Made by a program: the position numbers and the translations under genes. 64,000 nucleotides of DNA from a virus. The stretch spans positions 19,873-83,872 of the IMG/VR virus record IMGVR_UViG_3300026311_000001; one strand, given 5' to 3'. Shown here in pieces: positions 1 through 64,000 of the stretch. The notes below the pieces were generated by a model that was not told where the DNA came from, ran no database searches, and was given only the letters and a program-made list of their open reading frames with translations. Positions within the stretch are counted from its first letter, which is position 1. Each line of letters starts with the position of its first letter.

Positions 1-2
1 CA

Positions 3-248
3 CGGAGAGGCGTACAACCTGATGAGGCCGGAAGGCTGAAGGTGCTGAAAGCTATCCAGGAAGAGATATTTAGCAGGAACAGGTACCAGATCATTGATGC
101 TATAGTATCTCATAAGGAAGCGGAGATAAGAGCTGAACTTCAAAAGAAGTACGAGAACAAGACTCCGATAAGCACACCACAGGCTCCTAAATTGGACGAT
201 GCAGCGAAAGCGGCTAACGCACAATGGAGGAAGGTTGTAGGGGTGTAA
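3..248 (+). CDS. hypothetical head-module protein, C-terminal part (ORF open to left window edge)
   Basis: Frame of ORF 42..248 has no stop back to base 3; lies directly upstream of the putative capsid gene. Confidence 0.4.
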   Translation, partial: RRGVQPDEAGRLKVLKAIQEEIFSRNRYQIIDAIVSHKEAEIRAELQKKYENKTPISTPQAPKLDDAAKAANAQWRKVVGV

Positions 249-273
249 ATGTGAAACTTTAAAAAATAATAAA

Positions 274-1752
274 ATGCCGACTACAGCAACAATCGGTGGA
301 GCGGCCGTAACGACCCCCACCAGTAATATGACGGTAGGAAATACCGGAGCGACTTGGCTTTCCTGGATGGCCAATGTAGCAGGAGTTACTGATCCTAATA
401 CTTATCCGCAGATCTACAAGAAATACGGAAAGACAGCATACCCATTATTCAGGGATATCATCCGTGCAAAAGGGCAGGAAATGGGAGGCCCGGCACAGGA
501 CTTAAATGTTCTGGAAGAAACAGCATATTGGAGACCTATTGTTACACGTGAAATAATTTCAGCCGGGGAAGCCGGGGCAGCTATCACTGTTTATCTGCAT
601 TCGAGTAATTACGAGAGTACCAAATCACCGGTACAGGAGCGTGATGTTATTCTTATCCCGGCCAAATATCTGAAGGCAGGACAGAATAAATCAGCAGAAT
701 ATGTTGTGATGAAATTGGGAACAGATGCACTTACAAACGACACTCTTACTTGCTATCCGAAAAATACAGCTACGGATATTGACACAGATATTCCGGCAGG
801 AGTTGAACTGGCAGTAGGGCCTAACACATGGGCGGTAGGTGAAGGACAGCCGAAAGGTAAGAACAACTTCCCTGTAGACTACACCTATACTCGTGGTATT
901 ATCAAAGCTACCGTAGGTATTGAGCAGGATTCTGTTGCTACCAAATTTGAGCCTGTAGAATTTAATGGAAACCGTTGGCTTATCAACGACCTTACTATTA
1001 AAATGGAAAGGGACATTGAATTCATGGAAGACTGGATGTTTTTCAGGGGAGAAAAAAACAGCAACCAATCCGTTCTTTTAGGTACTTCAGGGATCACAGG
1101 AGATAATGGGATACTTCGTTCATGTGACGGTCTGACGACCCTTATGGATGATTATTCACTTAACGATACCTATGACACTACATTCGATGAATCACATCTG
1201 GATAATGTAACCGAAGGGCTTATCGCAATGGGCAACCCGTCAAGGGACGTAGCAGTGTACTGCGGCCATATGTTCCGCAAGGATATGAACGATGTGTTCA
1301 GGGATTACATGGAGAAATATTCTTCTTCCGATCTGTATGACCGGGTTAAGAATATGCTAGGGGTAACCCCGGATGTATTGAACTGGAATGGTGTAAACTT
1401 CTATTTCCAGATACTTCACACGCTTAGCAATCCTTCAGTAACCGGTATTACCGCAAGTGGAGATTATCTGTATGAAGAACCTTATATGGCTATTTTCATC
1501 CCTGATAACCCTATCACGGTATCTAAGTTCGGGGAACAGGTAAATGCTTCTATACCGAATATCGGAGTTCAGTATACCAATTACAATGGCGAGAACAATG
1601 GTAAGGTGTTCAACATACTGAAAGGTATGACAAACCTTGAAGGAGGTAACCTGGGTACTGACAAAGCAGGTGTATTCTACTACATGATGTCAGAATCTAA
1701 GTTCTTCGGTGGAGCCTGGGAGCAGAAATTCCTTTACAGGAAACAGAAATAA
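274..1752 (+). CDS. putative major capsid protein
   Basis: 492-aa ORF at the head of the structural block, followed by a strong hairpin terminator; assignment by size and context only. Confidence 0.5.
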   Translation: MPTTATIGGAAVTTPTSNMTVGNTGATWLSWMANVAGVTDPNTYPQIYKKYGKTAYPLFRDIIRAKGQEMGGPAQDLNVLEETAYWRPIVTREIISAGEAGAAITVYLHSSNYESTKSPVQERDVILIPAKYLKAGQNKSAEYVVMKLGTDALTNDTLTCYPKNTATDIDTDIPAGVELAVGPNTWAVGEGQPKGKNNFPVDYTYTRGIIKATVGIEQDSVATKFEPVEFNGNRWLINDLTIKMERDIEFMEDWMFFRGEKNSNQSVLLGTSGITGDNGILRSCDGLTTLMDDYSLNDTYDTTFDESHLDNVTEGLIAMGNPSRDVAVYCGHMFRKDMNDVFRDYMEKYSSSDLYDRVKNMLGVTPDVLNWNGVNFYFQILHTLSNPSVTGITASGDYLYEEPYMAIFIPDNPITVSKFGEQVNASIPNIGVQYTNYNGENNGKVFNILKGMTNLEGGNLGTDKAGVFYYMMSESKFFGGAWEQKFLYRKQK

Positions 1753-1757
1753 AAAAC

Positions 1758-1780
1758 GGAGGGGGTAATACCCCTCCTTT
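1758..1780 (+). terminator. hairpin terminator after capsid gene
   Basis: GGAGGGG-gtaata-CCCCTCC followed by TTT. Confidence 0.6.
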
Positions 1781-1807
1781 CATAATACCAACACAAAACA
1801 AAACAAA

Positions 1808-2866
1808 ATGATAGTCGTAGATAAGAAAGAATTGAATTTAGACACGCCGGTAACGCATAATGAACTATTGGTGTCTAAATGGATCTCAGATCAAAAAGAA
1901 AAAAGAGGTAATGATGCAGTCATAAAACTCATCGACATAACGCCTCTGAAGAAAAATCAACTTGTATTTAAGCAGCCGAAAGGATTTGACGTATCAGGGC
2001 ATAAGGTAAACAGTAAGACCGGTGTGAAAGAATACTGGATATACTGTGACCAGAATCCTAAAGTGTTGAAAAACGGAGAAAAGTATTATCCAAAGAAACA
2101 TTTAAGGTTTTTCCGGGAAGCAAGTTTCTCTTTAAACGGAGATGCCGCATTGCTATATTTCTTACTTGAAGTAGTAGATGTAAAACAGTTCGGTTTTATC
2201 GTAGAGGACAAAGAGGCAATGGCAAAGAAAAAGCTTGACATGAGAAGAAATGCCTCTATTGTTGAGAACATAATCCTTGAAAAGTTAACGAAAGAAGATG
2301 TCGTTAAGTTTGCCGGACGTTGGGGGATAAAAGTAGATGGCAAAGGAGATAACGAACTTCGTGATGAACTATGGGAAGCCATAAAAGTGATGAATGAAAA
2401 GGCAAGGAAATCCGGTGACGATGATAACAAGATTTTCAGGCAGTTTATTGCCGAGGCTAACAGTGACGGGACAATTGTAAAGGTAGGAATGTACTTCTAT
2501 AAAGCTTTAAAAGATAAGCTTATCTCGTTCAATCCGAACAACAGGACATATTTCTGGACGGACAGCCATGAAGTATTAGGAGGATATATCCCGCCGAATA
2601 TGATCCATTCAAAGGAAGAATATATTATCAACTTATTGACCAATGATGAAAAAGAAAGAAACCAATTTATGATGGTTTTAGGGGGAGAAGTCGATAAGGT
2701 AGCTGCTGACGCCGGGGATTATAAAATGATCAAATCGCCTATGGCAAAAAAGGCATGGGCTAAAAAACATCTCGGATTAGAAATTCCTTTGGTAAGACTT
2801 GAAGAAGGGGATAAGCTAATCGAGGAATTTTTGAATAAGAGCAAAGAACAAGTTCCGACAGAATAG
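1808..2866 (+). CDS. hypothetical protein (head module)
   Basis: 352-aa ORF, lysine-rich, no motif recognised. Confidence 0.5.
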   Translation: MIVVDKKELNLDTPVTHNELLVSKWISDQKEKRGNDAVIKLIDITPLKKNQLVFKQPKGFDVSGHKVNSKTGVKEYWIYCDQNPKVLKNGEKYYPKKHLRFFREASFSLNGDAALLYFLLEVVDVKQFGFIVEDKEAMAKKKLDMRRNASIVENIILEKLTKEDVVKFAGRWGIKVDGKGDNELRDELWEAIKVMNEKARKSGDDDNKIFRQFIAEANSDGTIVKVGMYFYKALKDKLISFNPNNRTYFWTDSHEVLGGYIPPNMIHSKEEYIINLLTNDEKERNQFMMVLGGEVDKVAADAGDYKMIKSPMAKKAWAKKHLGLEIPLVRLEEGDKLIEEFLNKSKEQVPTE

Positions 2867-2889
2867 TGTTTTGTTTTCGTTGGTTGTCA

Positions 2890-2922
2890 GTCCTCTTGTC
2901 TTTAAGATAAGGGGACTTTTTT
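2890..2922 (+). terminator. hairpin terminator
   Basis: GTCCTCTTGTC-tttaa-GATAAGGGGAC followed by TTTTTT. Confidence 0.55.
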
Positions 2923-2977
2923 GTAATAAAAATCCACGGTTCAGTTGACCGGGGATAAACTAACCGTTCCTTCAAAG

Positions 2978-4102
2978 TTATGAAATCTTACCAAGGTTAA
3001 ATTCCATTACTTCTTCTGGTTTGCAACAGGCACCGTAGAGTCCTGTAATAAATCGCAACAAAATATTCAAGGATGCATTCAAATCTGCGTTGTCCTCGTG
3101 GCTACATTTAAGACACCTGAATATCTCTAAGTTTCGATTCATCCTATCAGAATAACCACATTTCGGACAGGTTGTACTTGTATAAAACGGAGCTACAGTG
3201 CGAAACTTAACACGGTTAAGTTCACATGCCATTTCAAGCCGTTTCAACCAATACTTCCAATTCCAAATTCCAATAGAGCGTCTAATATTTTTAGTCAATA
3301 GACGTTTGACCTTTGTATTCTTTCCAAGATCCTTCAATTTTTCAACTACAATCATATCAGGATCAAGTTTAATTATCTCTTGGACTACTTCATCTATTCT
3401 TTGTTTTAAAGCTCTACGAGCCTGTTTCTGACCGTTTGAGCCATGCTTACATCTCTTTACTCTTTCAATACATGATTTAATGTCAGTACCAAGCTGTGTT
3501 CTATTTGAAAGAGATGCTAAAGCATTAATACCAGTATCAATACCCAAAACCTTGTTACCTTCTTTTTTAGGTAAAGTTTCAATTTCAAAACTAAACTGAA
3601 CATATCTATCTGTAATGATATATGAATTCAATCGTTTACCTTGCAGACTCAACTTATTAAAATGTTTGTGATATCTAATTGGTAAATCCATTATATGTTT
3701 ACCACCAACAGAAGCAACGTGCAACCAAGCATCAAATTCAACAGACTCCTTTGAATCTATCAAATCAGCGATAGTACAAGAAACATACATTCTTTTGCCT
3801 TTGTGAACAGGCATTACCATCTTATTTGGTTTATCTTTCCACCTTTCACGAGTAGCTTTGATCATATCAATCGCTTCACGGGCACAAACTTTCCGCAATC
3901 TTGCCGATAGCCACGTATCCTTTGGAAGATCAACTATATCTTTAAGCAATTCAGATTTGGATGGTAAGTTGCCATTCTCCCAGAAGTGCTTAATAAAGAC
4001 ATTACAAACCTTACCATATTCAGTAAGTATAGTTTGTAATTCTTCGATTTTAGATTTAGTAGCAAACTTTAAGCTACATTTAGTTGATCTTATCAGTTTC
4101 AT
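2978..4102 (-). CDS. tnpB: TnpB-like RuvC nuclease (IS607-associated type)
   Basis: RuvC-I VLGIDTGINALASLS, RuvC-II MIVVEKLKDL, zinc ribbon CPKCG..CLKC, RuvC-III DNADLNASLNI. Confidence 0.85.
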   Translation of the reverse strand: MKLIRSTKCSLKFATKSKIEELQTILTEYGKVCNVFIKHFWENGNLPSKSELLKDIVDLPKDTWLSARLRKVCAREAIDMIKATRERWKDKPNKMVMPVHKGKRMYVSCTIADLIDSKESVEFDAWLHVASVGGKHIMDLPIRYHKHFNKLSLQGKRLNSYIITDRYVQFSFEIETLPKKEGNKVLGIDTGINALASLSNRTQLGTDIKSCIERVKRCKHGSNGQKQARRALKQRIDEVVQEIIKLDPDMIVVEKLKDLGKNTKVKRLLTKNIRRSIGIWNWKYWLKRLEMACELNRVKFRTVAPFYTSTTCPKCGYSDRMNRNLEIFRCLKCSHEDNADLNASLNILLRFITGLYGACCKPEEVMEFNLGKIS

Positions 4103-4372
4103 ACATATACAACGTCTTTAAGACCACCTATATGTTGGTGTTGATTCACATCGGGATTGTTACAATCCAGTACTTTATCCACAACACTGAGAGTTTCCTC
4201 TCTGTTTAATTGTGAATTTGTAGAGCAAAGAACTTGTGAAGCATTCTCTGGTACGTTTTTTAACTCTAATTGTAACTTCTGCATAAATTTTAATTTTTAA
4301 GCTCCCTAATCAACTCTTACGTTGTGCATCACTACACAAGCCCCTTGATCTTCAGTCAAGGGGTAATTGACT
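4103..4372 (-). ncRNA. HEARO/IscB-omega-RNA-like structured RNA candidate, copy 1
   Basis: About 70% identical over ~270 nt to 25823-26100. Differences keep the hairpins intact (CCCCTTGA..TCAAGGGG here, CCCTTCCC..GGGAAGGG there). ORF 4099..4284 is probably not coding. Confidence 0.4.
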
Positions 4373-4789
4373 TTGTTTCTTTTTCCTATTTTCAGCACTT
4401 CTTTTGCCATAAACTTTTGATGATGTTGAAGCAACCAATGACATAATATCTTCAACCAATTCAGCTTCAAAAGACTTTGGTAATGTTTCTTCTAATATAA
4501 CAACATCTACTCCATGACTACTGAAAAACCTTTGATAAACTGCAAAGTTAAACCTTGTCAATCTATCTTTATGTTCAACAATAACTTTATTAATCTTGTG
4601 TTTTTCTGCAATATCTAATAGTTTATGTAATTTAACTCTTGTATCTGACATTCCAGAACCAACTTCTTCAAAGATGAAATCAACTTGATATTTCTTTTTA
4701 ACGCAATATTCAAGCAGTCTACCTTTCTGTCTATCTAAATCACCTTTTTGTTTCTGTTCATGGGAAGATACTCTACAATAAACCCTTAT
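4352..4789 (-). pseudogene. tnpA: IS607-type serine recombinase TnpA, N-terminally truncated (no HTH domain, no ATG)
   Basis: In-frame extension upstream of ORF 4352..4651 reads ..IRVYCRVSSHEQKQKGDLDRQKGRLLEYC.. (catalytic Ser motif). The frame closes at 4835-4837 with no ATG. Confidence 0.75.
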
Positions 4790-5106
4790 TTCTTGTTTGC
4801 GCCGGTAACTTTTGCGGCCATGTTCAATACAAAATCATCCCATGTCCAATCTGTTTCCTTTGCAATTTTCTGTCCTAACCTTACAACAGCCTGAAGTGCT
4901 TCTTTTGCTTCGGGATTCAATTCATCCATCTTACCCAGGTAGTCAGAAACAATAGCGTTGTAATCAGAAATACTCGAAACAACATTGTTGTCAACTTCTG
5001 TTTTGGTTTTGTCGATAATGAAAGCTCCGACAATAAGCAGATCTTGTCCAATTTCGCTATTAAGAATAGCTTTAAATTCTTCGGGAGTTAATTTAATCTT
5101 ACCCAT
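4786..5106 (-). CDS. hypothetical protein
   Basis: 106-aa ORF; the IS607-like element abuts its stop codon. Confidence 0.5.
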   Translation of the reverse strand: MGKIKLTPEEFKAILNSEIGQDLLIVGAFIIDKTKTEVDNNVVSSISDYNAIVSDYLGKMDELNPEAKEALQAVVRLGQKIAKETDWTWDDFVLNMAAKVTGANKK

Positions 5107-5289
5107 AAAAGTACTTTTTTGATTATTAATAGAAATTATAGATCGTTATAACGTGTACAAGGTACGAAAAAAATTGAATAAATAGTTTGTTTATGTAAAA
5201 AATGTATTATAGTTGTGTCGTTATAGCACACATATTAATGAGAAGATTTCGTGAAGATTTCTTGTAATATATTAAGCCTTATTGATTTT

Positions 5290-5577
5290 TCAGTAAGGCT
5301 TTTTAATGTTTTTATTAATAGAATCGTTAACCTTTCGTATAATTGACTTGTCAGATTTAAGATCCCGGTGTATAATTCCTACGCCTCCCAAGATTGTAAA
5401 TCCGAAGTTCATCGCTTCCAGAACATCGGGATCAACATTGTTTTTTACGACTGCCAATTGACAGGCTCCTAATCCGATAATGGATATTGCAGATTTTTTA
5501 CCATTAAACCATCTGCCAGCTTTTACAACACCTGACCAAACTTTCTGACCAAATGTCTTTTGGGGTTCTTGTGTCAT
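5290..5577 (-). CDS. small membrane protein, holin candidate
   Basis: Two hydrophobic segments (ISIIGLGACQLAVV, FGFTILGGVGII); directly downstream of the lysozyme gene, which its start overlaps. Confidence 0.35.
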   Translation of the reverse strand: MTQEPQKTFGQKVWSGVVKAGRWFNGKKSAISIIGLGACQLAVVKNNVDPDVLEAMNFGFTILGGVGIIHRDLKSDKSIIRKVNDSINKNIKKPY

Positions 5578-6119
5578 ATATTAAAATATTTAAGTTGTCC
5601 TGAAATGAATAGTTCAGCTTCGGATTGCCTTCGGTACGTTAGTCCGGGAAGTACTTTTAATACTCCATTAGTCCTAATTTTATTCCACATTAGAAATGCC
5701 TCGTAAATCCTTCCGGGAGAATCTTTAAGTTTAACCCTTTTTAATAATGAACTGGAACCAAAATTTCCGATGCCTATGTTGTACACAATTGATACAAGTG
5801 CATCAAATTGATTTTGGTTAATGGGTAAATTAAGGCTATTTACCATGATTTCCCTTTTATCACAATCTTCGTCCAACCAATCTACAGCTTTGCTTTCTGT
5901 CAGCCCTTCGCAAAGTTTATAGGCAAGTTTTTTGTCTTTCTCACCTTTCAGGAATGATCCGGTTTCAGGATTCCTCAATGCCCTGCCATATCCACCTGTC
6001 CAGATACCTTTCGGGCAGGTTTTGGGCTGTAGTCCTATCATATGAAGATCTCCGTCATGAAGTCCTTCATAATGCTTGATAAGATCAAGTCCTTGAGTAC
6101 TGATTTTAAATGAGGTCAT
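5574..6119 (-). CDS. endolysin, phage lysozyme (GH24-like)
   Basis: ISTQGLDLIKHYEGL.. N-terminal lysozyme signature; likely start is the MTSFKIS ATG at 6119, overlapping the upstream stop. Confidence 0.7.
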   Translation of the reverse strand: MTSFKISTQGLDLIKHYEGLHDGDLHMIGLQPKTCPKGIWTGGYGRALRNPETGSFLKGEKDKKLAYKLCEGLTESKAVDWLDEDCDKREIMVNSLNLPINQNQFDALVSIVYNIGIGNFGSSSLLKRVKLKDSPGRIYEAFLMWNKIRTNGVLKVLPGLTYRRQSEAELFISGQLKYFNI

Positions 6120-6466
6120 TGTTTCATTTTTATTAAATCCTTTATATCGTCTAATCTGCAAGCGAAATCTTCAAATCTCGCACTTACAAAGCAACGAAAT
6201 TGTTCTATCGTGTCCTTAAAATCGTTTTTCACGTTAGCAAGGTCACGTTCACCTTCCTTGCTCATATTATCAATTTTATCGGTTAAATCTTTTTTTATCT
6301 CATCAAGTGCCGATTTATCTGCTTTCTTATCAAGAGCTTCACGGGTTTCTTTTTTTGATGCTAATATCGCACCCCCAATTGACAATAATAAAGTTACCAA
6401 TATAGAACCTATTTTTATCCACATATCATGCGAAGCAGAAGCCGAAATAACAGTATCAAGATACAT
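6116..6466 (-). CDS. membrane-anchored coiled-coil protein (lysis module)
   Basis: N-terminal TM IGSILVTLLLSIGGAILA followed by a charged helical region. Confidence 0.4.
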   Translation of the reverse strand: MYLDTVISASASHDMWIKIGSILVTLLLSIGGAILASKKETREALDKKADKSALDEIKKDLTDKIDNMSKEGERDLANVKNDFKDTIEQFRCFVSARFEDFACRLDDIKDLIKMKQ

Positions 6467-6750
6467 AAGGCCATAAATATTATAAATTCATACAAAAACT
6501 TCCATCCATATTTAATTGCCATCAGATTATAGAGAAATATACAAAAATACCCCAACTGCACCAACCCGACAATCAATATAATCCGGCCTTTTAATGTGTC
6601 TGTGCTTAAAGCTACCAATACAATACCTGTTCCGGCACAAGTAAACAGATAATGGATCGGAGATAGATCAGTAATCAAAAATAGCGGATAGGATGCAAAG
6701 ATTAACAATGCACCTATCACAGCTATAGTATTTCTAAACCTCTCACTCAT
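6415..6750 (-). CDS. polytopic membrane protein (lysis module)
   Basis: Three to four hydrophobic helices across 111 aa. Confidence 0.4.
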   Translation of the reverse strand: MSERFRNTIAVIGALLIFASYPLFLITDLSPIHYLFTCAGTGIVLVALSTDTLKGRIILIVGLVQLGYFCIFLYNLMAIKYGWKFLYEFIIFMALCILILLFRLLLRMICG

Positions 6751-7238
6751 TATTTTGGAGGTTTTGGAGGATCAGGCGGTGGCGGTATTGTGTCATGCCC
6801 GGCGGTGATCATACTTGTCAGTCCTTGCGCTGCCGAAGCTATTGCGACAAAAGCGTCCTTTGCATCTTTGACCTCGCTCTGTGGCTTTAGTTCAGATTCA
6901 TTGAGCCATAGAGGGGAGTTATAAAACTTGATTGTCCCGTCGTAGTACTCGATCAGAGGACACCAACCATAAATAGATTTCTTCAGTGCCGATATCAGGC
7001 TGATGTTGTCAATCGTATACTCATAAATAAAAAGTTTAACCAGGTATTCAAAAAGCACATCACCGGAACCGCCTAACATACTTTTGATTTCAAATTCAGG
7101 AAGCTGGTTATTCAGAATTTCAATCACACTTCCCTGAGTTGTGATATTCGAAATGTTATTCGAATTATCCGCATCGTGGAAATTGAACTCGATGTTCTTG
7201 TTTTCGTAAAGGGTTATATTTTTTATTCCTGCTTGCAT
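6750..7238 (-). CDS. hypothetical protein with proline-rich C-terminus
   Basis: 162-aa ORF ending PPPPDPPKPPK. Confidence 0.45.
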   Translation of the reverse strand: MQAGIKNITLYENKNIEFNFHDADNSNNISNITTQGSVIEILNNQLPEFEIKSMLGGSGDVLFEYLVKLFIYEYTIDNISLISALKKSIYGWCPLIEYYDGTIKFYNSPLWLNESELKPQSEVKDAKDAFVAIASAAQGLTSMITAGHDTIPPPPDPPKPPK

Positions 7239-7378
7239 AGCTTGAATTCGTTTCCTAAGTTACACCCCGGACAATCCTCATTCAACAGCCTCTGAAAATT
7301 CATGCACTTTGAACAATCAATTCCCTTCAGCTTTCTTTTAGCTTCCCGGAGTTGTTTTGGTGTGAGGTGGAGGGTCAT
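7223..7378 (-). CDS. small zinc-ribbon protein (below ORF-track cut-off)
   Basis: My translation: MTLHLTPKQLREAKRKLKGIDCSKCMNFQRLLNEDCPGCNLGNEFKLCKQE; CxxC..CxxC; fills the 7239-7379 gap. Confidence 0.35.
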   Translation of the reverse strand: MTLHLTPKQLREAKRKLKGIDCSKCMNFQRLLNEDCPGCNLGNEFKLCKQE

Positions 7379-7379
7379 T

Positions 7380-8744
7380 TTATTCAGTTACAGTTAATGT
7401 TAATTCAGCAGTTGTCCAAATACCTTGTAATGTTGTCACTTTACTAGCCGTGGCTGCTTCCATATCATCCCCACTAATATTTAACGTGCAATTTGCGGTT
7501 GGCGCATTAGTGGTATAATATGCAATCATAGCATCCAACAAGGCATCTACTTTTAGCGATGGAAAAGCATTGTTTTCAATCCTCATCAAGGTCATACCAG
7601 TTCGGAAAGTGGTTAAATTATCAGCATTCGTGAAATCACAGTTGTATGCCCGGTAATTCAAGGCGTTAGTAGCATGAGGAGTAATTTGAGGAATACCCCC
7701 GTACAAACTCGTGGAATAGATATACACTATGGTAGCTGATGCCGGTAGAATCCAATCAGAACAATCCCCGGTTAACTGTGGATTGTTATACAAATATATC
7801 TTGTCTATAGTTGCAGGAACAGTCCACGTACTTAAATCACTTGTATACCCATTATTGCCACAATATAAATTAACTAAACCGGGTAATAATGGTAAAGGTA
7901 AATGATTAATAAACCCATTACCACTCCCTGATGTAAATTGAGTGACGGCCTCAAATCCATCCTCACTGGTAGCAACAATCCATCCGTATTTACAAGTGAT
8001 AGCCGGTAAATCATTTTGAGTAACAACATCCCCTTCATCATACCCCACCATCCACCGTATAGTTTCCCCTGTCTTTGTATTGGTTTGGGTATTGATATTG
8101 GTAGCGGTATTTGAATTTTCAAGAAATAACAGGAAATCACAACTATCTTTGTTTAATCCATCAGGCCCAAATGTGGTTAAGACGTAAGATGACCCAAGTA
8201 TCCTTTCAATGGTGTCTTTTTGAGCTTGTGAAAAAGTATACATCTCATCATTAATATCCACATAACTGAGCATCATGGTATGCGCCCACGTTGTACCAAC
8301 CTCCACCTCTCCCCCATACGCCACTACTTCCCGTCCCGTCCGGCCTCCGGTCAAAGCCTTTGGAGTAACTCTCACAAGAGGAAAGTATGTACTTGCCGTG
8401 TCTGGCAGGGTTAATGAATCATCTGTTTCTCCCGTCAGGATTAAAGCGTTTGCAAGGGTGCTGTCAGGGGTTAAGTACCATTGGTAAAGATGTGTTCCCG
8501 CTGAATCGTTTTCCCTGTCCTCATAAGTAGGATTAGCGGTTAATGTTTCTCCGGGTATGTTATCTCCTGTAATAGTTACTGAACTGAAGTAAGGATATTG
8601 ATTGTAACGTATATCATTATCAATTATAATAAGCGATTGCCCTTCTCCATTATACCAATAGATTGTATCAGGCGGGATTAGATATGTCTGTCCGAATACG
8701 GACAACGGGAAAAGTAATAGTATGAGTAGTTTACTGTTTTTCAT
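7380..8744 (-). CDS. secreted protein with LRR-like C-terminal region (fibre/receptor-binding candidate)
   Basis: Signal peptide MKNSKLLILLLFPLSVFGQ; repetitive L/N-rich C-terminal region. Confidence 0.45.
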   Translation of the reverse strand: MKNSKLLILLLFPLSVFGQTYLIPPDTIYWYNGEGQSLIIIDNDIRYNQYPYFSSVTITGDNIPGETLTANPTYEDRENDSAGTHLYQWYLTPDSTLANALILTGETDDSLTLPDTASTYFPLVRVTPKALTGGRTGREVVAYGGEVEVGTTWAHTMMLSYVDINDEMYTFSQAQKDTIERILGSSYVLTTFGPDGLNKDSCDFLLFLENSNTATNINTQTNTKTGETIRWMVGYDEGDVVTQNDLPAITCKYGWIVATSEDGFEAVTQFTSGSGNGFINHLPLPLLPGLVNLYCGNNGYTSDLSTWTVPATIDKIYLYNNPQLTGDCSDWILPASATIVYIYSTSLYGGIPQITPHATNALNYRAYNCDFTNADNLTTFRTGMTLMRIENNAFPSLKVDALLDAMIAYYTTNAPTANCTLNISGDDMEAATASKVTTLQGIWTTAELTLTVTE

Positions 8745-9231
8745 AAGCTCCTATATCTGGTGTTCCATTCATTGTATTTTCCAAAATATCCCAAGTTTGA
8801 CCCCAATCATTTCCTGTATTAATAAGATCAGAGCCAGTTACTAATCTATAATCATTAGTTGCAGCATCCTCAAAGTCAGATGCGCATGTATCAATATCTG
8901 CATGATATGTTACTGCGGTATGTTCATCAATATTACCTATATGCATGTAAACGCCCGTAAAGCCAGGGACGTCCTTAAGCATAATATGCCACTTGAACCA
9001 TGAATATTTGACACGGTACTTTATAGTAAGCGGAGACGGCTTTCCATTAACCAGCGTTTTATTCAGCACTAACCTGTACCTTCCTTCAGGGACACGCGTT
9101 TCCTTTTTAACCTTCACAGCATGAAATTCATCTTCCAGGATAAATGCATCGGGGTATGATAGATCGAAGGCGAAGAACAGCCCGTAGGTATAGTCTTCAG
9201 CATGAGCAAAACGGTGGAGAAATACTTCCAT
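8731..9231 (-). CDS. DUF5675-like N-terminal domain fused to a beta-helix-type C-terminal tail
   Basis: YGLFF..ILEDE..VPEGRYRL..HIGN pattern, then ..DYRLVTGSDLINTG..PDIGAYE ending. Confidence 0.35.
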   Translation of the reverse strand: MEVFLHRFAHAEDYTYGLFFAFDLSYPDAFILEDEFHAVKVKKETRVPEGRYRLVLNKTLVNGKPSPLTIKYRVKYSWFKWHIMLKDVPGFTGVYMHIGNIDEHTAVTYHADIDTCASDFEDAATNDYRLVTGSDLINTGNDWGQTWDILENTMNGTPDIGAYEKQ

Positions 9232-9516
9232 TTATCCAAAAATTAATTTAAAAGCGATTGAAAACCCTATTGTAATTACAGCGGCGGCACCTAATATCCA
9301 TGCACGATCCGTATTATAACGTTCCCTTAGTTTTGTGATTTCCTGCTTATTATCTGAAACCTCATGAATCAACCCTTTCCCTTGCGTATATTCTGAACCA
9401 AGTAATTCCCTCTTAATGTCAGTTACATCTTGTGGAACATCTTTCAGGGCATTAACAATTGTTCTGAAATTGTCAATTTCATCCTTCATAATGCAAGCGC
9501 CGTTTTTAGTAGTCAT
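9232..9516 (-). CDS. small C-terminally membrane-anchored protein
   Basis: 94-aa ORF, C-terminal TM ILGAAAVITIGFSIAFKLIF. Confidence 0.4.
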   Translation of the reverse strand: MTTKNGACIMKDEIDNFRTIVNALKDVPQDVTDIKRELLGSEYTQGKGLIHEVSDNKQEITKLRERYNTDRAWILGAAAVITIGFSIAFKLIFG

Positions 9517-9554
9517 AGCAAATCATTATTAAAGTGATTATTAATGTAGTCATA

Positions 9555-12080
9555 TTAATTTGCTTCAATTGCCTCAACCCAGTTATCTTTAATTATCTGA
9601 TCTCCAGTATCATTGGGGTGTACCCCATCCCCTGAATCAAAAGCCTCATCTAAATACTCATCTTCATCCAAATCAAGCCCCGTGGTGTTCGCGGTCATCA
9701 CATAATCAATTCCTGTGATTGTACTGCTTATTGCGGCATTTAAAGCCAACCATTTCGTATGATTTACCTCACCCTCTGCTGTGGGCGTCAATGTCGCTGC
9801 AATAATTATAGCTTCCGGCGCATCGGTATTTAGTTGATCAACCAAAATTTGATAATGGCCAGGACCGTCTGCTTCGGCACCAAGATCGTTAAGACCTATT
9901 TGTAAGCATATATATTCAAACGATTGTTGGGCCGAATCACTTAGTGCGTCCCACGCTGTTTTTTGTTGAAGAATTGTGTGGCCTGAAACCGCAATATTTG
10001 TTATCACATAAGGTTCGTCGTCGGCAATAAACAAATCATCAATAGGGGCCATAGTGCTATTCCCGAGTAACAATACTTCCGATTGATCAATTTCAACCGT
10101 GAACCTTACACCAATATATCCACCATCGTAATCAGCCGAATACCTTACAAAAAGATACCTCCCTGAGCTTGTATATGGACCCAGGCTTGATATATCACCA
10201 ATGGGACCCTCTTTCAGTTCAAGAAAATTATTATCAGTTTGGTTCCCATCAAGTATATGGATTCTATCACCGTTGCCTATTCCGCCAGCGGTAAAGTCTA
10301 CCGTTGCAGTATTCCCCTCACCGGCATCTATCAGCCATGTTTCATCAAATCCATCAAGGACAAAACCATAGTCACTGCTTTGATAAGTATTTTCTTCTGT
10401 GATCAAGTGATCGTATTTTAAATTTTTATTCTGAATTGGTTGCGGAGTTTTTAAAAATGGATTTGCGTGCAATGCTTGCGTTCCCCAGGTCGGATCATCT
10501 TCCAGTGTGAATAGCTTGAAATTATCAAGTATAACATAGCATCCATCGTCTGAAGGAGCATAATATTCTCCAGTACCGCCATGAAAGCTACATATAATCA
10601 CTCCGTCAATACCCCATGCCGGATCATCAACCTCCATATATTTTATCTCATCATCTTCAAGTACTTTATGCCCATCTGCCCATACCTCATGTATGCCATC
10701 TGTGTTTGCATCCCCACCTGTAAAAGTATTGATGGCCACCCTTTGAACTACCTCGTATTCATTGCCATAAACCATGAAAATAGTATCCAGCCAATCCGTA
10801 TTAGCCCATCCGCACCATATTTTATCGTGTGAATATTCATAAGTATACCATTCCCCAGCCTGTTCAAAGTTAACTTTAGCTATAAAGCCATCACTGCCCT
10901 CCGGGCATTCTCCCGGTGAAAATCCTTTTGGCTTTGCCGAAAACCCCGGCATTTTACCGCCACCGGAACTGTTATAGTTCCATGAATATTTTATATGAAA
11001 GCTGAGATAGTACTCTCGCGCATCAGGGACCACCACTGATACCTCAAAGCCTCCGATAGTAGCCCCCGGCGGGCTATAAACTTTCAATGCTTTGGAAATC
11101 TCACCGTCGATAGTGTCGAGAACTATTGAAGATACCGGTACGCCTAAATATACATTGACGTTGTTATAGTTAGTTTCGGGCCAATATTTAACAGAACTAT
11201 CATAACTAAACACGCCAAGGTTCATTCGGCTGAAATCTTCTTCCCATATTATATTATCTTCTGGTTCAGGAACGACTTTTTGTGGTTTACCTTTTTTCCT
11301 GAATAGATTTTTCTGGACATACGATGAACCGACCTTCCTGTATCTGTCTTTCAGCACATTGTTTCGATATGTGTTTTTTTCTATGCGTGTTTCTACCACG
11401 AACGGATAAGAAATACCATTATATAAACTACTGGCCTCATCTGTCGTCAGTACACGACTCCACATACCAACTTCGTCAATTAATCCATTGAAATCTCTTA
11501 ATGTCGATGAACTAGTATATGTCCCTATTATATTTGAGCTGCTCCCATTGGTAACATTTGCTGTTAGTGTAAACGTTCCCGCAGGTGATCCGTTTATATA
11601 ATATGTTCCAGTGTTTGCTGTTGTATTAAATGTGACTAATATATAATGCCAGTTATTAACAGATATAGTACTTGTACTTTGATCTGCCTCTGACACGTTC
11701 ACGATAACAAATTGTATCGCCCCATTATTTCTTACAACCAAAGATGCTGCACCTGTTTCACCCCCCACAACGGCAATAAATGAACTCTCATAACTAATGA
11801 CTTTCACCCATGCACCTATAGATAGGTTTCCAGTTAATTGTATCCGGGCATTATCCGGGAGTGTAATGAATTGTGAACTACCATTAAATGAGTACGCATT
11901 CCCTATATGTCCTGACACTCCCTGTGTAGCCCCTGTTACTGTTCCGTTGTTATATCCTGTTGCGTCAATAGCATTCCCCGAAGACTCATCCAACTTCCAA
12001 TACCCGTTTATATCAGTCAGTAAGCTAGACTGAGAATACGCATTAACACAAACCAATAAGCATATAATTATTTTTCGCAT
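9555..12080 (-). CDS. secreted LamG-lectin / SGNH-hydrolase fibre or spike protein
   Basis: Signal peptide MRKIIICLLVCVNAYSQ; LamG-like N-terminus (..LIDEVGMWSRVLT); C-terminal SGNH blocks LLLGNST, GLNDLG, DGVHPND. Confidence 0.6.
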   Translation of the reverse strand: MRKIIICLLVCVNAYSQSSLLTDINGYWKLDESSGNAIDATGYNNGTVTGATQGVSGHIGNAYSFNGSSQFITLPDNARIQLTGNLSIGAWVKVISYESSFIAVVGGETGAASLVVRNNGAIQFVIVNVSEADQSTSTISVNNWHYILVTFNTTANTGTYYINGSPAGTFTLTANVTNGSSSNIIGTYTSSSTLRDFNGLIDEVGMWSRVLTTDEASSLYNGISYPFVVETRIEKNTYRNNVLKDRYRKVGSSYVQKNLFRKKGKPQKVVPEPEDNIIWEEDFSRMNLGVFSYDSSVKYWPETNYNNVNVYLGVPVSSIVLDTIDGEISKALKVYSPPGATIGGFEVSVVVPDAREYYLSFHIKYSWNYNSSGGGKMPGFSAKPKGFSPGECPEGSDGFIAKVNFEQAGEWYTYEYSHDKIWCGWANTDWLDTIFMVYGNEYEVVQRVAINTFTGGDANTDGIHEVWADGHKVLEDDEIKYMEVDDPAWGIDGVIICSFHGGTGEYYAPSDDGCYVILDNFKLFTLEDDPTWGTQALHANPFLKTPQPIQNKNLKYDHLITEENTYQSSDYGFVLDGFDETWLIDAGEGNTATVDFTAGGIGNGDRIHILDGNQTDNNFLELKEGPIGDISSLGPYTSSGRYLFVRYSADYDGGYIGVRFTVEIDQSEVLLLGNSTMAPIDDLFIADDEPYVITNIAVSGHTILQQKTAWDALSDSAQQSFEYICLQIGLNDLGAEADGPGHYQILVDQLNTDAPEAIIIAATLTPTAEGEVNHTKWLALNAAISSTITGIDYVMTANTTGLDLDEDEYLDEAFDSGDGVHPNDTGDQIIKDNWVEAIEAN

Positions 12081-13822
12081 TTCTCAAGATATTGTTTCAA
12101 AAGCAATTGTTCAAGTACTGAAACCCTATTTCTTAACTCTTCAAGTTCTATATCTTGCTGTTCATTCTGTTTCAGCAAAAACTCATTCATAGCCTGTAAT
12201 CTCGGAATAGCAGATTTCCATGAGTTTCCAATTGTATAATGTTTTTTACCGTTTATATCATACCATGCTATTTCCCCACCGTAAGTATCCGACAACATAT
12301 CTTTCGCCTTCTTTAGTGGTGCTTTTAACGCCCATCCGGCATCTGGCAGTGAGTCTGTTATTATGGCGCCAGTGGCACTTAACCCCAACGACATATCACC
12401 ATTTATAGAACCTATAAGGTATGGGAGGTAAACTGAATCCCCGGTAGCTATTATGGTGCCATTTAATGAAACAGAATCTTCGTCCATATAAGTATTGGAC
12501 GACCCCGTTATCGTACTTGATGACGAGAAATATGTTATTTGGTTTAGGTCTGGTGATCCAGTAGTTGCCATACCCCCACCAAACGTAGATGACGCAGCTA
12601 ATGATATACTACCATCTGGAGCCACAATCGGTACCGAATATACTTCCGGTGCTGAAGTAAACGATACAAGGTTTACGTGTGTCCCATTTGCTGTTATAAC
12701 AGACCCGGCATGTACACGTGTCGCACTTAATCCCGTGACAACTGCCGAATCCATTAGATTATTTATCTTTTTGCTTAATCCTGAATTATATTCTGAGGTA
12801 AATGTAGATTGCGCTCCTGCTACTAATCCTAGCTTGTCTGCGGACACCCATGAGTAACCGGTGTTAGCATCACTGTAATTTGGTCGTATAGGAGCCGATG
12901 TAGACGTTGGACTTGTATTCAAAACAACGGCATTTTTTGTATAAAATCCTCCATCCACACTACCTGCTATTATAGTAACCCCGTAACCACCTGCATATTC
13001 AAAATAAAAGATACCATTTGAAGGCCCATTACTCCTAATTCTTTTCGACCCAGAAGGATTAAATAATAAAGTGTCAATTGTTACCGAAGTCCAGCTACTA
13101 TCCCCTGATGGATCAACCCCATCCACGGCACTAGCTATCAATGACTCTATTTCTGCCGGATACATATAAGTTAATGTATCCCTGTAATTATCTATAGCTG
13201 TAGCCACATCATCATCACTGGCTGAATTATCCGTTATAAGAGTTATTAACTGACTTATCGTTAATGTAGAATCCCCAATCCATCCCCTTATCGTACTTTC
13301 TATATCCGGTATTACATTTAACGTATCCCTGAAATTATCCAAATTAGTGTTTAGTGTTTCAAGGTTTATTGAATACGATTCCACAATATCAATTACAGCT
13401 TGTTCATCTACCCCGCTTGCATCTATCATATCCTGGATCTGACTTGATGTTAATATGTTTGATGCATTAAGCCATGTTACCCCGTCATCAAAGGATATAG
13501 AATCTACCTTAAGACTGCTTAATGCTGATAAAGCTATGTCAGGCGCAATATGCTGTTTGCCATATAATGTATTGAAAGCTGTCATCGCAGAATCCATTAA
13601 CCCACTTCTCCCTGTCAATGCACCCAATAAATACAAGTCCATGAGCGTGTTGCCTTGTTCGAGTATTTTTTGTGAGTTTAATGCTTTTGATAAATTATTA
13701 TTATCTGCATAATTCTTGTACTGTGCGTAGTTTCGGTAAAGTGTGGTGAGTACTGAGTTTTGGGAATATCCGTATAATGTGATTATACTTAATCCGATAA
13801 ACAATATTAATCGTTTCATCAC
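12068..13822 (-). CDS. secreted fibre-like protein
   Basis: Signal peptide MMKRLILFIGLSIITLYGYSQ; S/T/G-rich body; C-terminal coiled coil. Confidence 0.45.
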   Translation of the reverse strand: MMKRLILFIGLSIITLYGYSQNSVLTTLYRNYAQYKNYADNNNLSKALNSQKILEQGNTLMDLYLLGALTGRSGLMDSAMTAFNTLYGKQHIAPDIALSALSSLKVDSISFDDGVTWLNASNILTSSQIQDMIDASGVDEQAVIDIVESYSINLETLNTNLDNFRDTLNVIPDIESTIRGWIGDSTLTISQLITLITDNSASDDDVATAIDNYRDTLTYMYPAEIESLIASAVDGVDPSGDSSWTSVTIDTLLFNPSGSKRIRSNGPSNGIFYFEYAGGYGVTIIAGSVDGGFYTKNAVVLNTSPTSTSAPIRPNYSDANTGYSWVSADKLGLVAGAQSTFTSEYNSGLSKKINNLMDSAVVTGLSATRVHAGSVITANGTHVNLVSFTSAPEVYSVPIVAPDGSISLAASSTFGGGMATTGSPDLNQITYFSSSSTITGSSNTYMDEDSVSLNGTIIATGDSVYLPYLIGSINGDMSLGLSATGAIITDSLPDAGWALKAPLKKAKDMLSDTYGGEIAWYDINGKKHYTIGNSWKSAIPRLQAMNEFLLKQNEQQDIELEELRNRVSVLEQLLLKQYLEKCEK

Positions 13823-13862
13823 TATTTTTTCTCAAAAATAGCAATTCTATTAAACTGGATTT

Positions 13863-14570
13863 TCAAACGGTTTTTGCGGCGATCTTACACCTTTGGCAGT
13901 AGTAATATTTTTTACCTAATATTTTGTAAATATCATTCTCCAACTCAGGTGCGAACTTATTAAATTCATCGGTGAATATTACCTTATCCCCTTTTTTTAC
14001 ATCTATCCCTTCATCGGCATTTTCTAACGTACTCTTGGTATAATAATAATTTGGATAAGATGTGTATTCTATAACGCCGTAACGGTAATCAATGACTTTT
14101 AAAGATGGTGCAGCTAAGTTTAGTTTTGTTTTGTATGTTTGGTATACCGGGGTAAAAAGCAGATATCCATTAACAGGGATGATCTTTTCTTTTCTTAATG
14201 CCGCAATGATATGATAATAAAGTATCATCCGATATTCTTTCCCGTCTGCCGTTTTTATTACTTTTGCGAATAACGAATCATGATATTGTACGAATATTTT
14301 ATCTCCTTTTTTTAAGTCTATCTTTGTTTTCCAGTATCCTCTTACTTCAGTTAGTTCTTCAGGAAGTTCAGCTACTTCAAATACACGTTCTACATTTTGC
14401 GTTAAATACTGGTCTCTATGATAAGATTCCGCTACCCTCTGAAGCCCTCCTTTAGTTTTTTCCTGAAAGTTATTTTTGATCCTTAAACATAACACATAAT
14501 TGTTCTGAGGTTTCAATCCTTTTATCGTATCCATCCTTATTACCTCGTGGATTTCTCTTTGGGTTTGCAT
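13863..14570 (-). CDS. hypothetical protein
   Basis: 235-aa ORF with two KKGDK-type beta-rich halves; function not recognised. Confidence 0.4.
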   Translation of the reverse strand: MQTQREIHEVIRMDTIKGLKPQNNYVLCLRIKNNFQEKTKGGLQRVAESYHRDQYLTQNVERVFEVAELPEELTEVRGYWKTKIDLKKGDKIFVQYHDSLFAKVIKTADGKEYRMILYYHIIAALRKEKIIPVNGYLLFTPVYQTYKTKLNLAAPSLKVIDYRYGVIEYTSYPNYYYTKSTLENADEGIDVKKGDKVIFTDEFNKFAPELENDIYKILGKKYYYCQRCKIAAKTV

Positions 14571-14880
14571 AATTGTATCTCCCTCTGTATTTATATTTTT
14601 TTATTACTTTCTCATCAAGATAAAGCCTTCTTCTTAATACTATTGCATCTATCGCTTCTAAGGTTTCTTCGCACTCTTTTTTTAGGGCGATCTTTTCATT
14701 GGTTTGTTTTAAGAATTCTATCCTGATTATTTTTTCTTCAGTCTTAGTCTTGACTGTCTCGATGGTATTATTCACAAAGTTTGTTATCAGGTCGTCAAAT
14801 TCACTTTCGTCCGCGAAATTTCTTGTGGATATGATAGCCAGTAATTCGCTAACCGTATTTCCTACTTCGATGATATACAA
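14470..14880 (-). CDS. hypothetical protein
   Basis: 136-aa ORF; overlaps the next ORF by about 100 nt. Confidence 0.4.
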   Translation of the reverse strand: MYIIEVGNTVSELLAIISTRNFADESEFDDLITNFVNNTIETVKTKTEEKIIRIEFLKQTNEKIALKKECEETLEAIDAIVLRRRLYLDEKVIKKYKYRGRYNYANPKRNPRGNKDGYDKRIETSEQLCVMFKDQK

Positions 14881-14948
14881 AATATTATATGATATGTAAT
14901 GTAAAAATAAGTAAATTATACTATATTTGAAAAAAATTTCGTAACATT

Positions 14949-15140
14949 ATGCCAGATTTTGAAAAAAACGAAATCTATTTTATCAATTTCCTTCATGATT
15001 TACAATCCGAAATATCAGATTTTTTCTATGACATAGCAATGGGTGAAGAATATAACGAAGATACCGCAGGGAGGTTATTCAGGTTCTATAAACTAAACCA
15101 ACAATTACAGGCTGACAACCAACGAAAAACCCCGGCTTAG
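14949..15140 (+). CDS. hypothetical small protein
   Basis: 63-aa ORF ending at a bidirectional terminator. Confidence 0.35.
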   Translation: MPDFEKNEIYFINFLHDLQSEISDFFYDIAMGEEYNEDTAGRLFRFYKLNQQLQADNQRKTPA

Positions 15141-15158
15141 TTCCGGGGTTTTGCTTTT
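15125..15158. terminator. bidirectional hairpin terminator between convergent genes
   Basis: AACCCCGG-cttagtt-CCGGGGTT flanked by A-run and T-run. Confidence 0.6.
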
Positions 15159-15441
15159 AAGTAGTATTATCCGAATCCTCTATCGCGGCTACTGTTTCTG
15201 TACACCACAAATCGAGATAATCACTTGGCCCATCACCTACGTCTATTCTGACACGGGAATTTGTGATACCATCAACGATACCATCTTTCTTACACACCGA
15301 AGGAATAATAGATATTACCTTATCGGTATTAATTGCCCATACTTCAGATGCATAGTTTACTGCCCTTCTCATCTTCTGACGAGCGCGGGTTACTGTTACG
15401 CTTTGTAAACTCATTTCTATTTTATTTTTAATGTTTGTCAA
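15157..15441 (-). CDS. hypothetical protein
   Basis: 94-aa ORF (alternative start MSLQ at 15414). Confidence 0.4.
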   Translation of the reverse strand: MTNIKNKIEMSLQSVTVTRARQKMRRAVNYASEVWAINTDKVISIIPSVCKKDGIVDGITNSRVRIDVGDGPSDYLDLWCTETVAAIEDSDNTT

Positions 15442-15501
15442 ATATATATATTTGTTTTTTGGCGTTTTTTATGTACATTTATGCCATAATTCAGTTAGTT
15501 T

Positions 15502-16059
15502 ATGGGTAAAATATTAGGGGTCGATGAGAACGGTGTATACGTTATCGACAAATCACAGCCGGTAAAACTCGATTTAGGTAGTGGATTAAATCAGATGCCT
15601 CATGAAGACGGGTGGATTCACCAGGATGTATCTTCAGCAAATGGAATAGAGATTGTATGTGAGTGGAAAAAAATACCATTAGAATCGGGAATAGTTGATA
15701 TATGCAGAATGGGAGACATAATAGAGCATATATTCCCGGATGATAAGGATACCATATTGAAAGAATGGAATAGGATTTTAAAAATAGGGGCAAAAGTACA
15801 TCTTACAACTCCAAACTTTGACTATTCATGCAGGGAATACACTCTTGGAAGAATGACGTTACATGAAGCACAACAAAATCTTTACGGCGACAGGATGAAC
15901 CAATGGTCAATTCATTGGGGAACATATACATTATCAACACTAAGAGAAACTTTAGAAAAATACGGATTTGGAGAAATAGACTTTAGTGAATCTCCGGGAG
16001 AAAAAAATTGTCCGTGGTGGATTGTTGCCAACTTTATTAAGATTAATAATGTTCACTAA
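15502..16059 (+). CDS. class I SAM-dependent methyltransferase
   Basis: VKLDLGSGLNQ glycine-rich motif I, later GDIIEHI and LKIGAKVHLTTPN. Confidence 0.55.
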   Translation: MGKILGVDENGVYVIDKSQPVKLDLGSGLNQMPHEDGWIHQDVSSANGIEIVCEWKKIPLESGIVDICRMGDIIEHIFPDDKDTILKEWNRILKIGAKVHLTTPNFDYSCREYTLGRMTLHEAQQNLYGDRMNQWSIHWGTYTLSTLRETLEKYGFGEIDFSESPGEKNCPWWIVANFIKINNVH

Positions 16060-16068
16060 TATCTAAGA

Positions 16069-16725
16069 ATGTCTAAAACAATAGCACTTATCATTAATTG
16101 GAATAGGCTTGAATATCCTAAAAACATGGCCGACTGGCTGGCTGAAAACGGGACTGTTGAACCAATAATAGTAGACAATGGCAGCACTTATCCACCGCTT
16201 TTAGAATATTACAAAAAATGTCCTCACAAAGTAGAGATGCTTAACGCCAATTGGGGGCCTGCCGGAATATTTTTATGTGGTGTCCTTGAAAAGTACGGAG
16301 TATCAGAAAATTTCATAATAACTGATTCTGATCTCGATTTAACCGGAGTACCAAGTGATTTTTTACACATCCTACGACTAGGATTAGACAGGTATAGTTT
16401 TGCTCATAAATCAGGATTCTCTTTAAAAATAGATGATTTACCTGAAAACGAACTAAAAGAATATGTCCTTCAATGGGAGCGACCGGCGTGGGGCAATAAA
16501 TTAGATAGTCAATTTTATTCAGCATATATTGACACTACTTTTTGTCTTTGCAGAAAGATTTATAATGATTTCCCATCGGTAAGATCGGCTCCGCCGTATC
16601 AGGTTCGACATTTACCGTGGTATTTAACCAAAGAAAACATCCCTCATGACGAAAAATACTACCTTGAACATACATCGTCATGTAGTGCATATGCAGAAAG
16701 ATTAAAACTAATGTTAGGAATATGA
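16069..16725 (+). CDS. glycosyltransferase family 2-like
   Basis: IALIINWNR..IIVDNGSTYP N-terminal GT-A pattern. Confidence 0.45.
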   Translation: MSKTIALIINWNRLEYPKNMADWLAENGTVEPIIVDNGSTYPPLLEYYKKCPHKVEMLNANWGPAGIFLCGVLEKYGVSENFIITDSDLDLTGVPSDFLHILRLGLDRYSFAHKSGFSLKIDDLPENELKEYVLQWERPAWGNKLDSQFYSAYIDTTFCLCRKIYNDFPSVRSAPPYQVRHLPWYLTKENIPHDEKYYLEHTSSCSAYAERLKLMLGI

Positions 16726-17132
16726 TAAAGATTTATTCTAACGTTGTGAAGGGATTGTTGCTACATCAAGTATGTAGATTTGAAGAAATACAAGAAGAGC
16801 GCACAAACCTATGTTCAGACAGTTCATTTATTCAATGTGCTGCTTTAAATATGAATAAAGGAAAGACATTTAAACCTCATAGGCACATTACAAAAAATCG
16901 CAATGAAATTTATACCCCTCAAGAGAGTTGGATTATATTAAAAGGGATCGCAAAAGTATTCTTATACGATACTGATGATTCATTATTAGCCACATACATA
17001 CTTAAACGAGGAGATTCCAGTTTCACTTTTTATGGTGGCCATACGTATGAAATTATGGAAAACAATACTATTGTAATGGAATATAAGACAGGGCCATACG
17101 AAGGACAGTCAAATGATAAGATTTTCATATGA
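16722..17132 (+). CDS. cupin-fold sugar isomerase/epimerase-like (WxcM/FdtA-like)
   Basis: KPHRH..ESWIILKG..YGGHTYE cupin motifs; translationally coupled within the sugar cluster. Confidence 0.4.
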   Translation: MIKIYSNVVKGLLLHQVCRFEEIQEERTNLCSDSSFIQCAALNMNKGKTFKPHRHITKNRNEIYTPQESWIILKGIAKVFLYDTDDSLLATYILKRGDSSFTFYGGHTYEIMENNTIVMEYKTGPYEGQSNDKIFI

Positions 17133-17161
17133 AAAAAGTTTTCATATATAATTGAAAATTA

Positions 17162-17200
17162 TTTATATGACGGAGCGTAAAACCCACAGGTCTTTGGTCA
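17162..17200 (+). repeat. degenerate left-end remnant of the TAGTTCAC-type TnpB element family
   Basis: ATTTATATGACGGAGCGTAAAACCCA closely matches ATTTATAAAACGGAGCGTAAAACCCA at 63742-63767. Confidence 0.4.
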
Positions 17201-17214
17201 AAACATAAAATTAG

Positions 17215-17736
17215 ATGGCGGTATTTGGTAAGGATATAAGGATACATAAAACGGCTGTTTTAAAACAGAAAAGCGTAATTAATTTTGGTAATCATATCTC
17301 TATTGATATGGGGGTTTACATTTCAACATACGCTGATATTGGGAGTTATGTTCATATTGCTCCTTATGTTTGTGTAATTGGGGGAAGTGCCGGATATTTA
17401 AGAATGGAAGACTTTACTAATATTTCTACCGGATGTAATATAATTATTATCAGTGATGACTTTAAATACGGAATGATCAACCCGATAGTTCCTATAAAAT
17501 ACAGACACTTAATAGGTAGCGAATTTATTATGAAAAGATTCTCAGTTATTGGGGCAGGTTCTACTGTCCTTCCTAACGTGATTATGGCTGAAGGGTCAGC
17601 TCTTGGGGCAAACTCATTACTTACAAAGAGTACTGAACCGTGGACTGTATATGCTGGTTCTCCGGCCAAACCAATCGGAGTAAGGGATAAAGAATTTATA
17701 TATAAATCAGCAAAAGAATTAGGATATGACATATAA
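17215..17736 (+). CDS. hexapeptide-repeat (left-handed beta-helix) acetyltransferase
   Basis: Repeated [LIV]-G-x4 hexapeptides: IGSYVHIAPYVCVIGG, VIGAGSTVLPNVIMAEGSALGANSLL. Confidence 0.6.
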   Translation: MAVFGKDIRIHKTAVLKQKSVINFGNHISIDMGVYISTYADIGSYVHIAPYVCVIGGSAGYLRMEDFTNISTGCNIIIISDDFKYGMINPIVPIKYRHLIGSEFIMKRFSVIGAGSTVLPNVIMAEGSALGANSLLTKSTEPWTVYAGSPAKPIGVRDKEFIYKSAKELGYDI

Positions 17737-18412
17737 CAGTTGGCCACTCGGTAAACTTCCAATAGAGAAACAAAGAAAGGAACCTGATACAATCAAAGGG
17801 ATGGGTTATTTATGGGATGATCCACGAGATATCATAGGAATGTTTGAAAATAAGGTAGCTGAGTTTGCCGGAGCTAAATACGCTGTAAGTACAGATTGTT
17901 GTTCACATGCCATATTCCTATGCCTAAAACTATTAGGGCTTAGAATTCCCATTACAATACCTAAACGGACATATATCTCGATTCCGATGCAGATAAGACA
18001 TGCTAATTGCCCGATAAGATATGAAGATTTAGAATGGTCTGGCATGTATCAATTAAAGCCGTTCCCTATTTATGATGCGGCTGTACGATGGCAAAAAGGT
18101 ATGTATATCCCCAATACATTTATGTGCCTTTCATTTCAGATAAAAAAGACTATCCCTATCGGAAGGGGAGGAATAATATTATGTGACAGTAAATATGCAT
18201 ACGATAGGTTAAAGTTAATGTCTTATGATGGCAGAGACTTAAACACACCATATGACAGTCCTGATCATATAAAATGTATCGGATATCATTATTATATGAC
18301 ACCTGAAGATGCTGCGAGGGGGATTATATTATTGGATTCTAATACCAAAGAGGGGGATTCAGGTAATTCAACGATGTACCCCGATGTATCAAATATCATG
18401 CAACGAATATGA
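17726..18412 (+). CDS. DegT/DnrJ/EryC1-type sugar aminotransferase, short form
   Basis: VAEFAGAKYAVSTDCCSHAIFLCLKLLG and LSFQIKKTIPIGRGGIIL (candidate PLP-lysine region); only 228 aa. Confidence 0.5.
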   Translation: MTYNSWPLGKLPIEKQRKEPDTIKGMGYLWDDPRDIIGMFENKVAEFAGAKYAVSTDCCSHAIFLCLKLLGLRIPITIPKRTYISIPMQIRHANCPIRYEDLEWSGMYQLKPFPIYDAAVRWQKGMYIPNTFMCLSFQIKKTIPIGRGGIILCDSKYAYDRLKLMSYDGRDLNTPYDSPDHIKCIGYHYYMTPEDAARGIILLDSNTKEGDSGNSTMYPDVSNIMQRI

Positions 18413-19365
18413 AGGCACTTATTACAGGCATAAGTGGTCAGGACGGATCTTACTTGTCAGAACATTTAATAAATGATGGCTATGAGGTGCATGGCCTCAT
18501 TCGTAGACATTCATTATCGGAAACACAACATCAAAGGACAGATCATATTGATAATGTTGAGTACCATTATGGAGATATGACAGATCCTTCTTCAATTGAA
18601 AAAGTATTAACAAAAGTTCATCCTGATCTTATTTTTAATCTTGCAGCACAATCCCATGTCCGTATTAGCTTTGACATACCTCAGTATACGATACAAGTAA
18701 ATGGCCTTGGCGTGGCAAATCTTCTTGAGGCATACAAAAGGATATGTCCTGAAGCTAAATTTTATCAGGCAAGCTCAAGTGAAATGTTTGGTCTTAGCGT
18801 TGAACAGGATATGAGTCAAAATGAGACCACTCCTATGAACCCAACAAGTCCATACGGATGCGCAAAAGTTATGGCTTATAATTTAGTGAGACATTATAGA
18901 AGGGCATATGGATTGCATTCTTGCAATGGTATTTTATTCAATCATGAATCACCAAGAAGAGGATTAAATTTTGTCACTCAAAAAGTGGTAAAAGGAGCAG
19001 TTGATATAAAAAAAAGGAAGACTAAATATCTTGAACTTGGCAATATAGACAGCATGAGAGATTGGGGCCATAGTAAGGATTACACAAAGGCAATGATTAA
19101 AATAATTCATCATAATATCCCCGATGATTTTGTAATAGCTACAGGTGAAACTCATTCTGTAAGGGATATGTGCGATCTTGCATTTGGTTATTTAGGACTT
19201 GACTACAAGGATTTTATAAAACAAAATTCTATTTTTTTTAGACCTGAAGAATTACCTTATTTAAAAGGTGATCCGACAAAAGCTAAAACGATATTAGGAT
19301 GGAATCCTGAATATACATTTGAAAGTACGATAAAAGAAATGTGTGATTACTGGATGCAATTATGA
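18409..19365 (+). CDS. gmd: GDP-mannose 4,6-dehydratase
   Basis: MKALITGISGQDGSYLSEHLI..GYEVHGLIRR, SSSEMFG, SPYGCAKV..Y, FNHESPRRG, LELGNIDSMRDWGHSKDY. Confidence 0.85.
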   Translation: MKALITGISGQDGSYLSEHLINDGYEVHGLIRRHSLSETQHQRTDHIDNVEYHYGDMTDPSSIEKVLTKVHPDLIFNLAAQSHVRISFDIPQYTIQVNGLGVANLLEAYKRICPEAKFYQASSSEMFGLSVEQDMSQNETTPMNPTSPYGCAKVMAYNLVRHYRRAYGLHSCNGILFNHESPRRGLNFVTQKVVKGAVDIKKRKTKYLELGNIDSMRDWGHSKDYTKAMIKIIHHNIPDDFVIATGETHSVRDMCDLAFGYLGLDYKDFIKQNSIFFRPEELPYLKGDPTKAKTILGWNPEYTFESTIKEMCDYWMQL

Positions 19366-20168
19366 AAAAAGTTTCCTTAATAGTTAACCATTTTGAGAGA
19401 TTCGTTCAACTAAAAAGAACGTTATCTTCTATAAAGAAAAGTGCGTATGACAATCTGTATGTGGTGGTTTTAGATCATGATAGTCCTAATTGGAATGTTC
19501 ATATCAGTGAATTAAAAAAAACATATCCTGATTATGAATTTATGTCAATTCCTAAGCCAGACAAAAACAATTGGTATAGCATAATAGTAACATATAATTG
19601 GTGCATGAAGTATGTTCTTGACAATGTAAAACCAGATGTGTTTATGTTACAAGATGCAGAGTGCTATCACGTTGGAGATATTATAAGCAGGGCCAGTGAG
19701 GTTGAAGAAGCCGAATATATATCTTTTTCCTGTTTTTCTACTGATGAAGAAACTTACAAAAGGACTGATTTTGAACAAGTAATTGAAGGGATAGCCATAT
19801 CATGTGAAAAAGAAGTGTGGGCTAACGGGGTGAATGCATGGTATAATCACCCGATTTATAGAGGTGTTGGATATGGATTTTGCTGTGCAATGACGGCAGA
19901 CACAATGAGAAAGTTAAATGGATTTGATGAAAGATATAAAGATGGTGTTGCATATGGTGACGATGATTTTGTAAGAAGGGTAAAGGCATTAGATCTGAAA
20001 ATTACAATGCCTTTAACTCCATTTGTTGTTCACCAGTGGCACTACGATAAAACCTATATAATAAAAGATGAACTGCTAAGAAAAAACAGGGATGTCTATA
20101 TTGAGATAGGCCAAGAAGAAAAACATTATAAAGCTATTCACTTGATAACACCAAATTTTTATGAGTAA
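19362..20168 (+). CDS. glycosyltransferase family 2-like
   Basis: SLIVNHFER..VVVLDHDS N-terminal pattern, later GDDDF. Confidence 0.5.
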   Translation: MKKVSLIVNHFERFVQLKRTLSSIKKSAYDNLYVVVLDHDSPNWNVHISELKKTYPDYEFMSIPKPDKNNWYSIIVTYNWCMKYVLDNVKPDVFMLQDAECYHVGDIISRASEVEEAEYISFSCFSTDEETYKRTDFEQVIEGIAISCEKEVWANGVNAWYNHPIYRGVGYGFCCAMTADTMRKLNGFDERYKDGVAYGDDDFVRRVKALDLKITMPLTPFVVHQWHYDKTYIIKDELLRKNRDVYIEIGQEEKHYKAIHLITPNFYE

Positions 20169-21108
20169 AATTAAAATATCAATAGTTGTAAGTGTATGGG
20201 GTACAGAACATTTACTACGCAGGAGTATTGAAACATGGGCTAATCAGGATTTCCCAAAGGATGAATGGGAACTTATAGTAGTCAATGACTGTGCACTTGG
20301 TGATGTAAAATCTATCATTGAACCATACTATGATAAGATTAACATACAATATATCGAGTTTAAGCATTTCATGGGGATGCGTGGCAATACCATTGCGCTT
20401 AATACAGGATGGATGTGCGGCAGAGGTGAATTTATTGCAGAATCAACTCCTGAAACAATGTGGCCGCCGAACCTCATAAGACTTCTATACGAGCTTCATG
20501 AGAATAAAAAAGACAGGTTTGTAATGTTCAAGACTTACAATCTTACCCACGATATGCAGTTAAAGATTGACTCCGTAGATTGGAGATCAGACATAATGAA
20601 TATTTCCAAACTCGAAGGATGGGATGCCGATTGGGTTCAGATGAACAAGAAAAAGGGCAATGATTGGGGGACACACCAGACTGATTCCATACGTAAAGAT
20701 ACATGGTTTAAAATAACTAATGGCTTCGGATTCCCCCTTTTTAGCGGCTACGGAGAAGATGATCCGTATTTTCTTGGATTACGCAGACAGAAAAACATTG
20801 ATGATTTCGTAGTTCTTGATCCACTGTGTATTCATCAACATCATTTACCCTGGAATTATTTTGCATCACTTGGACATAGCCCAATGACAAATAAAAACAG
20901 TCATTCGATAAAGAATGTATGGAATGATGTTTCAGGAAGGGTACCCGAAAGAGGCTCATGTGAAATATTTGACGGACAGGACACGTCATTAATGACCGAA
21001 CAGGAATTATTATCATGGAGAGATTGGGATAATTATTTTATCGAATCGGGAGGCGATCCTAAATATTTAGAACCAAAATACGATTATTACAAAAAATATG
21101 GCTACTAA
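20161..21108 (+). CDS. glycosyltransferase family 2-like
   Basis: ISIVVSVWG..LLRRSIETWANQ..IVVNDCA. Confidence 0.55.
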   Translation: MSKIKISIVVSVWGTEHLLRRSIETWANQDFPKDEWELIVVNDCALGDVKSIIEPYYDKINIQYIEFKHFMGMRGNTIALNTGWMCGRGEFIAESTPETMWPPNLIRLLYELHENKKDRFVMFKTYNLTHDMQLKIDSVDWRSDIMNISKLEGWDADWVQMNKKKGNDWGTHQTDSIRKDTWFKITNGFGFPLFSGYGEDDPYFLGLRRQKNIDDFVVLDPLCIHQHHLPWNYFASLGHSPMTNKNSHSIKNVWNDVSGRVPERGSCEIFDGQDTSLMTEQELLSWRDWDNYFIESGGDPKYLEPKYDYYKKYGY

Positions 21109-22075
21109 ACCTACAATCATTGTTTACGCTGACTCAGATCATTCAGCGTGTTCATTCTGGAGGGCTATCGGCCCATTTAACGAGTTAGAACGGCAGGGAC
21201 TTATAAATGTTATCCGTGGCACTTATAACGAGTCATGGACTACATTAAGAAGAGCTGACATGGCTTTCTTTCAACGGCCTATGAGCAAGAGATGTAAAGA
21301 ACAGATATTCATGGCCAAAGATGTCGGATTGAAAATATGGATAGACTTGGACGACTATAGTGTTATCCCTGAATATCACCCGGTATTCGATGTTTACGAA
21401 AATGAATTTGATGAAAGATTGTTCTTTAAATATATGCTATTGGCAGATGCTGTCACCGTGTCAACTGAATTCTTAAAAAATCATTATCTGAAATATTCTA
21501 ACGTAATTGAAATAGTCCCTAATGCTATTAATGATTATTGGTTGTCATTCAAGAAACCGCAGCAGAACAATATAATTTTCTTAAGGGGCGGTGACCATCA
21601 TGACCACGATATGTATTTTTACAAAAACGCTATCATTGAACTTTCCAATAAGCACAGCATGAAAGTTATTATATGCGGAAGCAATCCTATTTACTTTCAA
21701 CAGGAAATTGATAATTATTCCTATGCAGGGAACTTTAACCTGCACAGTTATTTTGCTTATATACTCAGGTTCAAACCAGCTATCTTTGCCCTGCCATTCA
21801 TCAACTGTGAATTTAACAGGGGCAAGAGTAATATAGGATTTTTGGAAGCTACACTTGCCGGAGGGACATCTTTAACCCCTTCATGGTATAACTTAGATAA
21901 GTATAGTTTTTCTTATTCGGACTACGATACCTTTTATAGTAATCTGGAAGAAATGATTATCAATCCGGAACTATGCAAAGAAAAACATAGCAATGCCGTT
22001 AAACTGGTTAAAGATGAATATCTTCTATCTAATGTTAATAAAAAACGAATAGACATAATCAAAAAACTTATATGA
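21098..22075 (+). CDS. glycosyltransferase-like protein (family unclear)
   Basis: 325-aa ORF coupled between two GT2 genes; no clear motif. Confidence 0.3.
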   Translation: MATKPTIIVYADSDHSACSFWRAIGPFNELERQGLINVIRGTYNESWTTLRRADMAFFQRPMSKRCKEQIFMAKDVGLKIWIDLDDYSVIPEYHPVFDVYENEFDERLFFKYMLLADAVTVSTEFLKNHYLKYSNVIEIVPNAINDYWLSFKKPQQNNIIFLRGGDHHDHDMYFYKNAIIELSNKHSMKVIICGSNPIYFQQEIDNYSYAGNFNLHSYFAYILRFKPAIFALPFINCEFNRGKSNIGFLEATLAGGTSLTPSWYNLDKYSFSYSDYDTFYSNLEEMIINPELCKEKHSNAVKLVKDEYLLSNVNKKRIDIIKKLI

Positions 22076-22863
22076 GGTCACTAATAGCCATAGCAGTATA
22101 CGATACTGACGACAACAAAAGAACTGAGTATACTATCAAAACATATGAGAGTGTTACGAGAACGATATTTGATGACACTCAGGTATGTTTTATAGATAAC
22201 GATTCATGCCTTAGAACAAAGGAGTTTTTAAAGTCTGTACAATCAGGTGACCTCAAGGTAGATGTTATCACTAATACATCTAACATAGGAACCGCAGAAG
22301 CCATTAATAAAGCATGGTATAAGTACAAAGATATCCCTTATAAGATTAAACTGGATAATGATGTTGTATTTCATGAACCTGGATGGGTTGAAGATATGAT
22401 AAGATGTTTCGAGTTAAATCCTGAAATTGGCATTTTAGGGCTTAAAAGAAAGGACTTGCCTAATGAGCCGTCATCAGAATCCTATCCGACAAAATTAGCT
22501 TACCTGAATCATTCTTTAGGGGATAAATGGGATTTTAAGAACGTAGTAGAATATTGCGAAGACATTATCGGCACGTGCCTTATGTTTAACCCTGAATTGT
22601 TTAATAAGATCGGATACCTTTATCAGCCTGGATCGTATGGGTTTGACGATGTATTAGCCTGTGCCAGATCGCTTAAAGCAGGGTTCAGGAACGCTTTCTA
22701 TCCGTCTGTTGAAATAGATCATATTGACACAGGAGAAACAGTTTATGCTGACTGGAAAAGAAAGTATGCCGGAGTATACCTGCCTAAGATCGGGGGAATA
22801 ATAAGTGAATATAGTTCAGGAGAAAAATCTATTCACTATAATCCGTTTGAAAATAATCAATAG
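22072..22863 (+). CDS. glycosyltransferase family 2-like
   Basis: [32 protein letters not shown]. Confidence 0.5.
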
Positions 22864-23800
22864 TCCGTATTAATCCTTCTCTTAGGTTAATTTTAGGATT
22901 CCAATTTAAAATGTTTTTCGCAAGTGTAATGTCTGGCTTTCTTTGCTTTGGATCATCGAAGGGCAAGTCAGTATAGATAATTTTAGATTTCGACCCTATC
23001 AAGTTGATGATTTCAACGGCTAAATCATTAATGGTAAACTCTACCGGATTACCTATATTTACCGGATAATTATAATCTGAGTTCATTAATAATATCAAGG
23101 CGTCGATAAGGTCTGAAATATATTGGAAACTTCTTGTCTGATTACCGCTTCCATAAACTGTAATATCTTTGTTCTGTAATGCCTGTACGATAAAGTTTGA
23201 TATTACCCTTCCGTCATCATGCCGCATATTTTCTCCGTATGTATTAAATATTCTGGCAATTCTAATGTCAACATTGTTTTGTTTATGGTAATCCATGAAA
23301 ATTGTTTCAGCGCAACGCTTTCCTTCATCGTAACAGCTACGGATGCCGATGGTATTTACATTGCCCCAATAGGATTCTTTTTGAGGGTGGATTTCCGGGT
23401 CACCGTATATTTCGCTGGTAGATGCCTGTAATATTTTGGCATGTACCCTTTTTGCTAATCCGCACATATTAACAGCACCTAAGACAGATGTTTTTATCGT
23501 CTTTATCGGATTATATTGATACTGGACAGGTGATGCAGGACAGGCTAAATTATATATTTCATCAACTTCCAGAAATATAGGTTGTGTTACATCATGCCTG
23601 ATGATTTCAAAGTTGGGGTTATCTAATAAATGAATAATGTTTTTCTTTCTCCCGGTAAAATAATTATCAAGACAGATTACTTCGTTTCCTTCTTTTAATA
23701 GCCTATCGCAAAGATGTGAACCAATAAACCCTGCCCCACCAGTTACAAGTATTCTTTTATAATATGAGTAGTTCACCGGTTCAAACATACTCAAACTCAA
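22829..23800 (-). CDS. UDP-glucuronate decarboxylase (UDP-xylose synthase)-type SDR
   Basis: [44 protein letters not shown], full-length extended SDR. Confidence 0.8.
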
Positions 23801-24119
23801 TACGGTTCACAGCAGATGTAGGCATTACTCCCTTATGAGTTTTACAGAACATATCTATAAACTCATCCGGCCTCATCCCCGGAAATCCCTCCAAAATACA
23901 TTCCTTTTCAGTTATGCAGAATAATGCCTCAGAACGGGTTGAAACAATCCTTATCTGACAGATTTTCTTTATTTTCTCCCCCTTCTTTAACCCCTGACAC
24001 TTTTCAACTGCATTGACAATCTCTCCTGGTTTTAAAAACCACCATCCGTTACGCCGGGTAACTGTTTTCGTCTTTTCTCTCACCTGATTAGGTGTAATCA
24101 TAAATGACATATTTCTCAT
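23781..24119 (-). CDS. ASCH-domain protein
   Basis: ..[19 protein letters not shown].. and small beta-barrel size. Confidence 0.5.
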
Positions 24120-24140
24120 AGGTTTTATCCCCTCGCCAAA

Positions 24141-24176
24141 GAAGACCCTCTCCTTTAGGGGAGGGATGAATTTGGC
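24141..24176 (-). repeat. end-hairpin module, copy 3 (right end of IscB-type element)
   Basis: GCCAAATTCATCCCTCCCCTAAAGGAGAGGGTCTTC aligns with CCAAGTCAATCACCCTTCCCTAAAGGGGAAGGGCTTG (26095..26060) and with copy 1 at 4366..4331. Confidence 0.5.
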
Positions 24177-24182
24177 TATTTT

Positions 24183-24328
24183 TTAATTCCATATTAAACC
24201 ACCTTGATTATAATATTTTTCTATGTCTTTTGTCTTAAAATATTCTTTAAGTTTTGTTGAACCATAGCAAATATATTTACCATAGCTGAACATTCCTTTA
24301 CAGATATATTTTTTTCCTTTAACCCAAA
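24183..24328 (-). pseudogene. possible IscB C-terminal fragment
   Basis: ..LWVKGKKYICKG..GKYICYGSTKLKEYF..KYYNQGGLIWN*. The ending resembles IscB C-termini as I recall them (..NNGGLQIYV); weak. Confidence 0.25.
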
Positions 24329-24380
24329 GTGAACTACCCACCCACAGCAAAGCTGATGAGTGGGCTTTCGCTCCTAATGT
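24329..24380 (-). mobile_element. 52-nt miniature element (single hairpin + TAGTTCAC end)
   Basis: ACATTAGGAGCGAAAGCCCACTCATCAGCTTTGCTGTGGGTGGGTAGTTCAC, preceded by TTTAC; 50 nt (24337-24386, spanning its hairpin, left end and adjacent TAM flank) identical to 25703-25752. Confidence 0.5.
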
Positions 24381-24444
24381 GTAAAAAGAGCTGGCTCTGT
24401 TTAAGAAGACAACCAGTGACTCCATTAGGTGAAATTGTGGGGCA

Positions 24445-24590
24445 GTGAACTACCCACCCACGCCAAAGGCGATGGGATGGGCTTCATGGGTCAAAGCTCC
24501 TTCTACTGAAGGCAACGTACCATGATTTTTTAGTGTATGTTCCGTACACAAATGATTGTTTAAAGCAAAATTTTTGATATTTATGGAAGC
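24445..24590 (-). ncRNA. omega-RNA (reRNA) scaffold of element 1, extent approximate
   Basis: The 3' end of tnpB plus the right end form hairpins (CCTTCAGTAGAAGG; CCCAUCCCAUCGC/GCGUGGGUGGG with two bulged U). Guide would be TGCCCCACAATTTCACCTAA (24444..24425). Confidence 0.5.
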
Positions 24591-25628
24591 GTTTAAATCC
24601 CGGTCAAGAACAGAACCACACTCAGGACAAGACCATTCACGGTCTTTGAGTGTAAGTTCTTTGTTGATATACCCACAGCCTGAGCATGTTTTCGAGCTGG
24701 GTTCAAACCTTCCAATGCGAAGTATATTAACTCCGCTCCATTTTGCTTTATATTCAAGCATGGTTACAAACATTCCCCAACTGGCATCTGAAATAGAACC
24801 AGCTAAACGATGGTTTTTTACCATACCTTTAATGTTTAAGTCTTCCAAAGCAATAGATTGGTTCTCTCGTATTAACTCCGTGCTAACTTTATGCAGAAAA
24901 TCATTTCTTTGGTTTGCTACTTTTTCATGTAACAAAGCAACTTTATGTTTACGCCTTTTCCCTTTATTTTTTGAATACTGGCGTTGGTTGTATTTTAGTT
25001 TATCCTGTGCTTTACGTAGGTATTTAGGGTTATCATATTCTTCACCATTTGAAGAAACTATATATGATTTGATTCCTAAATCTAACCCTACCGTTGTTTC
25101 TTCTTTTATTGGTTGTGATTGTTTTTCAACCTCGCCTGTTTCACATAGAATAGAAACAAAATATTTACCTGTTGGTGTACGGCTTATTGTAGCCTGTTTA
25201 ATATCTCCTTTTATAGGTCGATGTAGGATAACCTTAATACCTTTTTTAAATTTAGGTATGAATATCCTATCACCATCTAAGCGTACTGATTGCGGTATAT
25301 TAAAAGACTGCTTACCCCTACCTTTTTTCTTAAACTTGGGGAAATCATTTTGCGCTTTAAAAAAGGCTGTATATGCTTTATCTAAATTTGTTATTGACTG
25401 TTGCAAGGATTGGCTATTAACCTCTTTCAACCATTCGTATTCATTTTTTAGATTAGTTAATCTTTTATGTAGCGCAAATAAAGAATGGTTTGTCTTATCT
25501 TTAGCGTATTCAGTCTGCTTAAAAGCCAAAGCGTTATTATACACAAACCTTGCACAACCAATATGCTTATTGATTAACTCAGCTTGCGGGGCTGTTGGTG
25601 ATATTTTGTATTTATACGCTCTTAACAT
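24450..25628 (-). CDS. tnpB: TnpB RuvC nuclease
   Basis: MLRAYKYKISPT.., VGLDLGIKSY, IALEDLNIKGM, CSGCGY..CPECG, DRDLNASINI. Confidence 0.9.
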   Translation of the reverse strand: MLRAYKYKISPTAPQAELINKHIGCARFVYNNALAFKQTEYAKDKTNHSLFALHKRLTNLKNEYEWLKEVNSQSLQQSITNLDKAYTAFFKAQNDFPKFKKKGRGKQSFNIPQSVRLDGDRIFIPKFKKGIKVILHRPIKGDIKQATISRTPTGKYFVSILCETGEVEKQSQPIKEETTVGLDLGIKSYIVSSNGEEYDNPKYLRKAQDKLKYNQRQYSKNKGKRRKHKVALLHEKVANQRNDFLHKVSTELIRENQSIALEDLNIKGMVKNHRLAGSISDASWGMFVTMLEYKAKWSGVNILRIGRFEPSSKTCSGCGYINKELTLKDREWSCPECGSVLDRDLNASINIKNFALNNHLCTEHTLKNHGTLPSVEGALTHEAHPIAFGVGG

Positions 25629-25747
25629 ATTGCAAATATACAAAATTTACAGAAACATACTAATTAATTTAAATAAATTATCTTGTATTGGGTCGCTTTT
25701 ATCCCACCCACAGCAAAGCTGATGAGTGGGCTTTCGCTCCTAATGTG

Positions 25748-25822
25748 TAAAACTTTTGCCTTTCTTGGACTACAAGGCATCAAAGGTTCACCTCTTTGAT
25801 TTAAAACATAAACAGATACACT
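25748..25822 (-). pseudogene. IscB/IsrB-type PLMP-domain N-terminal fragment, no start codon
   Basis: SVSVYVLNQRGEPLMPCSPRKAKVL, cut off by the left end of TnpB element 1. Confidence 0.55.
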
Positions 25823-26100
25823 CGTGTTCTGTTTCCGATTTGACTCGGATTGATCCCCATCGGGATTGTTTAAGAACCGTTTGTCATTTTTCAGACCAAT
25901 CTCAACACTAAGAGTTTCCTCTTTGTTTAATTGAGAATTCACAGAGCAAAGGACTTGGGAAGTATCCCCTGGTGTGTTCTTTAACTTTTTCTTAAACTTC
26001 TGCATAAAACCTCTATTAAAATTTTAAGCTCCCTAATCAACCAATTACCCTTGAAAGTCACCTCTCAAGCCCTTCCCCTTTAGGGAAGGGTGATTGACTT
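25823..26100 (-). ncRNA. HEARO/IscB-omega-RNA-like structured RNA candidate, copy 2
   Basis: Immediately 5' of the PLMP fragment, as expected for IscB omega-RNA; homologous to 4103-4372 with hairpin covariation. Confidence 0.45.
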
Positions 26101-27174
26101 GGCCATTACAAATTTTCCATTTTTTAGCATATAAAACGTATCTGCCTTTATCTTTTTACCATCAACCTTTGCGGTCTTTACCGATTTTAACTCCCATCCA
26201 TAACTATTTTGAACCCATTCTGAAAGCGTTATCCAACAATTTAACGGTGCTTTAGCTTTGTTTTTTATCCCGAATCCTACTGCCATAGAATGATTACTAT
26301 CAATTCCCGTGATAGATGATTCAGATTCATAACCTGTCGTGGTCGATACAGTACCTATACCTGATGCCTGTGAGACTGAACTGTAACCTGATGCCTGTGA
26401 GGCTGAACTGTAACCTGATGCCTGTGAGGCTGACCTGTCACCTGATGCCTGTGAGGCTGACCTGTAACCTGATGCCTGTGAGGCTGAACTGTCACCTGAT
26501 GCCTGTGAGGCTGACCTGTCACCTAATGCCTGTGAGGCTGACCTGTCACCTGATGCCTGTGAGGCTGACCTGCCACCTGATGCCTGTGAGGCTGAACTGT
26601 CACCTGATGCCTGTGAGGCTGACCTGTCACCTGATGCCTGTGAGGCTGACCTGTCACCTGATGCCTGTGAGGCTGACCTGTCACCTGATGCCTGTGAGGC
26701 TGAACTGTCACCTGATGCCTGTGAGACTGAACTGTAACCTGATGCCTGTGAGGCTGAACTGTAACCTGATGCCTGTGAGGCTGACCTGTCACCTGATGCC
26801 TGTGAGGCTGACCTGTCACCTGATGTACTGTTTTCTTTAGTCCATGTAACTTTATCAAATATAAATTTAATTGCACATTCGACTAATGTTTTTATACTTA
26901 TCTCCGTTTCCACGTGTATCTTAGATGAAGCTATTTTTGAATCATCATTTCCTTTGTCAATCTTACCATCTACTTTACAAATGGCAAACCTGTTATTAGC
27001 CGGAGGATAATAATTGAACACATCCAACGGATATTCGCATGAATGAAATCCTTTATTCGTACACTGTACTGGTGTTTCATCCATTTCATAAGTTTTACCA
27101 ATTTCATACTGAAATTCATTCTCATTTGGAGAACATTTTAAATCTTTGGCAAATCCTTTGTACGTAGTTTTCAT
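26080..27174 (-). CDS. repeat protein with 17 tandem nonapeptides SGDRSASQA
   Basis: Start MKTTYKGF (27174) more likely than 27210. Cys/His-containing N-terminal domain, 17 x 9-aa repeats, conserved C-terminal domain. Confidence 0.6.
   Translation of the reverse strand: MKTTYKGFAKDLKCSPNENEFQYEIGKTYEMDETPVQCTNKGFHSCEYPLDVFNYYPPANNRFAICKVDGKIDKGNDDSKIASSKIHVETEISIKTLVECAIKFIFDKVTWTKENSTSGDRSASQASGDRSASQASGYSSASQASGYSSVSQASGDSSASQASGDRSASQASGDRSASQASGDRSASQASGDSSASQASGGRSASQASGDRSASQALGDRSASQASGDSSASQASGYRSASQASGDRSASQASGYSSASQASGYSSVSQASGIGTVSTTTGYESESSITGIDSNHSMAVGFGIKNKAKAPLNCWITLSEWVQNSYGWELKSVKTAKVDGKKIKADTFYMLKNGKFVMAKSITLP
26360..26826. repeat. 27-bp tandem repeat, about 17 copies
   Basis: CCTGATGCCTGTGAGGCTGA(A/C)CTGT(A/C)A units; open in several frames on both strands. 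Confidence 0.9.
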
Positions 27175-27197
27175 AGTGTTATTGATTAAAGTTGTTT

Positions 27198-28489
27198 GTA
27201 AACTACCCACCCACGCAAAGCGATGGGATGGGCTTTAAACCTGACAACGAATGCAAAGAGCAATACATAGTCGATTTTTCAGCAGAATTTACGGTCTGCC
27301 CAAGCAAAGAGATAACTTTAGAAGCGTTATAATCAGCGTCTATGGTATCTACATTGCAGTTTGTGTTTGTGCATTTAAACACTTTGTTTGTTCGTTTGCC
27401 AATATGTTTACATTCACAGCAAGTCTGCGAACTGTAAGCAGGATTGACCACAACAAGTTTAATCCCATTGAGCAAAGCCTTATATTCAAGTTTTACTCTC
27501 AAATCTGCAAAGTTCCATTTATTAAGTTTTGTCCTAAACTTTTTGTTTCTCCGTTTAGAAGTAAACCTGATATTGGTAAGGTCTTCAATGGAAATACCTT
27601 TACCCTGTTCTTTTGCAGATGCTACAATAGATTTACTTATTGTGTGGTTAATCAAATTAGCCGTTGTTCTTTCCTTGCCACTAAGCCGTTTAGACAACTT
27701 CCTGCAATTCCTTTTAGTGGAACGCTTAGAAGTGTCTGCCTTTGCCTGAATAGAACTACGAACTTTTTGCCGATGTTCACGATAAGTATTAAGCCACTCG
27801 GCAGAATGGTTAATACCATCAGAAGTTGCTATAATCGTTGTCAAACCAAAATCACAACCGATAAATTCCTCAATGTCTTTAACATCTTCTTCGGGAACGT
27901 CAACGGTCTGAAACAGGTAAAACTTGCCTTTCTTATAAACCAAATCCGCTTCACCTTTAATGTAAGGCAGGTAGTTTCTATTATGGCAAACAAAGGGAAC
28001 TTTAATCCTGCCACCGATAGCCCAAAGGGAAACAATATCGTTGGATTTGTAAGTCATAATCCTGCTATCATAACCAATGCTTCCAAGCGGTCTAAATTGT
28101 CTTTTGGTTTTCTTATCCAATTTGTAGCTATCAGCAACTTTTGCAATACATCTTACAAGAATTTGACTACTAAGTTTAAAAGTAGCCTTGTATTTATGAT
28201 AAACCTCGTGATGCAATTTAAAATTATTGAAAATACGCTTCTCACAAGCCACATCAGAAATGGCATTGCAAACAGCATTAGCTTCCTTCATCGTGTCGAG
28301 AAGCAAGTTAGCCTGTTCATCGGCAGGCAAAAGCTTTATTTTCAATGTCAACTTCATGGCACAAAGATACGAAATAATTTCACATATAAGAAAAATAATT
28401 ACTAATTTTGTTAAACAATTTAATTATGGAGCGACAATTCCTTCCATCGGCAGCAAAGCTGACCAATGGGTTTCCTTGCCGAAAAGCTT
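27198..28489 (-). mobile_element. TnpB-only IS200/IS605-like element 3
   Basis: Left-end hairpin CCATTGGTCAGC-tttg-CTGCCGATGG preceded by TTCAT; right-end hairpin + TAGTTTAC. In-silico excision restores a clean stop in the flanking ORF. Confidence 0.65.
27203..28357 (-). CDS. tnpB: TnpB RuvC nuclease (divergent from elements 1 and 2)
   Basis: FIGCDFGLTTIIATS, GISIEDLTNI, CCECKH..CTNTNC, DADYNASKVI. Confidence 0.85.
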   Translation of the reverse strand: MKLTLKIKLLPADEQANLLLDTMKEANAVCNAISDVACEKRIFNNFKLHHEVYHKYKATFKLSSQILVRCIAKVADSYKLDKKTKRQFRPLGSIGYDSRIMTYKSNDIVSLWAIGGRIKVPFVCHNRNYLPYIKGEADLVYKKGKFYLFQTVDVPEEDVKDIEEFIGCDFGLTTIIATSDGINHSAEWLNTYREHRQKVRSSIQAKADTSKRSTKRNCRKLSKRLSGKERTTANLINHTISKSIVASAKEQGKGISIEDLTNIRFTSKRRNKKFRTKLNKWNFADLRVKLEYKALLNGIKLVVVNPAYSSQTCCECKHIGKRTNKVFKCTNTNCNVDTIDADYNASKVISLLGQTVNSAEKSTMYCSLHSLSGLKPIPSLCVGG

Positions 28490-28635
28490 ATGAATTTTTT
28501 AATGCTAATAGTTTCTAATATTTCACTCTCCTGTACGGCTATCTTAGATTCTATCCGTTCTATTATCCTCTGATAGGCGGTCTTGCCGTCTAAGCCTAAT
28601 TGATAGGCGTCGGGTTTAGAATGAATCTTCTTCAT
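28420..28635 (-). CDS. small ORF whose 3' part (28420-28489) is IS-derived
   Basis: Reads ..ETISIKKFI then enters the element left end; ancestral end reconstructed as ..KKFINNFNQ*. Confidence 0.4.
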   Translation of the reverse strand: MKKIHSKPDAYQLGLDGKTAYQRIIERIESKIAVQESEILETISIKKFISFSARKPIGQLCCRWKELSLHN

Positions 28636-29455
28636 TGGTTTTATTTTCCGATTCTGTTAAATATGGTATTCCGTATTGATCAATACAAAGCCAATATTCA
28701 TTTATTTCAATATCCCTGAAATCTCTTGGAGTGACAACTGATATATTTTTATTTTCCCTATGTTTACTTATAAGTATTGTTGATTCTGCTAAATTTTGAA
28801 GTTCAGTGCCTAAATGACCTCTTGGCTTTTCCTCATCTCCTTTACGTAATGGATTTATGTGCAATACACAAGCAAAATGGCAATTCTTTCTGTCTGCCAA
28901 TGCTAAAAGTTTATTAAGAAGTTTTATGCACTCTTTAAGATCATTAAAATCATAAATAAACCTATGAAGTGTATCAAGTATTATCAATCCAGGTTCTTCA
29001 GTATTATCAATCACATATTCCAATATCCTTACCCTGTCCTCTGGTGAATATCCTTTAACGGACAATATTTTCAGATTATCAGGGTGTTTATCCAATCCTA
29101 ATTTTCTGCATATCCTATAAGCTATTCTGTTAACATAATACCTTGATTGCTCAGTGTCTATATAAAAATGAGTTTTACCAAAAGTATGACCTCTTAAATG
29201 CTCATCAACTATTCCGTTTTTAATTGCCGCGCTCATAATCAAACTAAGAAGAAATGTTTTACGGCTTTTCTGCTTACCTAAAATTCCTGAAATTCCACCA
29301 TAATTCATAAACAATTTTTCTGTAGCCCCTTCAATTACAGTTATGCAAGGCTCTGGTTTTTGAAATTTATCTCCAAATTGAACGGTAGCCTCTTTAATGA
29401 GTTCAGCTATATCTATTTCCTTTACATTCTCAGGAATGTTAATCTTTAACTGCAT
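28616..29455 (-). CDS. RecA-fold/AAA ATPase (DnaB-C/RepA-like, replication)
   Basis: Walker A GILGKQKSRKTF, Walker B LIILDTL. Confidence 0.55.
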   Translation of the reverse strand: MQLKINIPENVKEIDIAELIKEATVQFGDKFQKPEPCITVIEGATEKLFMNYGGISGILGKQKSRKTFLLSLIMSAAIKNGIVDEHLRGHTFGKTHFYIDTEQSRYYVNRIAYRICRKLGLDKHPDNLKILSVKGYSPEDRVRILEYVIDNTEEPGLIILDTLHRFIYDFNDLKECIKLLNKLLALADRKNCHFACVLHINPLRKGDEEKPRGHLGTELQNLAESTILISKHRENKNISVVTPRDFRDIEINEYWLCIDQYGIPYLTESENKTNEEDSF

Positions 29456-29862
29456 TTTGCAATGTATTCTTTTAATTCATTAATATCATTAGGTTTCCTA
29501 TCGTACTCAAATTCAAACTGCATAATTATGTTTTGGATACGAATAATATTTTCCACAGAGGGCTTTTTAGTAAGCTGTAACCTGTTATCAAATAAAAATT
29601 TTAAAGTCTCGTAATTAACTAGCCTGAAATCACTTTGGCAATAATCGTATATGCCAAGAACTAAAATGTATTTATCAAGCTCTGTGTCTACTTCACCGGG
29701 AAGTATATTGAATTTCCTTGATATAAGTTTATCTATATCATCGGATTGGTTATTAATAACATCTACCAATCCAGACAGTAGCTTAATGGCATAATTCTTC
29801 TGTCTTTCTGATTGAAAGTTATCGAATAATTCTATCAATTTATCTACTTTACTTTGCATCAC
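29446..29862 (-). CDS. hypothetical protein (replication module)
   Basis: 138-aa ORF coupled to its neighbours. Confidence 0.4.
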   Translation of the reverse strand: MMQSKVDKLIELFDNFQSERQKNYAIKLLSGLVDVINNQSDDIDKLISRKFNILPGEVDTELDKYILVLGIYDYCQSDFRLVNYETLKFLFDNRLQLTKKPSVENIIRIQNIIMQFEFEYDRKPNDINELKEYIAKCS

Positions 29863-30559
29863 TTAAAGGATAAAAATCTTTCCAACCACAAGTAATTGCT
29901 TTGTTTATTATTTCAATAGCATCAGAAGGAGTTTTAGCATACTCTTTTAATTTTTTTAATAATCTATCGGAAATACGATCAGAGTTTTGACATTTTAATT
30001 TTGGTCTTAAAGTAAGGTATTCAATAAAGGCTTTGTTAACTTCTGCGTTCTGAGAATAAATTTCCTTTATCTTATATTTTTCTAATCTGTCATTACTACT
30101 ACTTAACTTAGTATCTTCTTCTTTACCTAAACCATTACCTTTACCATTACCATTACCTGTGCCCCTCCGAAGCCCCTCCGAAGCCCCTTTGATAAAGGCG
30201 TCAATATTGGCAATCCCGAACTTCATAGAATATTGTTCAAATCGCCTTACAATTCCTCTATGAGACGGATTTTTTATAGGGTCTAATGGAAGGTTTTTTT
30301 GATGTTTTAAAAAATTATTTATATACAAACAATCACCTGTTATAGAATATGTTAAGCCCCTTTGAAGCCCCTTTAAAGCCCCTTCAATTATAATATTTGT
30401 AGTAACAATATCTGTGGCCCATCTTTTCACATTCAGTTCAATGAATCCACCTATATCACAATTATCACATAAATAGTTAAAAAGCAGTTTTTCCATAGGT
30501 TTTAAATTGGAATACCAACAGTCCGACCATTTATCTGTATTTGTGTATCTGTATGCCAT
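29849..30559 (-). CDS. replisome-organiser/DnaD-like protein candidate
   Basis: N-terminus ..DKWSDCWYSNLKPMEKLLFNYLCDNCDIGGF.. resembles phage replication-initiator N-domains; internal GNGNGKGNG linker. Confidence 0.35.
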   Translation of the reverse strand: MAYRYTNTDKWSDCWYSNLKPMEKLLFNYLCDNCDIGGFIELNVKRWATDIVTTNIIIEGALKGLQRGLTYSITGDCLYINNFLKHQKNLPLDPIKNPSHRGIVRRFEQYSMKFGIANIDAFIKGASEGLRRGTGNGNGKGNGLGKEEDTKLSSSNDRLEKYKIKEIYSQNAEVNKAFIEYLTLRPKLKCQNSDRISDRLLKKLKEYAKTPSDAIEIINKAITCGWKDFYPLSDAK

Positions 30560-30570
30560 TTATGAATTAT

Positions 30571-31764
30571 TTATGCTCCATTTTGTGAACTACCCACCCA
30601 CGCTAAAGCGATGGGATGGGCTTCATGGGTCAAAGCTCCTTCTAACGAAGGCAACGTACCATGATTTTTAAGTGTATGTTCCGTACACAATTTATTTAAT
30701 GCGAAATTTTTAATATTAACGGAAGCGTTAAGATCACGATTAAAAACAGAACCACATTCAGGACAAACCCATTCACGGTCTTTGAGTGTAAGTTCTTTGT
30801 TAATGTATCCGCACGCTGAACATGTTTTAGAGCTTGGTTCAAATCTCCCAATCCTTAGAATGTTTACACCGTTCCATTTTGCTTTATATTCAAGCATAGC
30901 AACAAACATTCCCCATGATACGTCAGAAATTGAACCTGCTAAACAGTGGTTCTTTAACATTCCAGAAATATTTAAGTCTTCCAAAGCAATAGATTGGTTC
31001 TCTCTTATTAACTCTGTACTGACCTTGTGCAAAAAGTCTTTTCTTTGGTTGGCTACTTTCTCATGTAGAATAGCTAACCGATGTTTACGCTTATTTGATT
31101 TGTGTCTTGAAAATTGTCGTTGCTGGTATTTTAAGCGATCTATTGATTTACGTAAGTACTTTGGATTGTCGTATTCTTTGCCATTTGAGGCAACAAGAAA
31201 AGATTTAATTCCTAAATCCACCCCTACTGTTGTTTCTTCATTAACTGGTTTTGATTGTTTTTCTACCTCGCCAGTTTCGCAAAGAATAGATACAAAATAT
31301 TTACCTGTTGGCGTTCTACTTATCGTAGCTTGTTTTATTTCTCCCTTTATCTGCCTATGTAATACAATATCAACACCCTTTTTAAACTTAGGAATAATAA
31401 GTTTGTCGTTATCAATTTTTATACTTTGTGGAATATTGAAAGACTGTTTTCCTCTACCCTTTTTCTTAAATTTAGGGAAATCAGTACGCCCCTTAAAGAA
31501 GTTTTCAAAAGCAGTGTTCATATTAACAATAGATTGTTGCAAAGACTGGCTATTAACTTCTTTTAACCATTCATTTTCTTTTTTTAAATCAGGGAGTCGT
31601 TTAACAAGGCTATACCAAGAATGGTTGGTTTTGTCTTTAGCGTATTCTGATTGTTTAAAAGCCAAAGCATTGTTATACACAAAGCGAGCGCAACCAATAT
31701 GTTTATTGATTAACTCAGCTTGTGGTGCTGTAGGATTCAAACGATATTTAAACGCTTTTAACAT
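30571..31764 (-). CDS. tnpB: TnpB RuvC nuclease (close paralogue of 24450..25628)
   Basis: MLKAFKYRLNPT.., VGVDLGIKSF, IALEDLNISGM, CSACGY..CPECG, NRDLNASVNI. Confidence 0.9.
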   Translation of the reverse strand: MLKAFKYRLNPTAPQAELINKHIGCARFVYNNALAFKQSEYAKDKTNHSWYSLVKRLPDLKKENEWLKEVNSQSLQQSIVNMNTAFENFFKGRTDFPKFKKKGRGKQSFNIPQSIKIDNDKLIIPKFKKGVDIVLHRQIKGEIKQATISRTPTGKYFVSILCETGEVEKQSKPVNEETTVGVDLGIKSFLVASNGKEYDNPKYLRKSIDRLKYQQRQFSRHKSNKRKHRLAILHEKVANQRKDFLHKVSTELIRENQSIALEDLNISGMLKNHCLAGSISDVSWGMFVAMLEYKAKWNGVNILRIGRFEPSSKTCSACGYINKELTLKDREWVCPECGSVFNRDLNASVNIKNFALNKLCTEHTLKNHGTLPSLEGALTHEAHPIALAWVGSSQNGA

Positions 31765-31869
31765 ATTGCAAATATACAATTTTTATATTAATTGTTATCT
31801 TTGTATAAGATTATTAACCATGCCTTACATCCAACCGACTGAAGATCGGTTGGTTTTACGGCATAAATT
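30585..31869 (-). mobile_element. TnpB-only IS200/IS605-like element 2
   Basis: Left end AATTTATGCCGTAAAACCA + hairpin ACCGATC..GTCGGTTGG, preceded by TTTAT (31874..31870); right-end hairpin + TAGTTCAC (30592..30585). Confidence 0.65.
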
Positions 31870-32009
31870 ATAAAATTTCATCGTCCCCAAAAATCCTCCT
31901 GAACATAGACCACAAAAACCTTATCCCTATGTAGAGATACCAAGAAAAGCAAAGGATTATCAAAATAATCCAGACAATTAATAGGATTGAAAGTGCTTGT
32001 ATCATATAC

Positions 32010-32477
32010 TTAATCTTTTGGTAGTCCTAATAATAACCTTATTGCTGTTTTTCTGTACAGACCTATATTGATTTGTTGTCTTTCTTCAAGGATTTCATCA
32101 ACAATTCTATCTATTGGTTGTTTTGATTTTAACGAATCAAACTCATATACTAAAGGCTGAAGTATCTTATATGCTTTTAAACACAGATATTTTAAATACA
32201 CGGATTCTTTATAATAAACCGAGCAATAATTATCAACCTTTTTAATACCTATAAAAACAGAAGCATGACTACCGTAGTTGACACGATTAGCAATGATTTT
32301 TTTAGATAACCGGTTTTGAACATACTTATAAAATATATTTATTGCGGTATATCTTGCTAATGCAATTGGGTTAGTTTCCCTGAGCTGTTGTTTTGAACAG
32401 AAATTATCATTCTGTGAATAAAAATGAAATGTCAATTTCAGGATCTTGTCAAAGGCTAATAAAAATTTTTCTTCCAT
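32010..32477 (-). CDS. DnaA-C-terminal-like HTH protein
   Basis: ..IALARYTAINIFYKYV..LSKKIIANRVNYGSHASVFIGIKKV.. resembles the DnaA domain IV pattern. Confidence 0.35.
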   Translation of the reverse strand: MEEKFLLAFDKILKLTFHFYSQNDNFCSKQQLRETNPIALARYTAINIFYKYVQNRLSKKIIANRVNYGSHASVFIGIKKVDNYCSVYYKESVYLKYLCLKAYKILQPLVYEFDSLKSKQPIDRIVDEILEERQQINIGLYRKTAIRLLLGLPKD

Positions 32478-32514
32478 GATGTATTACTTTTTCTTCCATG
32501 ATGTAATTTTACGA

Positions 32515-33039
32515 TCACTTACCAAGCGTAATTTTCACGTACGAATTTGAAGTTCTTACCGGTGGATTAATTTTCTCACCTGTAACCTTATCGTAAGTTT
32601 CCGTTTCCGCTTTTTCAATCGTTTTCAAAGCGTCCTCAGTCTTTTTAATCTGATCGAGTAGTTCTTTCCTCTTAGCGTAAAGATCATTCAGTACGCTTGA
32701 ATTACACCCGGAGAAATCATATTTAACTCCGGTTTCTGCCCTTTCAACTTTTGCACCCTTATATGAAAATACTTTCTGTGGATCTTTTTCAACTTCCGTC
32801 ATAATTCTGTCACGGACTAATTCATCAGCCCGGAGTATCTTAATGAGTTCTTCCATTGCCTTAAGTTGAATAGCAACATCAAGTGGGTTAATATACCCTG
32901 CATCGAGTTCGGCTCTGAACCGTTCAACAAAAGTATTTATCTGACTTTTATTTGACGGTAATACTGTTAGTTGTGAACTTGCTTTTTCTGGTAATCCGCT
33001 AATTACTTGATTATCAGAATGGTAAGTCATCTGCTCCAT
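32515..33039 (-). CDS. hypothetical coiled-coil protein (replication/recombination module)
   Basis: ORF 32515..33123 trimmed to the MEQMTYH start to limit overlap with the upstream gene. Confidence 0.4.
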   Translation of the reverse strand: MEQMTYHSDNQVISGLPEKASSQLTVLPSNKSQINTFVERFRAELDAGYINPLDVAIQLKAMEELIKILRADELVRDRIMTEVEKDPQKVFSYKGAKVERAETGVKYDFSGCNSSVLNDLYAKRKELLDQIKKTEDALKTIEKAETETYDKVTGEKINPPVRTSNSYVKITLGK

Positions 33040-33772
33040 CAGGTGTTGTTTTTGTGTTTTTCTTTTCTTCAAATCGCTGGTCAATATCCGAATACATTGT
33101 TTCAGTATCCGTTTTCGTATCATCGTATTTTACATCCTGTACATCTTCAATGCTTGAATTTACAATTTCTTCTTCTTTCTGAGAGAAGTAATGTTTAAGG
33201 TATTCCTGAAGTTGCCGGTCAAGTTCTGTAGCCTGTTTAATGTCGATGTCCCTTAATTTTACTGCTTTAAACACAGGTCTTTTGAAAGAAACGGATCCAC
33301 TACTATCTTCAACAGTTTCAAGTACCGAAACTCCAAATTTTTCTTTGTCTCCTTTGTAATCAAACCAAGGGGAACGGCTTGCACCGTGAAACTGGAAATT
33401 AACAAGTTCCATAGGTTTGTCTTTTACAATAAGTCCTGCATAAACTGACTTTGAATAGTGTCCCTGTATTCTTTCAACTTCTCCTTTGATCTTTTCCCAG
33501 GTTCCTACTAACTTGATGTCGGTTTTAAAGACCCTTACTGAAAGAAGTTCTTCTTTGATGTTTCTTACTTCATTTGAAACAATACCGGCTTTATAGTTCT
33601 TGTTGTACCCTTTAACGGTATGCAATTCATCAAGAACTACAAAGTAAATTGGTAAGGGCAGTGTGATGTTCTTTTCAGTTTCTTTATCATAATACTGAAA
33701 TGTTCCCGATTCTCCTTTAAATTCTAAGAATTTAACTGTCGGATTTTTTACTCTTGGATTACTGAAGCTCAT
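33014..33772 (-). CDS. SSB-like protein candidate (acidic C-terminal tip)
   Basis: Ends ..TPDGADDLPF*, the bacterial SSB-type partner-binding tip; body not recognisably OB-fold from sequence alone. Confidence 0.4.
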   Translation of the reverse strand: MSFSNPRVKNPTVKFLEFKGESGTFQYYDKETEKNITLPLPIYFVVLDELHTVKGYNKNYKAGIVSNEVRNIKEELLSVRVFKTDIKLVGTWEKIKGEVERIQGHYSKSVYAGLIVKDKPMELVNFQFHGASRSPWFDYKGDKEKFGVSVLETVEDSSGSVSFKRPVFKAVKLRDIDIKQATELDRQLQEYLKHYFSQKEEEIVNSSIEDVQDVKYDDTKTDTETMYSDIDQRFEEKKNTKTTPDGADDLPF

Positions 33773-33815
33773 AATTTATTATTTGTTTAATTAAAGTTAT
33801 TTGAATTTAATGATT

Positions 33816-34013
33816 TTATGCCATTTGTGCAAGCAATTGTACCATTTGCCCTAATTGAAATAACATTGAATCATAAGTATATGAAATAACGGCTTTGGCG
33901 AGCTTACTACTTTCATAAGGTTCAGTGCCTTTGTATTCAATATTTAGTTCATTGCAGGCTTTTTCCAGTATTTGTATCCTACTTTTTTCAATTAATATTG
34001 TTGTGGTTGTCAT
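33816..34013 (-). CDS. hypothetical small protein
   Basis: 65-aa ORF, first gene of the leftward operon. Confidence 0.35.
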   Translation of the reverse strand: MTTTTILIEKSRIQILEKACNELNIEYKGTEPYESSKLAKAVISYTYDSMLFQLGQMVQLLAQMA

Positions 34014-34142
34014 TATGTAAATTCTAATTCAAGGTCAAAGATAGTCATTTTTTTGATTGTGCAAAGAATTTTCCACATTTTTTATACAGTTATTGATTTA
34101 TTGTGTATATTTGTAGGAAATATTAAAATATGAAAACTATCA

Positions 34143-34340
34143 TTGAAGATTTTATTAAAAATGAATGACGAGCAAGAGCCTGAGTTACCGGAAGGGACAA
34201 CAATAAGGTTTGAAATAGGTGATCTAAGAATAAGTTGTAAGGCTGATGAAGAAGGTCTTGTCGTCCGCAAAACAAGTGTTACCGGCGAAGATAGGATTAT
34301 TATAGTCGGAATGAGTGGAAATGTAATCATAGTAAAATAA
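34143..34340 (+). CDS. hypothetical small protein
   Basis: 65-aa ORF, first gene of the rightward operon. Confidence 0.35.
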   Translation: MKILLKMNDEQEPELPEGTTIRFEIGDLRISCKADEEGLVVRKTSVTGEDRIIIVGMSGNVIIVK

Positions 34341-34347
34341 CGATAAA

Positions 34348-34617
34348 ATGAACCGAATACAAGAAGTATTAATTGAGCAGGGCAGAACGCAGGTATGGCT
34401 GTCCAAACAGCTTAACCGTAGCGATGAAACAATAAGCCGGTATTGCACAAATAAAATACAGCCGGATAATATTTATATGGAAAAAATAGCAAGCCTGCTG
34501 AACGTCCCTGTTGAAGTTCTCATAGTCAAACCATGCCCTGATTGTATGGGTAATATGATCTATAATGTGATAGAAAAACATTGGATATGTTTGAATTGTA
34601 AAAATGTAGTGGAATGA
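34348..34617 (+). CDS. XRE/Cro-type HTH regulator with C-terminal zinc ribbon
   Basis: GRTQVWLSKQLNRSDETISRYCTNK HTH; CPDC..CLNC. Confidence 0.6.
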   Translation: MNRIQEVLIEQGRTQVWLSKQLNRSDETISRYCTNKIQPDNIYMEKIASLLNVPVEVLIVKPCPDCMGNMIYNVIEKHWICLNCKNVVE

Positions 34618-35075
34618 AAAAGACACTAGCAAAGTATTTGAAAAAAGAAATGGTAAGCATAGACCCATTTGCGAACAAATGCAAATTAGCAAAAATTACC
34701 AATGATTTAAACCCTGAATACGATACGGATTACCATTTAGACGCTGTTGATTTTTTAAAGCAGTTTGAGGATAATTCAATTGATTTCGTTTTTTATGACC
34801 CACCATATTCATTAAGGCAGGTAAGCGAATGCTATAAAAATGTTGGAATACCTGTTACAATGGAAACCACGCAAAGCAGTTGGAGAACAAAGCACATAAA
34901 CGAAATTAGTCGAATACTAAAACCAAACGGGATTGTAATGTGCTTTGGGTGGAATAGTTCGGGTGTGGGTAAAAAACGAGGCACTGAATTAATCGAAGTG
35001 TTATTGGTTGCTCACGGTGGTAGCCACAATGATACAATTTGCACCGTAGAACGTAAGCCACCAAAGCTGTTTTAA
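34614..35075 (+). CDS. DNA methyltransferase (N6-A/N4-C class, DPPY)
   Basis: DFVFYDPPYSLRQ catalytic motif; small (153 aa). Confidence 0.6.
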   Translation: MKKTLAKYLKKEMVSIDPFANKCKLAKITNDLNPEYDTDYHLDAVDFLKQFEDNSIDFVFYDPPYSLRQVSECYKNVGIPVTMETTQSSWRTKHINEISRILKPNGIVMCFGWNSSGVGKKRGTELIEVLLVAHGGSHNDTICTVERKPPKLF

Positions 35076-35129
35076 CATTGCTGGTAATGTATCAAGTGTA
35101 TATGACGTAAAAAAAGCTAACACCAAACT

Positions 35130-36074
35130 ATGAACGAAGCACTAAAGGCATTTGAATTTAAAACCGAAGGGGAGGGAATTAATGTACTATCTCTTTTCGA
35201 TGGGATGTCGTGTGGGCAAATTGCATTGCAGAAACTTGGTGTAAAAGTTAAAAACTATTTTGCCTCTGAGATTAAACCACACGCCATAAAAGTAACTCAA
35301 CACAATTTCCCTGATACAATCCAGGTAGGTGATGTTACAAAACTACACGGTGAGTCATTTCCAAAAATAGACTTGCTAATAGGTGGCTCACCTTGTCAGG
35401 ATTTTAGCAGGGGTAATGCAATACGTGATGGATTGAATGGGATTAAATCAGGGCTTTTCTTTGAATACTTACGGCTAAAAGCTGAATTAAATCCTACCTA
35501 TTGGCTACTTGAAAATGTAGTGATGAGTGATGCTGATTATTTCACCATTAGCAACTACATGAAAACCGAACCAGTAAGGATTAATTCGGCTTTGATTTCT
35601 GCTCAATTACGTGACCGCCTTTATTGGACAAACGTAGGTCCGGAATACTTCGACTTATTTGGTAGCCGTAAGTGTGTAATACCACAACCAAAAGATAAAG
35701 GAATACTACTTAAACACATTTTAGAAAGTGGATATACTGATAGAGAAAAAAGCAGAGCATTACTTGAAAGTGATAGCCGACCATTACGGACACTTGAAAA
35801 AATGTGGCATAGATATTCTGATACAGGATTTACAACTGTGGTATTTGAAAGCCCTGATTTAGATTGGCAAAAAGGATTGAGATACTTTACACAAACTGAA
35901 TTAGAAAGACTACAAACTGTACCCGAAGGATACACCTCAATTTTGAAACGTAATGACGCAGCGTGTTTACTTGGTGATGGTTGGACTGTTGATGTTATTG
36001 CTCATATCTTGTCTTTCATGCGCGTGGGGGTTTTAAATTCAAATGCCTTACCCGAACTACAATATGAAACATGA
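35130..36074 (+). CDS. DNA (cytosine-5) methyltransferase
   Basis: LSLFDGMSCG (motif I), GGSPCQDFS (IV), LLENV (VI). Confidence 0.85.
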   Translation: MNEALKAFEFKTEGEGINVLSLFDGMSCGQIALQKLGVKVKNYFASEIKPHAIKVTQHNFPDTIQVGDVTKLHGESFPKIDLLIGGSPCQDFSRGNAIRDGLNGIKSGLFFEYLRLKAELNPTYWLLENVVMSDADYFTISNYMKTEPVRINSALISAQLRDRLYWTNVGPEYFDLFGSRKCVIPQPKDKGILLKHILESGYTDREKSRALLESDSRPLRTLEKMWHRYSDTGFTTVVFESPDLDWQKGLRYFTQTELERLQTVPEGYTSILKRNDAACLLGDGWTVDVIAHILSFMRVGVLNSNALPELQYET

Positions 36075-36090
36075 ACTCAATAGCTTTTTT

Positions 36091-36116
36091 TATGGCATAT
36101 ACACGTTGTTATGTGC
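36091..36116 (+). repeat. attC-like GTT-side half-site
   Basis: 3' arm GGCATATACAC + GTTATGTGC. Possible partner arm GTGTATATGAC at 35096-35106 after TTTTAAC (35070-35076), which would enclose the C5-MTase gene; tentative. Confidence 0.4.
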
Positions 36117-36240
36117 TGTAAACCGTGAGCGTATGGCAAGCCCAACATGTGCGGTGGGAATGGATTTGAAGCATTGCATATACGGCTGGTATATGCTGTG
36201 CGGCCTCCGGCAGGGGTTGGGCTTATTGAGGAGGTTTATT

Positions 36241-36376
36241 GCACATAACGTTGAGTGTAACCGCATGTAGCGGATTAGAAAGTAATAACCTATCAAATTA
36301 TACGAATATGAATAAAGAGCAGAACACTTCGCAAACCACAGAACCCGCTATTGCGGTTGACACTGTGTTAGGCAAC
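36241..36376 (+). repeat. attC-like imperfect palindrome (136 bp)
   Basis: GCACATAAC; arms GTTGAGTGTAACCGCATGTAGCGG / CCGCTATTGCGGTTGACACTGT; GTTAGGCAAC = revcomp of 36569-78. Confidence 0.65.
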
Positions 36377-36565
36377 GTACTTTATTTACCTGAATTGGTA
36401 ATGAGTTGGAAATCTTTAAATGTAGATAATTTTGGTGTTAAACTACCAATTACAACATATCCAGGGATGGGTAAATATTGGATACCTGTATTTGAAAGCA
36501 TTGAAGAATGCAAAAAAGAATATCCTGACAGTAAGGTGATAATTATAAAACAAGGGCAATGGTAG
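36308..36565 (+). CDS. hypothetical cassette protein
   Basis: Start MNKEQ in the palindrome loop; ORF track 36239 start unlikely. Confidence 0.45.
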   Translation: MNKEQNTSQTTEPAIAVDTVLGNVLYLPELVMSWKSLNVDNFGVKLPITTYPGMGKYWIPVFESIEECKKEYPDSKVIIIKQGQW

Positions 36566-36568
36566 TAT

Positions 36569-36625
36569 GTTGCCTAACGGTTAGTATAAACGGTCGTTTT
36601 AATGCCGTTTATACATTGTTGTGTG
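36569..36625 (+). repeat. attC-like imperfect palindrome (57 bp, minimal form)
   Basis: GTTGCCTAAC; arms GGTTAGTATAAACGGTCG / TGCCGTTTATACATT; GTTGTGTG = revcomp of 37118-25. Confidence 0.7.
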
Positions 36626-36732
36626 TCTGTGGGCGGTGATTTAGTACTAAACTTTATTTGAAATACTGAACAAAAAAGAAAAAAGGGAGGGGGAAAACTT
36701 TATAGAGTACCCATTTATATAAATCTGATACA

Positions 36733-37041
36733 ATGAAAGTATTAACAGAAGGTCACAAGTACCAATTAAGCGGTTTTGAGAACGCTGAAAACACTCAAGA
36801 AATCCAATTCATTGAGAAAACGCCAATTGAAGGCACAACCGAATTGAAAACGGTAAATGATGGAACAACTAACGAGGAACTTCTTGAAGTCTTAATTGAC
36901 CGAATGAACTACTTACAAGGAAAATTCCCTTGCCGTGAAAATGCAATTGTAATTACTAAACTTCAAGAATCTTTGATGTGGTTAGAAAAAAGAACGTCTG
37001 ACCGTAAAAAGAGAAATGTAGAAGGTAAACAATTGGCTTAA
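36733..37041 (+). CDS. hypothetical cassette protein
   Basis: 102-aa ORF. Confidence 0.5.
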   Translation: MKVLTEGHKYQLSGFENAENTQEIQFIEKTPIEGTTELKTVNDGTTNEELLEVLIDRMNYLQGKFPCRENAIVITKLQESLMWLEKRTSDRKKRNVEGKQLA

Positions 37042-37117
37042 ATTTTTGTGAGCGTGGGCTTTTTCTTTTTTGATTATTAGCAGAAATGTTGATTTGAAAA
37101 ACGGATTTAGCCCATTG

Positions 37118-37415
37118 CACACAACAAGGCTGGCGGTATGGGTATGTTTGCCCAACGCACCGCACCGGACTTGAATTGAAATACTTAACTTAAAAATACG
37201 AGCGATGGCATATTATTCATTGAATACACAAATAAACAAAGGGAAATACAAAGGGAAAAAAGTAGAGGAACTTATTAAAAGTACCGAAGGGCAAAAATAT
37301 CTTCTTGCCTTACATATTGGAAACTATAATGTGTTTTTAAACCCAGAAGTATTCAGAGCGTTGGCAGATTACACTCGAACAAAGAACGGCAAATTACCTA
37401 TACCGCATGTTAGCG
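37118..37415 (+). repeat. attC-like site, long and weak (298 bp)
   Basis: CACACAAC; arms GGCGGTATGGGTATG / CCTATACCGC; GTTAGCG = revcomp of 37511-17. The 3' arm lies inside ORF 37205..37516. Confidence 0.35.
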
Positions 37416-37516
37416 ATACGGTTTGCGATAATCCGCATTGCGTAGACGGTGTAGTAGCTGAAATATATGGCGAAAAAGTTTACTGCGATAAATGTCAATC
37501 GCAAACTGGACGCTAA
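37205..37516 (+). CDS. hypothetical cassette protein with C-terminal Cys cluster
   Basis: ..CDNPHCVDG..YCDKC; stop TAA inside CGCTAAC. Confidence 0.45.
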   Translation: MAYYSLNTQINKGKYKGKKVEELIKSTEGQKYLLALHIGNYNVFLNPEVFRALADYTRTKNGKLPIPHVSDTVCDNPHCVDGVVAEIYGEKVYCDKCQSQTGR

Positions 37517-37637
37517 CGTTTGACGGTATCAGCAGTATTTGCTTCACTAAATTTAATTTTAAACACAAATGACAAAATTAGCAGAAAATAATCCACAAGG
37601 CACGGCAAATATTGCTGATGACTGTGTGTTAGCCACC
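37511..37637 (+). repeat. attC-like imperfect palindrome (127 bp)
   Basis: CGCTAAC; arms GTTTGACGGTATCAGCAGTATTTGC / GCAAATATTGCTGATGACTGTGT; GTTAGCCACC = revcomp of 37887-96. Confidence 0.65.
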
Positions 37638-37895
37638 GTACTTTTATGTGATTGCGGGTCGGCGGAGCATCAAATAATAATACATAAAGACAAAGATTTT
37701 TCAGAAGGATATAGAGAAGTGATACTTTGTCCACACTTAATCACATACCGTAATATTTTCAAACGGGTATTGGTTGCTTTTAAATACATATTTGGTTATA
37801 AATGCAAATATGGTGCGTGGGATAGTATCATAGTTTCGAAACAAAATTATCTACCATTAAAAGAAGCTGTGGAGTTTCTTGAGTATGGTGGCTAA
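37569..37895 (+). CDS. hypothetical cassette protein
   Basis: Its only Met codon lies inside the preceding palindrome loop; an in-frame GTG sits at the GTT core (37626). Confidence 0.45.
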   Translation: MTKLAENNPQGTANIADDCVLATVLLCDCGSAEHQIIIHKDKDFSEGYREVILCPHLITYRNIFKRVLVAFKYIFGYKCKYGAWDSIIVSKQNYLPLKEAVEFLEYGG

Positions 37896-38022
37896 CGGAC
37901 GAGCGTATGAGTAGTGGCGGATAGAATGCAACTACCTTTCGTAAAGCACAAAGATTGAAAAGAGAACTAAACTTAAATATTAACACAAAAACCGCCATTA
38001 CTTATACGCATTGTTAGCGGTA
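37887..38022 (+). repeat. attC-like imperfect palindrome (136 bp)
   Basis: GGTGGCTAAC (stop TAA inside); arms GGACGAGCGTATGAGTAGTGGCGG / CCGCCATTACTTATACGCATT; GTTAGCGGTA = revcomp of 38596-605. Confidence 0.7.
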
Positions 38023-38049
38023 TGTATGGGCGGATTAGAAGTACAAAAG

Positions 38050-38604
38050 ATGAAAAAATACGAAATAATTTACGCAGATCCAGCTTGGCAATATAAGACC
38101 AAAGAAAGCCTTGCAAAAACAAGTATTTTGAATGGGGAGCTTAACACCCATTATGGAACGATGACTATTGCTGAGTTGGGTGGGTTGCCGTTGGGGAGCA
38201 TTTCAGATAAAAACTCTATGCTGTTTATGTGGGTGGTTAGCCCGATGCTTGATGATGGAATTGAACTTATGAAAAAATGGGGCTTTAAATATAGCACAAT
38301 AGCTTTTATTTGGCACAAACAAAGGGCTAACCCTGGACATTATACTATGAGCGAATGTGAAATATGTTTAGTTGGAAGGCGGGGTAAAATACCAACTCCA
38401 AGAGGGGCAAGAAATGTTCGTCAGTTTTTATCTGAAATGCGTGGAAAACACTCTGCTAAACCAACTGAAATAAGAAATAGAATTGAACTTATGTTTCCAA
38501 CACAAACAAAATTAGAAATGTTTGCAAGGCAGAGTGCGAAGGGTTGGGATGCGTGGGGAAACGAGGTTGAAAATAGCATTGACCTTAGCCCATATTACCG
38601 CTAA
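38050..38604 (+). CDS. MT-A70-family N6-adenine DNA methyltransferase
   Basis: MKKYEIIYADPAWQY (DPPW-type motif), ..HSAKPTE.. Confidence 0.8.
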   Translation: MKKYEIIYADPAWQYKTKESLAKTSILNGELNTHYGTMTIAELGGLPLGSISDKNSMLFMWVVSPMLDDGIELMKKWGFKYSTIAFIWHKQRANPGHYTMSECEICLVGRRGKIPTPRGARNVRQFLSEMRGKHSAKPTEIRNRIELMFPTQTKLEMFARQSAKGWDAWGNEVENSIDLSPYYR

Positions 38605-38697
38605 CGGCTTGTGGTATGAAATCGAAACCGACACCACCACAGCCTGAACAATGCGACTAAGCAACCAGAGGTTTTGTTTTATACCACTTGTTAGCCA
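38596..38697 (+). repeat. attC-like imperfect palindrome (102 bp)
   Basis: TACCGCTAAC (stop inside); arms GGCTTGTGGTATGAAATCGAAACC / GGTTTTGTTTTATACCACTT; GTTAGCCA = revcomp of 39141-48. Confidence 0.7.
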
Positions 38698-38739
38698 TCT
38701 GGTGCGGTCAATTAGTAATAAACTTAATTTGAAAACGAA

Positions 38740-39147
38740 ATGGAAGCAAAAAATTTTAGAATTGGAAATTTACTTACAAGCAAAGGATGGGGAAATGTTG
38801 GGGCAATTGAAGGGATTGAAATTACACAAGATGGTTTTGAATTGAAAGTAAAAGGGTATGTGCATCCTTGGGAAAAAGACAAATATTTTGATTTAGCCCC
38901 AATTGAATTAGATGAAGAATGGCTTACAAAATTTGGATTTATTGAAGAAACTCCAAACGAGTTTATACTACGGAAACATCCGATAATTTTTAACATTCAT
39001 AGAAATTTAGTCACTGGTGAGTTTATGTCCAGAATGAACCCGAATTATTCAATATTAGTTAAATCTGTTCATCAATTGCAGAATTTATTTTTTGCGCTTA
39101 CAAAAGATGAACTTGAATTGAAAACGGAATGTAGCACTTGTGGCTAA
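38740..39147 (+). CDS. hypothetical cassette protein
   Basis: 135-aa ORF, stop inside TGGCTAAC. Confidence 0.5.
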   Translation: MEAKNFRIGNLLTSKGWGNVGAIEGIEITQDGFELKVKGYVHPWEKDKYFDLAPIELDEEWLTKFGFIEETPNEFILRKHPIIFNIHRNLVTGEFMSRMNPNYSILVKSVHQLQNLFFALTKDELELKTECSTCG

Positions 39148-39235
39148 CGGTCGGGTATTGGCGATGCCCGCACTTAGAAACTTTAAATTATAAACAAGCT
39201 GTCCAGCGGGTATTGCCAATACCTTGTTAGCAGCA
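39141..39235 (+). repeat. attC-like imperfect palindrome (95 bp)
   Basis: TGGCTAAC (stop inside); arms GGTCGGGTATTGGCGATGCCCGC / GCGGGTATTGCCAATACCTT; GTTAGCAGCA = revcomp of 39446-55. Confidence 0.7.
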
Positions 39236-39252
39236 GTAACGGATTAAAAAAA

Positions 39253-39441
39253 ATGGAACAGTCAAAACAAGAAAAAGAAATTTATGAGTTAGCAGAACTT
39301 TTGATGCAGTCTGAAAACTTAGAAGCAAGTGCAACTATCCTTCGTGATTTTGCTGAAAAGTGTTATCAAGAAGGGGCGGTTGATGCTCAAAAAGATGCAG
39401 CGGAAGAAATACGTGAACACTATGTCGAAGGTGGTCGGTAG
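39253..39441 (+). CDS. hypothetical small acidic cassette protein
   Basis: 62-aa ORF. Confidence 0.4.
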   Translation: MEQSKQEKEIYELAELLMQSENLEASATILRDFAEKCYQEGAVDAQKDAAEEIREHYVEGGR

Positions 39442-39445
39442 TTAT

Positions 39446-39581
39446 TGCTGCTAACGGTTGATTATATGAAACGGTGGGGATTTAAAGCCTTACATTTTCG
39501 CATCGTAATAAACTAACAACAAGGCAGGTGGGCTAAAAAGACGTATGACACCCCACTGTTTTATATAATGTGTTGTGCGCA
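39446..39581 (+). repeat. attC-like imperfect palindrome (136 bp)
   Basis: TGCTGCTAAC; arms GGTTGATTATATGAAACGGTGGGG / CCCCACTGTTTTATATAATGT. GTTGTGCGCA differs from its own AAC side but equals revcomp of 39794-803. Confidence 0.7.
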
Positions 39582-39589
39582 GTACGGTT

Positions 39590-39790
39590 ATGAAATTTGC
39601 AGTAACAGTTTTTAATACTGAAAGAGTTTCTTACGAAGAAATAAAAGACGTAGGACACACGAAAATTTTTAATGACACTGATAGTTTGAAAGATATAATT
39701 GAATGGGGAAACTCTATTCGTGCAAAAACCTATGATGGGCCAAAAACAGTTGATATAACAGAATTAAGATTCAGCAAGTTGTGTGAGTAG
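39590..39790 (+). CDS. hypothetical small cassette protein
   Basis: ATG at 39590 preferred over the GTG at 39575, which lies in the GTT core. Confidence 0.4.
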   Translation: MKFAVTVFNTERVSYEEIKDVGHTKIFNDTDSLKDIIEWGNSIRAKTYDGPKTVDITELRFSKLCE

Positions 39791-39793
39791 TAT

Positions 39794-39891
39794 TGCGCAC
39801 AACGGATGGGTATATGAAAAGTAGCCCAACCGCAAACTTTGAACAACGCACGAACCTTTCATGGGCTATTTTTTATATACCGTGTTAGCTG
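39794..39891 (+). repeat. attC-like imperfect palindrome (98 bp)
   Basis: TGCGCACAAC; arms GGATGGGTATATGAAAAGTAGCCCA / TGGGCTATTTTTTATATACCGT; GTTAGCTG = revcomp of 40764-71. Confidence 0.7.
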
Positions 39892-39923
39892 TCTGGTGCG
39901 GATTTTAAAAACAAAACTTTAAT

Positions 39924-40757
39924 ATGAAAAACGAACGTAGTAATAATATTTTTTTGAGCGGTGGCAAAAATGGTTTTGAAAAAAACAAAAACATCCTTTG
40001 GTATGGTGAATGCCTTCAGATGATGAAGCAAATACCTGACCAGAGTATAAACCTAATCTGCTGTGATTTACCCTATGGTGTGACTAAAAATAAATGGGAT
40101 TCATTAATTGACTTGGATTTGCTTTGGGAGCAATACGAAAGAGTAATAGTTGAAAATGGTGCAATAGTTCTTTTTGGACAAGATAAATTTTCTGCAAGGT
40201 TGATGCTTTCAAATGAGAAGCTACATAGATATAACTTGATATGGCAGAAAACCACACCAACAGGACATTTGAACGCTAAAAGAATGCCCTTAAGAAGCCA
40301 CGAAGATATATTGGTGTTTTACAAGAAATTACCAACATATAACCCACAAAAAACGACTGGACACAAAAGGAAGGTAAGCACAGCAAAGCATAAGCGAAAC
40401 TCAAAAAAGACAACCAATTACGGTGAACACGGATTGACAACTTATGATAGTACCGAACGCTACCCGAAAAGTGTTTTGACCTTTGCAACTGATAAACAGA
40501 AATCAGCATTACATCCAACACAAAAACCGCTGGAGTTGATTAAATATCTTGTAAAAACATATTCAAATGAAAATGATTGGGTACTTGATAATACTTGCGG
40601 AAGTAACACAACTGGACTTGCTTGCTTTGAATTAAACCGAAACTATATTGGAATTGAGAATGATTTTGATATGTACGAAATTTCAAAAGAGCGGGTGGGA
40701 GAAAAAAATATTATTACGGCTGATATGCACGAACCTTCAATTAAAACTGGAACGTAG
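39924..40757 (+). CDS. DNA methyltransferase (N4-C/N6-A, beta class)
   Basis: LICCDLPYGV catalytic motif; HPTQKPLELIKYLV; DNTCGSNTTG AdoMet motif. Confidence 0.8.
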   Translation: MKNERSNNIFLSGGKNGFEKNKNILWYGECLQMMKQIPDQSINLICCDLPYGVTKNKWDSLIDLDLLWEQYERVIVENGAIVLFGQDKFSARLMLSNEKLHRYNLIWQKTTPTGHLNAKRMPLRSHEDILVFYKKLPTYNPQKTTGHKRKVSTAKHKRNSKKTTNYGEHGLTTYDSTERYPKSVLTFATDKQKSALHPTQKPLELIKYLVKTYSNENDWVLDNTCGSNTTGLACFELNRNYIGIENDFDMYEISKERVGEKNIITADMHEPSIKTGT

Positions 40758-40763
40758 CACTTG

Positions 40764-40900
40764 CAGCTAACGGATTACGGCTATGAAGCGTTGCCGAGTA
40801 AAACGCCCTAACTTTCAAATTAAAAATAAAATGAATAAAGAGAACAAAACTTCGGATAAGCACGAACACGGCAATGATTTTATAGCCGATGTTATGCAAC
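40764..40900 (+). repeat. attC-like imperfect palindrome (137 bp)
   Basis: CAGCTAAC; arms GGATTACGGCTATGAAGCGTTGCCG / CGGCAATGATTTTATAGCCGAT; GTTATGCAAC = revcomp of 41041-50. Confidence 0.7.
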
Positions 40901-41049
40901 GTTTTTTAATTTATGCTGATGACTACATCACTTGGAACAAACAAAAAAATGACTGGAATCATTCTGATGAATTTACAGGCACTTACTTAGACGCTCACGA
41001 ATATGCCCGTTCAAAATATGGTAAGCGTTATACTTTAAATGTTGCATAA
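40831..41049 (+). CDS. hypothetical small cassette protein
   Basis: MNKENK leader start in the loop; alternative in-frame ATG inside the GTTATGC core at 40894. Confidence 0.4.
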   Translation: MNKENKTSDKHEHGNDFIADVMQRFLIYADDYITWNKQKNDWNHSDEFTGTYLDAHEYARSKYGKRYTLNVA

Positions 41050-41174
41050 CGTGTTGCAAATAAATATAGTACGATTATGAAAGAAAAAATTATCGAAATA
41101 GTAGGATTTAACATGGAACCCGAAAGGGCTGAACTTATTGCGCAGCGAGTATTGGATTTATTTGCTGTTATGCG
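41041..41174 (+). repeat. attC-like imperfect palindrome (134 bp)
   Basis: GTTGCATAAC (stop inside); arms GTGTTGCAAATAAATAT / GATTTATTTGCT; GTTATGCG = revcomp of 41376-83. Confidence 0.55.
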
Positions 41175-41382
41175 ACGTTTTAATTTTAGAATTGTAAAAG
41201 ACGTGAATAGAGATAAAAAACACCCAGGATGGGAAATGATTAATTACGGATTAGAAATTGATAATGAAATAGTATGTTGGTTTGCTTATGAACATCCACA
41301 AATGACATTAGAAGAAATTAAGTTGCAACAAAATAAAAGAGAATTATATGAAGAAATTGTGCGCAGGGTAAATGGCGCATAA
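41077..41382 (+). CDS. hypothetical cassette protein
   Basis: 101-aa ORF; in-frame ATG inside the GTTATGCG core at 41170. Confidence 0.45.
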   Translation: MKEKIIEIVGFNMEPERAELIAQRVLDLFAVMRRFNFRIVKDVNRDKKHPGWEMINYGLEIDNEIVCWFAYEHPQMTLEEIKLQQNKRELYEEIVRRVNGA

Positions 41383-41472
41383 CGGTTGAGGCTAAGAAAC
41401 GTAGCCTTGTAATCACGTTTCAAAATAGGCAGGAACTTGTCAGGCTATGTTTTTTAGCCTTTGTTACCGCCA
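41374..41472 (+). repeat. attC-like imperfect palindrome (99 bp)
   Basis: GGCGCATAAC (stop inside); arms GGTTGAGGCTAAGAAACGTAGCC / GGCTATGTTTTTTAGCCTTT; GTTACCGCCA = revcomp of 41947-56. Confidence 0.7.
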
Positions 41473-41488
41473 GTTAATTTTAAAAGTC

Positions 41489-41746
41489 ATGAGTAATTAT
41501 TTGGAATTTCAAGAAATTAAATCAGATTATTTTAATGCTGATGGTGAATTTTACGGAGGATTCACAGGATGCTCGCCTGTAAAAAATATTATGGAAAAAA
41601 TGAACAAAACTATTGAGGAAATGGCAGAACATTCAAAACGCCTTGTTGCTCAAATTGAATCTTTTGACTTTATAAACAAAGAACCATTAAATTTAAAAGA
41701 TAGTGAACATTTTATTAACTTAAAAAAATATATAGATTATGTGTAA
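41489..41746 (+). CDS. hypothetical cassette protein
   Basis: MSNYLEF start preferred over the 41447 start, which lies in the palindrome arm. Confidence 0.4.
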   Translation: MSNYLEFQEIKSDYFNADGEFYGGFTGCSPVKNIMEKMNKTIEEMAEHSKRLVAQIESFDFINKEPLNLKDSEHFINLKKYIDYV

Positions 41747-41945
41747 ATATAAAAAATCAAACCCGCAACCTAAAAACATTCCATATCCAAGAGTTCAATT
41801 TGAATCTGAGTGTGGATTTAAACTTATGTTAACAGAAGGATATGACCAAGATTGGCATAACCACAAAAAATACGGACAGCCATTATTGCCAAAAGGTAAA
41901 TGCTTAAAGTGTCAGTCTGAAATTGAAGTAGTGCCGTCTTTTTAA
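41739..41945 (+). CDS. hypothetical small protein with a CxxC pair
   Basis: 68-aa ORF, ..CGF...GKCLKCQSE.. Confidence 0.4.
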   Translation: MCKYKKSNPQPKNIPYPRVQFESECGFKLMLTEGYDQDWHNHKKYGQPLLPKGKCLKCQSEIEVVPSF

Positions 41946-41946
41946 T

Positions 41947-42082
41947 TGGCGGTAACGGTGGGTGTAGCTGCCAGTGGCGGCAAGTAACCGAAAAGCATAA
42001 TTAGAATTATAAACTTTAAAATACTTACAAAATGTCAAACGAAGAACAACACCAGCCATTGCAGCTACACGATGTTAGCCGC
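41947..42082 (+). repeat. attC-like imperfect palindrome (136 bp)
   Basis: TGGCGGTAAC; arms GGTGGGTGTAGCTGCCAGTGGC / GCCATTGCAGCTACACGAT; GTTAGCCGC = revcomp of 42408-16. Confidence 0.65.
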
Positions 42083-42403
42083 TGCCCTTCTGATGTTGAA
42101 ATGATTGAATCATTAAATAAGAAGGTTGAAGAAAAACAACGAAAACTTAATGACCTGGAAAACAAATTCAGGGAATGCCGGGAAGAGTACAGGCAACTTA
42201 TATCTTTTCAAATCGCTCAATTAAGAGCAGTACAGATGCTTTACGATGTGATGAAAAACGGAAATACTCACTATCAAAAGGCTTTATTTGCTGAAATAGC
42301 TAAGGAATCGCTTGGCCGAGAAATAGGTTCACTTATTGAACGCTATCAAAACACTAAATGGAAATTTCGATTAGGTGACGAACCTGACGAACTACCGTTT
42401 TAG
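42032..42403 (+). CDS. coiled-coil protein with SSB-like acidic tip
   Basis: Ends ..GDEPDELPF*. Confidence 0.45.
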   Translation: MSNEEQHQPLQLHDVSRCPSDVEMIESLNKKVEEKQRKLNDLENKFRECREEYRQLISFQIAQLRAVQMLYDVMKNGNTHYQKALFAEIAKESLGREIGSLIERYQNTKWKFRLGDEPDELPF

Positions 42404-42407
42404 GGTT

Positions 42408-42542
42408 GCGGCTAACGTTGGGTATATGACCAGTAGCGGATTAAATAGTAATAACTTATCAAATTAGTAGAATGAATATAGAAAGCACAGAACTTCAAAA
42501 CAGCACCGCCCCCGCTATTGGTTATATACCGGGTTATGCACA
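42408..42542 (+). repeat. attC-like imperfect palindrome (135 bp)
   Basis: GCGGCTAAC; arms GTTGGGTATATGACCAGTAGCGG / CCGCTATTGGTTATATACCGG; GTTATGCACA = revcomp of 43555-64. Confidence 0.7.
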
Positions 42543-43551
42543 GGTTTTTTCTCATCGTTTTCCTTATCGTTGGACTTTGAAAGATGCCAACTTTACAAAG
42601 GATAAGGGCAAAGTATTTAGTTGCTTTGCTTGTGGTGGTGGTTCAACAATGGGTTACAAATTAGCGGGGTTTGATGTGATAGGATGCAATGAGATTGACC
42701 CTAAAATGATGGAAGCATACCGAACTAACCACAACCCCAAATACAGCTATTTAGAACCGATACAAACCTTTAAACTTAGAAAGGATTTACCAAAGGAATT
42801 ATACAACCTTGATATTTTGGACGGTTCACCACCTTGTAGCAGTTTTTCAATGGCTGGAAATAGAGAAAAAGACTGGGGTAAAGATAAGGTTTTTAGAGAA
42901 GGTCAAGCGATGCAAGTTTTAGATACTTTGTTTTTTGATTTTATTGATTTGGCGAAGAAATTACAGCCGAAAGTTGTGGTTGCTGAAAATGTGAAAGGGT
43001 TGCTTTTAGGCGAAGCGAAGAAATATGTAAGACAAATATACCGTGAGTTTGACCAAGCAGGATATTACTGCCAACATTGGCTTTTAGATGCTTCAAAAAT
43101 GGGTGTACCTCAAAGACGTGAGCGAGTGTTTTTTATTTGTTTACGTAAAGATTTAGCTGAACCTTTTTTGTATCAGCAAGATTTGTTTACGGTTAATCCT
43201 AAATTGGAATTGAATTTTAATGAGCCGGAAATACCTATAAAGCAATTTGCAAAAGGTATTGCAAAAAAAGAAAGTCAAAATTATTCAGAAGATAGATTTG
43301 GCGATGTAATGTTAGACTTGAATAGAGCAAGCAACACAATAGCGACAGACATAAATAGATATTGGCTTGATGAAAATACGTTGATTGATAAAAACACAGT
43401 TAGCTTAATAGGTAGTTATCCTATTGATTACAACCACTTGGAATTTAACAACCCTCAGTATTTAATCGGAATGAGCGTTCCGCCTGTAATGACAGCAAAC
43501 ATAGCGACTGAAATTTATTCGCAATGGCTCTCAAAATTGGCACGGTCTTAA
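42472..43551 (+). CDS. DNA (cytosine-5) methyltransferase
   Basis: FSCFACGGGSTMGY (I), GSPPCSSFSMAG (IV), ENVKGLL (VI), QRRERVFFI (VIII). Confidence 0.85.
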   Translation: MNIESTELQNSTAPAIGYIPGYAQVFSHRFPYRWTLKDANFTKDKGKVFSCFACGGGSTMGYKLAGFDVIGCNEIDPKMMEAYRTNHNPKYSYLEPIQTFKLRKDLPKELYNLDILDGSPPCSSFSMAGNREKDWGKDKVFREGQAMQVLDTLFFDFIDLAKKLQPKVVVAENVKGLLLGEAKKYVRQIYREFDQAGYYCQHWLLDASKMGVPQRRERVFFICLRKDLAEPFLYQQDLFTVNPKLELNFNEPEIPIKQFAKGIAKKESQNYSEDRFGDVMLDLNRASNTIATDINRYWLDENTLIDKNTVSLIGSYPIDYNHLEFNNPQYLIGMSVPPVMTANIATEIYSQWLSKLARS

Positions 43552-43554
43552 ACT

Positions 43555-43689
43555 TGTGCATAACGGCTGCGGGTATGACCAGTGGCGGATTACGAGTACA
43601 AAACTTTCAAAATACGATACAGAATGAACGAAGCAAATAACTTTCAAATAGCAGAAAACCCGCCATTGGTTATACCCGATGTTAGCAAC
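43555..43689 (+). repeat. attC-like imperfect palindrome (135 bp)
   Basis: TGTGCATAAC; arms GGCTGCGGGTATGACCAGTGGCGG / CCGCCATTGGTTATACCCGAT; GTTAGCAAC = revcomp of 44372-80. Confidence 0.7.
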
Positions 43690-44367
43690 TGCCCTTTTTC
43701 TATTGTCTTTAACGAGGATTGTGTGCAGGGTTTAAAACGCTTTGCAGATAATTACTTTGATTTGGCAATAGTTGACCCGCCTTATGGAATTGGAGCAGAT
43801 AAAGCCCAAAATAACGCTGCTATGCAAAGAATAAAAGCAGAAGGTAAAAGCAAAGCTGGGAGAGGTTGGAAATTATACGCTGATACTGATTGGGATAATG
43901 AAATACCAACCTTTGAATATTGGGAGCAGTTGTTTAGGGTATCTAAAAATCAAATTGTGTGGGGTGGCAATTACTTTACGGAATATCTGCCCCCATCAAT
44001 GGGTTGGGTAATGTGGGATAAAGGGCAAAGAGATTTTAGCCTTGCCGATGGGGAACTTGCATGGACAAGTTTTAACAAAGCCTTACGAATATTTGAAATG
44101 AGTAGAGGAAAGGCACTTGCTAAAAATAACGAGCAAGGGGGCAGATTTCACCCAACTCAAAAACCTGAAATGCTTTATAGTTGGATTTTGCAGAATTACG
44201 CAAAGCAGGGGGATTTGATTTTAGATACCCATTTAGGAAGTGGAAGTTCAAGAATAGCAGCGTATAAAGGCGGGTTCAACTTTGTAGGATTTGAAATAAA
44301 CGAACATTATTACGAGAAGCAAGAAAAGCGTTTTAAAAACTTCTCGGCACAGCAGCGGCTCTTTTAG
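43624..44367 (+). CDS. N6-adenine/N4-cytosine DNA methyltransferase (DPPY)
   Basis: LAIVDPPYGIG, HPTQKPEMLYSWIL, DTHLGSGSS; start MNEANNF preferred over the GTG at 43582. Confidence 0.8.
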   Translation: MNEANNFQIAENPPLVIPDVSNCPFSIVFNEDCVQGLKRFADNYFDLAIVDPPYGIGADKAQNNAAMQRIKAEGKSKAGRGWKLYADTDWDNEIPTFEYWEQLFRVSKNQIVWGGNYFTEYLPPSMGWVMWDKGQRDFSLADGELAWTSFNKALRIFEMSRGKALAKNNEQGGRFHPTQKPEMLYSWILQNYAKQGDLILDTHLGSGSSRIAAYKGGFNFVGFEINEHYYEKQEKRFKNFSAQQRLF

Positions 44368-44371
44368 GGTT

Positions 44372-44405
44372 GTTGCTAACATATGTATAAGCGCACTTTA
44401 CAGAC
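44372..44405 (+). repeat. attC-like AAC-side half-site (last of + array)
   Basis: GTTGCTAAC + ATATGTATAAGCGCAC... The only complementary partner in the window is the inverted copy at the right window edge. Confidence 0.4.
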
Positions 44406-44548
44406 GTAAATAATCATGTAATACAGTAACAATGGCACTTACAGAAAAACAAAAATATAATATTCAACAACTCTCCATTGAAGATACAATAGAAATACTT
44501 GACGAGTGTAAAGAAAGACTTGGATTAGTCTCGCAGGGAGATTATAAA
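44378..44548 (+). repeat. inverted repeat, left copy (171 bp)
   Basis: 100% identical to the reverse complement of 63743-63747 plus 63836 to window end. Confidence 0.9.
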
Positions 44549-44638
44549 AAGATAACAGCGTATCCATATTCCCGTGAAAATTTAGTACAGGATATGAAGA
44601 AAGGAAAGATCAGGTATTGGGAGTTGTACCCCATTTAA
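44432..44638 (+). CDS. hypothetical small protein; 5' part duplicated in inverted orientation at window end
   Basis: 68-aa ORF; bases 44432-44543 recur as the reverse complement at 63836-63947. Confidence 0.4.
   Translation: MALTEKQKYNIQQLSIEDTIEILDECKERLGLVSQGDYKKITAYPYSRENLVQDMKKGKIRYWELYPI
44551..44632 (+). repeat. possible attC-like site between small ORF and tnpB unit (arms weak)
   Basis: GATAAC (44551-56) ... GTTGTACCCC (44623-32) = revcomp of 45917-26; inner-arm pairing poor. Confidence 0.3.
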
Positions 44639-45926
44639 GGACGCAAAGAGCGACCATAAACAGTTCCTCCTTCATAGATTCGACTAATGCCGACATCTCC
44701 AGAGGCTCTTCCGACAGTACCTGCCGTGAGTAAGTTTTGTTTCTGTAATCCGAATTTTAGAATATTATTTGCAGCAAGAAAATCTCTATTGTTTTCAATA
44801 CCGCATTTACTACAAGTCCAAACTCGGTCAGATAATTTTAATTCTTTATTTATTTCACCACAACCGCACATTTTAGAACTTGGTTCAAATCTTCCTATTT
44901 CTAAATAGTTACCGCCTTGTTCCTGCATCTTGTATTGCAACAAGGTATAAAATCTACCTAATCCTAAATCCGAAATAGATTGTGCAAGTTTGTGGTTTCT
45001 CATCATACCATATATGTTTAAGTTTTCACACGCAACCGTATTGTACTGTTTGGCTATCGCAGTAGTTATTTTGTGTAGGAAATCTAATCTCTGATTTGAT
45101 ATTTTCTCGTGAAGCAAAGCCACTTTTAAGTTTGCTTTTTTTCTGTTTGAGCTTCCTTTTTGCTTTTTTGAAGCTCTACGTTGTAATACTTTTAATCTTT
45201 GTATTGAGTTTTTTAAGTGTTTTGGATTTTCTATTTCAGTACCATCAGATAAAGTTGCAAATGTTTTTATTCCAGTATCAATACCAACAGCATTAACCTT
45301 CGATATAGGCTTTTGCTTCACTTTAACATCAGGTAATTCAACCGTTATTGAAACAAAGAACTTTCCAGTTGGTTTTTTCTCTATTGCTGCTGTTTTTATT
45401 TTGCCGTCAAACGTTCTGCTAATCTTAGTTTTTATCCATCCAATTTTATTTACAGATACTTTATTATTTTCAAAATCTACTTTCGTGTTTTGCGGAAATC
45501 CGACACTGTGAGTCCCTTTGTGCTTGCTCTTAAATTTTGGGAAGCCCTTCTTTTGCTTAAAGAAACGTGTAAATGCTTTGTCCATATTTACAATGGATTG
45601 CTGCAAACTTTGAGCAACAGATAGCTTTAACCACTCATATTCGGGATTCTTTTTTAACTGAGTAAGTTCGGTCATTAAAGTAAAAGCGGATATGCTTTTC
45701 TTTTCTGATTGGTATTCCTTTATACGTCTATCCAATGCCCAATTGTATACAAAACGAGCATTTCCCAGCATCTGATTTAATTGCTGTTCCTGCTCTTTGT
45801 TCGGATAAACCCTATATCGAAAACCTTTTACCATAATGCAAATATATAAAAAATATTTTAATTCCTACACAAAAGCATTAATTATTTTAGAACTCAAGAA
45901 CGCAAAGAATAAAAACGGGGTACAAC
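44623..45926 (-). mobile_element. tnpB unit bounded by perfect 10-bp GTTGTACCCC/GGGGTACAAC inverted cores
   Basis: Cores at 44623-32 and 45917-26; flanked by attC-like hairpin 45917-45975. Confidence 0.55.
44635..45834 (-). CDS. tnpB: TnpB RuvC nuclease (third subtype)
   Basis: MVKGFRYRVYPN.., AVGIDTGIKTFATLS, TVACENLNIYGM, CGCGE..CSKCG, NRDFLAANNI. Confidence 0.9.
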   Translation of the reverse strand: MVKGFRYRVYPNKEQEQQLNQMLGNARFVYNWALDRRIKEYQSEKKSISAFTLMTELTQLKKNPEYEWLKLSVAQSLQQSIVNMDKAFTRFFKQKKGFPKFKSKHKGTHSVGFPQNTKVDFENNKVSVNKIGWIKTKISRTFDGKIKTAAIEKKPTGKFFVSITVELPDVKVKQKPISKVNAVGIDTGIKTFATLSDGTEIENPKHLKNSIQRLKVLQRRASKKQKGSSNRKKANLKVALLHEKISNQRLDFLHKITTAIAKQYNTVACENLNIYGMMRNHKLAQSISDLGLGRFYTLLQYKMQEQGGNYLEIGRFEPSSKMCGCGEINKELKLSDRVWTCSKCGIENNRDFLAANNILKFGLQKQNLLTAGTVGRASGDVGISRIYEGGTVYGRSLRP

Positions 45927-45975
45927 ACGGTATAAACCGCATTAAAACGACGGCTTATACTCATCGTTAGGAGGA
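45917..45975 (-). repeat. attC-like minimal palindrome, opposite polarity
   Basis: Minus strand TCCTCCTAACGATGAGTATAAGCCGTCGTTTTAATGCGGTTTATACCGTGTTGTACCCC. 43/50 identical to 36573-36622, with compensatory arm changes. Confidence 0.7.
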
Positions 45976-46049
45976 ATTAGATTTCCTATAATTAATACTT
46001 AAAATCTCAATATTTAGAAATCATTACTTTTGAAGAAAAGTAAAAGGTA

Positions 46050-46691
46050 ATGACTTTAAAGGACGTGTTATATACTTTCTGGCATTTCGTAGGAGAGAAG
46101 AAACTTGACATATCACTTGACCAAATAAACAGGTATCTTGAATTCGCGAATGAAGAATTAAAGAGGACTGTATACGGTCGCATAGGCGAAGAAAAAGGTT
46201 TCGAGAACGAGCAACAGATAATGGATGCCTTACTACCTTTTAAAACATTTGTAAATATTTCATTGACTAACGGGGCGGGTAATTTACCTGCCGATTACTG
46301 GCATAAAGCAAGGATGGAGGTTACTTCTAACGGGTATGAGGTAAAATTTGTAACCTCGGAAGAATGTGCAAGAAGGAGAAATAATTCTATTACTCAGCCG
46401 ACTACTACTTATCCGATAGTAGAATTAAAAGATGGGATATTTCAAGTATATCCTACTTCAATAACTCAGGTTACGCTTGTATATTTAAAAAAAGGAAATA
46501 CACCAAAGATTGCATTGAAGTTAGAAAATGCCATCCAGATATATGATTCATCTAATTCGGTAGAACTTGAATGGTCAACTACCGATAAATATCTTGATAT
46601 AGTAAGGATAATGTTAGGGTATGTTAATGTACCAATATCTAACGAGCAAATATTATCTTATGTAGAACAAAAGGTAGATAAAGAAAATTAA
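46050..46691 (+). CDS. virion-module protein, function unknown
   Basis: 213-aa ORF, first of a tightly coupled + strand block. Confidence 0.5.
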   Translation: MTLKDVLYTFWHFVGEKKLDISLDQINRYLEFANEELKRTVYGRIGEEKGFENEQQIMDALLPFKTFVNISLTNGAGNLPADYWHKARMEVTSNGYEVKFVTSEECARRRNNSITQPTTTYPIVELKDGIFQVYPTSITQVTLVYLKKGNTPKIALKLENAIQIYDSSNSVELEWSTTDKYLDIVRIMLGYVNVPISNEQILSYVEQKVDKEN

Positions 46692-46693
46692 TC

Positions 46694-47485
46694 ATGACGC
46701 TAGCTCAGATATATAAAAATGTACATACGATACTATCAAAAGATGGTAATGAAGGGTTGATATCTATGGATAGGTGGAATCCTCTTATCTATTCTTTATA
46801 TCATCAGTTCATTAAGAATAAGATAGAAGAACAGTTCTATATACTTTCCAGTGGTGCGATACGTCCTAAGACTATATATTCATCAAAGCTTATCAACAAT
46901 TTAATAATTCAGGACACAACAAGTAGCACGCTGGTAGATGCTCAAAAAAGGAAGCATAATCTATCATTTACAATGTTATATTGGTTATCAGCAAAGACGG
47001 CCACTGCCTATAATGGACAGATAAGAGAAATTGAACTTATTGATGAATACGAATTAAGGAACAGACAATCATCTATGCGTAAGCCGATAGACGAATATCC
47101 GGTTGCTACAATACTAAGAGAGATAAATGGTCTTGAGACAGCTACGCCGCATAGTTATATTTATGTATGGCCTACAGATATTTCATCTATACATTTGTCA
47201 TACGTAAAAAGACCCGTTACGCCATTTTTAGATTATTATATAGATGCTAATTATCAAACACAATTCATATCGGCAGGAACTACGCAAGCGATAACAAGTG
47301 GATCGCAATACAGAGACGGGACAACGACAGGCACTAAAACATCGGCAACGGTGGAGTTGGAACTTGATGAAAATTTTCATCCTGCATTTCAGGAATATAT
47401 AGTTGGTGAGTTACAGCGTATGTTAGGAGATATGAATTCAGAACAAATAACATTAGCTAAACGGCAAATGGAGGAAAGCAAATGA
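46694..47485 (+). CDS. virion-module protein, function unknown
   Basis: 263-aa ORF. Confidence 0.5.
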   Translation: MTLAQIYKNVHTILSKDGNEGLISMDRWNPLIYSLYHQFIKNKIEEQFYILSSGAIRPKTIYSSKLINNLIIQDTTSSTLVDAQKRKHNLSFTMLYWLSAKTATAYNGQIREIELIDEYELRNRQSSMRKPIDEYPVATILREINGLETATPHSYIYVWPTDISSIHLSYVKRPVTPFLDYYIDANYQTQFISAGTTQAITSGSQYRDGTTTGTKTSATVELELDENFHPAFQEYIVGELQRMLGDMNSEQITLAKRQMEESK

Positions 47486-48093
47486 CCAAACAGGAATACA
47501 TAGATTTTGTTCATGAAGAATTAGGCGAGGCACTCAGAAAGAACATTGAGAAGCAGTCTGTGGAAGCTGCTATAAATACGGCGTATAATCAGATTGTATT
47601 CGATCTTGTAAGGGGAGGTGTAAGAAATTTTGATCTATGCAGGAAAAGATTTACAAGTATTGCCGTTACTTATGATTCAAATGCAGATGTTTATTACTCT
47701 GATTGGCCTGCCGCGATAGTTCCTCATATTAACGGAGAAATGATAGTCAGTACCGTTCAGGGATCAGGAATAAGGTTTGCGCCTATGTCAGAACAAGATG
47801 TCCTTCTTACTACCGGGCTACTCGTTGATTTAATAGACACGACAATTTATACGATAATAAAACGTGAAAGGATTGAATATTATAATATGGAAAGTCTATC
47901 TCAGGACGAGATAGACACAGGGTCAAGTCCGACTCCTAAAATATCTACTGTGAGAATGGATTTAGCTATTGAATTCAGGGAGTTCGCAACGACAGATGAG
48001 GTATACATGCCTATGGGGAGAGATTATGAGGTACTTGAATTAGCACTTGATTTCTTAAGAAAAGAACCGATTATCGACATAAGAAATAACTAA
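47482..48093 (+). CDS. virion-module protein, function unknown
   Basis: 203-aa ORF, 4-nt overlap with the upstream gene. Confidence 0.5.
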   Translation: MTKQEYIDFVHEELGEALRKNIEKQSVEAAINTAYNQIVFDLVRGGVRNFDLCRKRFTSIAVTYDSNADVYYSDWPAAIVPHINGEMIVSTVQGSGIRFAPMSEQDVLLTTGLLVDLIDTTIYTIIKRERIEYYNMESLSQDEIDTGSSPTPKISTVRMDLAIEFREFATTDEVYMPMGRDYEVLELALDFLRKEPIIDIRNN

Positions 48094-48095
48094 CG

Positions 48096-48827
48096 ATGGC
48101 AGAGATAAACACAGAAATAAAAGCATCCATATATCTTGAAGATATTGTAAATAAAGCCATTTATAAGCTGCCTGAAAACCAGAGAAGTGTTTATAACAAA
48201 AGGCGGTTTACGGAGTTTGCCATTGACGCATGCAGGGAATTAAGGTTGATGGTCACTAAAGACGGGAAGAAATGGGTCAGGGTTGCCCCCGATGGAAATA
48301 ATCGTATCGACTTTCCTTCAGATATGGAAGAATTTATAAGTCTTAATGTTCCGTACAATGGTAAGTTATGGCCGTTAACCAGGATAAATGAAATTATACC
48401 GACAAAGACGGTTGTTGGAATAGACGAGTCTCTCGACAGTTCAGCAGGGGAAGGTGTTGATTTACCAACGTCGCAAGCGGATAGTTTTACTGCCGTTGGA
48501 GGGGTTAATGCTTACGGGTATTATACACTGGATTATTATACCAAAGAAATCATAGTTAATGCCACGATACATGACGAGTTGATATTAATGTATGTGAGTT
48601 CAGGAATAAGCGGATCTACATTAACACCGATTCCTGCTAAATATGCTGCCGCTATAGTTTCTTTTATATTATTGGCAGACGTAGAACACGACAGGTCGGT
48701 GCAAGAATATATAGTAAGAAGATATCAGGCAATTTATGAACGAGAAAAGAGAAAGATAAAACTTATTGAAATGCCATCATTACAAGAGTGGCTTGATGCA
48801 TGGAACAATAAAAGTAGCGTAAGATAA
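48096..48827 (+). CDS. virion-module protein, function unknown
   Basis: 243-aa ORF. Confidence 0.5.
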   Translation: MAEINTEIKASIYLEDIVNKAIYKLPENQRSVYNKRRFTEFAIDACRELRLMVTKDGKKWVRVAPDGNNRIDFPSDMEEFISLNVPYNGKLWPLTRINEIIPTKTVVGIDESLDSSAGEGVDLPTSQADSFTAVGGVNAYGYYTLDYYTKEIIVNATIHDELILMYVSSGISGSTLTPIPAKYAAAIVSFILLADVEHDRSVQEYIVRRYQAIYEREKRKIKLIEMPSLQEWLDAWNNKSSVR

Positions 48828-51800
48828 TGCAATATGGGAATATATCACCGGCAGGTAAAAAATTAAATTGGGATGATGACCTTCATAATATTCCATTGGG
48901 AGATTCCAGGGATAGACTGGATATGGTGTATCCCGACGGAGATATATCAGTTATTGAGAGTCGCAGAGAACTTACGTTGATTAATAGAACACTTCCTCCG
49001 GGAACGAATAAATGTATAGGGAGCTGCCCGGATATTGAAAATAATGCAGAAATATTAGCAATATATAATAGTAATAATCAACATTGTATCATAAGATTTT
49101 ATCATGACAATACTTTTCAAAATATATCATATGCGAAATCCGCATGGGCTTTTCAATCTGATAAGCCCGTTACTATGTTTACTATTGGTACAGGTGATGA
49201 TACAATGTTATTTATGAATGATGGGGTAAATCCTCAGAGGCTTGTCAATATAAAAAACCTTGCAGACGGAAAATATTCTTCCCTGCAAGCTAGTGAGATT
49301 AATCTAATAAAACCATCTCCGCAGAAAAAACCGACATTAACATTATATTCCAATATTAATATAGCTACCAATAATATTTGGGGTAAGTTATTCCAATTTG
49401 CTTTTATTAATGTATTTGACACAGGGCAAAAAAGTCTTTTAGGTCATTACAGTGATATTGTTTATGATTATCGAAATGAAACTATAGCAGGGGATTACGA
49501 ATTCACGAATACAGTGAATAATTGCATTATAGTGGGGTTAGAAAGAGATTACAGCAATATTGAAAAATTGGAGTTATATGTAAGGGTAGTCGATATAGGC
49601 AGTGGCGCGTTAGGGGGATGGGTCTTGTATGATGTAATAGAGATGAGTGGGGATACTGCTGATTATTATTTTTATAATGACAAGATGGGTACCGCACCGG
49701 TAGAGTCAGTAGATTATATATATGAGGAAATACCGTTAACATCGCAAGTATCTTGTTTGGCAGACAATAGAATAATACTAGGTCAAAATAATGTAAATTA
49801 TGATAATGTAGATATTGATATTGATTTATTTTCATTTCATTATAAAAGGGTTGCTAATCCTGGCGGGATTGCATATCGTTCAGGAGATCCATATATTTCA
49901 TCTACAACAATGGATATATATTATGCCGGAGGTAATACATTGGCATCTATATATGTAGTGTTATGTAAAGTCATTAATACTGGTAATATTATAGATTCAT
50001 ACAGGAAATTTTATTATCTACATAAGGCGTCGGTGACATCAAATGCCGCTATAGTATCATTTTTCGCAGGGGCTATTACTGAGGATACCGCATGGGCAGG
50101 TGTAACTGCCAGTGTGTTAACAACGGGTGGATCTCCGCATAGATTACAGATAAACAATACAGGGTATTCTACCCATACGATATATGCCTATGCTTTTACC
50201 GCGCCTATATTGACCAAATCCCTCATTTTAAAAACAAGATGTACGGAAAAATTAGCTATATGTTATTATGATTCATATAATAGACAGGGTAGGGCTTTAA
50301 TTAAAGACCTTTCGGTAGTTATGCCAAGATATCCGGCTACTTATAATGGATATGTACATAATTATATAACATTTGTTATAAACCATTTACCCCCTTCATG
50401 GGCCGTATGTTATCGTTTTATGTATGGTACAAACGGGATATCATCTCATTTTACGATACCTGTATTGCTATATCCGACATTTACAGATACGGCAGATTTT
50501 GTAGATGATGGGCTGTATTTCAGATTGGATATTGATGCTGCGTTGAATAGGTGTTATGACATTAATGAATCATCTAATTTTAATGTATTTGACGTGCGTA
50601 AAGGAGATAGGATGCGAATTGTAGGGAGGATATCAGGGACATTAAATGAGAGCGACACATGGAAATATCAGTATTATGGGACTGAAGATATAGATGTAAC
50701 AGTGCTTGGGGTAGATGATGATGGCAAGATATTACTACCGTCACTAAAAAAATATACGTCTATATTTAATGTTTTTCTCCAATTTTACCCTATTTATTAT
50801 TTTCAGTTTTACAGGCCGATACAAAATACAGGAGAAGATAATTTAGTATACCATGAAATAGGAGATATAATGGATATTACAGGCGGGTATCATATGGTTA
50901 ATACAAGTTATAGTCCTCCTGTAGAGTCAGGGTCTATATCCATTAATAATCAAAGTGAAGGTGTCCCGGCAAGAGGGGTATTAAATTTTGGGGACACGTA
51001 CAATTTATACTACCATTTTGGTAGTTTATTTGTACATCTAGGAAGTACGGAATACAGATTGATACCTATTTGGGGGAATGTAGAGTCTGTTTCATCATCA
51101 TTCGCATATAATTCAAGAGCATTGCCATTTGGAAGGGTTAATACATATAATGCTGATCAACGAAATGAGACCCTTCATACGTTAGTATATGGAGAAAAAT
51201 ATCAAAATGCAGATCTCAAATATAATACAGTAAACAGGTTTATTACCCAACCTGTTTATATGGATATAAAAAATGGAGTTATTACCGGATTAAGTATAAA
51301 AGGTGATACATTAAGGGCGTATCAGGAAAAAAAGATTACTGTATATTATCTTAATAAAGATGAAGTAACCTATGCGGATGGGTCAAGGGCTTTGATTACC
51401 GGGAATAATTTTTTGTCGGCAAAAAACGAATTACCTTATGATGTCGGATGCTCGCATATCAATAGTATGGCAGGCACGTTATATGCTGATTATTTTTATG
51501 ATTACAGAACATCGGCATGGTATAGGTTTTCCCAAGATGGATTGCTTAATATCACTGAACCACACGAAACAAATCTTAATGCTTTTAAAATGAAAGCATA
51601 TGGGATATATTTATCAAAGTTAGTAGCCTCAGCTATAAAGGCAGGGGATACATACTATATAAGAAGCGCATTTGACCCTGTTAAGAACCTATATATTTTT
51701 ACTTATATTAATAGTACTAACCCATCTCAAAGTGTCACGTTAGGGTTTCATGAACCTACTAACTCATGGTTATCATTCTATTCATTTGCAAATGAATGGT

Positions 51801-52276
51801 ATTTCGGGATGAATGATAATAGATTTTTTTCATTAGACATGGGAAGGGTTTATGAACATCATATCTCATCTATAAGAGTAAGCACAGGATATATAAAATT
51901 ACATTTTCACACAGGGAATATAAATATATTCAGAAATATAGAGTTAGATTCTGATCAGGTATGGTCTCCAAGTAGTGAATGGGATATAACGATAAATGAT
52001 GATATGGGTGCCGTACAGAATTATGATTCATATGAATGGAACGCACCGAAGATGGCGTCTCTTTTAAAAGAGATACATTTTAAAAATTACGATACAAAAT
52101 ATATAGCATGGTTTTTAAGAAATGTACTTAACAAGAAGGGTGTTTCGGTAGGTAAGATAGGGCTTGTTAACGGGGAGTTATTACGAGGTAAGGTAATAAA
52201 CATTACTTTGCGTAATACTAAACTAACAGCTAATATTTTAAGAGCGGTAAAAATAGGGTTTGAAAATACAGTATAA
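48827..52276 (+). CDS. large virion protein (tail/baseplate-like), function unknown
   Basis: 1149-aa ORF, Y/N/T-rich beta-type composition. Confidence 0.5.
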   Translation: MQYGNISPAGKKLNWDDDLHNIPLGDSRDRLDMVYPDGDISVIESRRELTLINRTLPPGTNKCIGSCPDIENNAEILAIYNSNNQHCIIRFYHDNTFQNISYAKSAWAFQSDKPVTMFTIGTGDDTMLFMNDGVNPQRLVNIKNLADGKYSSLQASEINLIKPSPQKKPTLTLYSNINIATNNIWGKLFQFAFINVFDTGQKSLLGHYSDIVYDYRNETIAGDYEFTNTVNNCIIVGLERDYSNIEKLELYVRVVDIGSGALGGWVLYDVIEMSGDTADYYFYNDKMGTAPVESVDYIYEEIPLTSQVSCLADNRIILGQNNVNYDNVDIDIDLFSFHYKRVANPGGIAYRSGDPYISSTTMDIYYAGGNTLASIYVVLCKVINTGNIIDSYRKFYYLHKASVTSNAAIVSFFAGAITEDTAWAGVTASVLTTGGSPHRLQINNTGYSTHTIYAYAFTAPILTKSLILKTRCTEKLAICYYDSYNRQGRALIKDLSVVMPRYPATYNGYVHNYITFVINHLPPSWAVCYRFMYGTNGISSHFTIPVLLYPTFTDTADFVDDGLYFRLDIDAALNRCYDINESSNFNVFDVRKGDRMRIVGRISGTLNESDTWKYQYYGTEDIDVTVLGVDDDGKILLPSLKKYTSIFNVFLQFYPIYYFQFYRPIQNTGEDNLVYHEIGDIMDITGGYHMVNTSYSPPVESGSISINNQSEGVPARGVLNFGDTYNLYYHFGSLFVHLGSTEYRLIPIWGNVESVSSSFAYNSRALPFGRVNTYNADQRNETLHTLVYGEKYQNADLKYNTVNRFITQPVYMDIKNGVITGLSIKGDTLRAYQEKKITVYYLNKDEVTYADGSRALITGNNFLSAKNELPYDVGCSHINSMAGTLYADYFYDYRTSAWYRFSQDGLLNITEPHETNLNAFKMKAYGIYLSKLVASAIKAGDTYYIRSAFDPVKNLYIFTYINSTNPSQSVTLGFHEPTNSWLSFYSFANEWYFGMNDNRFFSLDMGRVYEHHISSIRVSTGYIKLHFHTGNINIFRNIELDSDQVWSPSSEWDITINDDMGAVQNYDSYEWNAPKMASLLKEIHFKNYDTKYIAWFLRNVLNKKGVSVGKIGLVNGELLRGKVINITLRNTKLTANILRAVKIGFENTV

Positions 52277-52309
52277 AGAAAATGTTAATTTTGGAAAAAC
52301 AATAATACG

Positions 52310-53275
52310 ATGGCATTTCGTGATCGGATGTTAGAAACATTTTTTCCTAATATAGCGAGTCAGCAAGAATCAGACGAGCAGAGAGATACTGCTATGCATA
52401 ATCTTGAGAACTTAAAGCCTAAATATGAAGAACAATATGGGCAATACAAAAAGCAAGTAGAGGAATTACTTCGTAATAACCCACAACTTGATTTAACCTC
52501 ATACATGGATATGTTGGGTGAAATAAGTTCTGGATTATCAGACATAGGAAGAAATACAGAAGTAGGTGTTGGTAGATATTTAAGGCAGGGGCAGGAGTAC
52601 ACCGATTCGATGCTTGATGAGATAATGAGTTCGACGGGCGATTATTTGTCAGGGTATAAGAAGTTAGCAAGATCGGAAATGCCGGGGATGGATATTTACA
52701 GAGATCAGATTACCAGTGGGCTATCCGGAAATATAAACATGTTAAAATCAATGGGAGGGTTGTCACAAAATTCATTGGTGTCGTTATTGCAGGGAAATCA
52801 AAGTCAAATGGCTAATTTATCGTTAGAGGCCGGACGATATAAAACACAAATGCAACAGAATTTAGCTGATGCATATTTAACATCAGGGACAGCTAGGGGA
52901 GATGCATTAAATAAAGCCGCCGGATTTAGTCAAAATGCTGCGGGAATTAGGACTAACTTAGGGCAGTTTAGCGCGGGAATAGCGGGACAACAGGCAGGAA
53001 TAGCAGGACAACAGGCTAATATGCAAAATACAATGTTCCAGAATAATGAGATGGCTCGGTGGATGGCTAATCTTAATTGGTCTATAACGCAAGCACAGTC
53101 AATGAATCCACTAGCGTTTGCCGCTGATTTATATGGATCACAGGTAGGATTTTACGAGGGAGAATCTGATGAGGCGCGCGAAGAAAGAAGGGCTAATCAG
53201 CAAGCCATGATGGATTTATTTACTACATATATGAATACAGGACAAGATGCATTACAAACGGCAGCATTAGCATAA
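52310..53275 (+). CDS. Q/G/M/N-rich internal virion protein candidate
   Basis: 321-aa ORF; low-complexity AGIAGQQAGIAGQQANMQN segment. Confidence 0.45.
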   Translation: MAFRDRMLETFFPNIASQQESDEQRDTAMHNLENLKPKYEEQYGQYKKQVEELLRNNPQLDLTSYMDMLGEISSGLSDIGRNTEVGVGRYLRQGQEYTDSMLDEIMSSTGDYLSGYKKLARSEMPGMDIYRDQITSGLSGNINMLKSMGGLSQNSLVSLLQGNQSQMANLSLEAGRYKTQMQQNLADAYLTSGTARGDALNKAAGFSQNAAGIRTNLGQFSAGIAGQQAGIAGQQANMQNTMFQNNEMARWMANLNWSITQAQSMNPLAFAADLYGSQVGFYEGESDEAREERRANQQAMMDLFTTYMNTGQDALQTAALA

Positions 53276-54816
53276 TGGCACTTATACCAACATATCAACC
53301 AGATAACATAAAACCTTTGGATTTCTCAGGGATTGGACAGTCTATGCAGAATGTTAATTATTTATTTAAGCAAAGAGCGCAAGATCAAAGGTTAAAGAAA
53401 CAGGCTATCCAAAAGGCCATGATCGAATATAATTCGGCAGAGCCTATTATGAAGAAGCATCAGGAAGTTATGACAGAGGCGATTGATATGCTTCAGGAGG
53501 AATACGCCAATATGTTAACTTATGGAGAGGACGGTAAGGTAAAAAGAGGATTCGGAGAGCCTAAAATAACGGATAAAGAGTATTTACAATGGATGCAAAA
53601 TGCCGCAAAATTAGGAGTTCAGGCTGAAAAATGGAAAAAGGATACTGACCAGGTTTATAAAGAGGTTGAAGAATATAAAAAAAATACCGATAAATATGAC
53701 GCAAGGACGTTCAATTTAAGGAATTCGGACTGGTTGGTAACGGGAGAGTATGAGCTACCCTTACTGGAAGCTGCACCGGCAAACGTATACGAATATCTTT
53801 CAAAACTTGATCCGAGGACGGACAATGAAATAAAAATTGGTACATCCAAAGTTCCAGTTGGTAATGAATGGGAAATAACGATACAATCACTTAATCCTGA
53901 GATACAGCGTCAACTTTATTATACGGCTGCAAATAATGATTACGCTTTCCAGAAGGGGTTGGTAGATATGATGATGGATGACAATGCACTCACCAAAGAT
54001 CAGAAGATAGAATACATAAGAGGCATTATCGCTCCTAATCTGCCTTACGATAAACCGGGGGAATATATGCAGAATGAGGCTGTAAGAAAACAGATATTCA
54101 AAGCACATGAAGAAGCTATGCGCGTAGTTGATGAATATGAGGTAGAGAGAAAGTTCGACCCAAGAATTATAGATGCGGCGGCCTATTATAATGACGAGAG
54201 GTTCGGACTTTCACAAAGGATAGGCATGGGGGGATCGTATAGAACACCTAACGAGACTATGATTAATTACGATGCAAGGAAGGCTAGGGAGGAAGAAGAG
54301 TATGAACCGACAGAACAAAGAACATATACTATTGATGAAATGCCGGTGGAGGGAGTTGACTTAAGTATGAGTACCAAAACAAAGCTTAGCAATTTTCAAT
54401 TACCAAAAGGTAGTTATACGATGGAGGTAGGACAGACAAAATCACAACTGGAATTAATGACTGAAAGAGCTAATGAACTAGAAAGTAAAGGAGAAAAAAA
54501 GAAGGCAAAAGAAATTAGGGACAAGATAAACAAAGGTGAATATTCTTCAGAGACAAGACGAATTACGGCTAAAAAAACATTGTCAGATACTAAAACGGCA
54601 GATTATGAAGTAGTAACTTACGGTAAAGATGGATCAGATAATAATGTTATAGTTATTAAAGAACCTGACACAGAAGATTCATACGGCAGGGGGGTAAAAG
54701 GAAGGTATATATTTGTACCAATGGAGGGGAATGAATCTATATTAAACCAGATAAACAAGAACTTTAAGAAAGATCAGGAATCGCAGAGTGATCTAATAGA
54801 AATACCAGGATTCTAA
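53275..54816 (+). CDS. virion-module protein, function unknown
   Basis: 513-aa ORF, charged and helical. Confidence 0.5.
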   Translation: MALIPTYQPDNIKPLDFSGIGQSMQNVNYLFKQRAQDQRLKKQAIQKAMIEYNSAEPIMKKHQEVMTEAIDMLQEEYANMLTYGEDGKVKRGFGEPKITDKEYLQWMQNAAKLGVQAEKWKKDTDQVYKEVEEYKKNTDKYDARTFNLRNSDWLVTGEYELPLLEAAPANVYEYLSKLDPRTDNEIKIGTSKVPVGNEWEITIQSLNPEIQRQLYYTAANNDYAFQKGLVDMMMDDNALTKDQKIEYIRGIIAPNLPYDKPGEYMQNEAVRKQIFKAHEEAMRVVDEYEVERKFDPRIIDAAAYYNDERFGLSQRIGMGGSYRTPNETMINYDARKAREEEEYEPTEQRTYTIDEMPVEGVDLSMSTKTKLSNFQLPKGSYTMEVGQTKSQLELMTERANELESKGEKKKAKEIRDKINKGEYSSETRRITAKKTLSDTKTADYEVVTYGKDGSDNNVIVIKEPDTEDSYGRGVKGRYIFVPMEGNESILNQINKNFKKDQESQSDLIEIPGF

Positions 54817-57800
54817 TGGCAGAACAATTTGACGGATTAGGAATATTATGGAACACAGTATCGAAAGAGTATAATATCGGTACTTATGATGAGTTTTCAT
54901 CTAAGATGCAAGATCGTGAAAAGAGAAAAGCTTTTTACAATACAGTAGGAAAGAGATATAATCTCGGTAAGACATTTATTGAGTTTGAAAATAAGATAAA
55001 AAAAAAAGAAGAATTACCTTCAGGAGAAATGCCGGAAGTTGGTGGAACTCGTTTATCGTTATCAGGTTTTAAACAAAATACACTTCAGGGAGGATTGACG
55101 GATACAATCAAGGAATCCCTAAAGGACAATTTATTAACAAAGGAAGATAAGTCACAATTTTCACCGGGTATTCTAAAAGAACAATCATTATCTATGCCGG
55201 GGTCAGAAATGATATCTTCAAATATCCCTGGCCTATTCAAAAAAGACCCGTATGCCGGATTAGAATATGGATTGAGAAAACAGAGTGAAGAAAGGCTTGC
55301 GAGAGAAAACAGATACAGGGGGACAATTGCCGGGAATATTAATTGGGAGGATGAATCTACGGCAAAAAAAATAGCCGGTGGGTTCGCTACGGGTATGGCC
55401 TCATTACCGGGTAATGTAATCAATGCCCTTGATTATATGTATAAGATAGCCAATCAGGCATCTACTAAAGACGCATTATTAAGGCAAGGCGGTAAAGAGT
55501 ATAAAGATGTTTTCGATGAGTTTAAAGAAAACGACTGGTGGAAACAATACAGATACGGACTTCAGACGGCTTCTCAGGAAATGATGGGAGGTTCTATTGT
55601 TGATCAATGGAAGTCAGGGGACATAAAAGGTGCGATAGAGAGTGCCGTAGTAGGTGCAGCACAAAGTTTGCCGTTAACTTTAGCTGCTATGTTTGGAGGG
55701 CCGATGGGATTAACGTCAGTAGGATTAGTAGCTGCCGGGGAAAAATATGATACACTATCTGAAACAGACCTTCCGATGGCTAATAAGTTATTAAATGCAA
55801 CAATCACCGGGTCATTAGAGGCGGCCACTGAATCAATTACGCAAGGGTATGGGAAAGTGTTGGAAGGGATATTCCAACGAGAAGGTAAGAAAATAGGTAA
55901 GGATATTATAAAACAAGGATTTAAAGGATGGTTATATCAACCGTTAAAAAGATTAGGCATATATACCGCACCGGTTGGAGAGAGTTTAAGCGAAGGAATA
56001 AACGGATGGTCAGAGTATTTAACCGATGTAGCTTTCGGGATAGAGGAATATAGTTCTGATAATGCTAAAAGGGCATTTCTTGACAATGCGGCAATAGGGC
56101 TTCCTATGGGTAGTACGTTTAGTATAGTAGGGGCATCTGGGAAACTTATAAAACCAGCGTCAAAGACACGGGCTGAAAACGAAAACATTAAAAAAGAATT
56201 AAAAGATAAGGCAAAAGTTCCTGAAGATGAAAAGGAACTGTATATGGATAAGGTGCTAAAAGATGTACCGAAAGAGTACGCGGAGCCGGTAAGAAAACAG
56301 ATAGCTGAATTACTGATAAAGAAAGACGAGTTACAGCAGAAGCAGGAGGAAGCAGGGGAGAAGATAAAGCCGGTATTCGACAAACAGATAAAAGCCGTAG
56401 ACAATGCAATATCAGAAGTGGTAAATGCGGCTGAAGGATTTGCACAGGACACGGAAACAAAAGGAGATCAATTAAAACAGGTAAGCGATGAAAAAGCAGA
56501 AAAAAAACAAGGAGTACCCGAAAAGCCCGAAGCCGCACAACAAGAACAACCAGAGCCAGTCGAAACAGAAAAAGGGCAAGAAGAAGAAACGGTAAAGCCT
56601 AAAGAATTTAAGGTAACCAGGATTGCCGGTTTAGGCATGGGACAATCACAGGCATCCGGCACTTATTATTCAACGGAAGAAGGTAACAGGTATGAAACCG
56701 TAAGCGGAAAGAAAGCAAAAAGAGAGACGGTAGTCGTAGAGAATCCTATTGAGTTCGATCAGAACAAGAATGAGTTTACCAATTTAAGAAATGAAGTTCT
56801 TCAAAAGAATATTGATAAATTCGAAGAAGTAGATTTTGATGGAGCCACGATACCTGAAAGGATAACGGTTGATGATTTGTCTGAATCAGGATTAAACAAA
56901 TTAGGTGAATTTATAACTAAAGACTTAAGAAGAAATGGCCACTATTATATTCTGTTTACCGGTGAGGGAGAGGGTGAGTTTGTGGTATTTCCTTCAACAG
57001 ATGAACCCGGACAAGAGGTAACTCCCCAAGATATTGTTGATACCATACTTAATTATCCATCGGCAAGAGCAAGGAAAACGACAGACTTACAAACTCAAAT
57101 AGCCAGAAGATATAAAGAGGTTACAGGAGAGTCGATAAGGAATAAAAAATACGTAAGCGATAGCGAGGTGAGGAATAACCTTGAAAAGTTTGTTAATGAT
57201 AATAATATATCATGGTTTACATTTGAAGACTTAGAACAAGGAATAGAAACCAATAAAAATAAACTAACAAAATCAGAATATGAACAGTACAAAGACTACA
57301 TCAACAACGAAAAAGAATCCTTCGATGCCGGAGAAACATTCTGGGAAGATGACATGGCAGGAACAATTGGAGAGAGCCAGGAAGAACCTGTTCGAGAAGA
57401 ACAAACAGGAACAAGAGAAAAGTTAGATCAAGAAATAAATGATCTGAAAGACCAACTTGTTAAGGCAAAACAAAACAGACAAGAGAAAATAGCTGAATTT
57501 AATTCTCGTAAAGGATTATTTGGTGATACTAAACGAGAAACAGAAGGTACTACATTATTTGAATCCCCTACCGATTTATCTCAAGAAAGTTTAAATAAGT
57601 TTATTCAACCAGAAGAAAATGTAATTAAAAGACTTACATCTCAAATAGATAAGTTAGAATCTACTAAGGAAAGTAAGATTAAAGAATCAGAGGGTCAATT
57701 AAAAATACAAAAAAATGAGTCCATTCAGAAGCAAAAAGCAACGCCGGTTTCTAAGGTGGAAACACCCGAAAATATACAAGAAGTGGAAACAGAAATACGG

Positions 57801-60800
57801 GCTGAAAATAAGAAGGAAAAAGAAAAAATAGAACAAAATGAAATACGACAAGAGAAAACAGGAGAGGTTAGCCCTACGGAAGTTCGGGACAACGACAAGC
57901 AAGGAAGCCCTGAAGTTAATTTACGGGAAGAAACAAGAGAAGAAAGATTAACCAGAGCGAAATCAAAAGAAGAACTTAATTCCCTGTTAGGGAAAGATTT
58001 TAAATTCTCAGATAAAGATTGGCAAAAAGCCGTTGGGGAAGCAGAGAAAAAAGGATGGTTTAATAAGGAAGATGTAGACGTTGGAACTTCTTATGGTTAT
58101 GCGTCTACTAATAGCAATACTAAAACAATCGATGATTTAGCTAAAGATTTAACAGAGGGTAAAAGGCAGGATGATTTTATTATAAGCGATAGGGTAAGAA
58201 AAATACTAAATGATTTAGGTGTTCCGGTTGCAGAGAAAAAATTACCTTCAAGATATGCTGGGTTATATAAACTAAAACCTGAAAAAATAAGAGTTCAGGC
58301 AGCTTTTGATATTGTAGTTGCCACACATGAAGCGGCTCACTACATAAGTGATAAAGCAGGTTTATTTGATAAGATAAAAGGCAATAAACAAATCACTAAA
58401 GACCTAACTAATATTTATGTTGAGTTTTATCCGGGAGCTAAAAGGTCACATAAACTAAATAAACGTGTAGAAGAAGGAATAGCTACGTTATTTGAAAATT
58501 ATTTTACAAACCCAAATGAAATAGGGCAAAAATATCCAAGATTAGTTAATGAGTTTATCAATCCAAAAGGGAAATATCATGACCCTAAATTTACTCAGTT
58601 AATTAATGATATGAATAGTCTAGTTGAAGACTATGCAAAACTAAACCCTGAACAAAAGATCGGCGGGAGAATAGTCAGAGGCAAGGAAATTGTTGATAAG
58701 GATAAAGGGTTTAATACGGTTCAGAGAATTAAATATGAATATTTTAACAGGTTTGAACCTTTATCAAGAATAAGTAAAAAGGCCGGAGTATCGGAAGAAT
58801 TTTCAGACCCTTATGTTCATGCTTTTCAATGGATGAACAGAGGAACTTTTATACATGACTGGATAAAAGGTAATTCAAAAATGATTATAGGTAAAGACGG
58901 AAATTGGATAAGTAAACCAAAAACTATCCATGACTATTTGAAATTAGTAAAGAACAATGAAAAAGAATTTGAAGTATATCTAGTATCAAGAAGGGTATTA
59001 TCCGATTATAATTCTATGATCTCCTCAAATGAGGCTTTAAGATTAAAACAATCAGAGATAGAAGGAGTAGAAATCGGTACTGACGAATATAATGAGATCA
59101 ATAAGGATATTATAAACCTTCAGTCTAAAGTTGACAAATTAAGATCGATATTAAAAAACGATGCATTTAATATACATGATATAGCTACTGTTGTTAATAC
59201 ATATAAAAAACAATTCTTTGAGGCAGAAAAGATATTTGATGATGTGACTAAATCATTGATAGATTTCTCAGAAAATACAGGGTTGATATCTGAAGATATT
59301 GCAAATGAATATAGAAATACAGAAGGATATGCTCCTATGTTCAGGTTTATTAATGATGAATTAATAGGGGATAATTTTGGTACTATGCCATCTACTAATT
59401 CTCAAACAAAAGCAAAAATGTTTAAACAGAGAACTGGTAGTAAATTAGATATAGTTTCTCCGATATATAATCAAATGATCGCTGTAAATGAAGTAATAAG
59501 CAAAGGACTTGAAAATAATATATGGAGAAATGTTGCAAAATTAGCAGATAATAATGTAGAGATTGCTCGAAGGTTTGAAAAAATAGAATCAGAGCCACTT
59601 GTTTTAGATAATGGGTCAATTAGTTATCCACAAGATAAAGACCCTAGTCTTATAAAGGTTATGATTAACGGACAAAGGAACTACTATATGGCTGCCCCTG
59701 AATTATTGGCTGTATCAAAAAACTTAAGAGGTGAGGAGTGGAATGTATTTAGTAAGATGATTCGTTTACCTAGTGCATTATTTACAAGGCTTACTACTTC
59801 AGCTAACCCATTATTTGCTTTAGGAAACTTACCTGTAGACCAAGTATCTGCTTATATTCAATCTAAAACGGGGTATATTCCCGGAGTAAGTGCTGTTGAT
59901 AGTTTCGTAGAAATGGCTAAATCATTAAAAAATATAAATTCTGATGAAGAAACTTTATTTAGAAAATATATAAGAACAGGTGGGAGAAGACAAACATTTG
60001 CTTCATTTCATAATTTATCCCCAGAAGAAACAATAGCTAAAATATCAGGAGAAAAAACATTTGACAGGGTATTGGAGAAAATGGATTTAGGACTTAGCGT
60101 ACTTGAGTTTCCTTCTAATTCATCGGAATATATGTCAAGGTTTGCTGAATATAAAAGGGCTATAAATATGGGAAAAACAGAAACAGAAGCCATGTTCATG
60201 GCTAGTCAGGTAACTGTTCCTTTTCAATTATATGGTAACTGGCATGGGGGAATTGGAAAAACATGGATTAAATCACTACCATATTTTAATGCAGCTTTAC
60301 AGGTAAATTATAAATTTTTAAAGTCAGCAAAAGAAAATCCTGAGAAAGTAGCTATAATGGGGTCGGCTTTATTAGGAACATCATTGACTATGGCTGCACT
60401 GGTTTTCTCATCTGGTAGTGACGAACAAAAAAGACTACTAGCAAATATGCCAGCCAGAGAATTAGCTAGGGCTATTTTCTTCCCTCACCCATTAGATAAG
60501 AAAAAATTAATTCGTATAAGAATACCTGAAAACTTAGGGGTGTTTACAGGACTTGGATATTTATTTGCTATTCAGCATTACACAAAGCAAAAAGCAAGAT
60601 ATAAAGATTATATTGATAATACTACTGCTTTTATCCCAGATCAATTCAATCCATTAAAACCGACAGAAATGACTTTTGCGTGGGTTCCGCAAGTGCTATC
60701 CCCATCCATAGAAACGGCTGCAAATATAAGGACTTACCCGGAATTATCCCCAATAGTCCCTGAATACATGATAGAATCACAGCCACCAGAATTACAGTAT

Positions 60801-61364
60801 TATGAATACACTACTAATGTAGCTAAAAAAATAGGGTCATTAATAGGGGTATCTCCTGCTAAAACAGAATATTGGATACGTAATCAATTTGGGGCTGTAG
60901 GAGGAATGGCTATTGGTAAATTACCTAATAACCCGCTTATTCTTCAGGAAGAACATCACGTAATGAGAGGCCGATCTTATAGTTATTTTTATGATGATAA
61001 GAACAAAGCTACACAAGAATATAATTCATTAAAACTCAACTCATATAATGAAGAAGAACAGAACGGAATTATTGAGGATTATGTTTTGTATAACAAGACA
61101 AGTGATGTTCTTTCTAACATGAGAAGAACTATTCAAGTAAATAAAGATATTCCTGAATCGATAAAACAACGGTCTTTTGAATTATTAGTAAAAATAAATA
61201 ATGGAGAAAGAAAAAATATTTATGAAGAAATTGAAGGATTAAATACTGAAATACTAGATTTTTTATCTGATAATGGAATAGATATAGGAAGAACATATAA
61301 AGTAACTGTTTCATCAATATACAAGTCAATTAGAGAGTATAAAAAGGAACAATATAAGAATTAG
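54816..61364 (+). CDS. giant polyvalent virion/ejection protein with HEXXH motif
   Basis: 2182 aa; hydrophobic glycine-zipper-like segment AVVGAAQSLPLTLAAMFGGPMGLTSVGLVAAG; long E/K coiled coil; VVATHEAAHYISD zincin-type motif. Confidence 0.55.
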   Translation: MAEQFDGLGILWNTVSKEYNIGTYDEFSSKMQDREKRKAFYNTVGKRYNLGKTFIEFENKIKKKEELPSGEMPEVGGTRLSLSGFKQNTLQGGLTDTIKESLKDNLLTKEDKSQFSPGILKEQSLSMPGSEMISSNIPGLFKKDPYAGLEYGLRKQSEERLARENRYRGTIAGNINWEDESTAKKIAGGFATGMASLPGNVINALDYMYKIANQASTKDALLRQGGKEYKDVFDEFKENDWWKQYRYGLQTASQEMMGGSIVDQWKSGDIKGAIESAVVGAAQSLPLTLAAMFGGPMGLTSVGLVAAGEKYDTLSETDLPMANKLLNATITGSLEAATESITQGYGKVLEGIFQREGKKIGKDIIKQGFKGWLYQPLKRLGIYTAPVGESLSEGINGWSEYLTDVAFGIEEYSSDNAKRAFLDNAAIGLPMGSTFSIVGASGKLIKPASKTRAENENIKKELKDKAKVPEDEKELYMDKVLKDVPKEYAEPVRKQIAELLIKKDELQQKQEEAGEKIKPVFDKQIKAVDNAISEVVNAAEGFAQDTETKGDQLKQVSDEKAEKKQGVPEKPEAAQQEQPEPVETEKGQEEETVKPKEFKVTRIAGLGMGQSQASGTYYSTEEGNRYETVSGKKAKRETVVVENPIEFDQNKNEFTNLRNEVLQKNIDKFEEVDFDGATIPERITVDDLSESGLNKLGEFITKDLRRNGHYYILFTGEGEGEFVVFPSTDEPGQEVTPQDIVDTILNYPSARARKTTDLQTQIARRYKEVTGESIRNKKYVSDSEVRNNLEKFVNDNNISWFTFEDLEQGIETNKNKLTKSEYEQYKDYINNEKESFDAGETFWEDDMAGTIGESQEEPVREEQTGTREKLDQEINDLKDQLVKAKQNRQEKIAEFNSRKGLFGDTKRETEGTTLFESPTDLSQESLNKFIQPEENVIKRLTSQIDKLESTKESKIKESEGQLKIQKNESIQKQKATPVSKVETPENIQEVETEIRAENKKEKEKIEQNEIRQEKTGEVSPTEVRDNDKQGSPEVNLREETREERLTRAKSKEELNSLLGKDFKFSDKDWQKAVGEAEKKGWFNKEDVDVGTSYGYASTNSNTKTIDDLAKDLTEGKRQDDFIISDRVRKILNDLGVPVAEKKLPSRYAGLYKLKPEKIRVQAAFDIVVATHEAAHYISDKAGLFDKIKGNKQITKDLTNIYVEFYPGAKRSHKLNKRVEEGIATLFENYFTNPNEIGQKYPRLVNEFINPKGKYHDPKFTQLINDMNSLVEDYAKLNPEQKIGGRIVRGKEIVDKDKGFNTVQRIKYEYFNRFEPLSRISKKAGVSEEFSDPYVHAFQWMNRGTFIHDWIKGNSKMIIGKDGNWISKPKTIHDYLKLVKNNEKEFEVYLVSRRVLSDYNSMISSNEALRLKQSEIEGVEIGTDEYNEINKDIINLQSKVDKLRSILKNDAFNIHDIATVVNTYKKQFFEAEKIFDDVTKSLIDFSENTGLISEDIANEYRNTEGYAPMFRFINDELIGDNFGTMPSTNSQTKAKMFKQRTGSKLDIVSPIYNQMIAVNEVISKGLENNIWRNVAKLADNNVEIARRFEKIESEPLVLDNGSISYPQDKDPSLIKVMINGQRNYYMAAPELLAVSKNLRGEEWNVFSKMIRLPSALFTRLTTSANPLFALGNLPVDQVSAYIQSKTGYIPGVSAVDSFVEMAKSLKNINSDEETLFRKYIRTGGRRQTFASFHNLSPEETIAKISGEKTFDRVLEKMDLGLSVLEFPSNSSEYMSRFAEYKRAINMGKTETEAMFMASQVTVPFQLYGNWHGGIGKTWIKSLPYFNAALQVNYKFLKSAKENPEKVAIMGSALLGTSLTMAALVFSSGSDEQKRLLANMPARELARAIFFPHPLDKKKLIRIRIPENLGVFTGLGYLFAIQHYTKQKARYKDYIDNTTAFIPDQFNPLKPTEMTFAWVPQVLSPSIETAANIRTYPELSPIVPEYMIESQPPELQYYEYTTNVAKKIGSLIGVSPAKTEYWIRNQFGAVGGMAIGKLPNNPLILQEEHHVMRGRSYSYFYDDKNKATQEYNSLKLNSYNEEEQNGIIEDYVLYNKTSDVLSNMRRTIQVNKDIPESIKQRSFELLVKINNGERKNIYEEIEGLNTEILDFLSDNGIDIGRTYKVTVSSIYKSIREYKKEQYKN

Positions 61365-61388
61365 TATATTTGAATAAAATTTATTACG

Positions 61389-61853
61389 ATGAAAAAGTTA
61401 TTTATACTCATAAGTCTGTGTGTTTTCACGCTTTGCAATGCTCAGAAATATTCATGGGCTATTACTGATCAAGCTAAAGAAGATACGGCTAATTATAATC
61501 GTTCCGGTGGTGAAGATTGGACGGGTATGAAAGTTATTATAAGTATAACGATTTGGGAGTTGGAGGATACCACGGGTACGTTCCTTTTTGGAGGTCACGA
61601 CAATAAGGTAACTGCCGCTACCTCAAAACAGGACTGGAATTATTATTCTACGGACAAAACAGGGGTAGATATAGGCCCTTTACTTGCAGACACGGTAAGC
61701 TGTCTTATATTCATTCCTAATGAAGATTCTACAAGATATAATGCAAGGCTAACTATTGAATCATTCGATTTTAAACTACCGGCATATAAGTATACTAAAA
61801 ATAGCAATGATTCACTTTGGTATTATATGTTGTGGCAAGCTTACAGAAAATGA
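61389..61853 (+). CDS. secreted small protein
   Basis: Signal peptide MKKLFILISLCVFTLCNAQ. Confidence 0.45.
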   Translation: MKKLFILISLCVFTLCNAQKYSWAITDQAKEDTANYNRSGGEDWTGMKVIISITIWELEDTTGTFLFGGHDNKVTAATSKQDWNYYSTDKTGVDIGPLLADTVSCLIFIPNEDSTRYNARLTIESFDFKLPAYKYTKNSNDSLWYYMLWQAYRK

Positions 61854-62542
61854 AACCAATAGAAGTAAAAATACCCGTAGCCGCACTAATAATAACCGGC
61901 GTAATAATAATTGCCTCAGTAATTGTAACCACGGTAATAATCACCAACGGTAATGTCAAAAGGAAATTAAAGGGCGAAGTAATCCTTGTAAACGATCAGT
62001 ATCAGCAGTATAAGACTGAAGCCGAAAAAATCATAAGCCAGAAGGAAGATACTATACAGTACTATAAAAACATAGTGTTCAATAGAGATGAACGGATAAG
62101 GACACTGAACGGCAGTATCACTTCACTTAAAAATAAGCTATCCGAAATTCCTGCCGAAGCAAGTAAATATACCCCTAACGAACTTTACGAAGAACTGCAA
62201 AAGGTGTACGGAGAAAAAACAGACACGTTAGAATATCCATTTTCAGGAAACCAGGTAACTGAAATTTATGTAGAACATAAATATGCTAACGGGCTTGCGG
62301 AATTAACACAGCAATATGAATATATGATCGTAGAGTACATAAACAGGGTTGATGCAAGCGATAAGCAGATAGGGGAGCAGGATAAGTTATTGGAAATAAG
62401 AAAATCTATGCTGGAAGAAAGCGAAAAGAACGCGCAGATATTGTACGATAAATTCTTAAAAGAGCAAAAGAGGAAAAAGATATGGAGGGCGACCAGTGCA
62501 ATAGGCACGGTAGCGGGGATAGGAATTGGATTATTAATTTAG
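61850..62542 (+). CDS. membrane-anchored coiled-coil protein
   Basis: Start MKPIEVK (ATGA overlap with the upstream stop); TM AALIITGVIIIASVIVTTVII; C-terminal TM. Confidence 0.45.
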   Translation: MKPIEVKIPVAALIITGVIIIASVIVTTVIITNGNVKRKLKGEVILVNDQYQQYKTEAEKIISQKEDTIQYYKNIVFNRDERIRTLNGSITSLKNKLSEIPAEASKYTPNELYEELQKVYGEKTDTLEYPFSGNQVTEIYVEHKYANGLAELTQQYEYMIVEYINRVDASDKQIGEQDKLLEIRKSMLEESEKNAQILYDKFLKEQKRKKIWRATSAIGTVAGIGIGLLI

Positions 62543-62543
62543 T

Positions 62544-62597
62544 CGCTAAGTTAATTCGTGAGAACCAAATCGCCTCTGGCGTGGGTGGGTAGTTCAC
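62544..62597 (+). mobile_element. miniature/solo right end of TAGTTCAC-type TnpB element
   Basis: ..GAGAACCAAATCGCCTCTGGCGTGGGTGGGTAGTTCAC in the 60-nt gap between two genes. Confidence 0.5.
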
Positions 62598-62607
62598 TGC
62601 TTTGGAA

Positions 62608-63096
62608 ATGACCGACAAGAAGTTTGAAAATATCATTGAATTAGTTTACATGGGAGGGGGGTTTCTCCCGGCAAACCAGAGAGCCAATGAACTTACTGAA
62701 AACTGTGTAAAAGGTGAGATATTAAGTTTCTTGGAGGTAACGGAGCGTGACCTGAAATTTCATAAATGTTATTTCTCATTACTTGGGTACATTTACGACT
62801 ATCTTCCCATGAGTTTTACAAGCAAGGTAAGCAAAGATAACTTTCATAAGTTCCTGAAGCATTTACAGGGTAAGTACAAGGTTTTATTTACCTTTAAGGA
62901 TGGAACGGTCATGGTAGAATACGAATCAATTTCCTTTGGCAATATGAGCCAAAAAAGATTTGAAGAGTATGTAAAAGAACAGTTACCGTATATTTATGAA
63001 AATGTAATCGGAGCATTCTTTGAAGGTGAAATGTACGATAATATAATCGCTACCATTGAAGAAGAATACGAGAAGTTTTTAGTTAAATTGCACTAA
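62608..63096 (+). CDS. hypothetical protein
   Basis: ATG at 62608 (ORF track starts at a TTG, 62602). Confidence 0.45.
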   Translation: MTDKKFENIIELVYMGGGFLPANQRANELTENCVKGEILSFLEVTERDLKFHKCYFSLLGYIYDYLPMSFTSKVSKDNFHKFLKHLQGKYKVLFTFKDGTVMVEYESISFGNMSQKRFEEYVKEQLPYIYENVIGAFFEGEMYDNIIATIEEEYEKFLVKLH

Positions 63097-63780
63097 ATGA
63101 TTCAGCGAAAGAAAAAAATATGTAAAGATTGCAAAACGGAACAATACCTTTTCAGTCATGGCCGTTGCAAAAAATGTTTTCAATCATGGTGTTATTCTAC
63201 ACCTGAAGGACAGGAATATCTTAACCGTGTATGTTTAAAAGCAAAAAATAAAGTCAGGATAGAGGGGAAGAAAGAAACTCAGGAAAAAAAAGTTGAATTG
63301 ATGTCTTGCGATGAATACCGTAAAAAATATGTTCAGCCGATTTTTAATGAAATAGCCAGATTGATTGATTACGGCCAACCTTGTATAGCAACCGGAAAGT
63401 TCGGAGGTAAGTTAAATGGAGGTCATTTTCATTCTGTTGGATCGAATAGAACCTTAGCCTTTCATCTCCATAATATTCATCTACAGTCAGAACATTCAAA
63501 CAGTTATAAAGGAGGCGATAACAATAGATACCGGGAAGGGTTAGTAAGGGAATACGGGCAAAAGTATGCTGATTATGTGGATTCATTAAAATCAATTCAA
63601 CCTATTAAACTCAGTAAATCAGATTTAATTGAGATTAAAAATATAGCTACAGTGATAAAGAATGAATTGAAAAATAATCCTGTAGTAATGACGGCACAGG
63701 AGAGAATAGAAATCCGGGATGAAATAAACAAAAGAATAGGGATTTATAAAACGGAGCGTAAAACCCAGTCATCGCTTTAG
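63097..63780 (+). CDS. NinG/Rap-like recombination endonuclease candidate; last ~11 codons supplied by the mini-element
   Basis: N-terminal CKDC..CKKC zinc cluster, GGHFHSVG..R..H..N..QSEHSN pattern. Confidence 0.4.
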   Translation: MIQRKKKICKDCKTEQYLFSHGRCKKCFQSWCYSTPEGQEYLNRVCLKAKNKVRIEGKKETQEKKVELMSCDEYRKKYVQPIFNEIARLIDYGQPCIATGKFGGKLNGGHFHSVGSNRTLAFHLHNIHLQSEHSNSYKGGDNNRYREGLVREYGQKYADYVDSLKSIQPIKLSKSDLIEIKNIATVIKNELKNNPVVMTAQERIEIRDEINKRIGIYKTERKTQSSL

Positions 63781-63835
63781 CGTGGATGCCGTGAAACCCG
63801 AAGCCCATTTGTCTTTAGCAAATGGGTAGTTCACA
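63748..63835 (+). mobile_element. 88-nt miniature element (two hairpins, no ORF) of the TAGTTCAC family
   Basis: TTTAT|AAAACGGAGCGTAAAACCCAGTCATCGCTTTAGCGTGGATG..CCCATTTGTCTTTAGCAAATGGGTAGTTCAC|; interrupts the right copy of the 171-bp repeat. Confidence 0.6.
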
Positions 63836-64000
63836 ATCTCCCTGCGAGACTAATCCAAGTCTTTCTTTACACTCGTCAAGTATTTCTATTGTATCTTCAA
63901 TGGAGAGTTGTTGAATATTATATTTTTGTTTTTCTGTAAGTGCCATTGTTACTGTATTACATGATTATTTACGTCTGTAAAGTGCGCTTATACATATGTT
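63836..64000 (-). repeat. inverted repeat, right copy (runs off window)
   Basis: Reverse complement of 44378-44543; separated from its last 5 nt (TTTAT, 63743-47) by the 88-nt mini-element. Confidence 0.9.

Follow-up and report, generated by a model that had tools for sequence, protein, structure and literature searches.

Organization of a hairpin-headed cassette array

The window, the 64-kb stretch of phage DNA that we analyzed, carries an integron-like cassette array on the + strand at 36.1 to 44.4 kb, with 15 attC-like AAC...GTT hairpins, which we call A to O. The array as a whole (36108-44380) begins with a unit that has no ORF (36108-36249), after which come 15 hairpin-headed cassettes, each running from AAC to AAC. 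The cargo consists of small genes, many of them encoding DNA methyltransferases. The hairpins, all on the + strand, fall into three length classes when measured from R'' to R': short (53 bp), medium (91-98 bp), and long (124-133 bp). Their arm duplex energies are -23 to -39 kcal/mol, compared with -15 to -20 for chance AAC..GTT pairs, apart from sites B and K, which have weak stems of about -16 kcal/mol.

Hairpin A (36243-36373; long, -29.2 kcal/mol) contains a loop ATG at 36308 that begins an 85-aa ORF ending at 36565. Hairpin B (36572-36624; short, loop TCGTTTTAATG), a homolog of P12002L_attC1 of PMC9892861, heads a cassette that carries an Acb2/Tad1-hairpin-like ORF (36733-37041). Hairpin C (37119-37415; 297 bp) combines a stem of 20 bp with a loop of about 250 nt, and its folding energy of -30.8 kcal/mol was equalled by none of 500 shuffles; ORF 37205-37516 starts in this loop and continues across the 3' arm and past GTT at 37409. 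Hairpins D (37511-37634; -29.1 kcal/mol, loop ATG 37569) and E (37890-38019; -33.3 kcal/mol) are long. The latter has no loop ORF, its loop holding a box variant, GGCGGATAG, and GCAC-type repeats, and the MT-A70 methyltransferase gene of its cassette starts 3' of GTT, behind a box at 38030-38037. Then follow the medium hairpins F (38599-38696; -23.2 kcal/mol) and G (39142-39232; -37.0 kcal/mol), the second with the leader CGGATTAAAAAAAATG after R', the long hairpin H (39449-39578; -28.5 kcal/mol), also without a loop ORF, and the medium hairpin I (39797-39890; -30.6 kcal/mol), after which come a box, GCGGATTTT, at 39898 and an N6/N4 methyltransferase ORF (39924-40757).

The long hairpin J (40765-40897; -29.8 kcal/mol, loop ATG 40831) precedes site K (41044-41173), which has a long-class length, a weak stem (-16.0 kcal/mol), and an ATG at 41077. 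The medium hairpin L (41377-41469) is followed by three long ones: M (41950-42080; -30.5 kcal/mol), whose loop ATG at 42032 begins a 123-aa ORF; N (42410-42539; -33.7 kcal/mol, box 42436-42443), whose loop ATG at 42472 leads into a C5 DNA methyltransferase gene ending at 43551; and O (43558-43687; -38.7 kcal/mol, box 43585-43592), whose loop ATG at 43624 leads into an N6 DNA methyltransferase gene ending at 44367. The hairpin O cassette has the same layout as gp005 of Flavobacterium phage hemulen6-1. The array ends in a terminal R'' region on the + strand (44372-44431), with the R'' GTTGCTAAC at 44372-44380 followed by ATATGTATAAGCGCAC, and this end resembles the conserved junction, TAAC followed by TATTATATATAAGCAAG, that lies before the recombinase gene in related arrays.

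Structural selection and strand polarity of the hairpins

The three length classes, which the original prediction had already noted, recur among about 300 related hairpins, whose inner lengths cluster near 42-46, 78-81, and 116-124 nt. An alignment for covariation, which that prediction had proposed, revealed compensatory double changes at 19 of 20 consensus pairs among 85 long hairpins, and one G:T wobble was kept in 83 of the 85. The hairpins are therefore real and under structural selection, and the proposal that they are recombination-type hairpins of integron (attC) architecture is supported.

In phage, the + strand folds better at nearly every site. Hairpins of the same family, with the same 23-nt loop, also form arrays with diverse accessory cargo in chromosomes of Bacteroidota, with the genes on the opposite strand. 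The same hairpin strand nevertheless folds better in these arrays (124 versus 31), indicating that the polarity belongs to the DNA, not to the mRNA.

The GCGGATT box

As predicted, the + strand has exact GCGGATTA at 36270 (36270-36277), 38030, 42436, and 43585; the whole window has 7 matches against 1.29 expected, and none of 100 shuffles reached 7. GCGG pairs with CCGC and closes the stem, such that GCGG forms the top of the stem and ATT the beginning of the loop. Chromosomal hairpins of this family in Bacteroidota, which are flanked by genes on the other strand, have the GCGGATT box in their loops as well. Given this and the stem closure, the loop box belongs to the hairpin family and is not a demonstrated promoter or signal for translation. 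At 40771, the proposed variant box proved to be just the place where the stem starts. Cassettes whose hairpins are short or medium have the box 13 nt past GTT, a real positional feature that the original prediction had recognized, and in other phage cassettes a box at this position could act as an expression signal. No sigma-70 or Bacteroidetes-type promoter motif was found in the leaders, leaving the suggested analogy with T4-type promoter-stem-loop modules unsupported.

Start codons within hairpin loops

Start codons had been predicted in the loops of seven sites and probably an eighth, and all eight coordinates held: the ATGs at 36308, 37205, 37569, 40831, 41077, 42032, 42472, and 43624 (hairpins A, C, D, J, K, M, N, and O) fall between the AAC and GTT feet of seven long hairpins and the 297-bp hairpin C, and all eight frames continue without a stop across the 3' arm and GTT to the downstream ORF. 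The distance from ATG to GTT is 13 to 30 codons (68 at site C). ORFs 37569-37895 (D) and 37205-37516 (C) have one Met each, which for the former had been stated beforehand. That the leaders begin with ATGAA is unremarkable, as 25% of the genes in the window begin in this way, so this trait is not distinctive. The codon phase at GTT does differ between sites (2, 0, 2, 0, 0, 0, 1, and 0). Among distinct hairpins of related phage arrays, 99 of 168 long ones (59%) have a loop ATG with an open frame, counted if it remained open for at least 40 codons past GTT, versus 8 of 134 medium ones (6%); all three phases occur among the 99 (66, 25, and 8).

In-frame ATGs are also found within the R' core (GTT-ATG-C) at J (40894) and K (41170), and these could be true starts. 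At A and M, in-frame ATGs (36401 and 42101) lie 31 and 23 codons downstream. The homolog of the C5 methyltransferase in the hairpin-less phage OP947161 starts with MKHRFPY, four codons past the GTT position, so that the C5 gene of the window has no canonical start besides 42472. The GenBank annotation of phage hemulen6-1 calls loop ATGs as the starts of three methyltransferases. We infer that the loop ATGs are used for translation. Since the hairpin precedes the gene, its long, A-rich loop would serve as the 5' leader, and the 3' arm and GTT core would be translated as an N-terminal extension of approximately 15 to 25 residues without conserved sequence.

Cassette boundaries and the linked recombinase

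Near-identical cassettes shared between different arrays start at the xTAAC that forms the 5' foot of a hairpin and stop at the following xTAAC. Such cassettes (93-100% identity) have unrelated flanks and differing downstream hairpins, as in L143/L192 (100% over 315 nt), L187/L201 (97.9% over 419 nt), L171/L184 (99.4% over 495 nt), L137/L175 (97.5% over 277 nt), L008/L013 (97% over 700 nt), and L022 and the window (93.5% over 567 nt). A Xer/IntI-like tyrosine recombinase of 267 aa is encoded just 3' of the array in 46 related viral loci. These are the loci, among 80 fetched with the L008 recombinase, that have strong hairpin arrays upstream on the same strand; in most of the other 34, the recombinase gene lies close to the end of its contig and has little or no DNA upstream. 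The arrays stop 100 to 400 bp ahead of the recombinase gene, and essentially none was found downstream of it. The junction between variable and conserved sequence on the recombinase side is TAAC followed by TATTATATATA. This junction and the xTAAC ends of the shared cassettes indicate that the mobile unit is a hairpin together with its ORF, not, as first proposed, a unit bounded by a GTT recombination core with an ORF running into the next unit. The related recombinase scores under the NCBIfam integron-integrase cutoffs and lacks the IntI-specific insertion. No recombinase was found in the window, including the part after the terminal R'', and the array is probably a recombinase-less cluster whose recombinase was lost or never present.

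The R' extension pairs with the R'' that closes its own cassette in runs of 11.6 nt on average, with a G:T at position 11 in 8 of 15, and with the R'' of the same hairpin or any other R'' in runs of 5.0 nt. This own-cassette pairing is the signature of a circular cassette. Judging from sequence, the ORFs likely cross no junction, and hairpin, leader, and ORF make up one cassette, in which case the mixed codon phases at GTT would have no consequence and would not limit the exchange of fusions, as had been supposed. The crossover is likely at the upstream AAC, between AA and C, and not at GTT, with strand and crossover assigned from geometry and analogy. A few of the shared segments have GTT at one end, from which we conclude that GTT-side exchange, or homologous recombination within conserved hairpins, also happens. 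L183 and L195 have the same body behind different hairpin classes, L143 and L184 have the hairpin module alone in common, and the segment shared by L137 and L149 ends at GTTA, which is accounted for by identical neighboring short hairpins.

Alternative explanations

The in-frame ATGs at or after GTT at J, K, A, and M would fit real starts downstream of GTT, with the open frames through the 3' arm as a by-product. We consider this unlikely, as open frames are so much more frequent in long than in medium hairpins, D and C have no other Met, and the next TTG or GTG start would cost N and O conserved N-terminal residues (HRFPYRW and FNEDC). It is quite unlikely that the hairpins act in RNA alone, as elements of mRNA processing or stability or as translational controls exposing the start codon in the loop, with no present role in DNA recombination. 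Although such a role would suit the placement of start codons in loops, a window without recombinase, and G:U-compatible wobbles that favor the sense strand in phage, bacterial arrays of the same family favor the strand antisense to their genes, the R'/R'' complementarity is cassette specific and spans whole ORFs, identical cassettes with sharp ends sit in different contexts, and 46 loci show linkage of the arrays to a tyrosine recombinase. An RNA role may exist on top of the DNA role.

A crossover between G and TT, which the original prediction implied, would assign hairpin and ATG to the upstream cassette and make the proteins junction fusions. A GTTRRRY-like core does lie 3' of every hairpin on the coding strand, HattCI labeled that strand "top" for the homologous P12002L_attC1, and a few shared segments begin or end near GTT. 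This reading is nonetheless highly improbable: near-identical cassettes begin at xTAAC behind unrelated upstream genes and stop at xTAAC before different hairpins, the final cassette before the recombinase stops at TAAC with no hairpin, and three coexisting codon phases would leave shuffled cassettes mostly nonfunctional. There is scarcely any likelihood that the units are IS200/IS605-type single-strand transposons, with the hairpins as their ends and mobilized by an HUH TnpA that targets TAAC. TAAC-bounded units, a favored strand, and a short-class hairpin (45920-45972, minus strand) directly upstream of a TnpB gene are compatible with this idea. However, TnpA was not found, such a hairpin is missing from the other TnpB and IscB copies of the window, and the tnpB behind hairpin 45920-45972 is framed in a cassette-like manner by GTTGTACCCC and GGGGTACAAC; in L065, that tnpB is the last cassette before the tyrosine recombinase, the enzyme that is consistently linked to the arrays.

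Relation to known systems and a model for the mobile unit

We found no published description of such arrays beyond a 2023 report of phage attC clusters without integrase. Clusters of attC sites lacking an integrase are known as CALINs, and Qi et al. (PMC9892861) described phage CALINs, including one in Polaribacter phage P12002L with two methyltransferases. P12002L resembles the window in its methyltransferase cargo and as a Flavobacteriia phage, but Qi et al. found only two sites in it, which they described as divergent in direction. P12002L_attC1 (TGCTAACGGCTACGGCTAAACGGTCGTTTTAATGCCGTTTTAGCCATTGTTAGGC), a clear homolog of site B, is the sole tested site of this hairpin family and was not recombined by IntI1. 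In contrast to our findings, no linked recombinase, inverted polarity, long class, or loop start codons were reported there.

The sites share with integron attC sites and CALINs imperfect hairpins between ...AAC and GTT... cores, pairing specific to each cassette between the sequence that follows GTT and the one that precedes the next AAC, one strand that folds better, and arrays of small promoter-less genes. As in integrons, the phage relatives have a tyrosine recombinase and an attI-like junction at one array end. Unlike attC sites, the phage hairpins precede their genes, with all ORFs inverted relative to hairpin polarity; by eye, their stems have no apparent bulged extrahelical bases and instead have conserved G:T wobbles; their loops are conserved in sequence (the 23-nt short loop and the GCGGATT box with GCAC repeats); and they come in tight length classes, with a start codon in the loop. 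The phage-linked recombinase differs from that of integrons in lacking the IntI-specific insertion.

At the integron site attI1, translation of the ORF-11 leader starts inside the site and boosts cassettes without their own initiation region. The window is similar in that a short frame opens in the recombination site and continues into the cassette gene or is coupled to it. However, class 1 integrons have this at attI only, across a true junction, whereas here the start is in the hairpin that belongs to the cassette itself and the frame crosses no junction. Like the hairpins of the window, T4-type promoter-early stem-loop modules (PeSLs) are repeated stem-loops that flank small accessory genes in a hyperplastic part of a phage genome. 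However, no promoter consensus was found in the leaders of the window, its sites have integron-type cassette-specific complementarity, and in related arrays such sites are linked to a dedicated tyrosine recombinase.

Taken together, the array host is likely a phage of Bacteroidota, of the Flavobacteriia type, in which the mobile unit is a hairpin plus its own gene, with the genes inverted compared with classical integron cassettes. In our model, an attC-like hairpin stands at the 5' end of its own gene, and the unit would read: C, 5' arm, loop, 3' arm, GTT with a cassette-specific extension, ORF, complementary extension, and xTAA. The folded functional strand would be the coding (+) strand, the equivalent of the integron "bottom" strand, and recombination would take place on single-stranded + DNA, with the crossover between AA and C on the 5' side of the hairpin. 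In related phages, the gene for the compact recombinase sits behind the conserved attI-like junction just downstream of the array. The idea of an expression module traveling with the site thus holds in part; the box is not a demonstrated signal, but in the long class a 5' leader and start codon would be inherited with the gene.

An array of attC-like hairpins

We found 15 attC-like sites (A to O, 5′ to 3′) on the plus strand at 36.1 to 44.4 kb, i.e., 15 hairpins within 8.3 kb, each laid out as xYTAAC, 5′ arm, loop, 3′ arm, and GTTRxxx, with the AAC and GTT invariant. A strict RYYYAAC...GTTRRRY scan of the window gave no matches, the RYYYAAC pattern being broken at several sites; since the cores are looser than the strict consensus, we scanned instead for arm duplexes between AAC and GTT anchors. 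The sites were called by our own structural criteria, not with IntegronFinder. Arm duplex energies ranged from −23 to −39 kcal/mol, compared with −15 to −20 kcal/mol for AAC..GTT pairs that arise by chance in the rest of the window, with B and K having weak stems. Site B belongs to a short length class, F, G, I, and L to a medium class, and A, D, E, H, J, K, M, N, and O to a long class, while site C has arms as in the other sites around a loop of about 250 nt. An Rfam search of the window found no family for the hairpins and matched only two HEARO RNAs elsewhere.

The cargo included six DNA methyltransferases, two of them just 5′ of the array at 34614-36074, and an ORF with a weak match to the Acb2/Tad1 hairpin domain, just under the Pfam cutoff; the rest were small ORFs without assigned function. 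The window looks like a phage of the Flavobacteriia type: its G+C content is 36%, it encodes an SU10-adaptor-like virion protein and a large polyvalent protein containing an LPD38 domain, and its methyltransferases have 82 to 88% DNA identity to Flavobacterium phage counterparts. It also encodes a nucleotide-sugar epimerase and a glycosyltransferase at 18409-22075 (PHROGs 540 and 7162), which may serve DNA or surface sugar modification.

Two further structures were seen at the 5′ end of the array. An ORF-less unit at 36108-36249, between GTTATGTGC and GCACATAAC, folds over 142 nt at −60.6 kcal/mol (z = −4.7; matched by none of 200 shuffles). It may represent a structured RNA or else a nested hairpin that has degenerated. 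Within 35070-36114, arms at about 35093-35114 and 36085-36107 pair at −19.3 kcal/mol (0 of 500 shuffles as good), possibly as a giant hairpin enclosing the whole C5 methyltransferase gene (35130-36074), an uncertain assignment given the atypical distance to the nearest AAC.

Covariation and strand bias of the hairpins

Alignment of 85 long hairpins gave a 20-bp consensus L stem (the hairpin arms) with compensatory double changes at 19 of the 20 pairs, indicating selection on the structure, with the arm sequence free to drift. The consensus stem and the examples judged by eye appear continuous, with no obvious bulged extrahelical bases. One G:T wobble, at the L-stem step AGT/ATT, was kept in 83 of the 85, and another occurs at position 11 of the R stem (the pairing of the GTT-bearing core R′ with the AAC-bearing core R′′) in 8 of the 15 window cassettes. 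At nearly all phage sites, such wobbles give the coding strand a better fold than its complement has. On the opposite strand, both turn into A:C mismatches, and they may be strand markers replacing extrahelical bases.

The loop of the short-class hairpin B is a 23-mer, AAACGGTCGTTTTAATGCCGTTT, found exactly in 62 IMG/VR contigs and 58 genomes, mostly of Bacteroidota, and also matching P12002L_attC1 of a Polaribacter phage. Derivation of the long class from the short hairpin by precise deletion, or as a mini-cassette, seemed a poor fit: the box in the long loops lies about +20 from an embedded GTT versus +13 from R′, and the 3′ foot is GG before GTT, not AAC. Long loops without a start codon (hairpin E at 37915-37995; related loci L136:4056-4192 and L138:6263-6394) contain about three tandem units of about 18 nt, GCAC(A/T)AA..TT.AA(T)TA, a periodicity that suggests a protein-binding array. 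Another related locus has long-class loops with two T-arm-like motifs, GGTTCGATTCC and GGGTTCGACTCCC, as if tRNA derived (L134:2202-2335 and 2593-2726).

Shared cassette units run from AAC to AAC

The sequence after each GTT is complementary to that before the next AAC over a run of 7 to 16 nt (mean, 11.6), compared with 5.0 for the AAC of the same hairpin or any other. Such cassette-specific complementarity between R′ and R′′ is the mark left on integron cassettes by a circular intermediate. The original prediction had taken the GTT on the coding strand as the crossover, with ORFs fused across the junction, an assumption that needed testing because the AAC...GTT sites are nearly symmetric. 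Near-identical segments in different arrays were found to span one xTAAC to the next, with unrelated DNA upstream and a different hairpin after each: 100% identity over 315 nt between L143 and L192, 97.9% over 419 nt between L187 and L201, 99.4% over 495 nt between L171 and L184, 97.5% over 277 nt between L137 and L175, and 97% over 700 nt between L008 and L013 (all loci fetched for comparison). The segment shared by L022 and the window, 93.5% identical over 567 nt, comprises hairpin B, the Acb2-like ORF, and the next AAC. In related arrays with a linked recombinase, variable cassettes meet the conserved platform at TAAC followed by TAT(T)ATATATA, i.e., TAAC joined to TATTATATATA, the last cassette ending at its own AAC without a hairpin after it.

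Together with the folding bias of the coding strand, the shared units and the platform junction point to the 5′ AAC rather than the GTT, and the folded coding strand would recombine between the second A and the C. The classical order, with the ORF before attC and a crossover between G and T 3′ of the hairpin, was not found, as the hairpin comes first in the shared units. The unit consists of a hairpin, a leader, and an ORF, so that no junction is crossed by the reading frame and the mixed codon phases at GTT call for no explanation. There are exceptions. One shared segment ends at GTTA, which is accounted for by identical adjacent short hairpins that would extend the match. One gene body stands behind two hairpin classes, and another shared segment is the hairpin module alone. 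These cases indicate that cassettes are also exchanged to some extent at the GTT side or by homologous recombination between conserved hairpins.

A compact tyrosine recombinase adjoins related arrays

A phmmer search with IntI1 found no tyrosine recombinase in the 64-kb window, and Pfam and PHROGs searches of the genes flanking the array found no integrase. The last R′′ (44372-44380) is followed by ATATGTATAAGCGCAC, which resembles the platform junction, by a 68-aa ORF (44432-44638), and then by an inverted TnpB unit. The 68-aa ORF, lying in the recombinase position, was tested as a recombinase remnant and is unrelated to the recombinase. With 15 hairpins and no recombinase in 64 kb, the array is a recombinase-less cluster of the CALIN type (at least two nearby attC sites, no integron integrase), whose cassettes could move only if a recombinase were provided in trans.

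A 267-aa tyrosine recombinase is encoded directly 3′ of the array in a related viral contig, L008, at positions 7446-8249. Its relatives were fetched as 80 loci, 46 of which had strong hairpin arrays upstream of the recombinase on the same strand, ending 100 to 400 bp 5′ of its gene, with essentially none downstream; most of the other loci had the recombinase close to a contig end, where little if any DNA preceded it. The short-loop 23-mer is not generally adjacent to the recombinase, and the association with arrays was seen only once all hairpin classes were scanned.

Two NCBIfam models matched the enzyme best, both below their curated cutoffs: "XerA/integron integrase" (E = 1e-49) and the TIGR02249 integron integrase, which matched in two stretches (E = 1.6e-44; 152.6 bits against a cutoff of 265). 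Aligned with IntI1, it has 27% identity and a gap of about 40 residues at the IntI-specific domain. A complete integron has an IntI with this additional domain beside the array, whereas the window has no recombinase and the enzyme of its relatives no such domain. The extra domain of Vibrio IntI contacts extrahelical bases. The lack of the domain and the apparent lack of extrahelical bases fit together, suggesting a simpler hairpin-recombination system, which we therefore term integron-like rather than class as an integron.

Probable start codons lie within the hairpin loops

The coordinates of the original prediction were all correct on recheck, as were its codon phases, which differ at GTT. 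The loop ATGs at 36308, 37569, 40831, 41077, 42032, 42472, and 43624, and at 37205 in site C, each open a frame that crosses the 3′ arm and GTT and continues as the downstream ORF. The ATG in loop D is indeed the only Met codon of its ORF, and ORF C likewise has no second Met. A and M have further in-frame ATGs downstream, and the core of J and K, GTT-ATG-C, contains an in-frame ATG that could be the true start. An ATGAA leader is present as described, but it is not special: ATGAA starts 25% of all window genes, making it an ordinary A-rich start context.

The loop-start pattern is not a local accident. In related phage arrays, a loop ATG with a frame open for at least 40 codons past GTT was found in 99 of 168 distinct long hairpins, compared with 8 of 134 medium ones; it lay 13 to 27 codons 5′ of GTT, in all three phases (66, 25, and 8). 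Three methyltransferases of Flavobacterium phage hemulen6-1, gp005 to gp007, have a matching layout, and the GenBank annotation places each start at the loop ATG. Homology also supports use of the loop ATG: the corresponding C5 methyltransferase of phage OP947161, a homologue lacking the hairpin, begins with MKHRFPY, four codons past the GTT position, leaving the window's gene without a canonical start except 42472.

We infer that the array would be transcribed as a single codirectional unit that begins 5′ of position 34.1 kb or so and runs toward the recombinase end, that translation would start at an ATG exposed in the long A-rich loop, and that the ribosome would then pass through the 3′ arm, adding some 15 to 25 arbitrary residues to each protein. 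The start codon may be so frequent in the long class because it makes the cassette more compact, or because an unstructured loop suits translation initiation in Bacteroidota; either reason is plausible.

The GCGGATT box and expression signals

The original prediction held that a GCGGATT box and leader travel with the site as an expression module; the observation behind this was confirmed, and the interpretation is supported in part. Exact GCGGATTA occurs four times on the plus strand of the array and 7 times in the window, compared with 1.29 expected (0 of 100 shuffles reached 7). In long hairpins, the stem is closed by pairing of the GCGG with CCGC, and the loop begins with the ATT. Bacterial long hairpins (e.g., L079, L077, L075, and L114) have the box and GCAC(A/T)AA..TT.AA units on the strand antisense to the genes. 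The loop box therefore characterizes the hairpin family, and it has not emerged as an expression signal. The box was also reported just after the GTT core at other sites, and there the sequences agree: CGGAT(T/A) lies 13 nt after the G of GTT in 17 of 33 phage cassettes headed by short or medium hairpins, beginning a shared A-rich leader with the consensus aGTaCGGATTa..aa.cacaAAacTTtaA.

An analogy with T4-type promoter-stem-loop modules gained no support: scans for Bacteroidetes and sigma-70 types found no promoter consensus beside the stem-loops. The Bacteroidetes −33/−7 motif had 3 matches in the window compared with 3.3 expected, none of them in leaders, and the sigma-70-like scan gave 27 matches compared with 39 in shuffles, with no sigma-70 motif in leaders. 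The leaders may contain a phage-specific promoter type.

The same hairpin family in Bacteroidota chromosomes

Hairpins of the same family lie in Bacteroidota chromosomes between genes mostly on the opposite strand, with cargo resembling that of chromosomal integrons (β-lactamase, esterases, AraC regulators, Fic, and methyltransferases). The array-bearing chromosomes (loci L066 to L123) belong to Flavobacteriales, Cytophagales, Chitinophagales, Bacteroidales, and Saprospiraceae, an example being L079 from Tenacibaculum (940-6659). Two loci, L067 and L108, have an IntI-like recombinase or fragment, on the same side of the array in both.

These arrays bear on whether the hairpins act as RNA elements, as G:U-compatible wobbles on the sense strand would allow. 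The strand that folds better in the bacterial arrays matches the phage hairpin strand at 124 sites versus 31, even though the genes run in the opposite direction, which assigns the asymmetry to the DNA site. An RNA-level effect may exist in phages in addition to this role in DNA.

TnpB and IscB elements

A TnpB gene with OrfB_IS605 and Cas12f-like TNB domains (44623-45972, minus strand) is packaged like a cassette but inverted relative to the array. Its unit has a cassette-like order on the minus strand: a short-class hairpin (45972-45920), GTTGTACCCC, the gene (44635-45834), and GGGGTACAAC (44632-44623). Copies with 97.8% identity occur in L057, L058, and L065, being the last unit before the tyrosine recombinase in L065. 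We considered whether the hairpins are IS200/IS605 ends and rejected it, having found no Y1 HUH TnpA and only one TnpB/IscB copy that adjoins such a hairpin. The two HEARO RNAs (Rfam RF02033, minus strand) lie at 4140-4371 (117 bits), adjoining a TnpB-like ORF at 2978-4102 (PHROG 506 transposase), and at 25848-26098 (104 bits), adjoining an ORF of about 375 aa at 26080-27210; these loci look like IscB/TnpB-type elements. A further TnpB-like gene lies at 30571-31779, and ORFs at 24450-25643 and 27203-28357 are of similar size.

Comparison with integrons

Integrons are regarded as bacterial devices whose cassettes rely on the attI promoter and have attC after the gene, and strand choice in them is thought to be set by extrahelical bases and the extra domain of IntI. 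Viewed in the classical orientation, the arrays match an integron, with a recombinase gene pointing away, an attI-like junction, and cassettes of canonical attC polarity; the layout differs solely in its ORFs, all of which run antisense to the classical direction. Clusters of attC in phages, including one site of the hairpin family described here, are already known: Qi et al. (2023; PMC9892861), the only study found in our literature search, reported two "attC" sites, including P12002L_attC1, in a Polaribacter phage cluster without an integrase. Their assay of P12002L_attC1 with IntI1, which gave no verified recombinants, is the only published test of this family (PMC9892861). The search found no account of cassettes with inverted polarity, of a linked recombinase that lacks the IntI domain, of hairpin length classes whose loops are conserved, or of start codons within hairpins.

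The evidence leaves evenly balanced the broader proposal that Bacteroidota phages own a gene-capture platform paralleling the integron. In this proposal, a compact Xer-like recombinase without the IntI domain would act on hairpins without extrahelical bases, with genes in the opposite orientation and the hairpin as a 5′ leader, often with the start codon. The platform would stock counter-defense genes (several DNA methyltransferases and the ORF with the weak, below-cutoff Acb2/Tad1 match) and have its hairpin family in common with host chromosomal arrays. The arrays themselves show an integron architecture in phages with inverted genes, where the recombination hairpin would be the translation-initiation region and be partly translated, so that one DNA segment would have to meet the needs of both base pairing and coding. 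Gene callers and integron finders will misorient such sites, and N termini in such arrays are best placed at the loop ATGs. If the linked enzyme proves active, it would provide natural hairpin recombination without extrahelical bases and the extra domain of IntI, and these phages would have their own means of shuffling anti-restriction and anti-defense genes.

Follow-up and report, generated by a model that had tools for sequence, protein, structure and literature searches.

A tnpB nuclease gene packaged as an integron-like cassette in a Flavobacteria-type phage

TnpB, the ancestor of Cas12, is known only as a passenger of IS200/IS605 and IS607 transposons. In IS200/IS605-family elements (IS1341-type when they carry only tnpB, with ISDra2 TnpB and its omegaRNA as reference), the omegaRNA overlaps the 3' end of tnpB and ends at the element boundary, so that the guide comes from flanking DNA. 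Insertion follows a short fixed motif (the TAM) without target duplication, and similar subterminal hairpins, rather than terminal inverted repeats, mark both ends. Integron cassettes move differently, through IntI-mediated single-strand recombination between the G and the TT of a GTT triplet, at attC sites with the layout RYYYAAC, spacer, imperfect inverted repeat, spacer, GTTRRRY. Clusters of attC sites lacking an integrase (CALINs) have also been described in phages: 17 were reported in 10,705 genomes, among them that of Polaribacter phage P12002L, with no dedicated recombinase and no nuclease or TnpB cargo (Qi et al. 2023, PMC9892861). Here we analysed a 64,000-nt window of a viral genome (IMG/VR record IMGVR_UViG_3300026311_000001), whose phage nature is supported by an SU10 adaptor-like gene, NinG, a lysozyme and large tail-type proteins. 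In it, a tnpB gene has the same hairpin site and end sequences as a neighbouring array of integron-like cassettes. We found no paper linking TnpB to attC.

A discrete unit inserted in a small phage gene

The tnpB gene (44635-45834, minus strand) encodes a full TnpB of 399 aa with OrfB_IS605, HTH and Cas12f1-like TNB domains, intact RuvC residues D186, E270 and D351 and the zinc-finger cysteines, and matches ISDra2 TnpB at E=1e-68. We confirmed the first-pass annotation in that the gene lies between perfect inverted 10-mers: GTTGTACCCC at 44623-44632 on the plus strand and its reverse complement at 45917-45926, the only exact pair of this 10-mer in the window. A perfect inverted pair of at least 10 nt between the two 150-nt flanks arises in about 2.4% of shuffles, so the pair alone is only suggestive. 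Yet it is conserved at both ends of the unit in about 20 independent loci, and the two cores co-vary in more distant relatives (GTTGTACTGAA with TTCAGTACAAC, and GTTGAACTC with GAGTTCAAC).

Read on the minus strand, the unit (44623-45965, 1.34 kb) follows the target core xTAAC and starts with its attC-like site (45965-45927): a 5-nt spacer GATGA (45965-45961), stem GTATAAGCCG (45960-45951), loop TCGTTTTAATG (45950-45940), stem CGGTTTATAC (45939-45930) and a 3-nt spacer CGT (45929-45927). Then come the R'-type core GTTGTACCCC (45917-45926), the first 10 nt of the conserved cargo; a putative promoter; tnpB; and the omegaRNA scaffold, whose last 10 nt, GGGGTACAAC (44623-44632), form the 3' terminal core (R''-type inverse core) and are the exact complement of the 5' core. 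The putative promoter box, TATATTTG (45839-45846, minus strand), resembles a Bacteroidota-type -7 box (TAnnTTTG), lies 4 nt upstream of the ATG in a block conserved with two other tnpB genes of the window, and is conserved in related tnpB loci (L001-L008; L numbers designate related loci).

The hairpin is a diverged copy of a site in the array (36576-36620, plus strand), which reads AAC-GGTTA-GTATAAACGG-TCGTTTTAATG-CCGTTTATAC-ATT-GTT and heads the cassette carrying the Acb2/Tad1-like ORF 36733-37041. Minus-strand positions 45971-45922 are 43/50 identical to 36573-36622 (plus), the stem differences are compensatory, or G.T on the tnpB-sense strand, and the 11-nt loop is identical. Only these two copies occur in the window. 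The first-pass annotation had placed this hairpin next to the cassette in opposite polarity; it is rather the cassette's own site, 5' of tnpB on the tnpB-sense strand, and its polarity arises because the whole unit sits inverted relative to the plus-strand array.

The unit does not sit in the array but at a secondary xTAAC site inside a conserved phage gene at the end of the array. The 5' part of that gene (44432-44622, plus strand; 63 codons plus 2 nt) precedes the unit, and its 3' part (45966-46002, plus strand) encodes (E)LGGIRFPIINT and the stop. The first bases of the latter, GTTAG, read CTAAC on the minus strand, the target core and predicted TAM that precedes the unit. Homologs of the interrupted gene are 75-76 aa and end in ..RRFPIINSK, and joining 44622 to 45966 gives ..RYWELGGIRFPIINT and the stop, which matches ..KYYEICGRRFPIINSK and restores the conserved C-terminus. 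An exact empty-site 20-mer found nothing in the metagenome contigs searched, and neither the adaptor gene nor the reconstructed gene found anything in the viral contigs; the empty site therefore rests on protein homologs at 58-79% identity, not on an allele of the same phage. A megablast of 43500-47500 against INPHARED returned only a methyltransferase at 82-88% identity.

To establish the boundaries of the unit, we compared homologous loci. About 20 other viral or MAG contigs carry the same unit with identical ends in unrelated flanks: the L005 and L006 units are 99.77% identical over 1302 nt, L003 and L027 98.2%, and L001 and L005 97.9%. On the 3' side conservation stops exactly at GGGGTACAAC, and on the 5' side it extends only through the hairpin to xTAAC, with NTAAC preceding the unit in 15 of 16 tnpB loci. 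No canonical IS200/IS605 ends lie beyond the cores, an outcome opposite to the one that would have made the 10-nt match coincidental. The GGGTAGTTCAC ends of three canonical elements of the window (elements 1-3) are also absent from this unit. Because downstream flanks of the tnpB unit are all different while the upstream hairpin travels with it, and because the insertion contains hairpin plus tnpB, we rejected a model in which each site belongs to the gene upstream of it.

An omegaRNA ending at the cassette boundary

An alignment of 11 loci supported an omegaRNA scaffold of about 109 nt (44623-44731, minus strand), overlapping the last 32 codons and the stop of tnpB. It contains four helices in which 19 of 24 pairs show compensatory changes, with 98.1% paired against 73.6% in shuffles and slid controls reaching at most 8. 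No Rfam family matches this region, and only two HEARO RNAs elsewhere reached threshold. The scaffold ends at 44623, the unit end, and not near 44549, the alternative raised in the first-pass annotation. From this position and the known TnpB/omegaRNA arrangement, we infer that the guide is the flanking DNA immediately 3' of the unit (TCCCAATACCTGATCTTTCC, 44603-44622, minus strand), which matches the uninterrupted allele right after CTAAC, and predict that TAAC is the TAM.

The cassette array and its relatives

Upstream of the interrupted gene lie 15 consecutive cassettes (36108-44380, plus strand), each of the form GTTxxxxx..cargo..xxxxxAAC with 8-10 nt of perfect terminal complementarity, and separated by folded sites of about 40, 80 or 120 nt. 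At least 14 folded sites lie in 36247-43683, besides the tnpB site, so that, like the P12002L locus, this is an array of attC-type sites without an integrase. The cargo includes an MT-A70, two N6_N4 and one C5 methyltransferase, and the Acb2/Tad1-like gene. After the last AAC, an attI-like anchor (44381-44431, plus strand; ATATGTATAAGCGCACTTTACAGACGTAAA...) is conserved upstream of all homologs of the interrupted gene while the preceding cassette differs, and the breakpoint between the window and loci L019 and L020 falls between AAC and ATATG.

A scan with the loop motif found at least 119 viral contigs. Of 130 sites, 120 have AAC upstream and 125 have GTT downstream, and 124 of 128 have all three unconstrained stem pairs complementary, against about 29 expected. 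The layout is that of attC (ATAAC or CTAAC upstream; GTTAT, GTTGT or GTTAG downstream). The family itself is not entirely new: HattCI had predicted a member, P12002L_attC1, with the same loop, spacers and cores as the tnpB hairpin, between DNA methyltransferase genes (PMC9892861). In L007, L013, L027 and L029 the tnpB unit sits in tandem with other cassettes. The hairpin class upstream of near-identical tnpB cargo nevertheless varies (classes A, B and C, and an 80-nt type), so the linkage between site and cargo is not absolute.

As in integrons, the core at the start of each of these cassettes is complementary to the inverse core at its own end, the signature of a circular intermediate, although over 8-12 nt rather than 7. 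Polarity, in contrast, is not that of integron cassettes, where mostly promoterless cargo precedes attC: in 64 of 66 closed units the ORF lies 3' of the site on the same strand, cargo genes read towards the recombinase of related phages, start codons lie inside site loops, and G.T pairs favour folding of the sense strand.

In those related phages, a 266-aa tyrosine recombinase lies directly downstream of arrays in 9 loci, and in L006 the tnpB unit is the cassette next to it. This protein carries PF13495 and PF00589, has XerA / 'integron integrase' as its best NCBIfam match, and aligns end to end with XerA. It scores below the curated cut-offs for IntI (155 bits on TIGR02249 against 265) and XerA, lacks about 48 aa relative to VchIntIA between residues 179 and 265, where integron integrases carry their signature domain, and was taken by its annotators for a lysogeny integrase (PMC8776804). 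Interestingly, the Polaribacter phage Freya_10 differs from Freya_1 by 4.9 kb of cassettes inserted exactly between ..ACAAC and ACCCC.., 65 nt upstream of the integrase start, which places cassette gain or loss right after AAC and next to this gene.

Mobilisation of the unit

Taken together, we favour, with moderate confidence, the first of the two alternatives raised in the first-pass annotation, namely that tnpB and its omegaRNA are the cargo of a phage integron-like cassette; the second, an origin or enzyme shared with IS200/IS605 hairpins, is neither shown nor excluded. The enzyme that moves the unit is inferred, not shown. No tyrosine recombinase is encoded in the window or in 79.7 kb of the roughly 83.5-kb genome, so it would act in trans or have acted in the past. 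We infer that the excised unit closes on itself (..GGGGTACAAC joined to GATGAGTATAAG..), so that GGGGTACAAC pairs with GTTGTACCCC at the foot of the hairpin and forms an attC-like folded site on the gene-sense strand, and that strands are exchanged at the AAC/GTT triplet, inserting the unit at the attI-like end of the array or, as here, at a secondary xTAAC site. Because the scaffold ends at the cassette boundary, its guide would be read from whatever follows the cassette, and because every cassette ends in TAAC, that motif can serve as the TAM. TnpB would then cut the tnpB-less junction (here the intact allele, CCTAAC+TCCCAATACC...), favouring retention of the cassette or its copying by recombination into co-infecting genomes, as described for IS200/IS605 TnpB.

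More tentatively, and somewhat less likely than not, TnpB/omegaRNA may have acquired a third kind of mobilisation partner besides the Y1 (IS605) and serine (IS607) transposases: an integron-like, Xer-family recombinase system of Bacteroidota phages. The same 10 nt would serve as recombination core, 3' end of the guide-RNA scaffold and end of the tnpB reading frame region, with the cassette core TAAC doubling as the TAM. The nuclease would be automatically re-programmed against whatever junction would exist without it, and act as an RNA-guided retention and homing device inside phage anti-defence arrays. This would add a new route by which RNA-guided nucleases travel, and give integron-like cassettes a built-in mechanism of selfish retention.

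The main competing explanation, unlikely but not dismissed, is an ordinary non-autonomous IS200/IS605 (IS1341-type) element moved in trans by a host Y1 HUH transposase (TnpA) through single-strand 'peel and paste'. The hairpin would be the left-end binding site, TAAC the target and TAM, and GGGGTACAAC the right-end cleavage site; the array itself could consist of passenger-carrying relatives inserted one after another behind each other's AAC end, and the nearby tyrosine recombinase would be an unrelated lysogeny integrase. The closeness to ISDra2 TnpB, the omegaRNA at the right end, the insertion 3' of NTAAC with no duplication beyond the shared AAC, the strand-specific hairpin and the location inside a gene all fit this view, as does the resemblance of the right ends of elements 1-3 (..GGGTAGTTCAC) to ..GGGGTACAAC or ..GGAGTTCAAC. 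Moreover, P12002L_attC1 was the one phage site not recombined by IntI1 (PMC9892861). However, although a host-encoded TnpA cannot be excluded, phmmer with IS608 TnpA (verified as PF01797) gave no hit at E<=1 in the window or in 153 related loci, and Pfam and PHROG scans of about 60 window ORFs found none. There is no matching right-end hairpin either, only a weak GGTCGC/GCGTCC stem inside the omegaRNA, unrelated to the left hairpin. The ends instead carry a co-varying inverted pair of 9-11 nt that IS200/IS605 elements lack, in a format shared with hundreds of cassettes carrying methyltransferases and other cargo; non-tnpB cassettes have no 3' structure beyond that complementarity; and arrays end at a conserved anchor next to a tyrosine recombinase, where the Freya indel maps.

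It is also conceivable, but improbable, that the unit no longer transposes and spreads only by TnpB/omegaRNA-triggered homing between co-infecting phages, the hairpin and inverted cores being relics or expression signals (a terminator, or 5' UTR structure). The lack of a mobilising enzyme in the part of this genome examined and the match of predicted guide and TAM to the intact allele are compatible with this, and the larger sites enclose the promoter, ribosome-binding site and start codon, so they may also act at the RNA level. But homing cannot produce near-identical units in unrelated flanks, the cores co-vary between subfamilies, and the exact boundaries after AAC are shared with cargo that has no nuclease. 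Finally, the possibility that the 10-nt match and hairpin similarity are coincidental or generic intergenic terminators, with tnpB simply a gene between two phage genes, has only the shuffling frequency in its favour and is refuted by the comparative data: both cores and the hairpin are conserved with exact boundaries in about 20 loci, the empty site can be reconstructed, and the stems co-vary across the family.

A tnpB gene within a discrete unit that interrupts a phage gene

The window is an AT-rich (about 36% GC) phage-type genome segment carrying structural genes, a lysozyme, NinG, many DNA methyltransferases and several tnpB genes. Among the latter, the ORF 44635-45834(-) encodes a complete TnpB of 399 aa with the OrfB_IS605, HTH and Cas12f1-like TNB domains, in which the RuvC residues D186/E270/D351 and the zinc-finger cysteines are conserved, and which matches ISDra2 TnpB at E=1e-68. 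The sequence GTTGTACCCC at 44623-32 and its reverse complement at 45917-26 are exact, and they are the only such pair in the window. The hairpin 45930-45960 and its flanks, read on the minus strand, are 43/50 identical to 36573-36622 on the plus strand, with an identical 11-nt loop (TCGTTTTAATG) and compensatory stem changes. The first-pass annotation, which had described this tnpB as bracketed by perfect 10-nt cores next to an attC-like hairpin, was therefore correct. A 10-nt inverted pair alone would nevertheless arise by chance in about 2.4% of shuffles, and it is the comparative data that make it meaningful.

To establish whether the block is an insertion, we examined the small + strand ORF 44432-44638, which ends inside the left core. 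Its homologs (P0002-P0008, 58-79% identical) are 75-76 aa long and end ..K(Y/S)(Y/W)E(I/F)CG(R/T)(R/S)(F/Y)PI(I/L)N(S/D)K. Joining 44622 to 45966 gives ..RYWELGGIRFPIINT*, with the stop at 46000-46002, so that 44623-45965 (1,343 nt) interrupts a conserved phage gene; the shared GTT/AAC triplet leaves 3 nt of ambiguity. Read on the tnpB strand, the target was ..CCTCCTAAC|TCCCAATACC..

TnpB relatives were found in 18 viral contigs and 9 MAG contigs. In the loci with 83-94% protein identity, conservation on the tnpB strand begins right after xTAAC and runs through a 5-nt spacer, a hairpin, a 3-4-nt spacer, GTTGTACCCC, a conserved leader with a TAnnTTTG box, tnpB, and ..CTTAAATGGGGTACAAC, after which the flanks diverge at once. 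Units from different loci (numbered here with the prefix L) are 99.77% (L005/L006), 98.2% (L003/L027) and 97.9% (L001/L005) identical while both flanks are unrelated, which means recent movement as a discrete unit. In more distant relatives the two cores change together, GTTGTACTGAA with TTCAGTACAAC in L011 and GTTGAACTC with GAGTTCAAC in L014/L031, so they are selected to pair. The upstream hairpin comes in several classes: one has the TCGTTTTAATG loop with five different compensating stems, and there are also a 60-nt class and an 80-nt class, yet within closely related units the class is constant. Interestingly, two otherwise identical contigs, L003 and L004, differ just after the tnpB unit (about position 7213) by a 16-nt insert, AAACGCTATAAATAAC, placed exactly after ..GGGGTACAAC| and itself ending in TAAC, which may be a footprint or a minimal remnant of a cassette.

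To locate the guide RNA, we aligned the last 88-113 nt before ..CAAC (109 nt in the window) from 11 loci. These sequences fold into four helices in which 19 of 24 pairs show changes on both sides and 98.1% of cells are paired, against 73.6% in shuffles, while slid controls give at most 8 such pairs. This is the omegaRNA scaffold, at 44731-44623 on the minus strand, for which Rfam has no model. It ends exactly at the unit boundary and not near 44549, the alternative end raised in the first-pass annotation. Following the established logic of TnpB elements, we infer that the guide is the next 16-20 nt of flank (44622-44603) and that the TAM is what precedes the left end, here NTAAC (15 of 16 loci); the ribonucleoprotein would therefore recognize the intact allele of the interrupted gene. 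The overlap of recombination core, guide-RNA end and TAM remains a prediction.

The surrounding array of integron-like cassettes

Between 36108 and 44380 there are 15 consecutive units, each starting GTTxxxxx and ending xxxxxAAC, with 8-10 nt of perfect complementarity between its own two ends. They are separated by sites of about 40, 80 or 120 nt that fold into 10-24-bp stems placed 4-5 nt after AAC and 1-3 nt before GTT. In 10 of 13 sites the + strand folds better than the - strand, because the stem mismatches are G.T on the gene-sense strand. The cargo is anti-defence: MT-A70, two N6_N4 and one C5 methyltransferase, and an Acb2/Tad1-like protein (ORF 36733-37041), with a further C5 methyltransferase (35130-36074) lying just upstream of the array; over the whole region 36108-44431, the cargo amounts to five DNA methyltransferases, the Acb2/Tad1-like ORF and unknowns, with no integrase. 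The larger sites, of ~120 nt, enclose the promoter, the start codon and the first codons of the following gene, so that the first ~20 codons of several genes lie inside the recombination site and are shared between cassettes (e.g. 36267-36330, 40790-40853, 42433-42496).

We then asked how general this architecture is. Of 130 distinct sites recovered with a loop-motif search, 120 have AAC upstream and 125 have GTT downstream, and in 124 of 128 the three stem pairs left free by the search pattern are complementary, against about 29 expected. A total of 66 units could be closed by the complementarity rule; in 64 of them the ORF lies 3' of the site on the same strand, and the large cargoes are again methyltransferases. 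The tnpB unit has the same layout and polarity, and in L007, L013, L027 and L029 it sits in tandem with other cassettes. These data support the first interpretation proposed in the first-pass annotation, namely that an OMEGA nuclease gene has been captured by the cassette system: the region is a mobile cassette whose cargo is tnpB plus its omegaRNA, and its membership of the cassette family, built on the same attC-like site and core rule as the anti-defence array of the phage, is well supported. Here it is inserted, inverted, at a secondary TAAC site inside the gene that anchors the array.

The array itself ends AAC|ATATGTATAAGCGCAC.. in front of the interrupted 75-aa gene. All homologs of that gene share this anchor (44381-44431 in the window), while the preceding cassette differs. 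In the window and in the homologous loci L023 and L159-L161, the anchor holds a conserved small hairpin, TTTAC-NNNN-GTAAA, and it starts with a motif (AAC|TAGGTTATAT in L023) like the one preceding a recombinase gene in other phages (AAC|TAGATTATAT). The 75-aa protein has no Pfam or PHROG match. An inverted second copy of the anchor plus the first 111 nt of the 75-aa gene (100% identical to 44378-44543) is found at 63835-64000, followed beyond the window end (L019 1-6000) by a second array of about 17 small ORFs on the minus strand. This copy is cut at GGAGAT|TGTGAACTACCC by the right end of a TAGTTCAC-type tnpB element. The two inverted copies bracket the structural module and could invert it.

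Candidate enzymes for cassette movement

No integrase and no Y1 transposase is encoded in the window, nor in the 79.7 kb of the roughly 83.5-kb genome that we could examine. In nine of the site-bearing contigs, however, a 266-aa tyrosine recombinase lies directly downstream of the array on the same strand, following the last ..TAAC| and a conserved TAGATTATAT-type anchor, and in L006 the tnpB unit is the cassette next to it. The protein has PF13495 plus PF00589, and its best NCBIfam matches are XerA / 'integron integrase' and TIGR02249, both below cut-off. It aligns end to end with Pyrococcus XerA and lacks about 48 aa where VchIntIA carries the integron-specific domain.

Homologs of this recombinase (38-41% identical) are the annotated integrases of the cultured Polaribacter phages Freya_1 to Freya_10 and of Cellulophaga phage Ingeline. 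Freya_1 (L155/L156) and Freya_10 (L154/L157) are 99.8-100% identical over the aligned flanks, with the exception of 4.9 kb of extra cassettes inserted exactly between ..GTTTACAAC| and |ACCCCTATAAC.., 65 nt upstream of the integrase start. The inserted block begins with a site and ends ..GCTAAC|. The ten Freya genomes form a length series (43,978 to 48,920 bp) with the integrase position shifting accordingly, and they represent a ready experimental system for this cassette machinery. The order of array, anchor and recombinase gene is the topology of an integron read on its bottom strand, i.e.: array, then attI, then integrase, with the difference that the cargo genes are on that same strand and bring their own promoters.

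Previous work bears on both the site family and the recombinase. Integrons and 17 CALINs have been reported in phage genomes (Qi et al., 2023; PMC9892861), and among them P12002L_attC1 (..GCTAACGGCTACGGCTAAACGGTCGTTTTAATGCCGTTTTAGCCATTGTTAGGC), which lies between two methyltransferase genes, belongs to the very loop family found next to tnpB here. It was the only one of six phage sites that IntI1 did not recombine. The Freya and Ingeline integrases were treated as lysogeny markers, without mention of cassettes (Bartlau et al.; PMC8776804). One paper notes a complete IS200/IS605 element beside a CALIN, not as a cassette (PMC7923331), and our literature searches for TnpB together with attC, integron or cassette found no description of a tnpB cassette. 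While it is firmly established that the block is a discrete mobile unit with these ends, that a XerA/IntI-like tyrosine recombinase moves it is inferred from association and one natural indel, and a host Y1 TnpA remains a real rival.

Other mobile elements and repeats in the window

Three canonical tnpB elements (24450-25643, 27203-28357, 30571-31779) end in ..GGGTGGGTAGTT(C/T)AC. The first of them has two right-end copies 116 nt apart, plus a 50-nt stretch upstream of its start (25703-25752) that is identical to 24337-24386. Two HEARO (IscB-type omegaRNA) Rfam hits were found at 4140-4371(-) and 25848-26098(-) (117 and 104 bits, respectively). The former lies upstream of a 374-aa TnpB-like ORF (2978-4102) and next to a 99-aa Resolvase-domain ORF at about 4350-4650, and the latter lies next to a 113-aa RRXRR fragment (25664-26005); they look like decayed IscB/IS607-like elements. 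Lastly, about 25 tandem copies of a 27-nt (9-codon) repeat are found at 26251-26933, inside the DUF7666 ORF 26080-27210(-).
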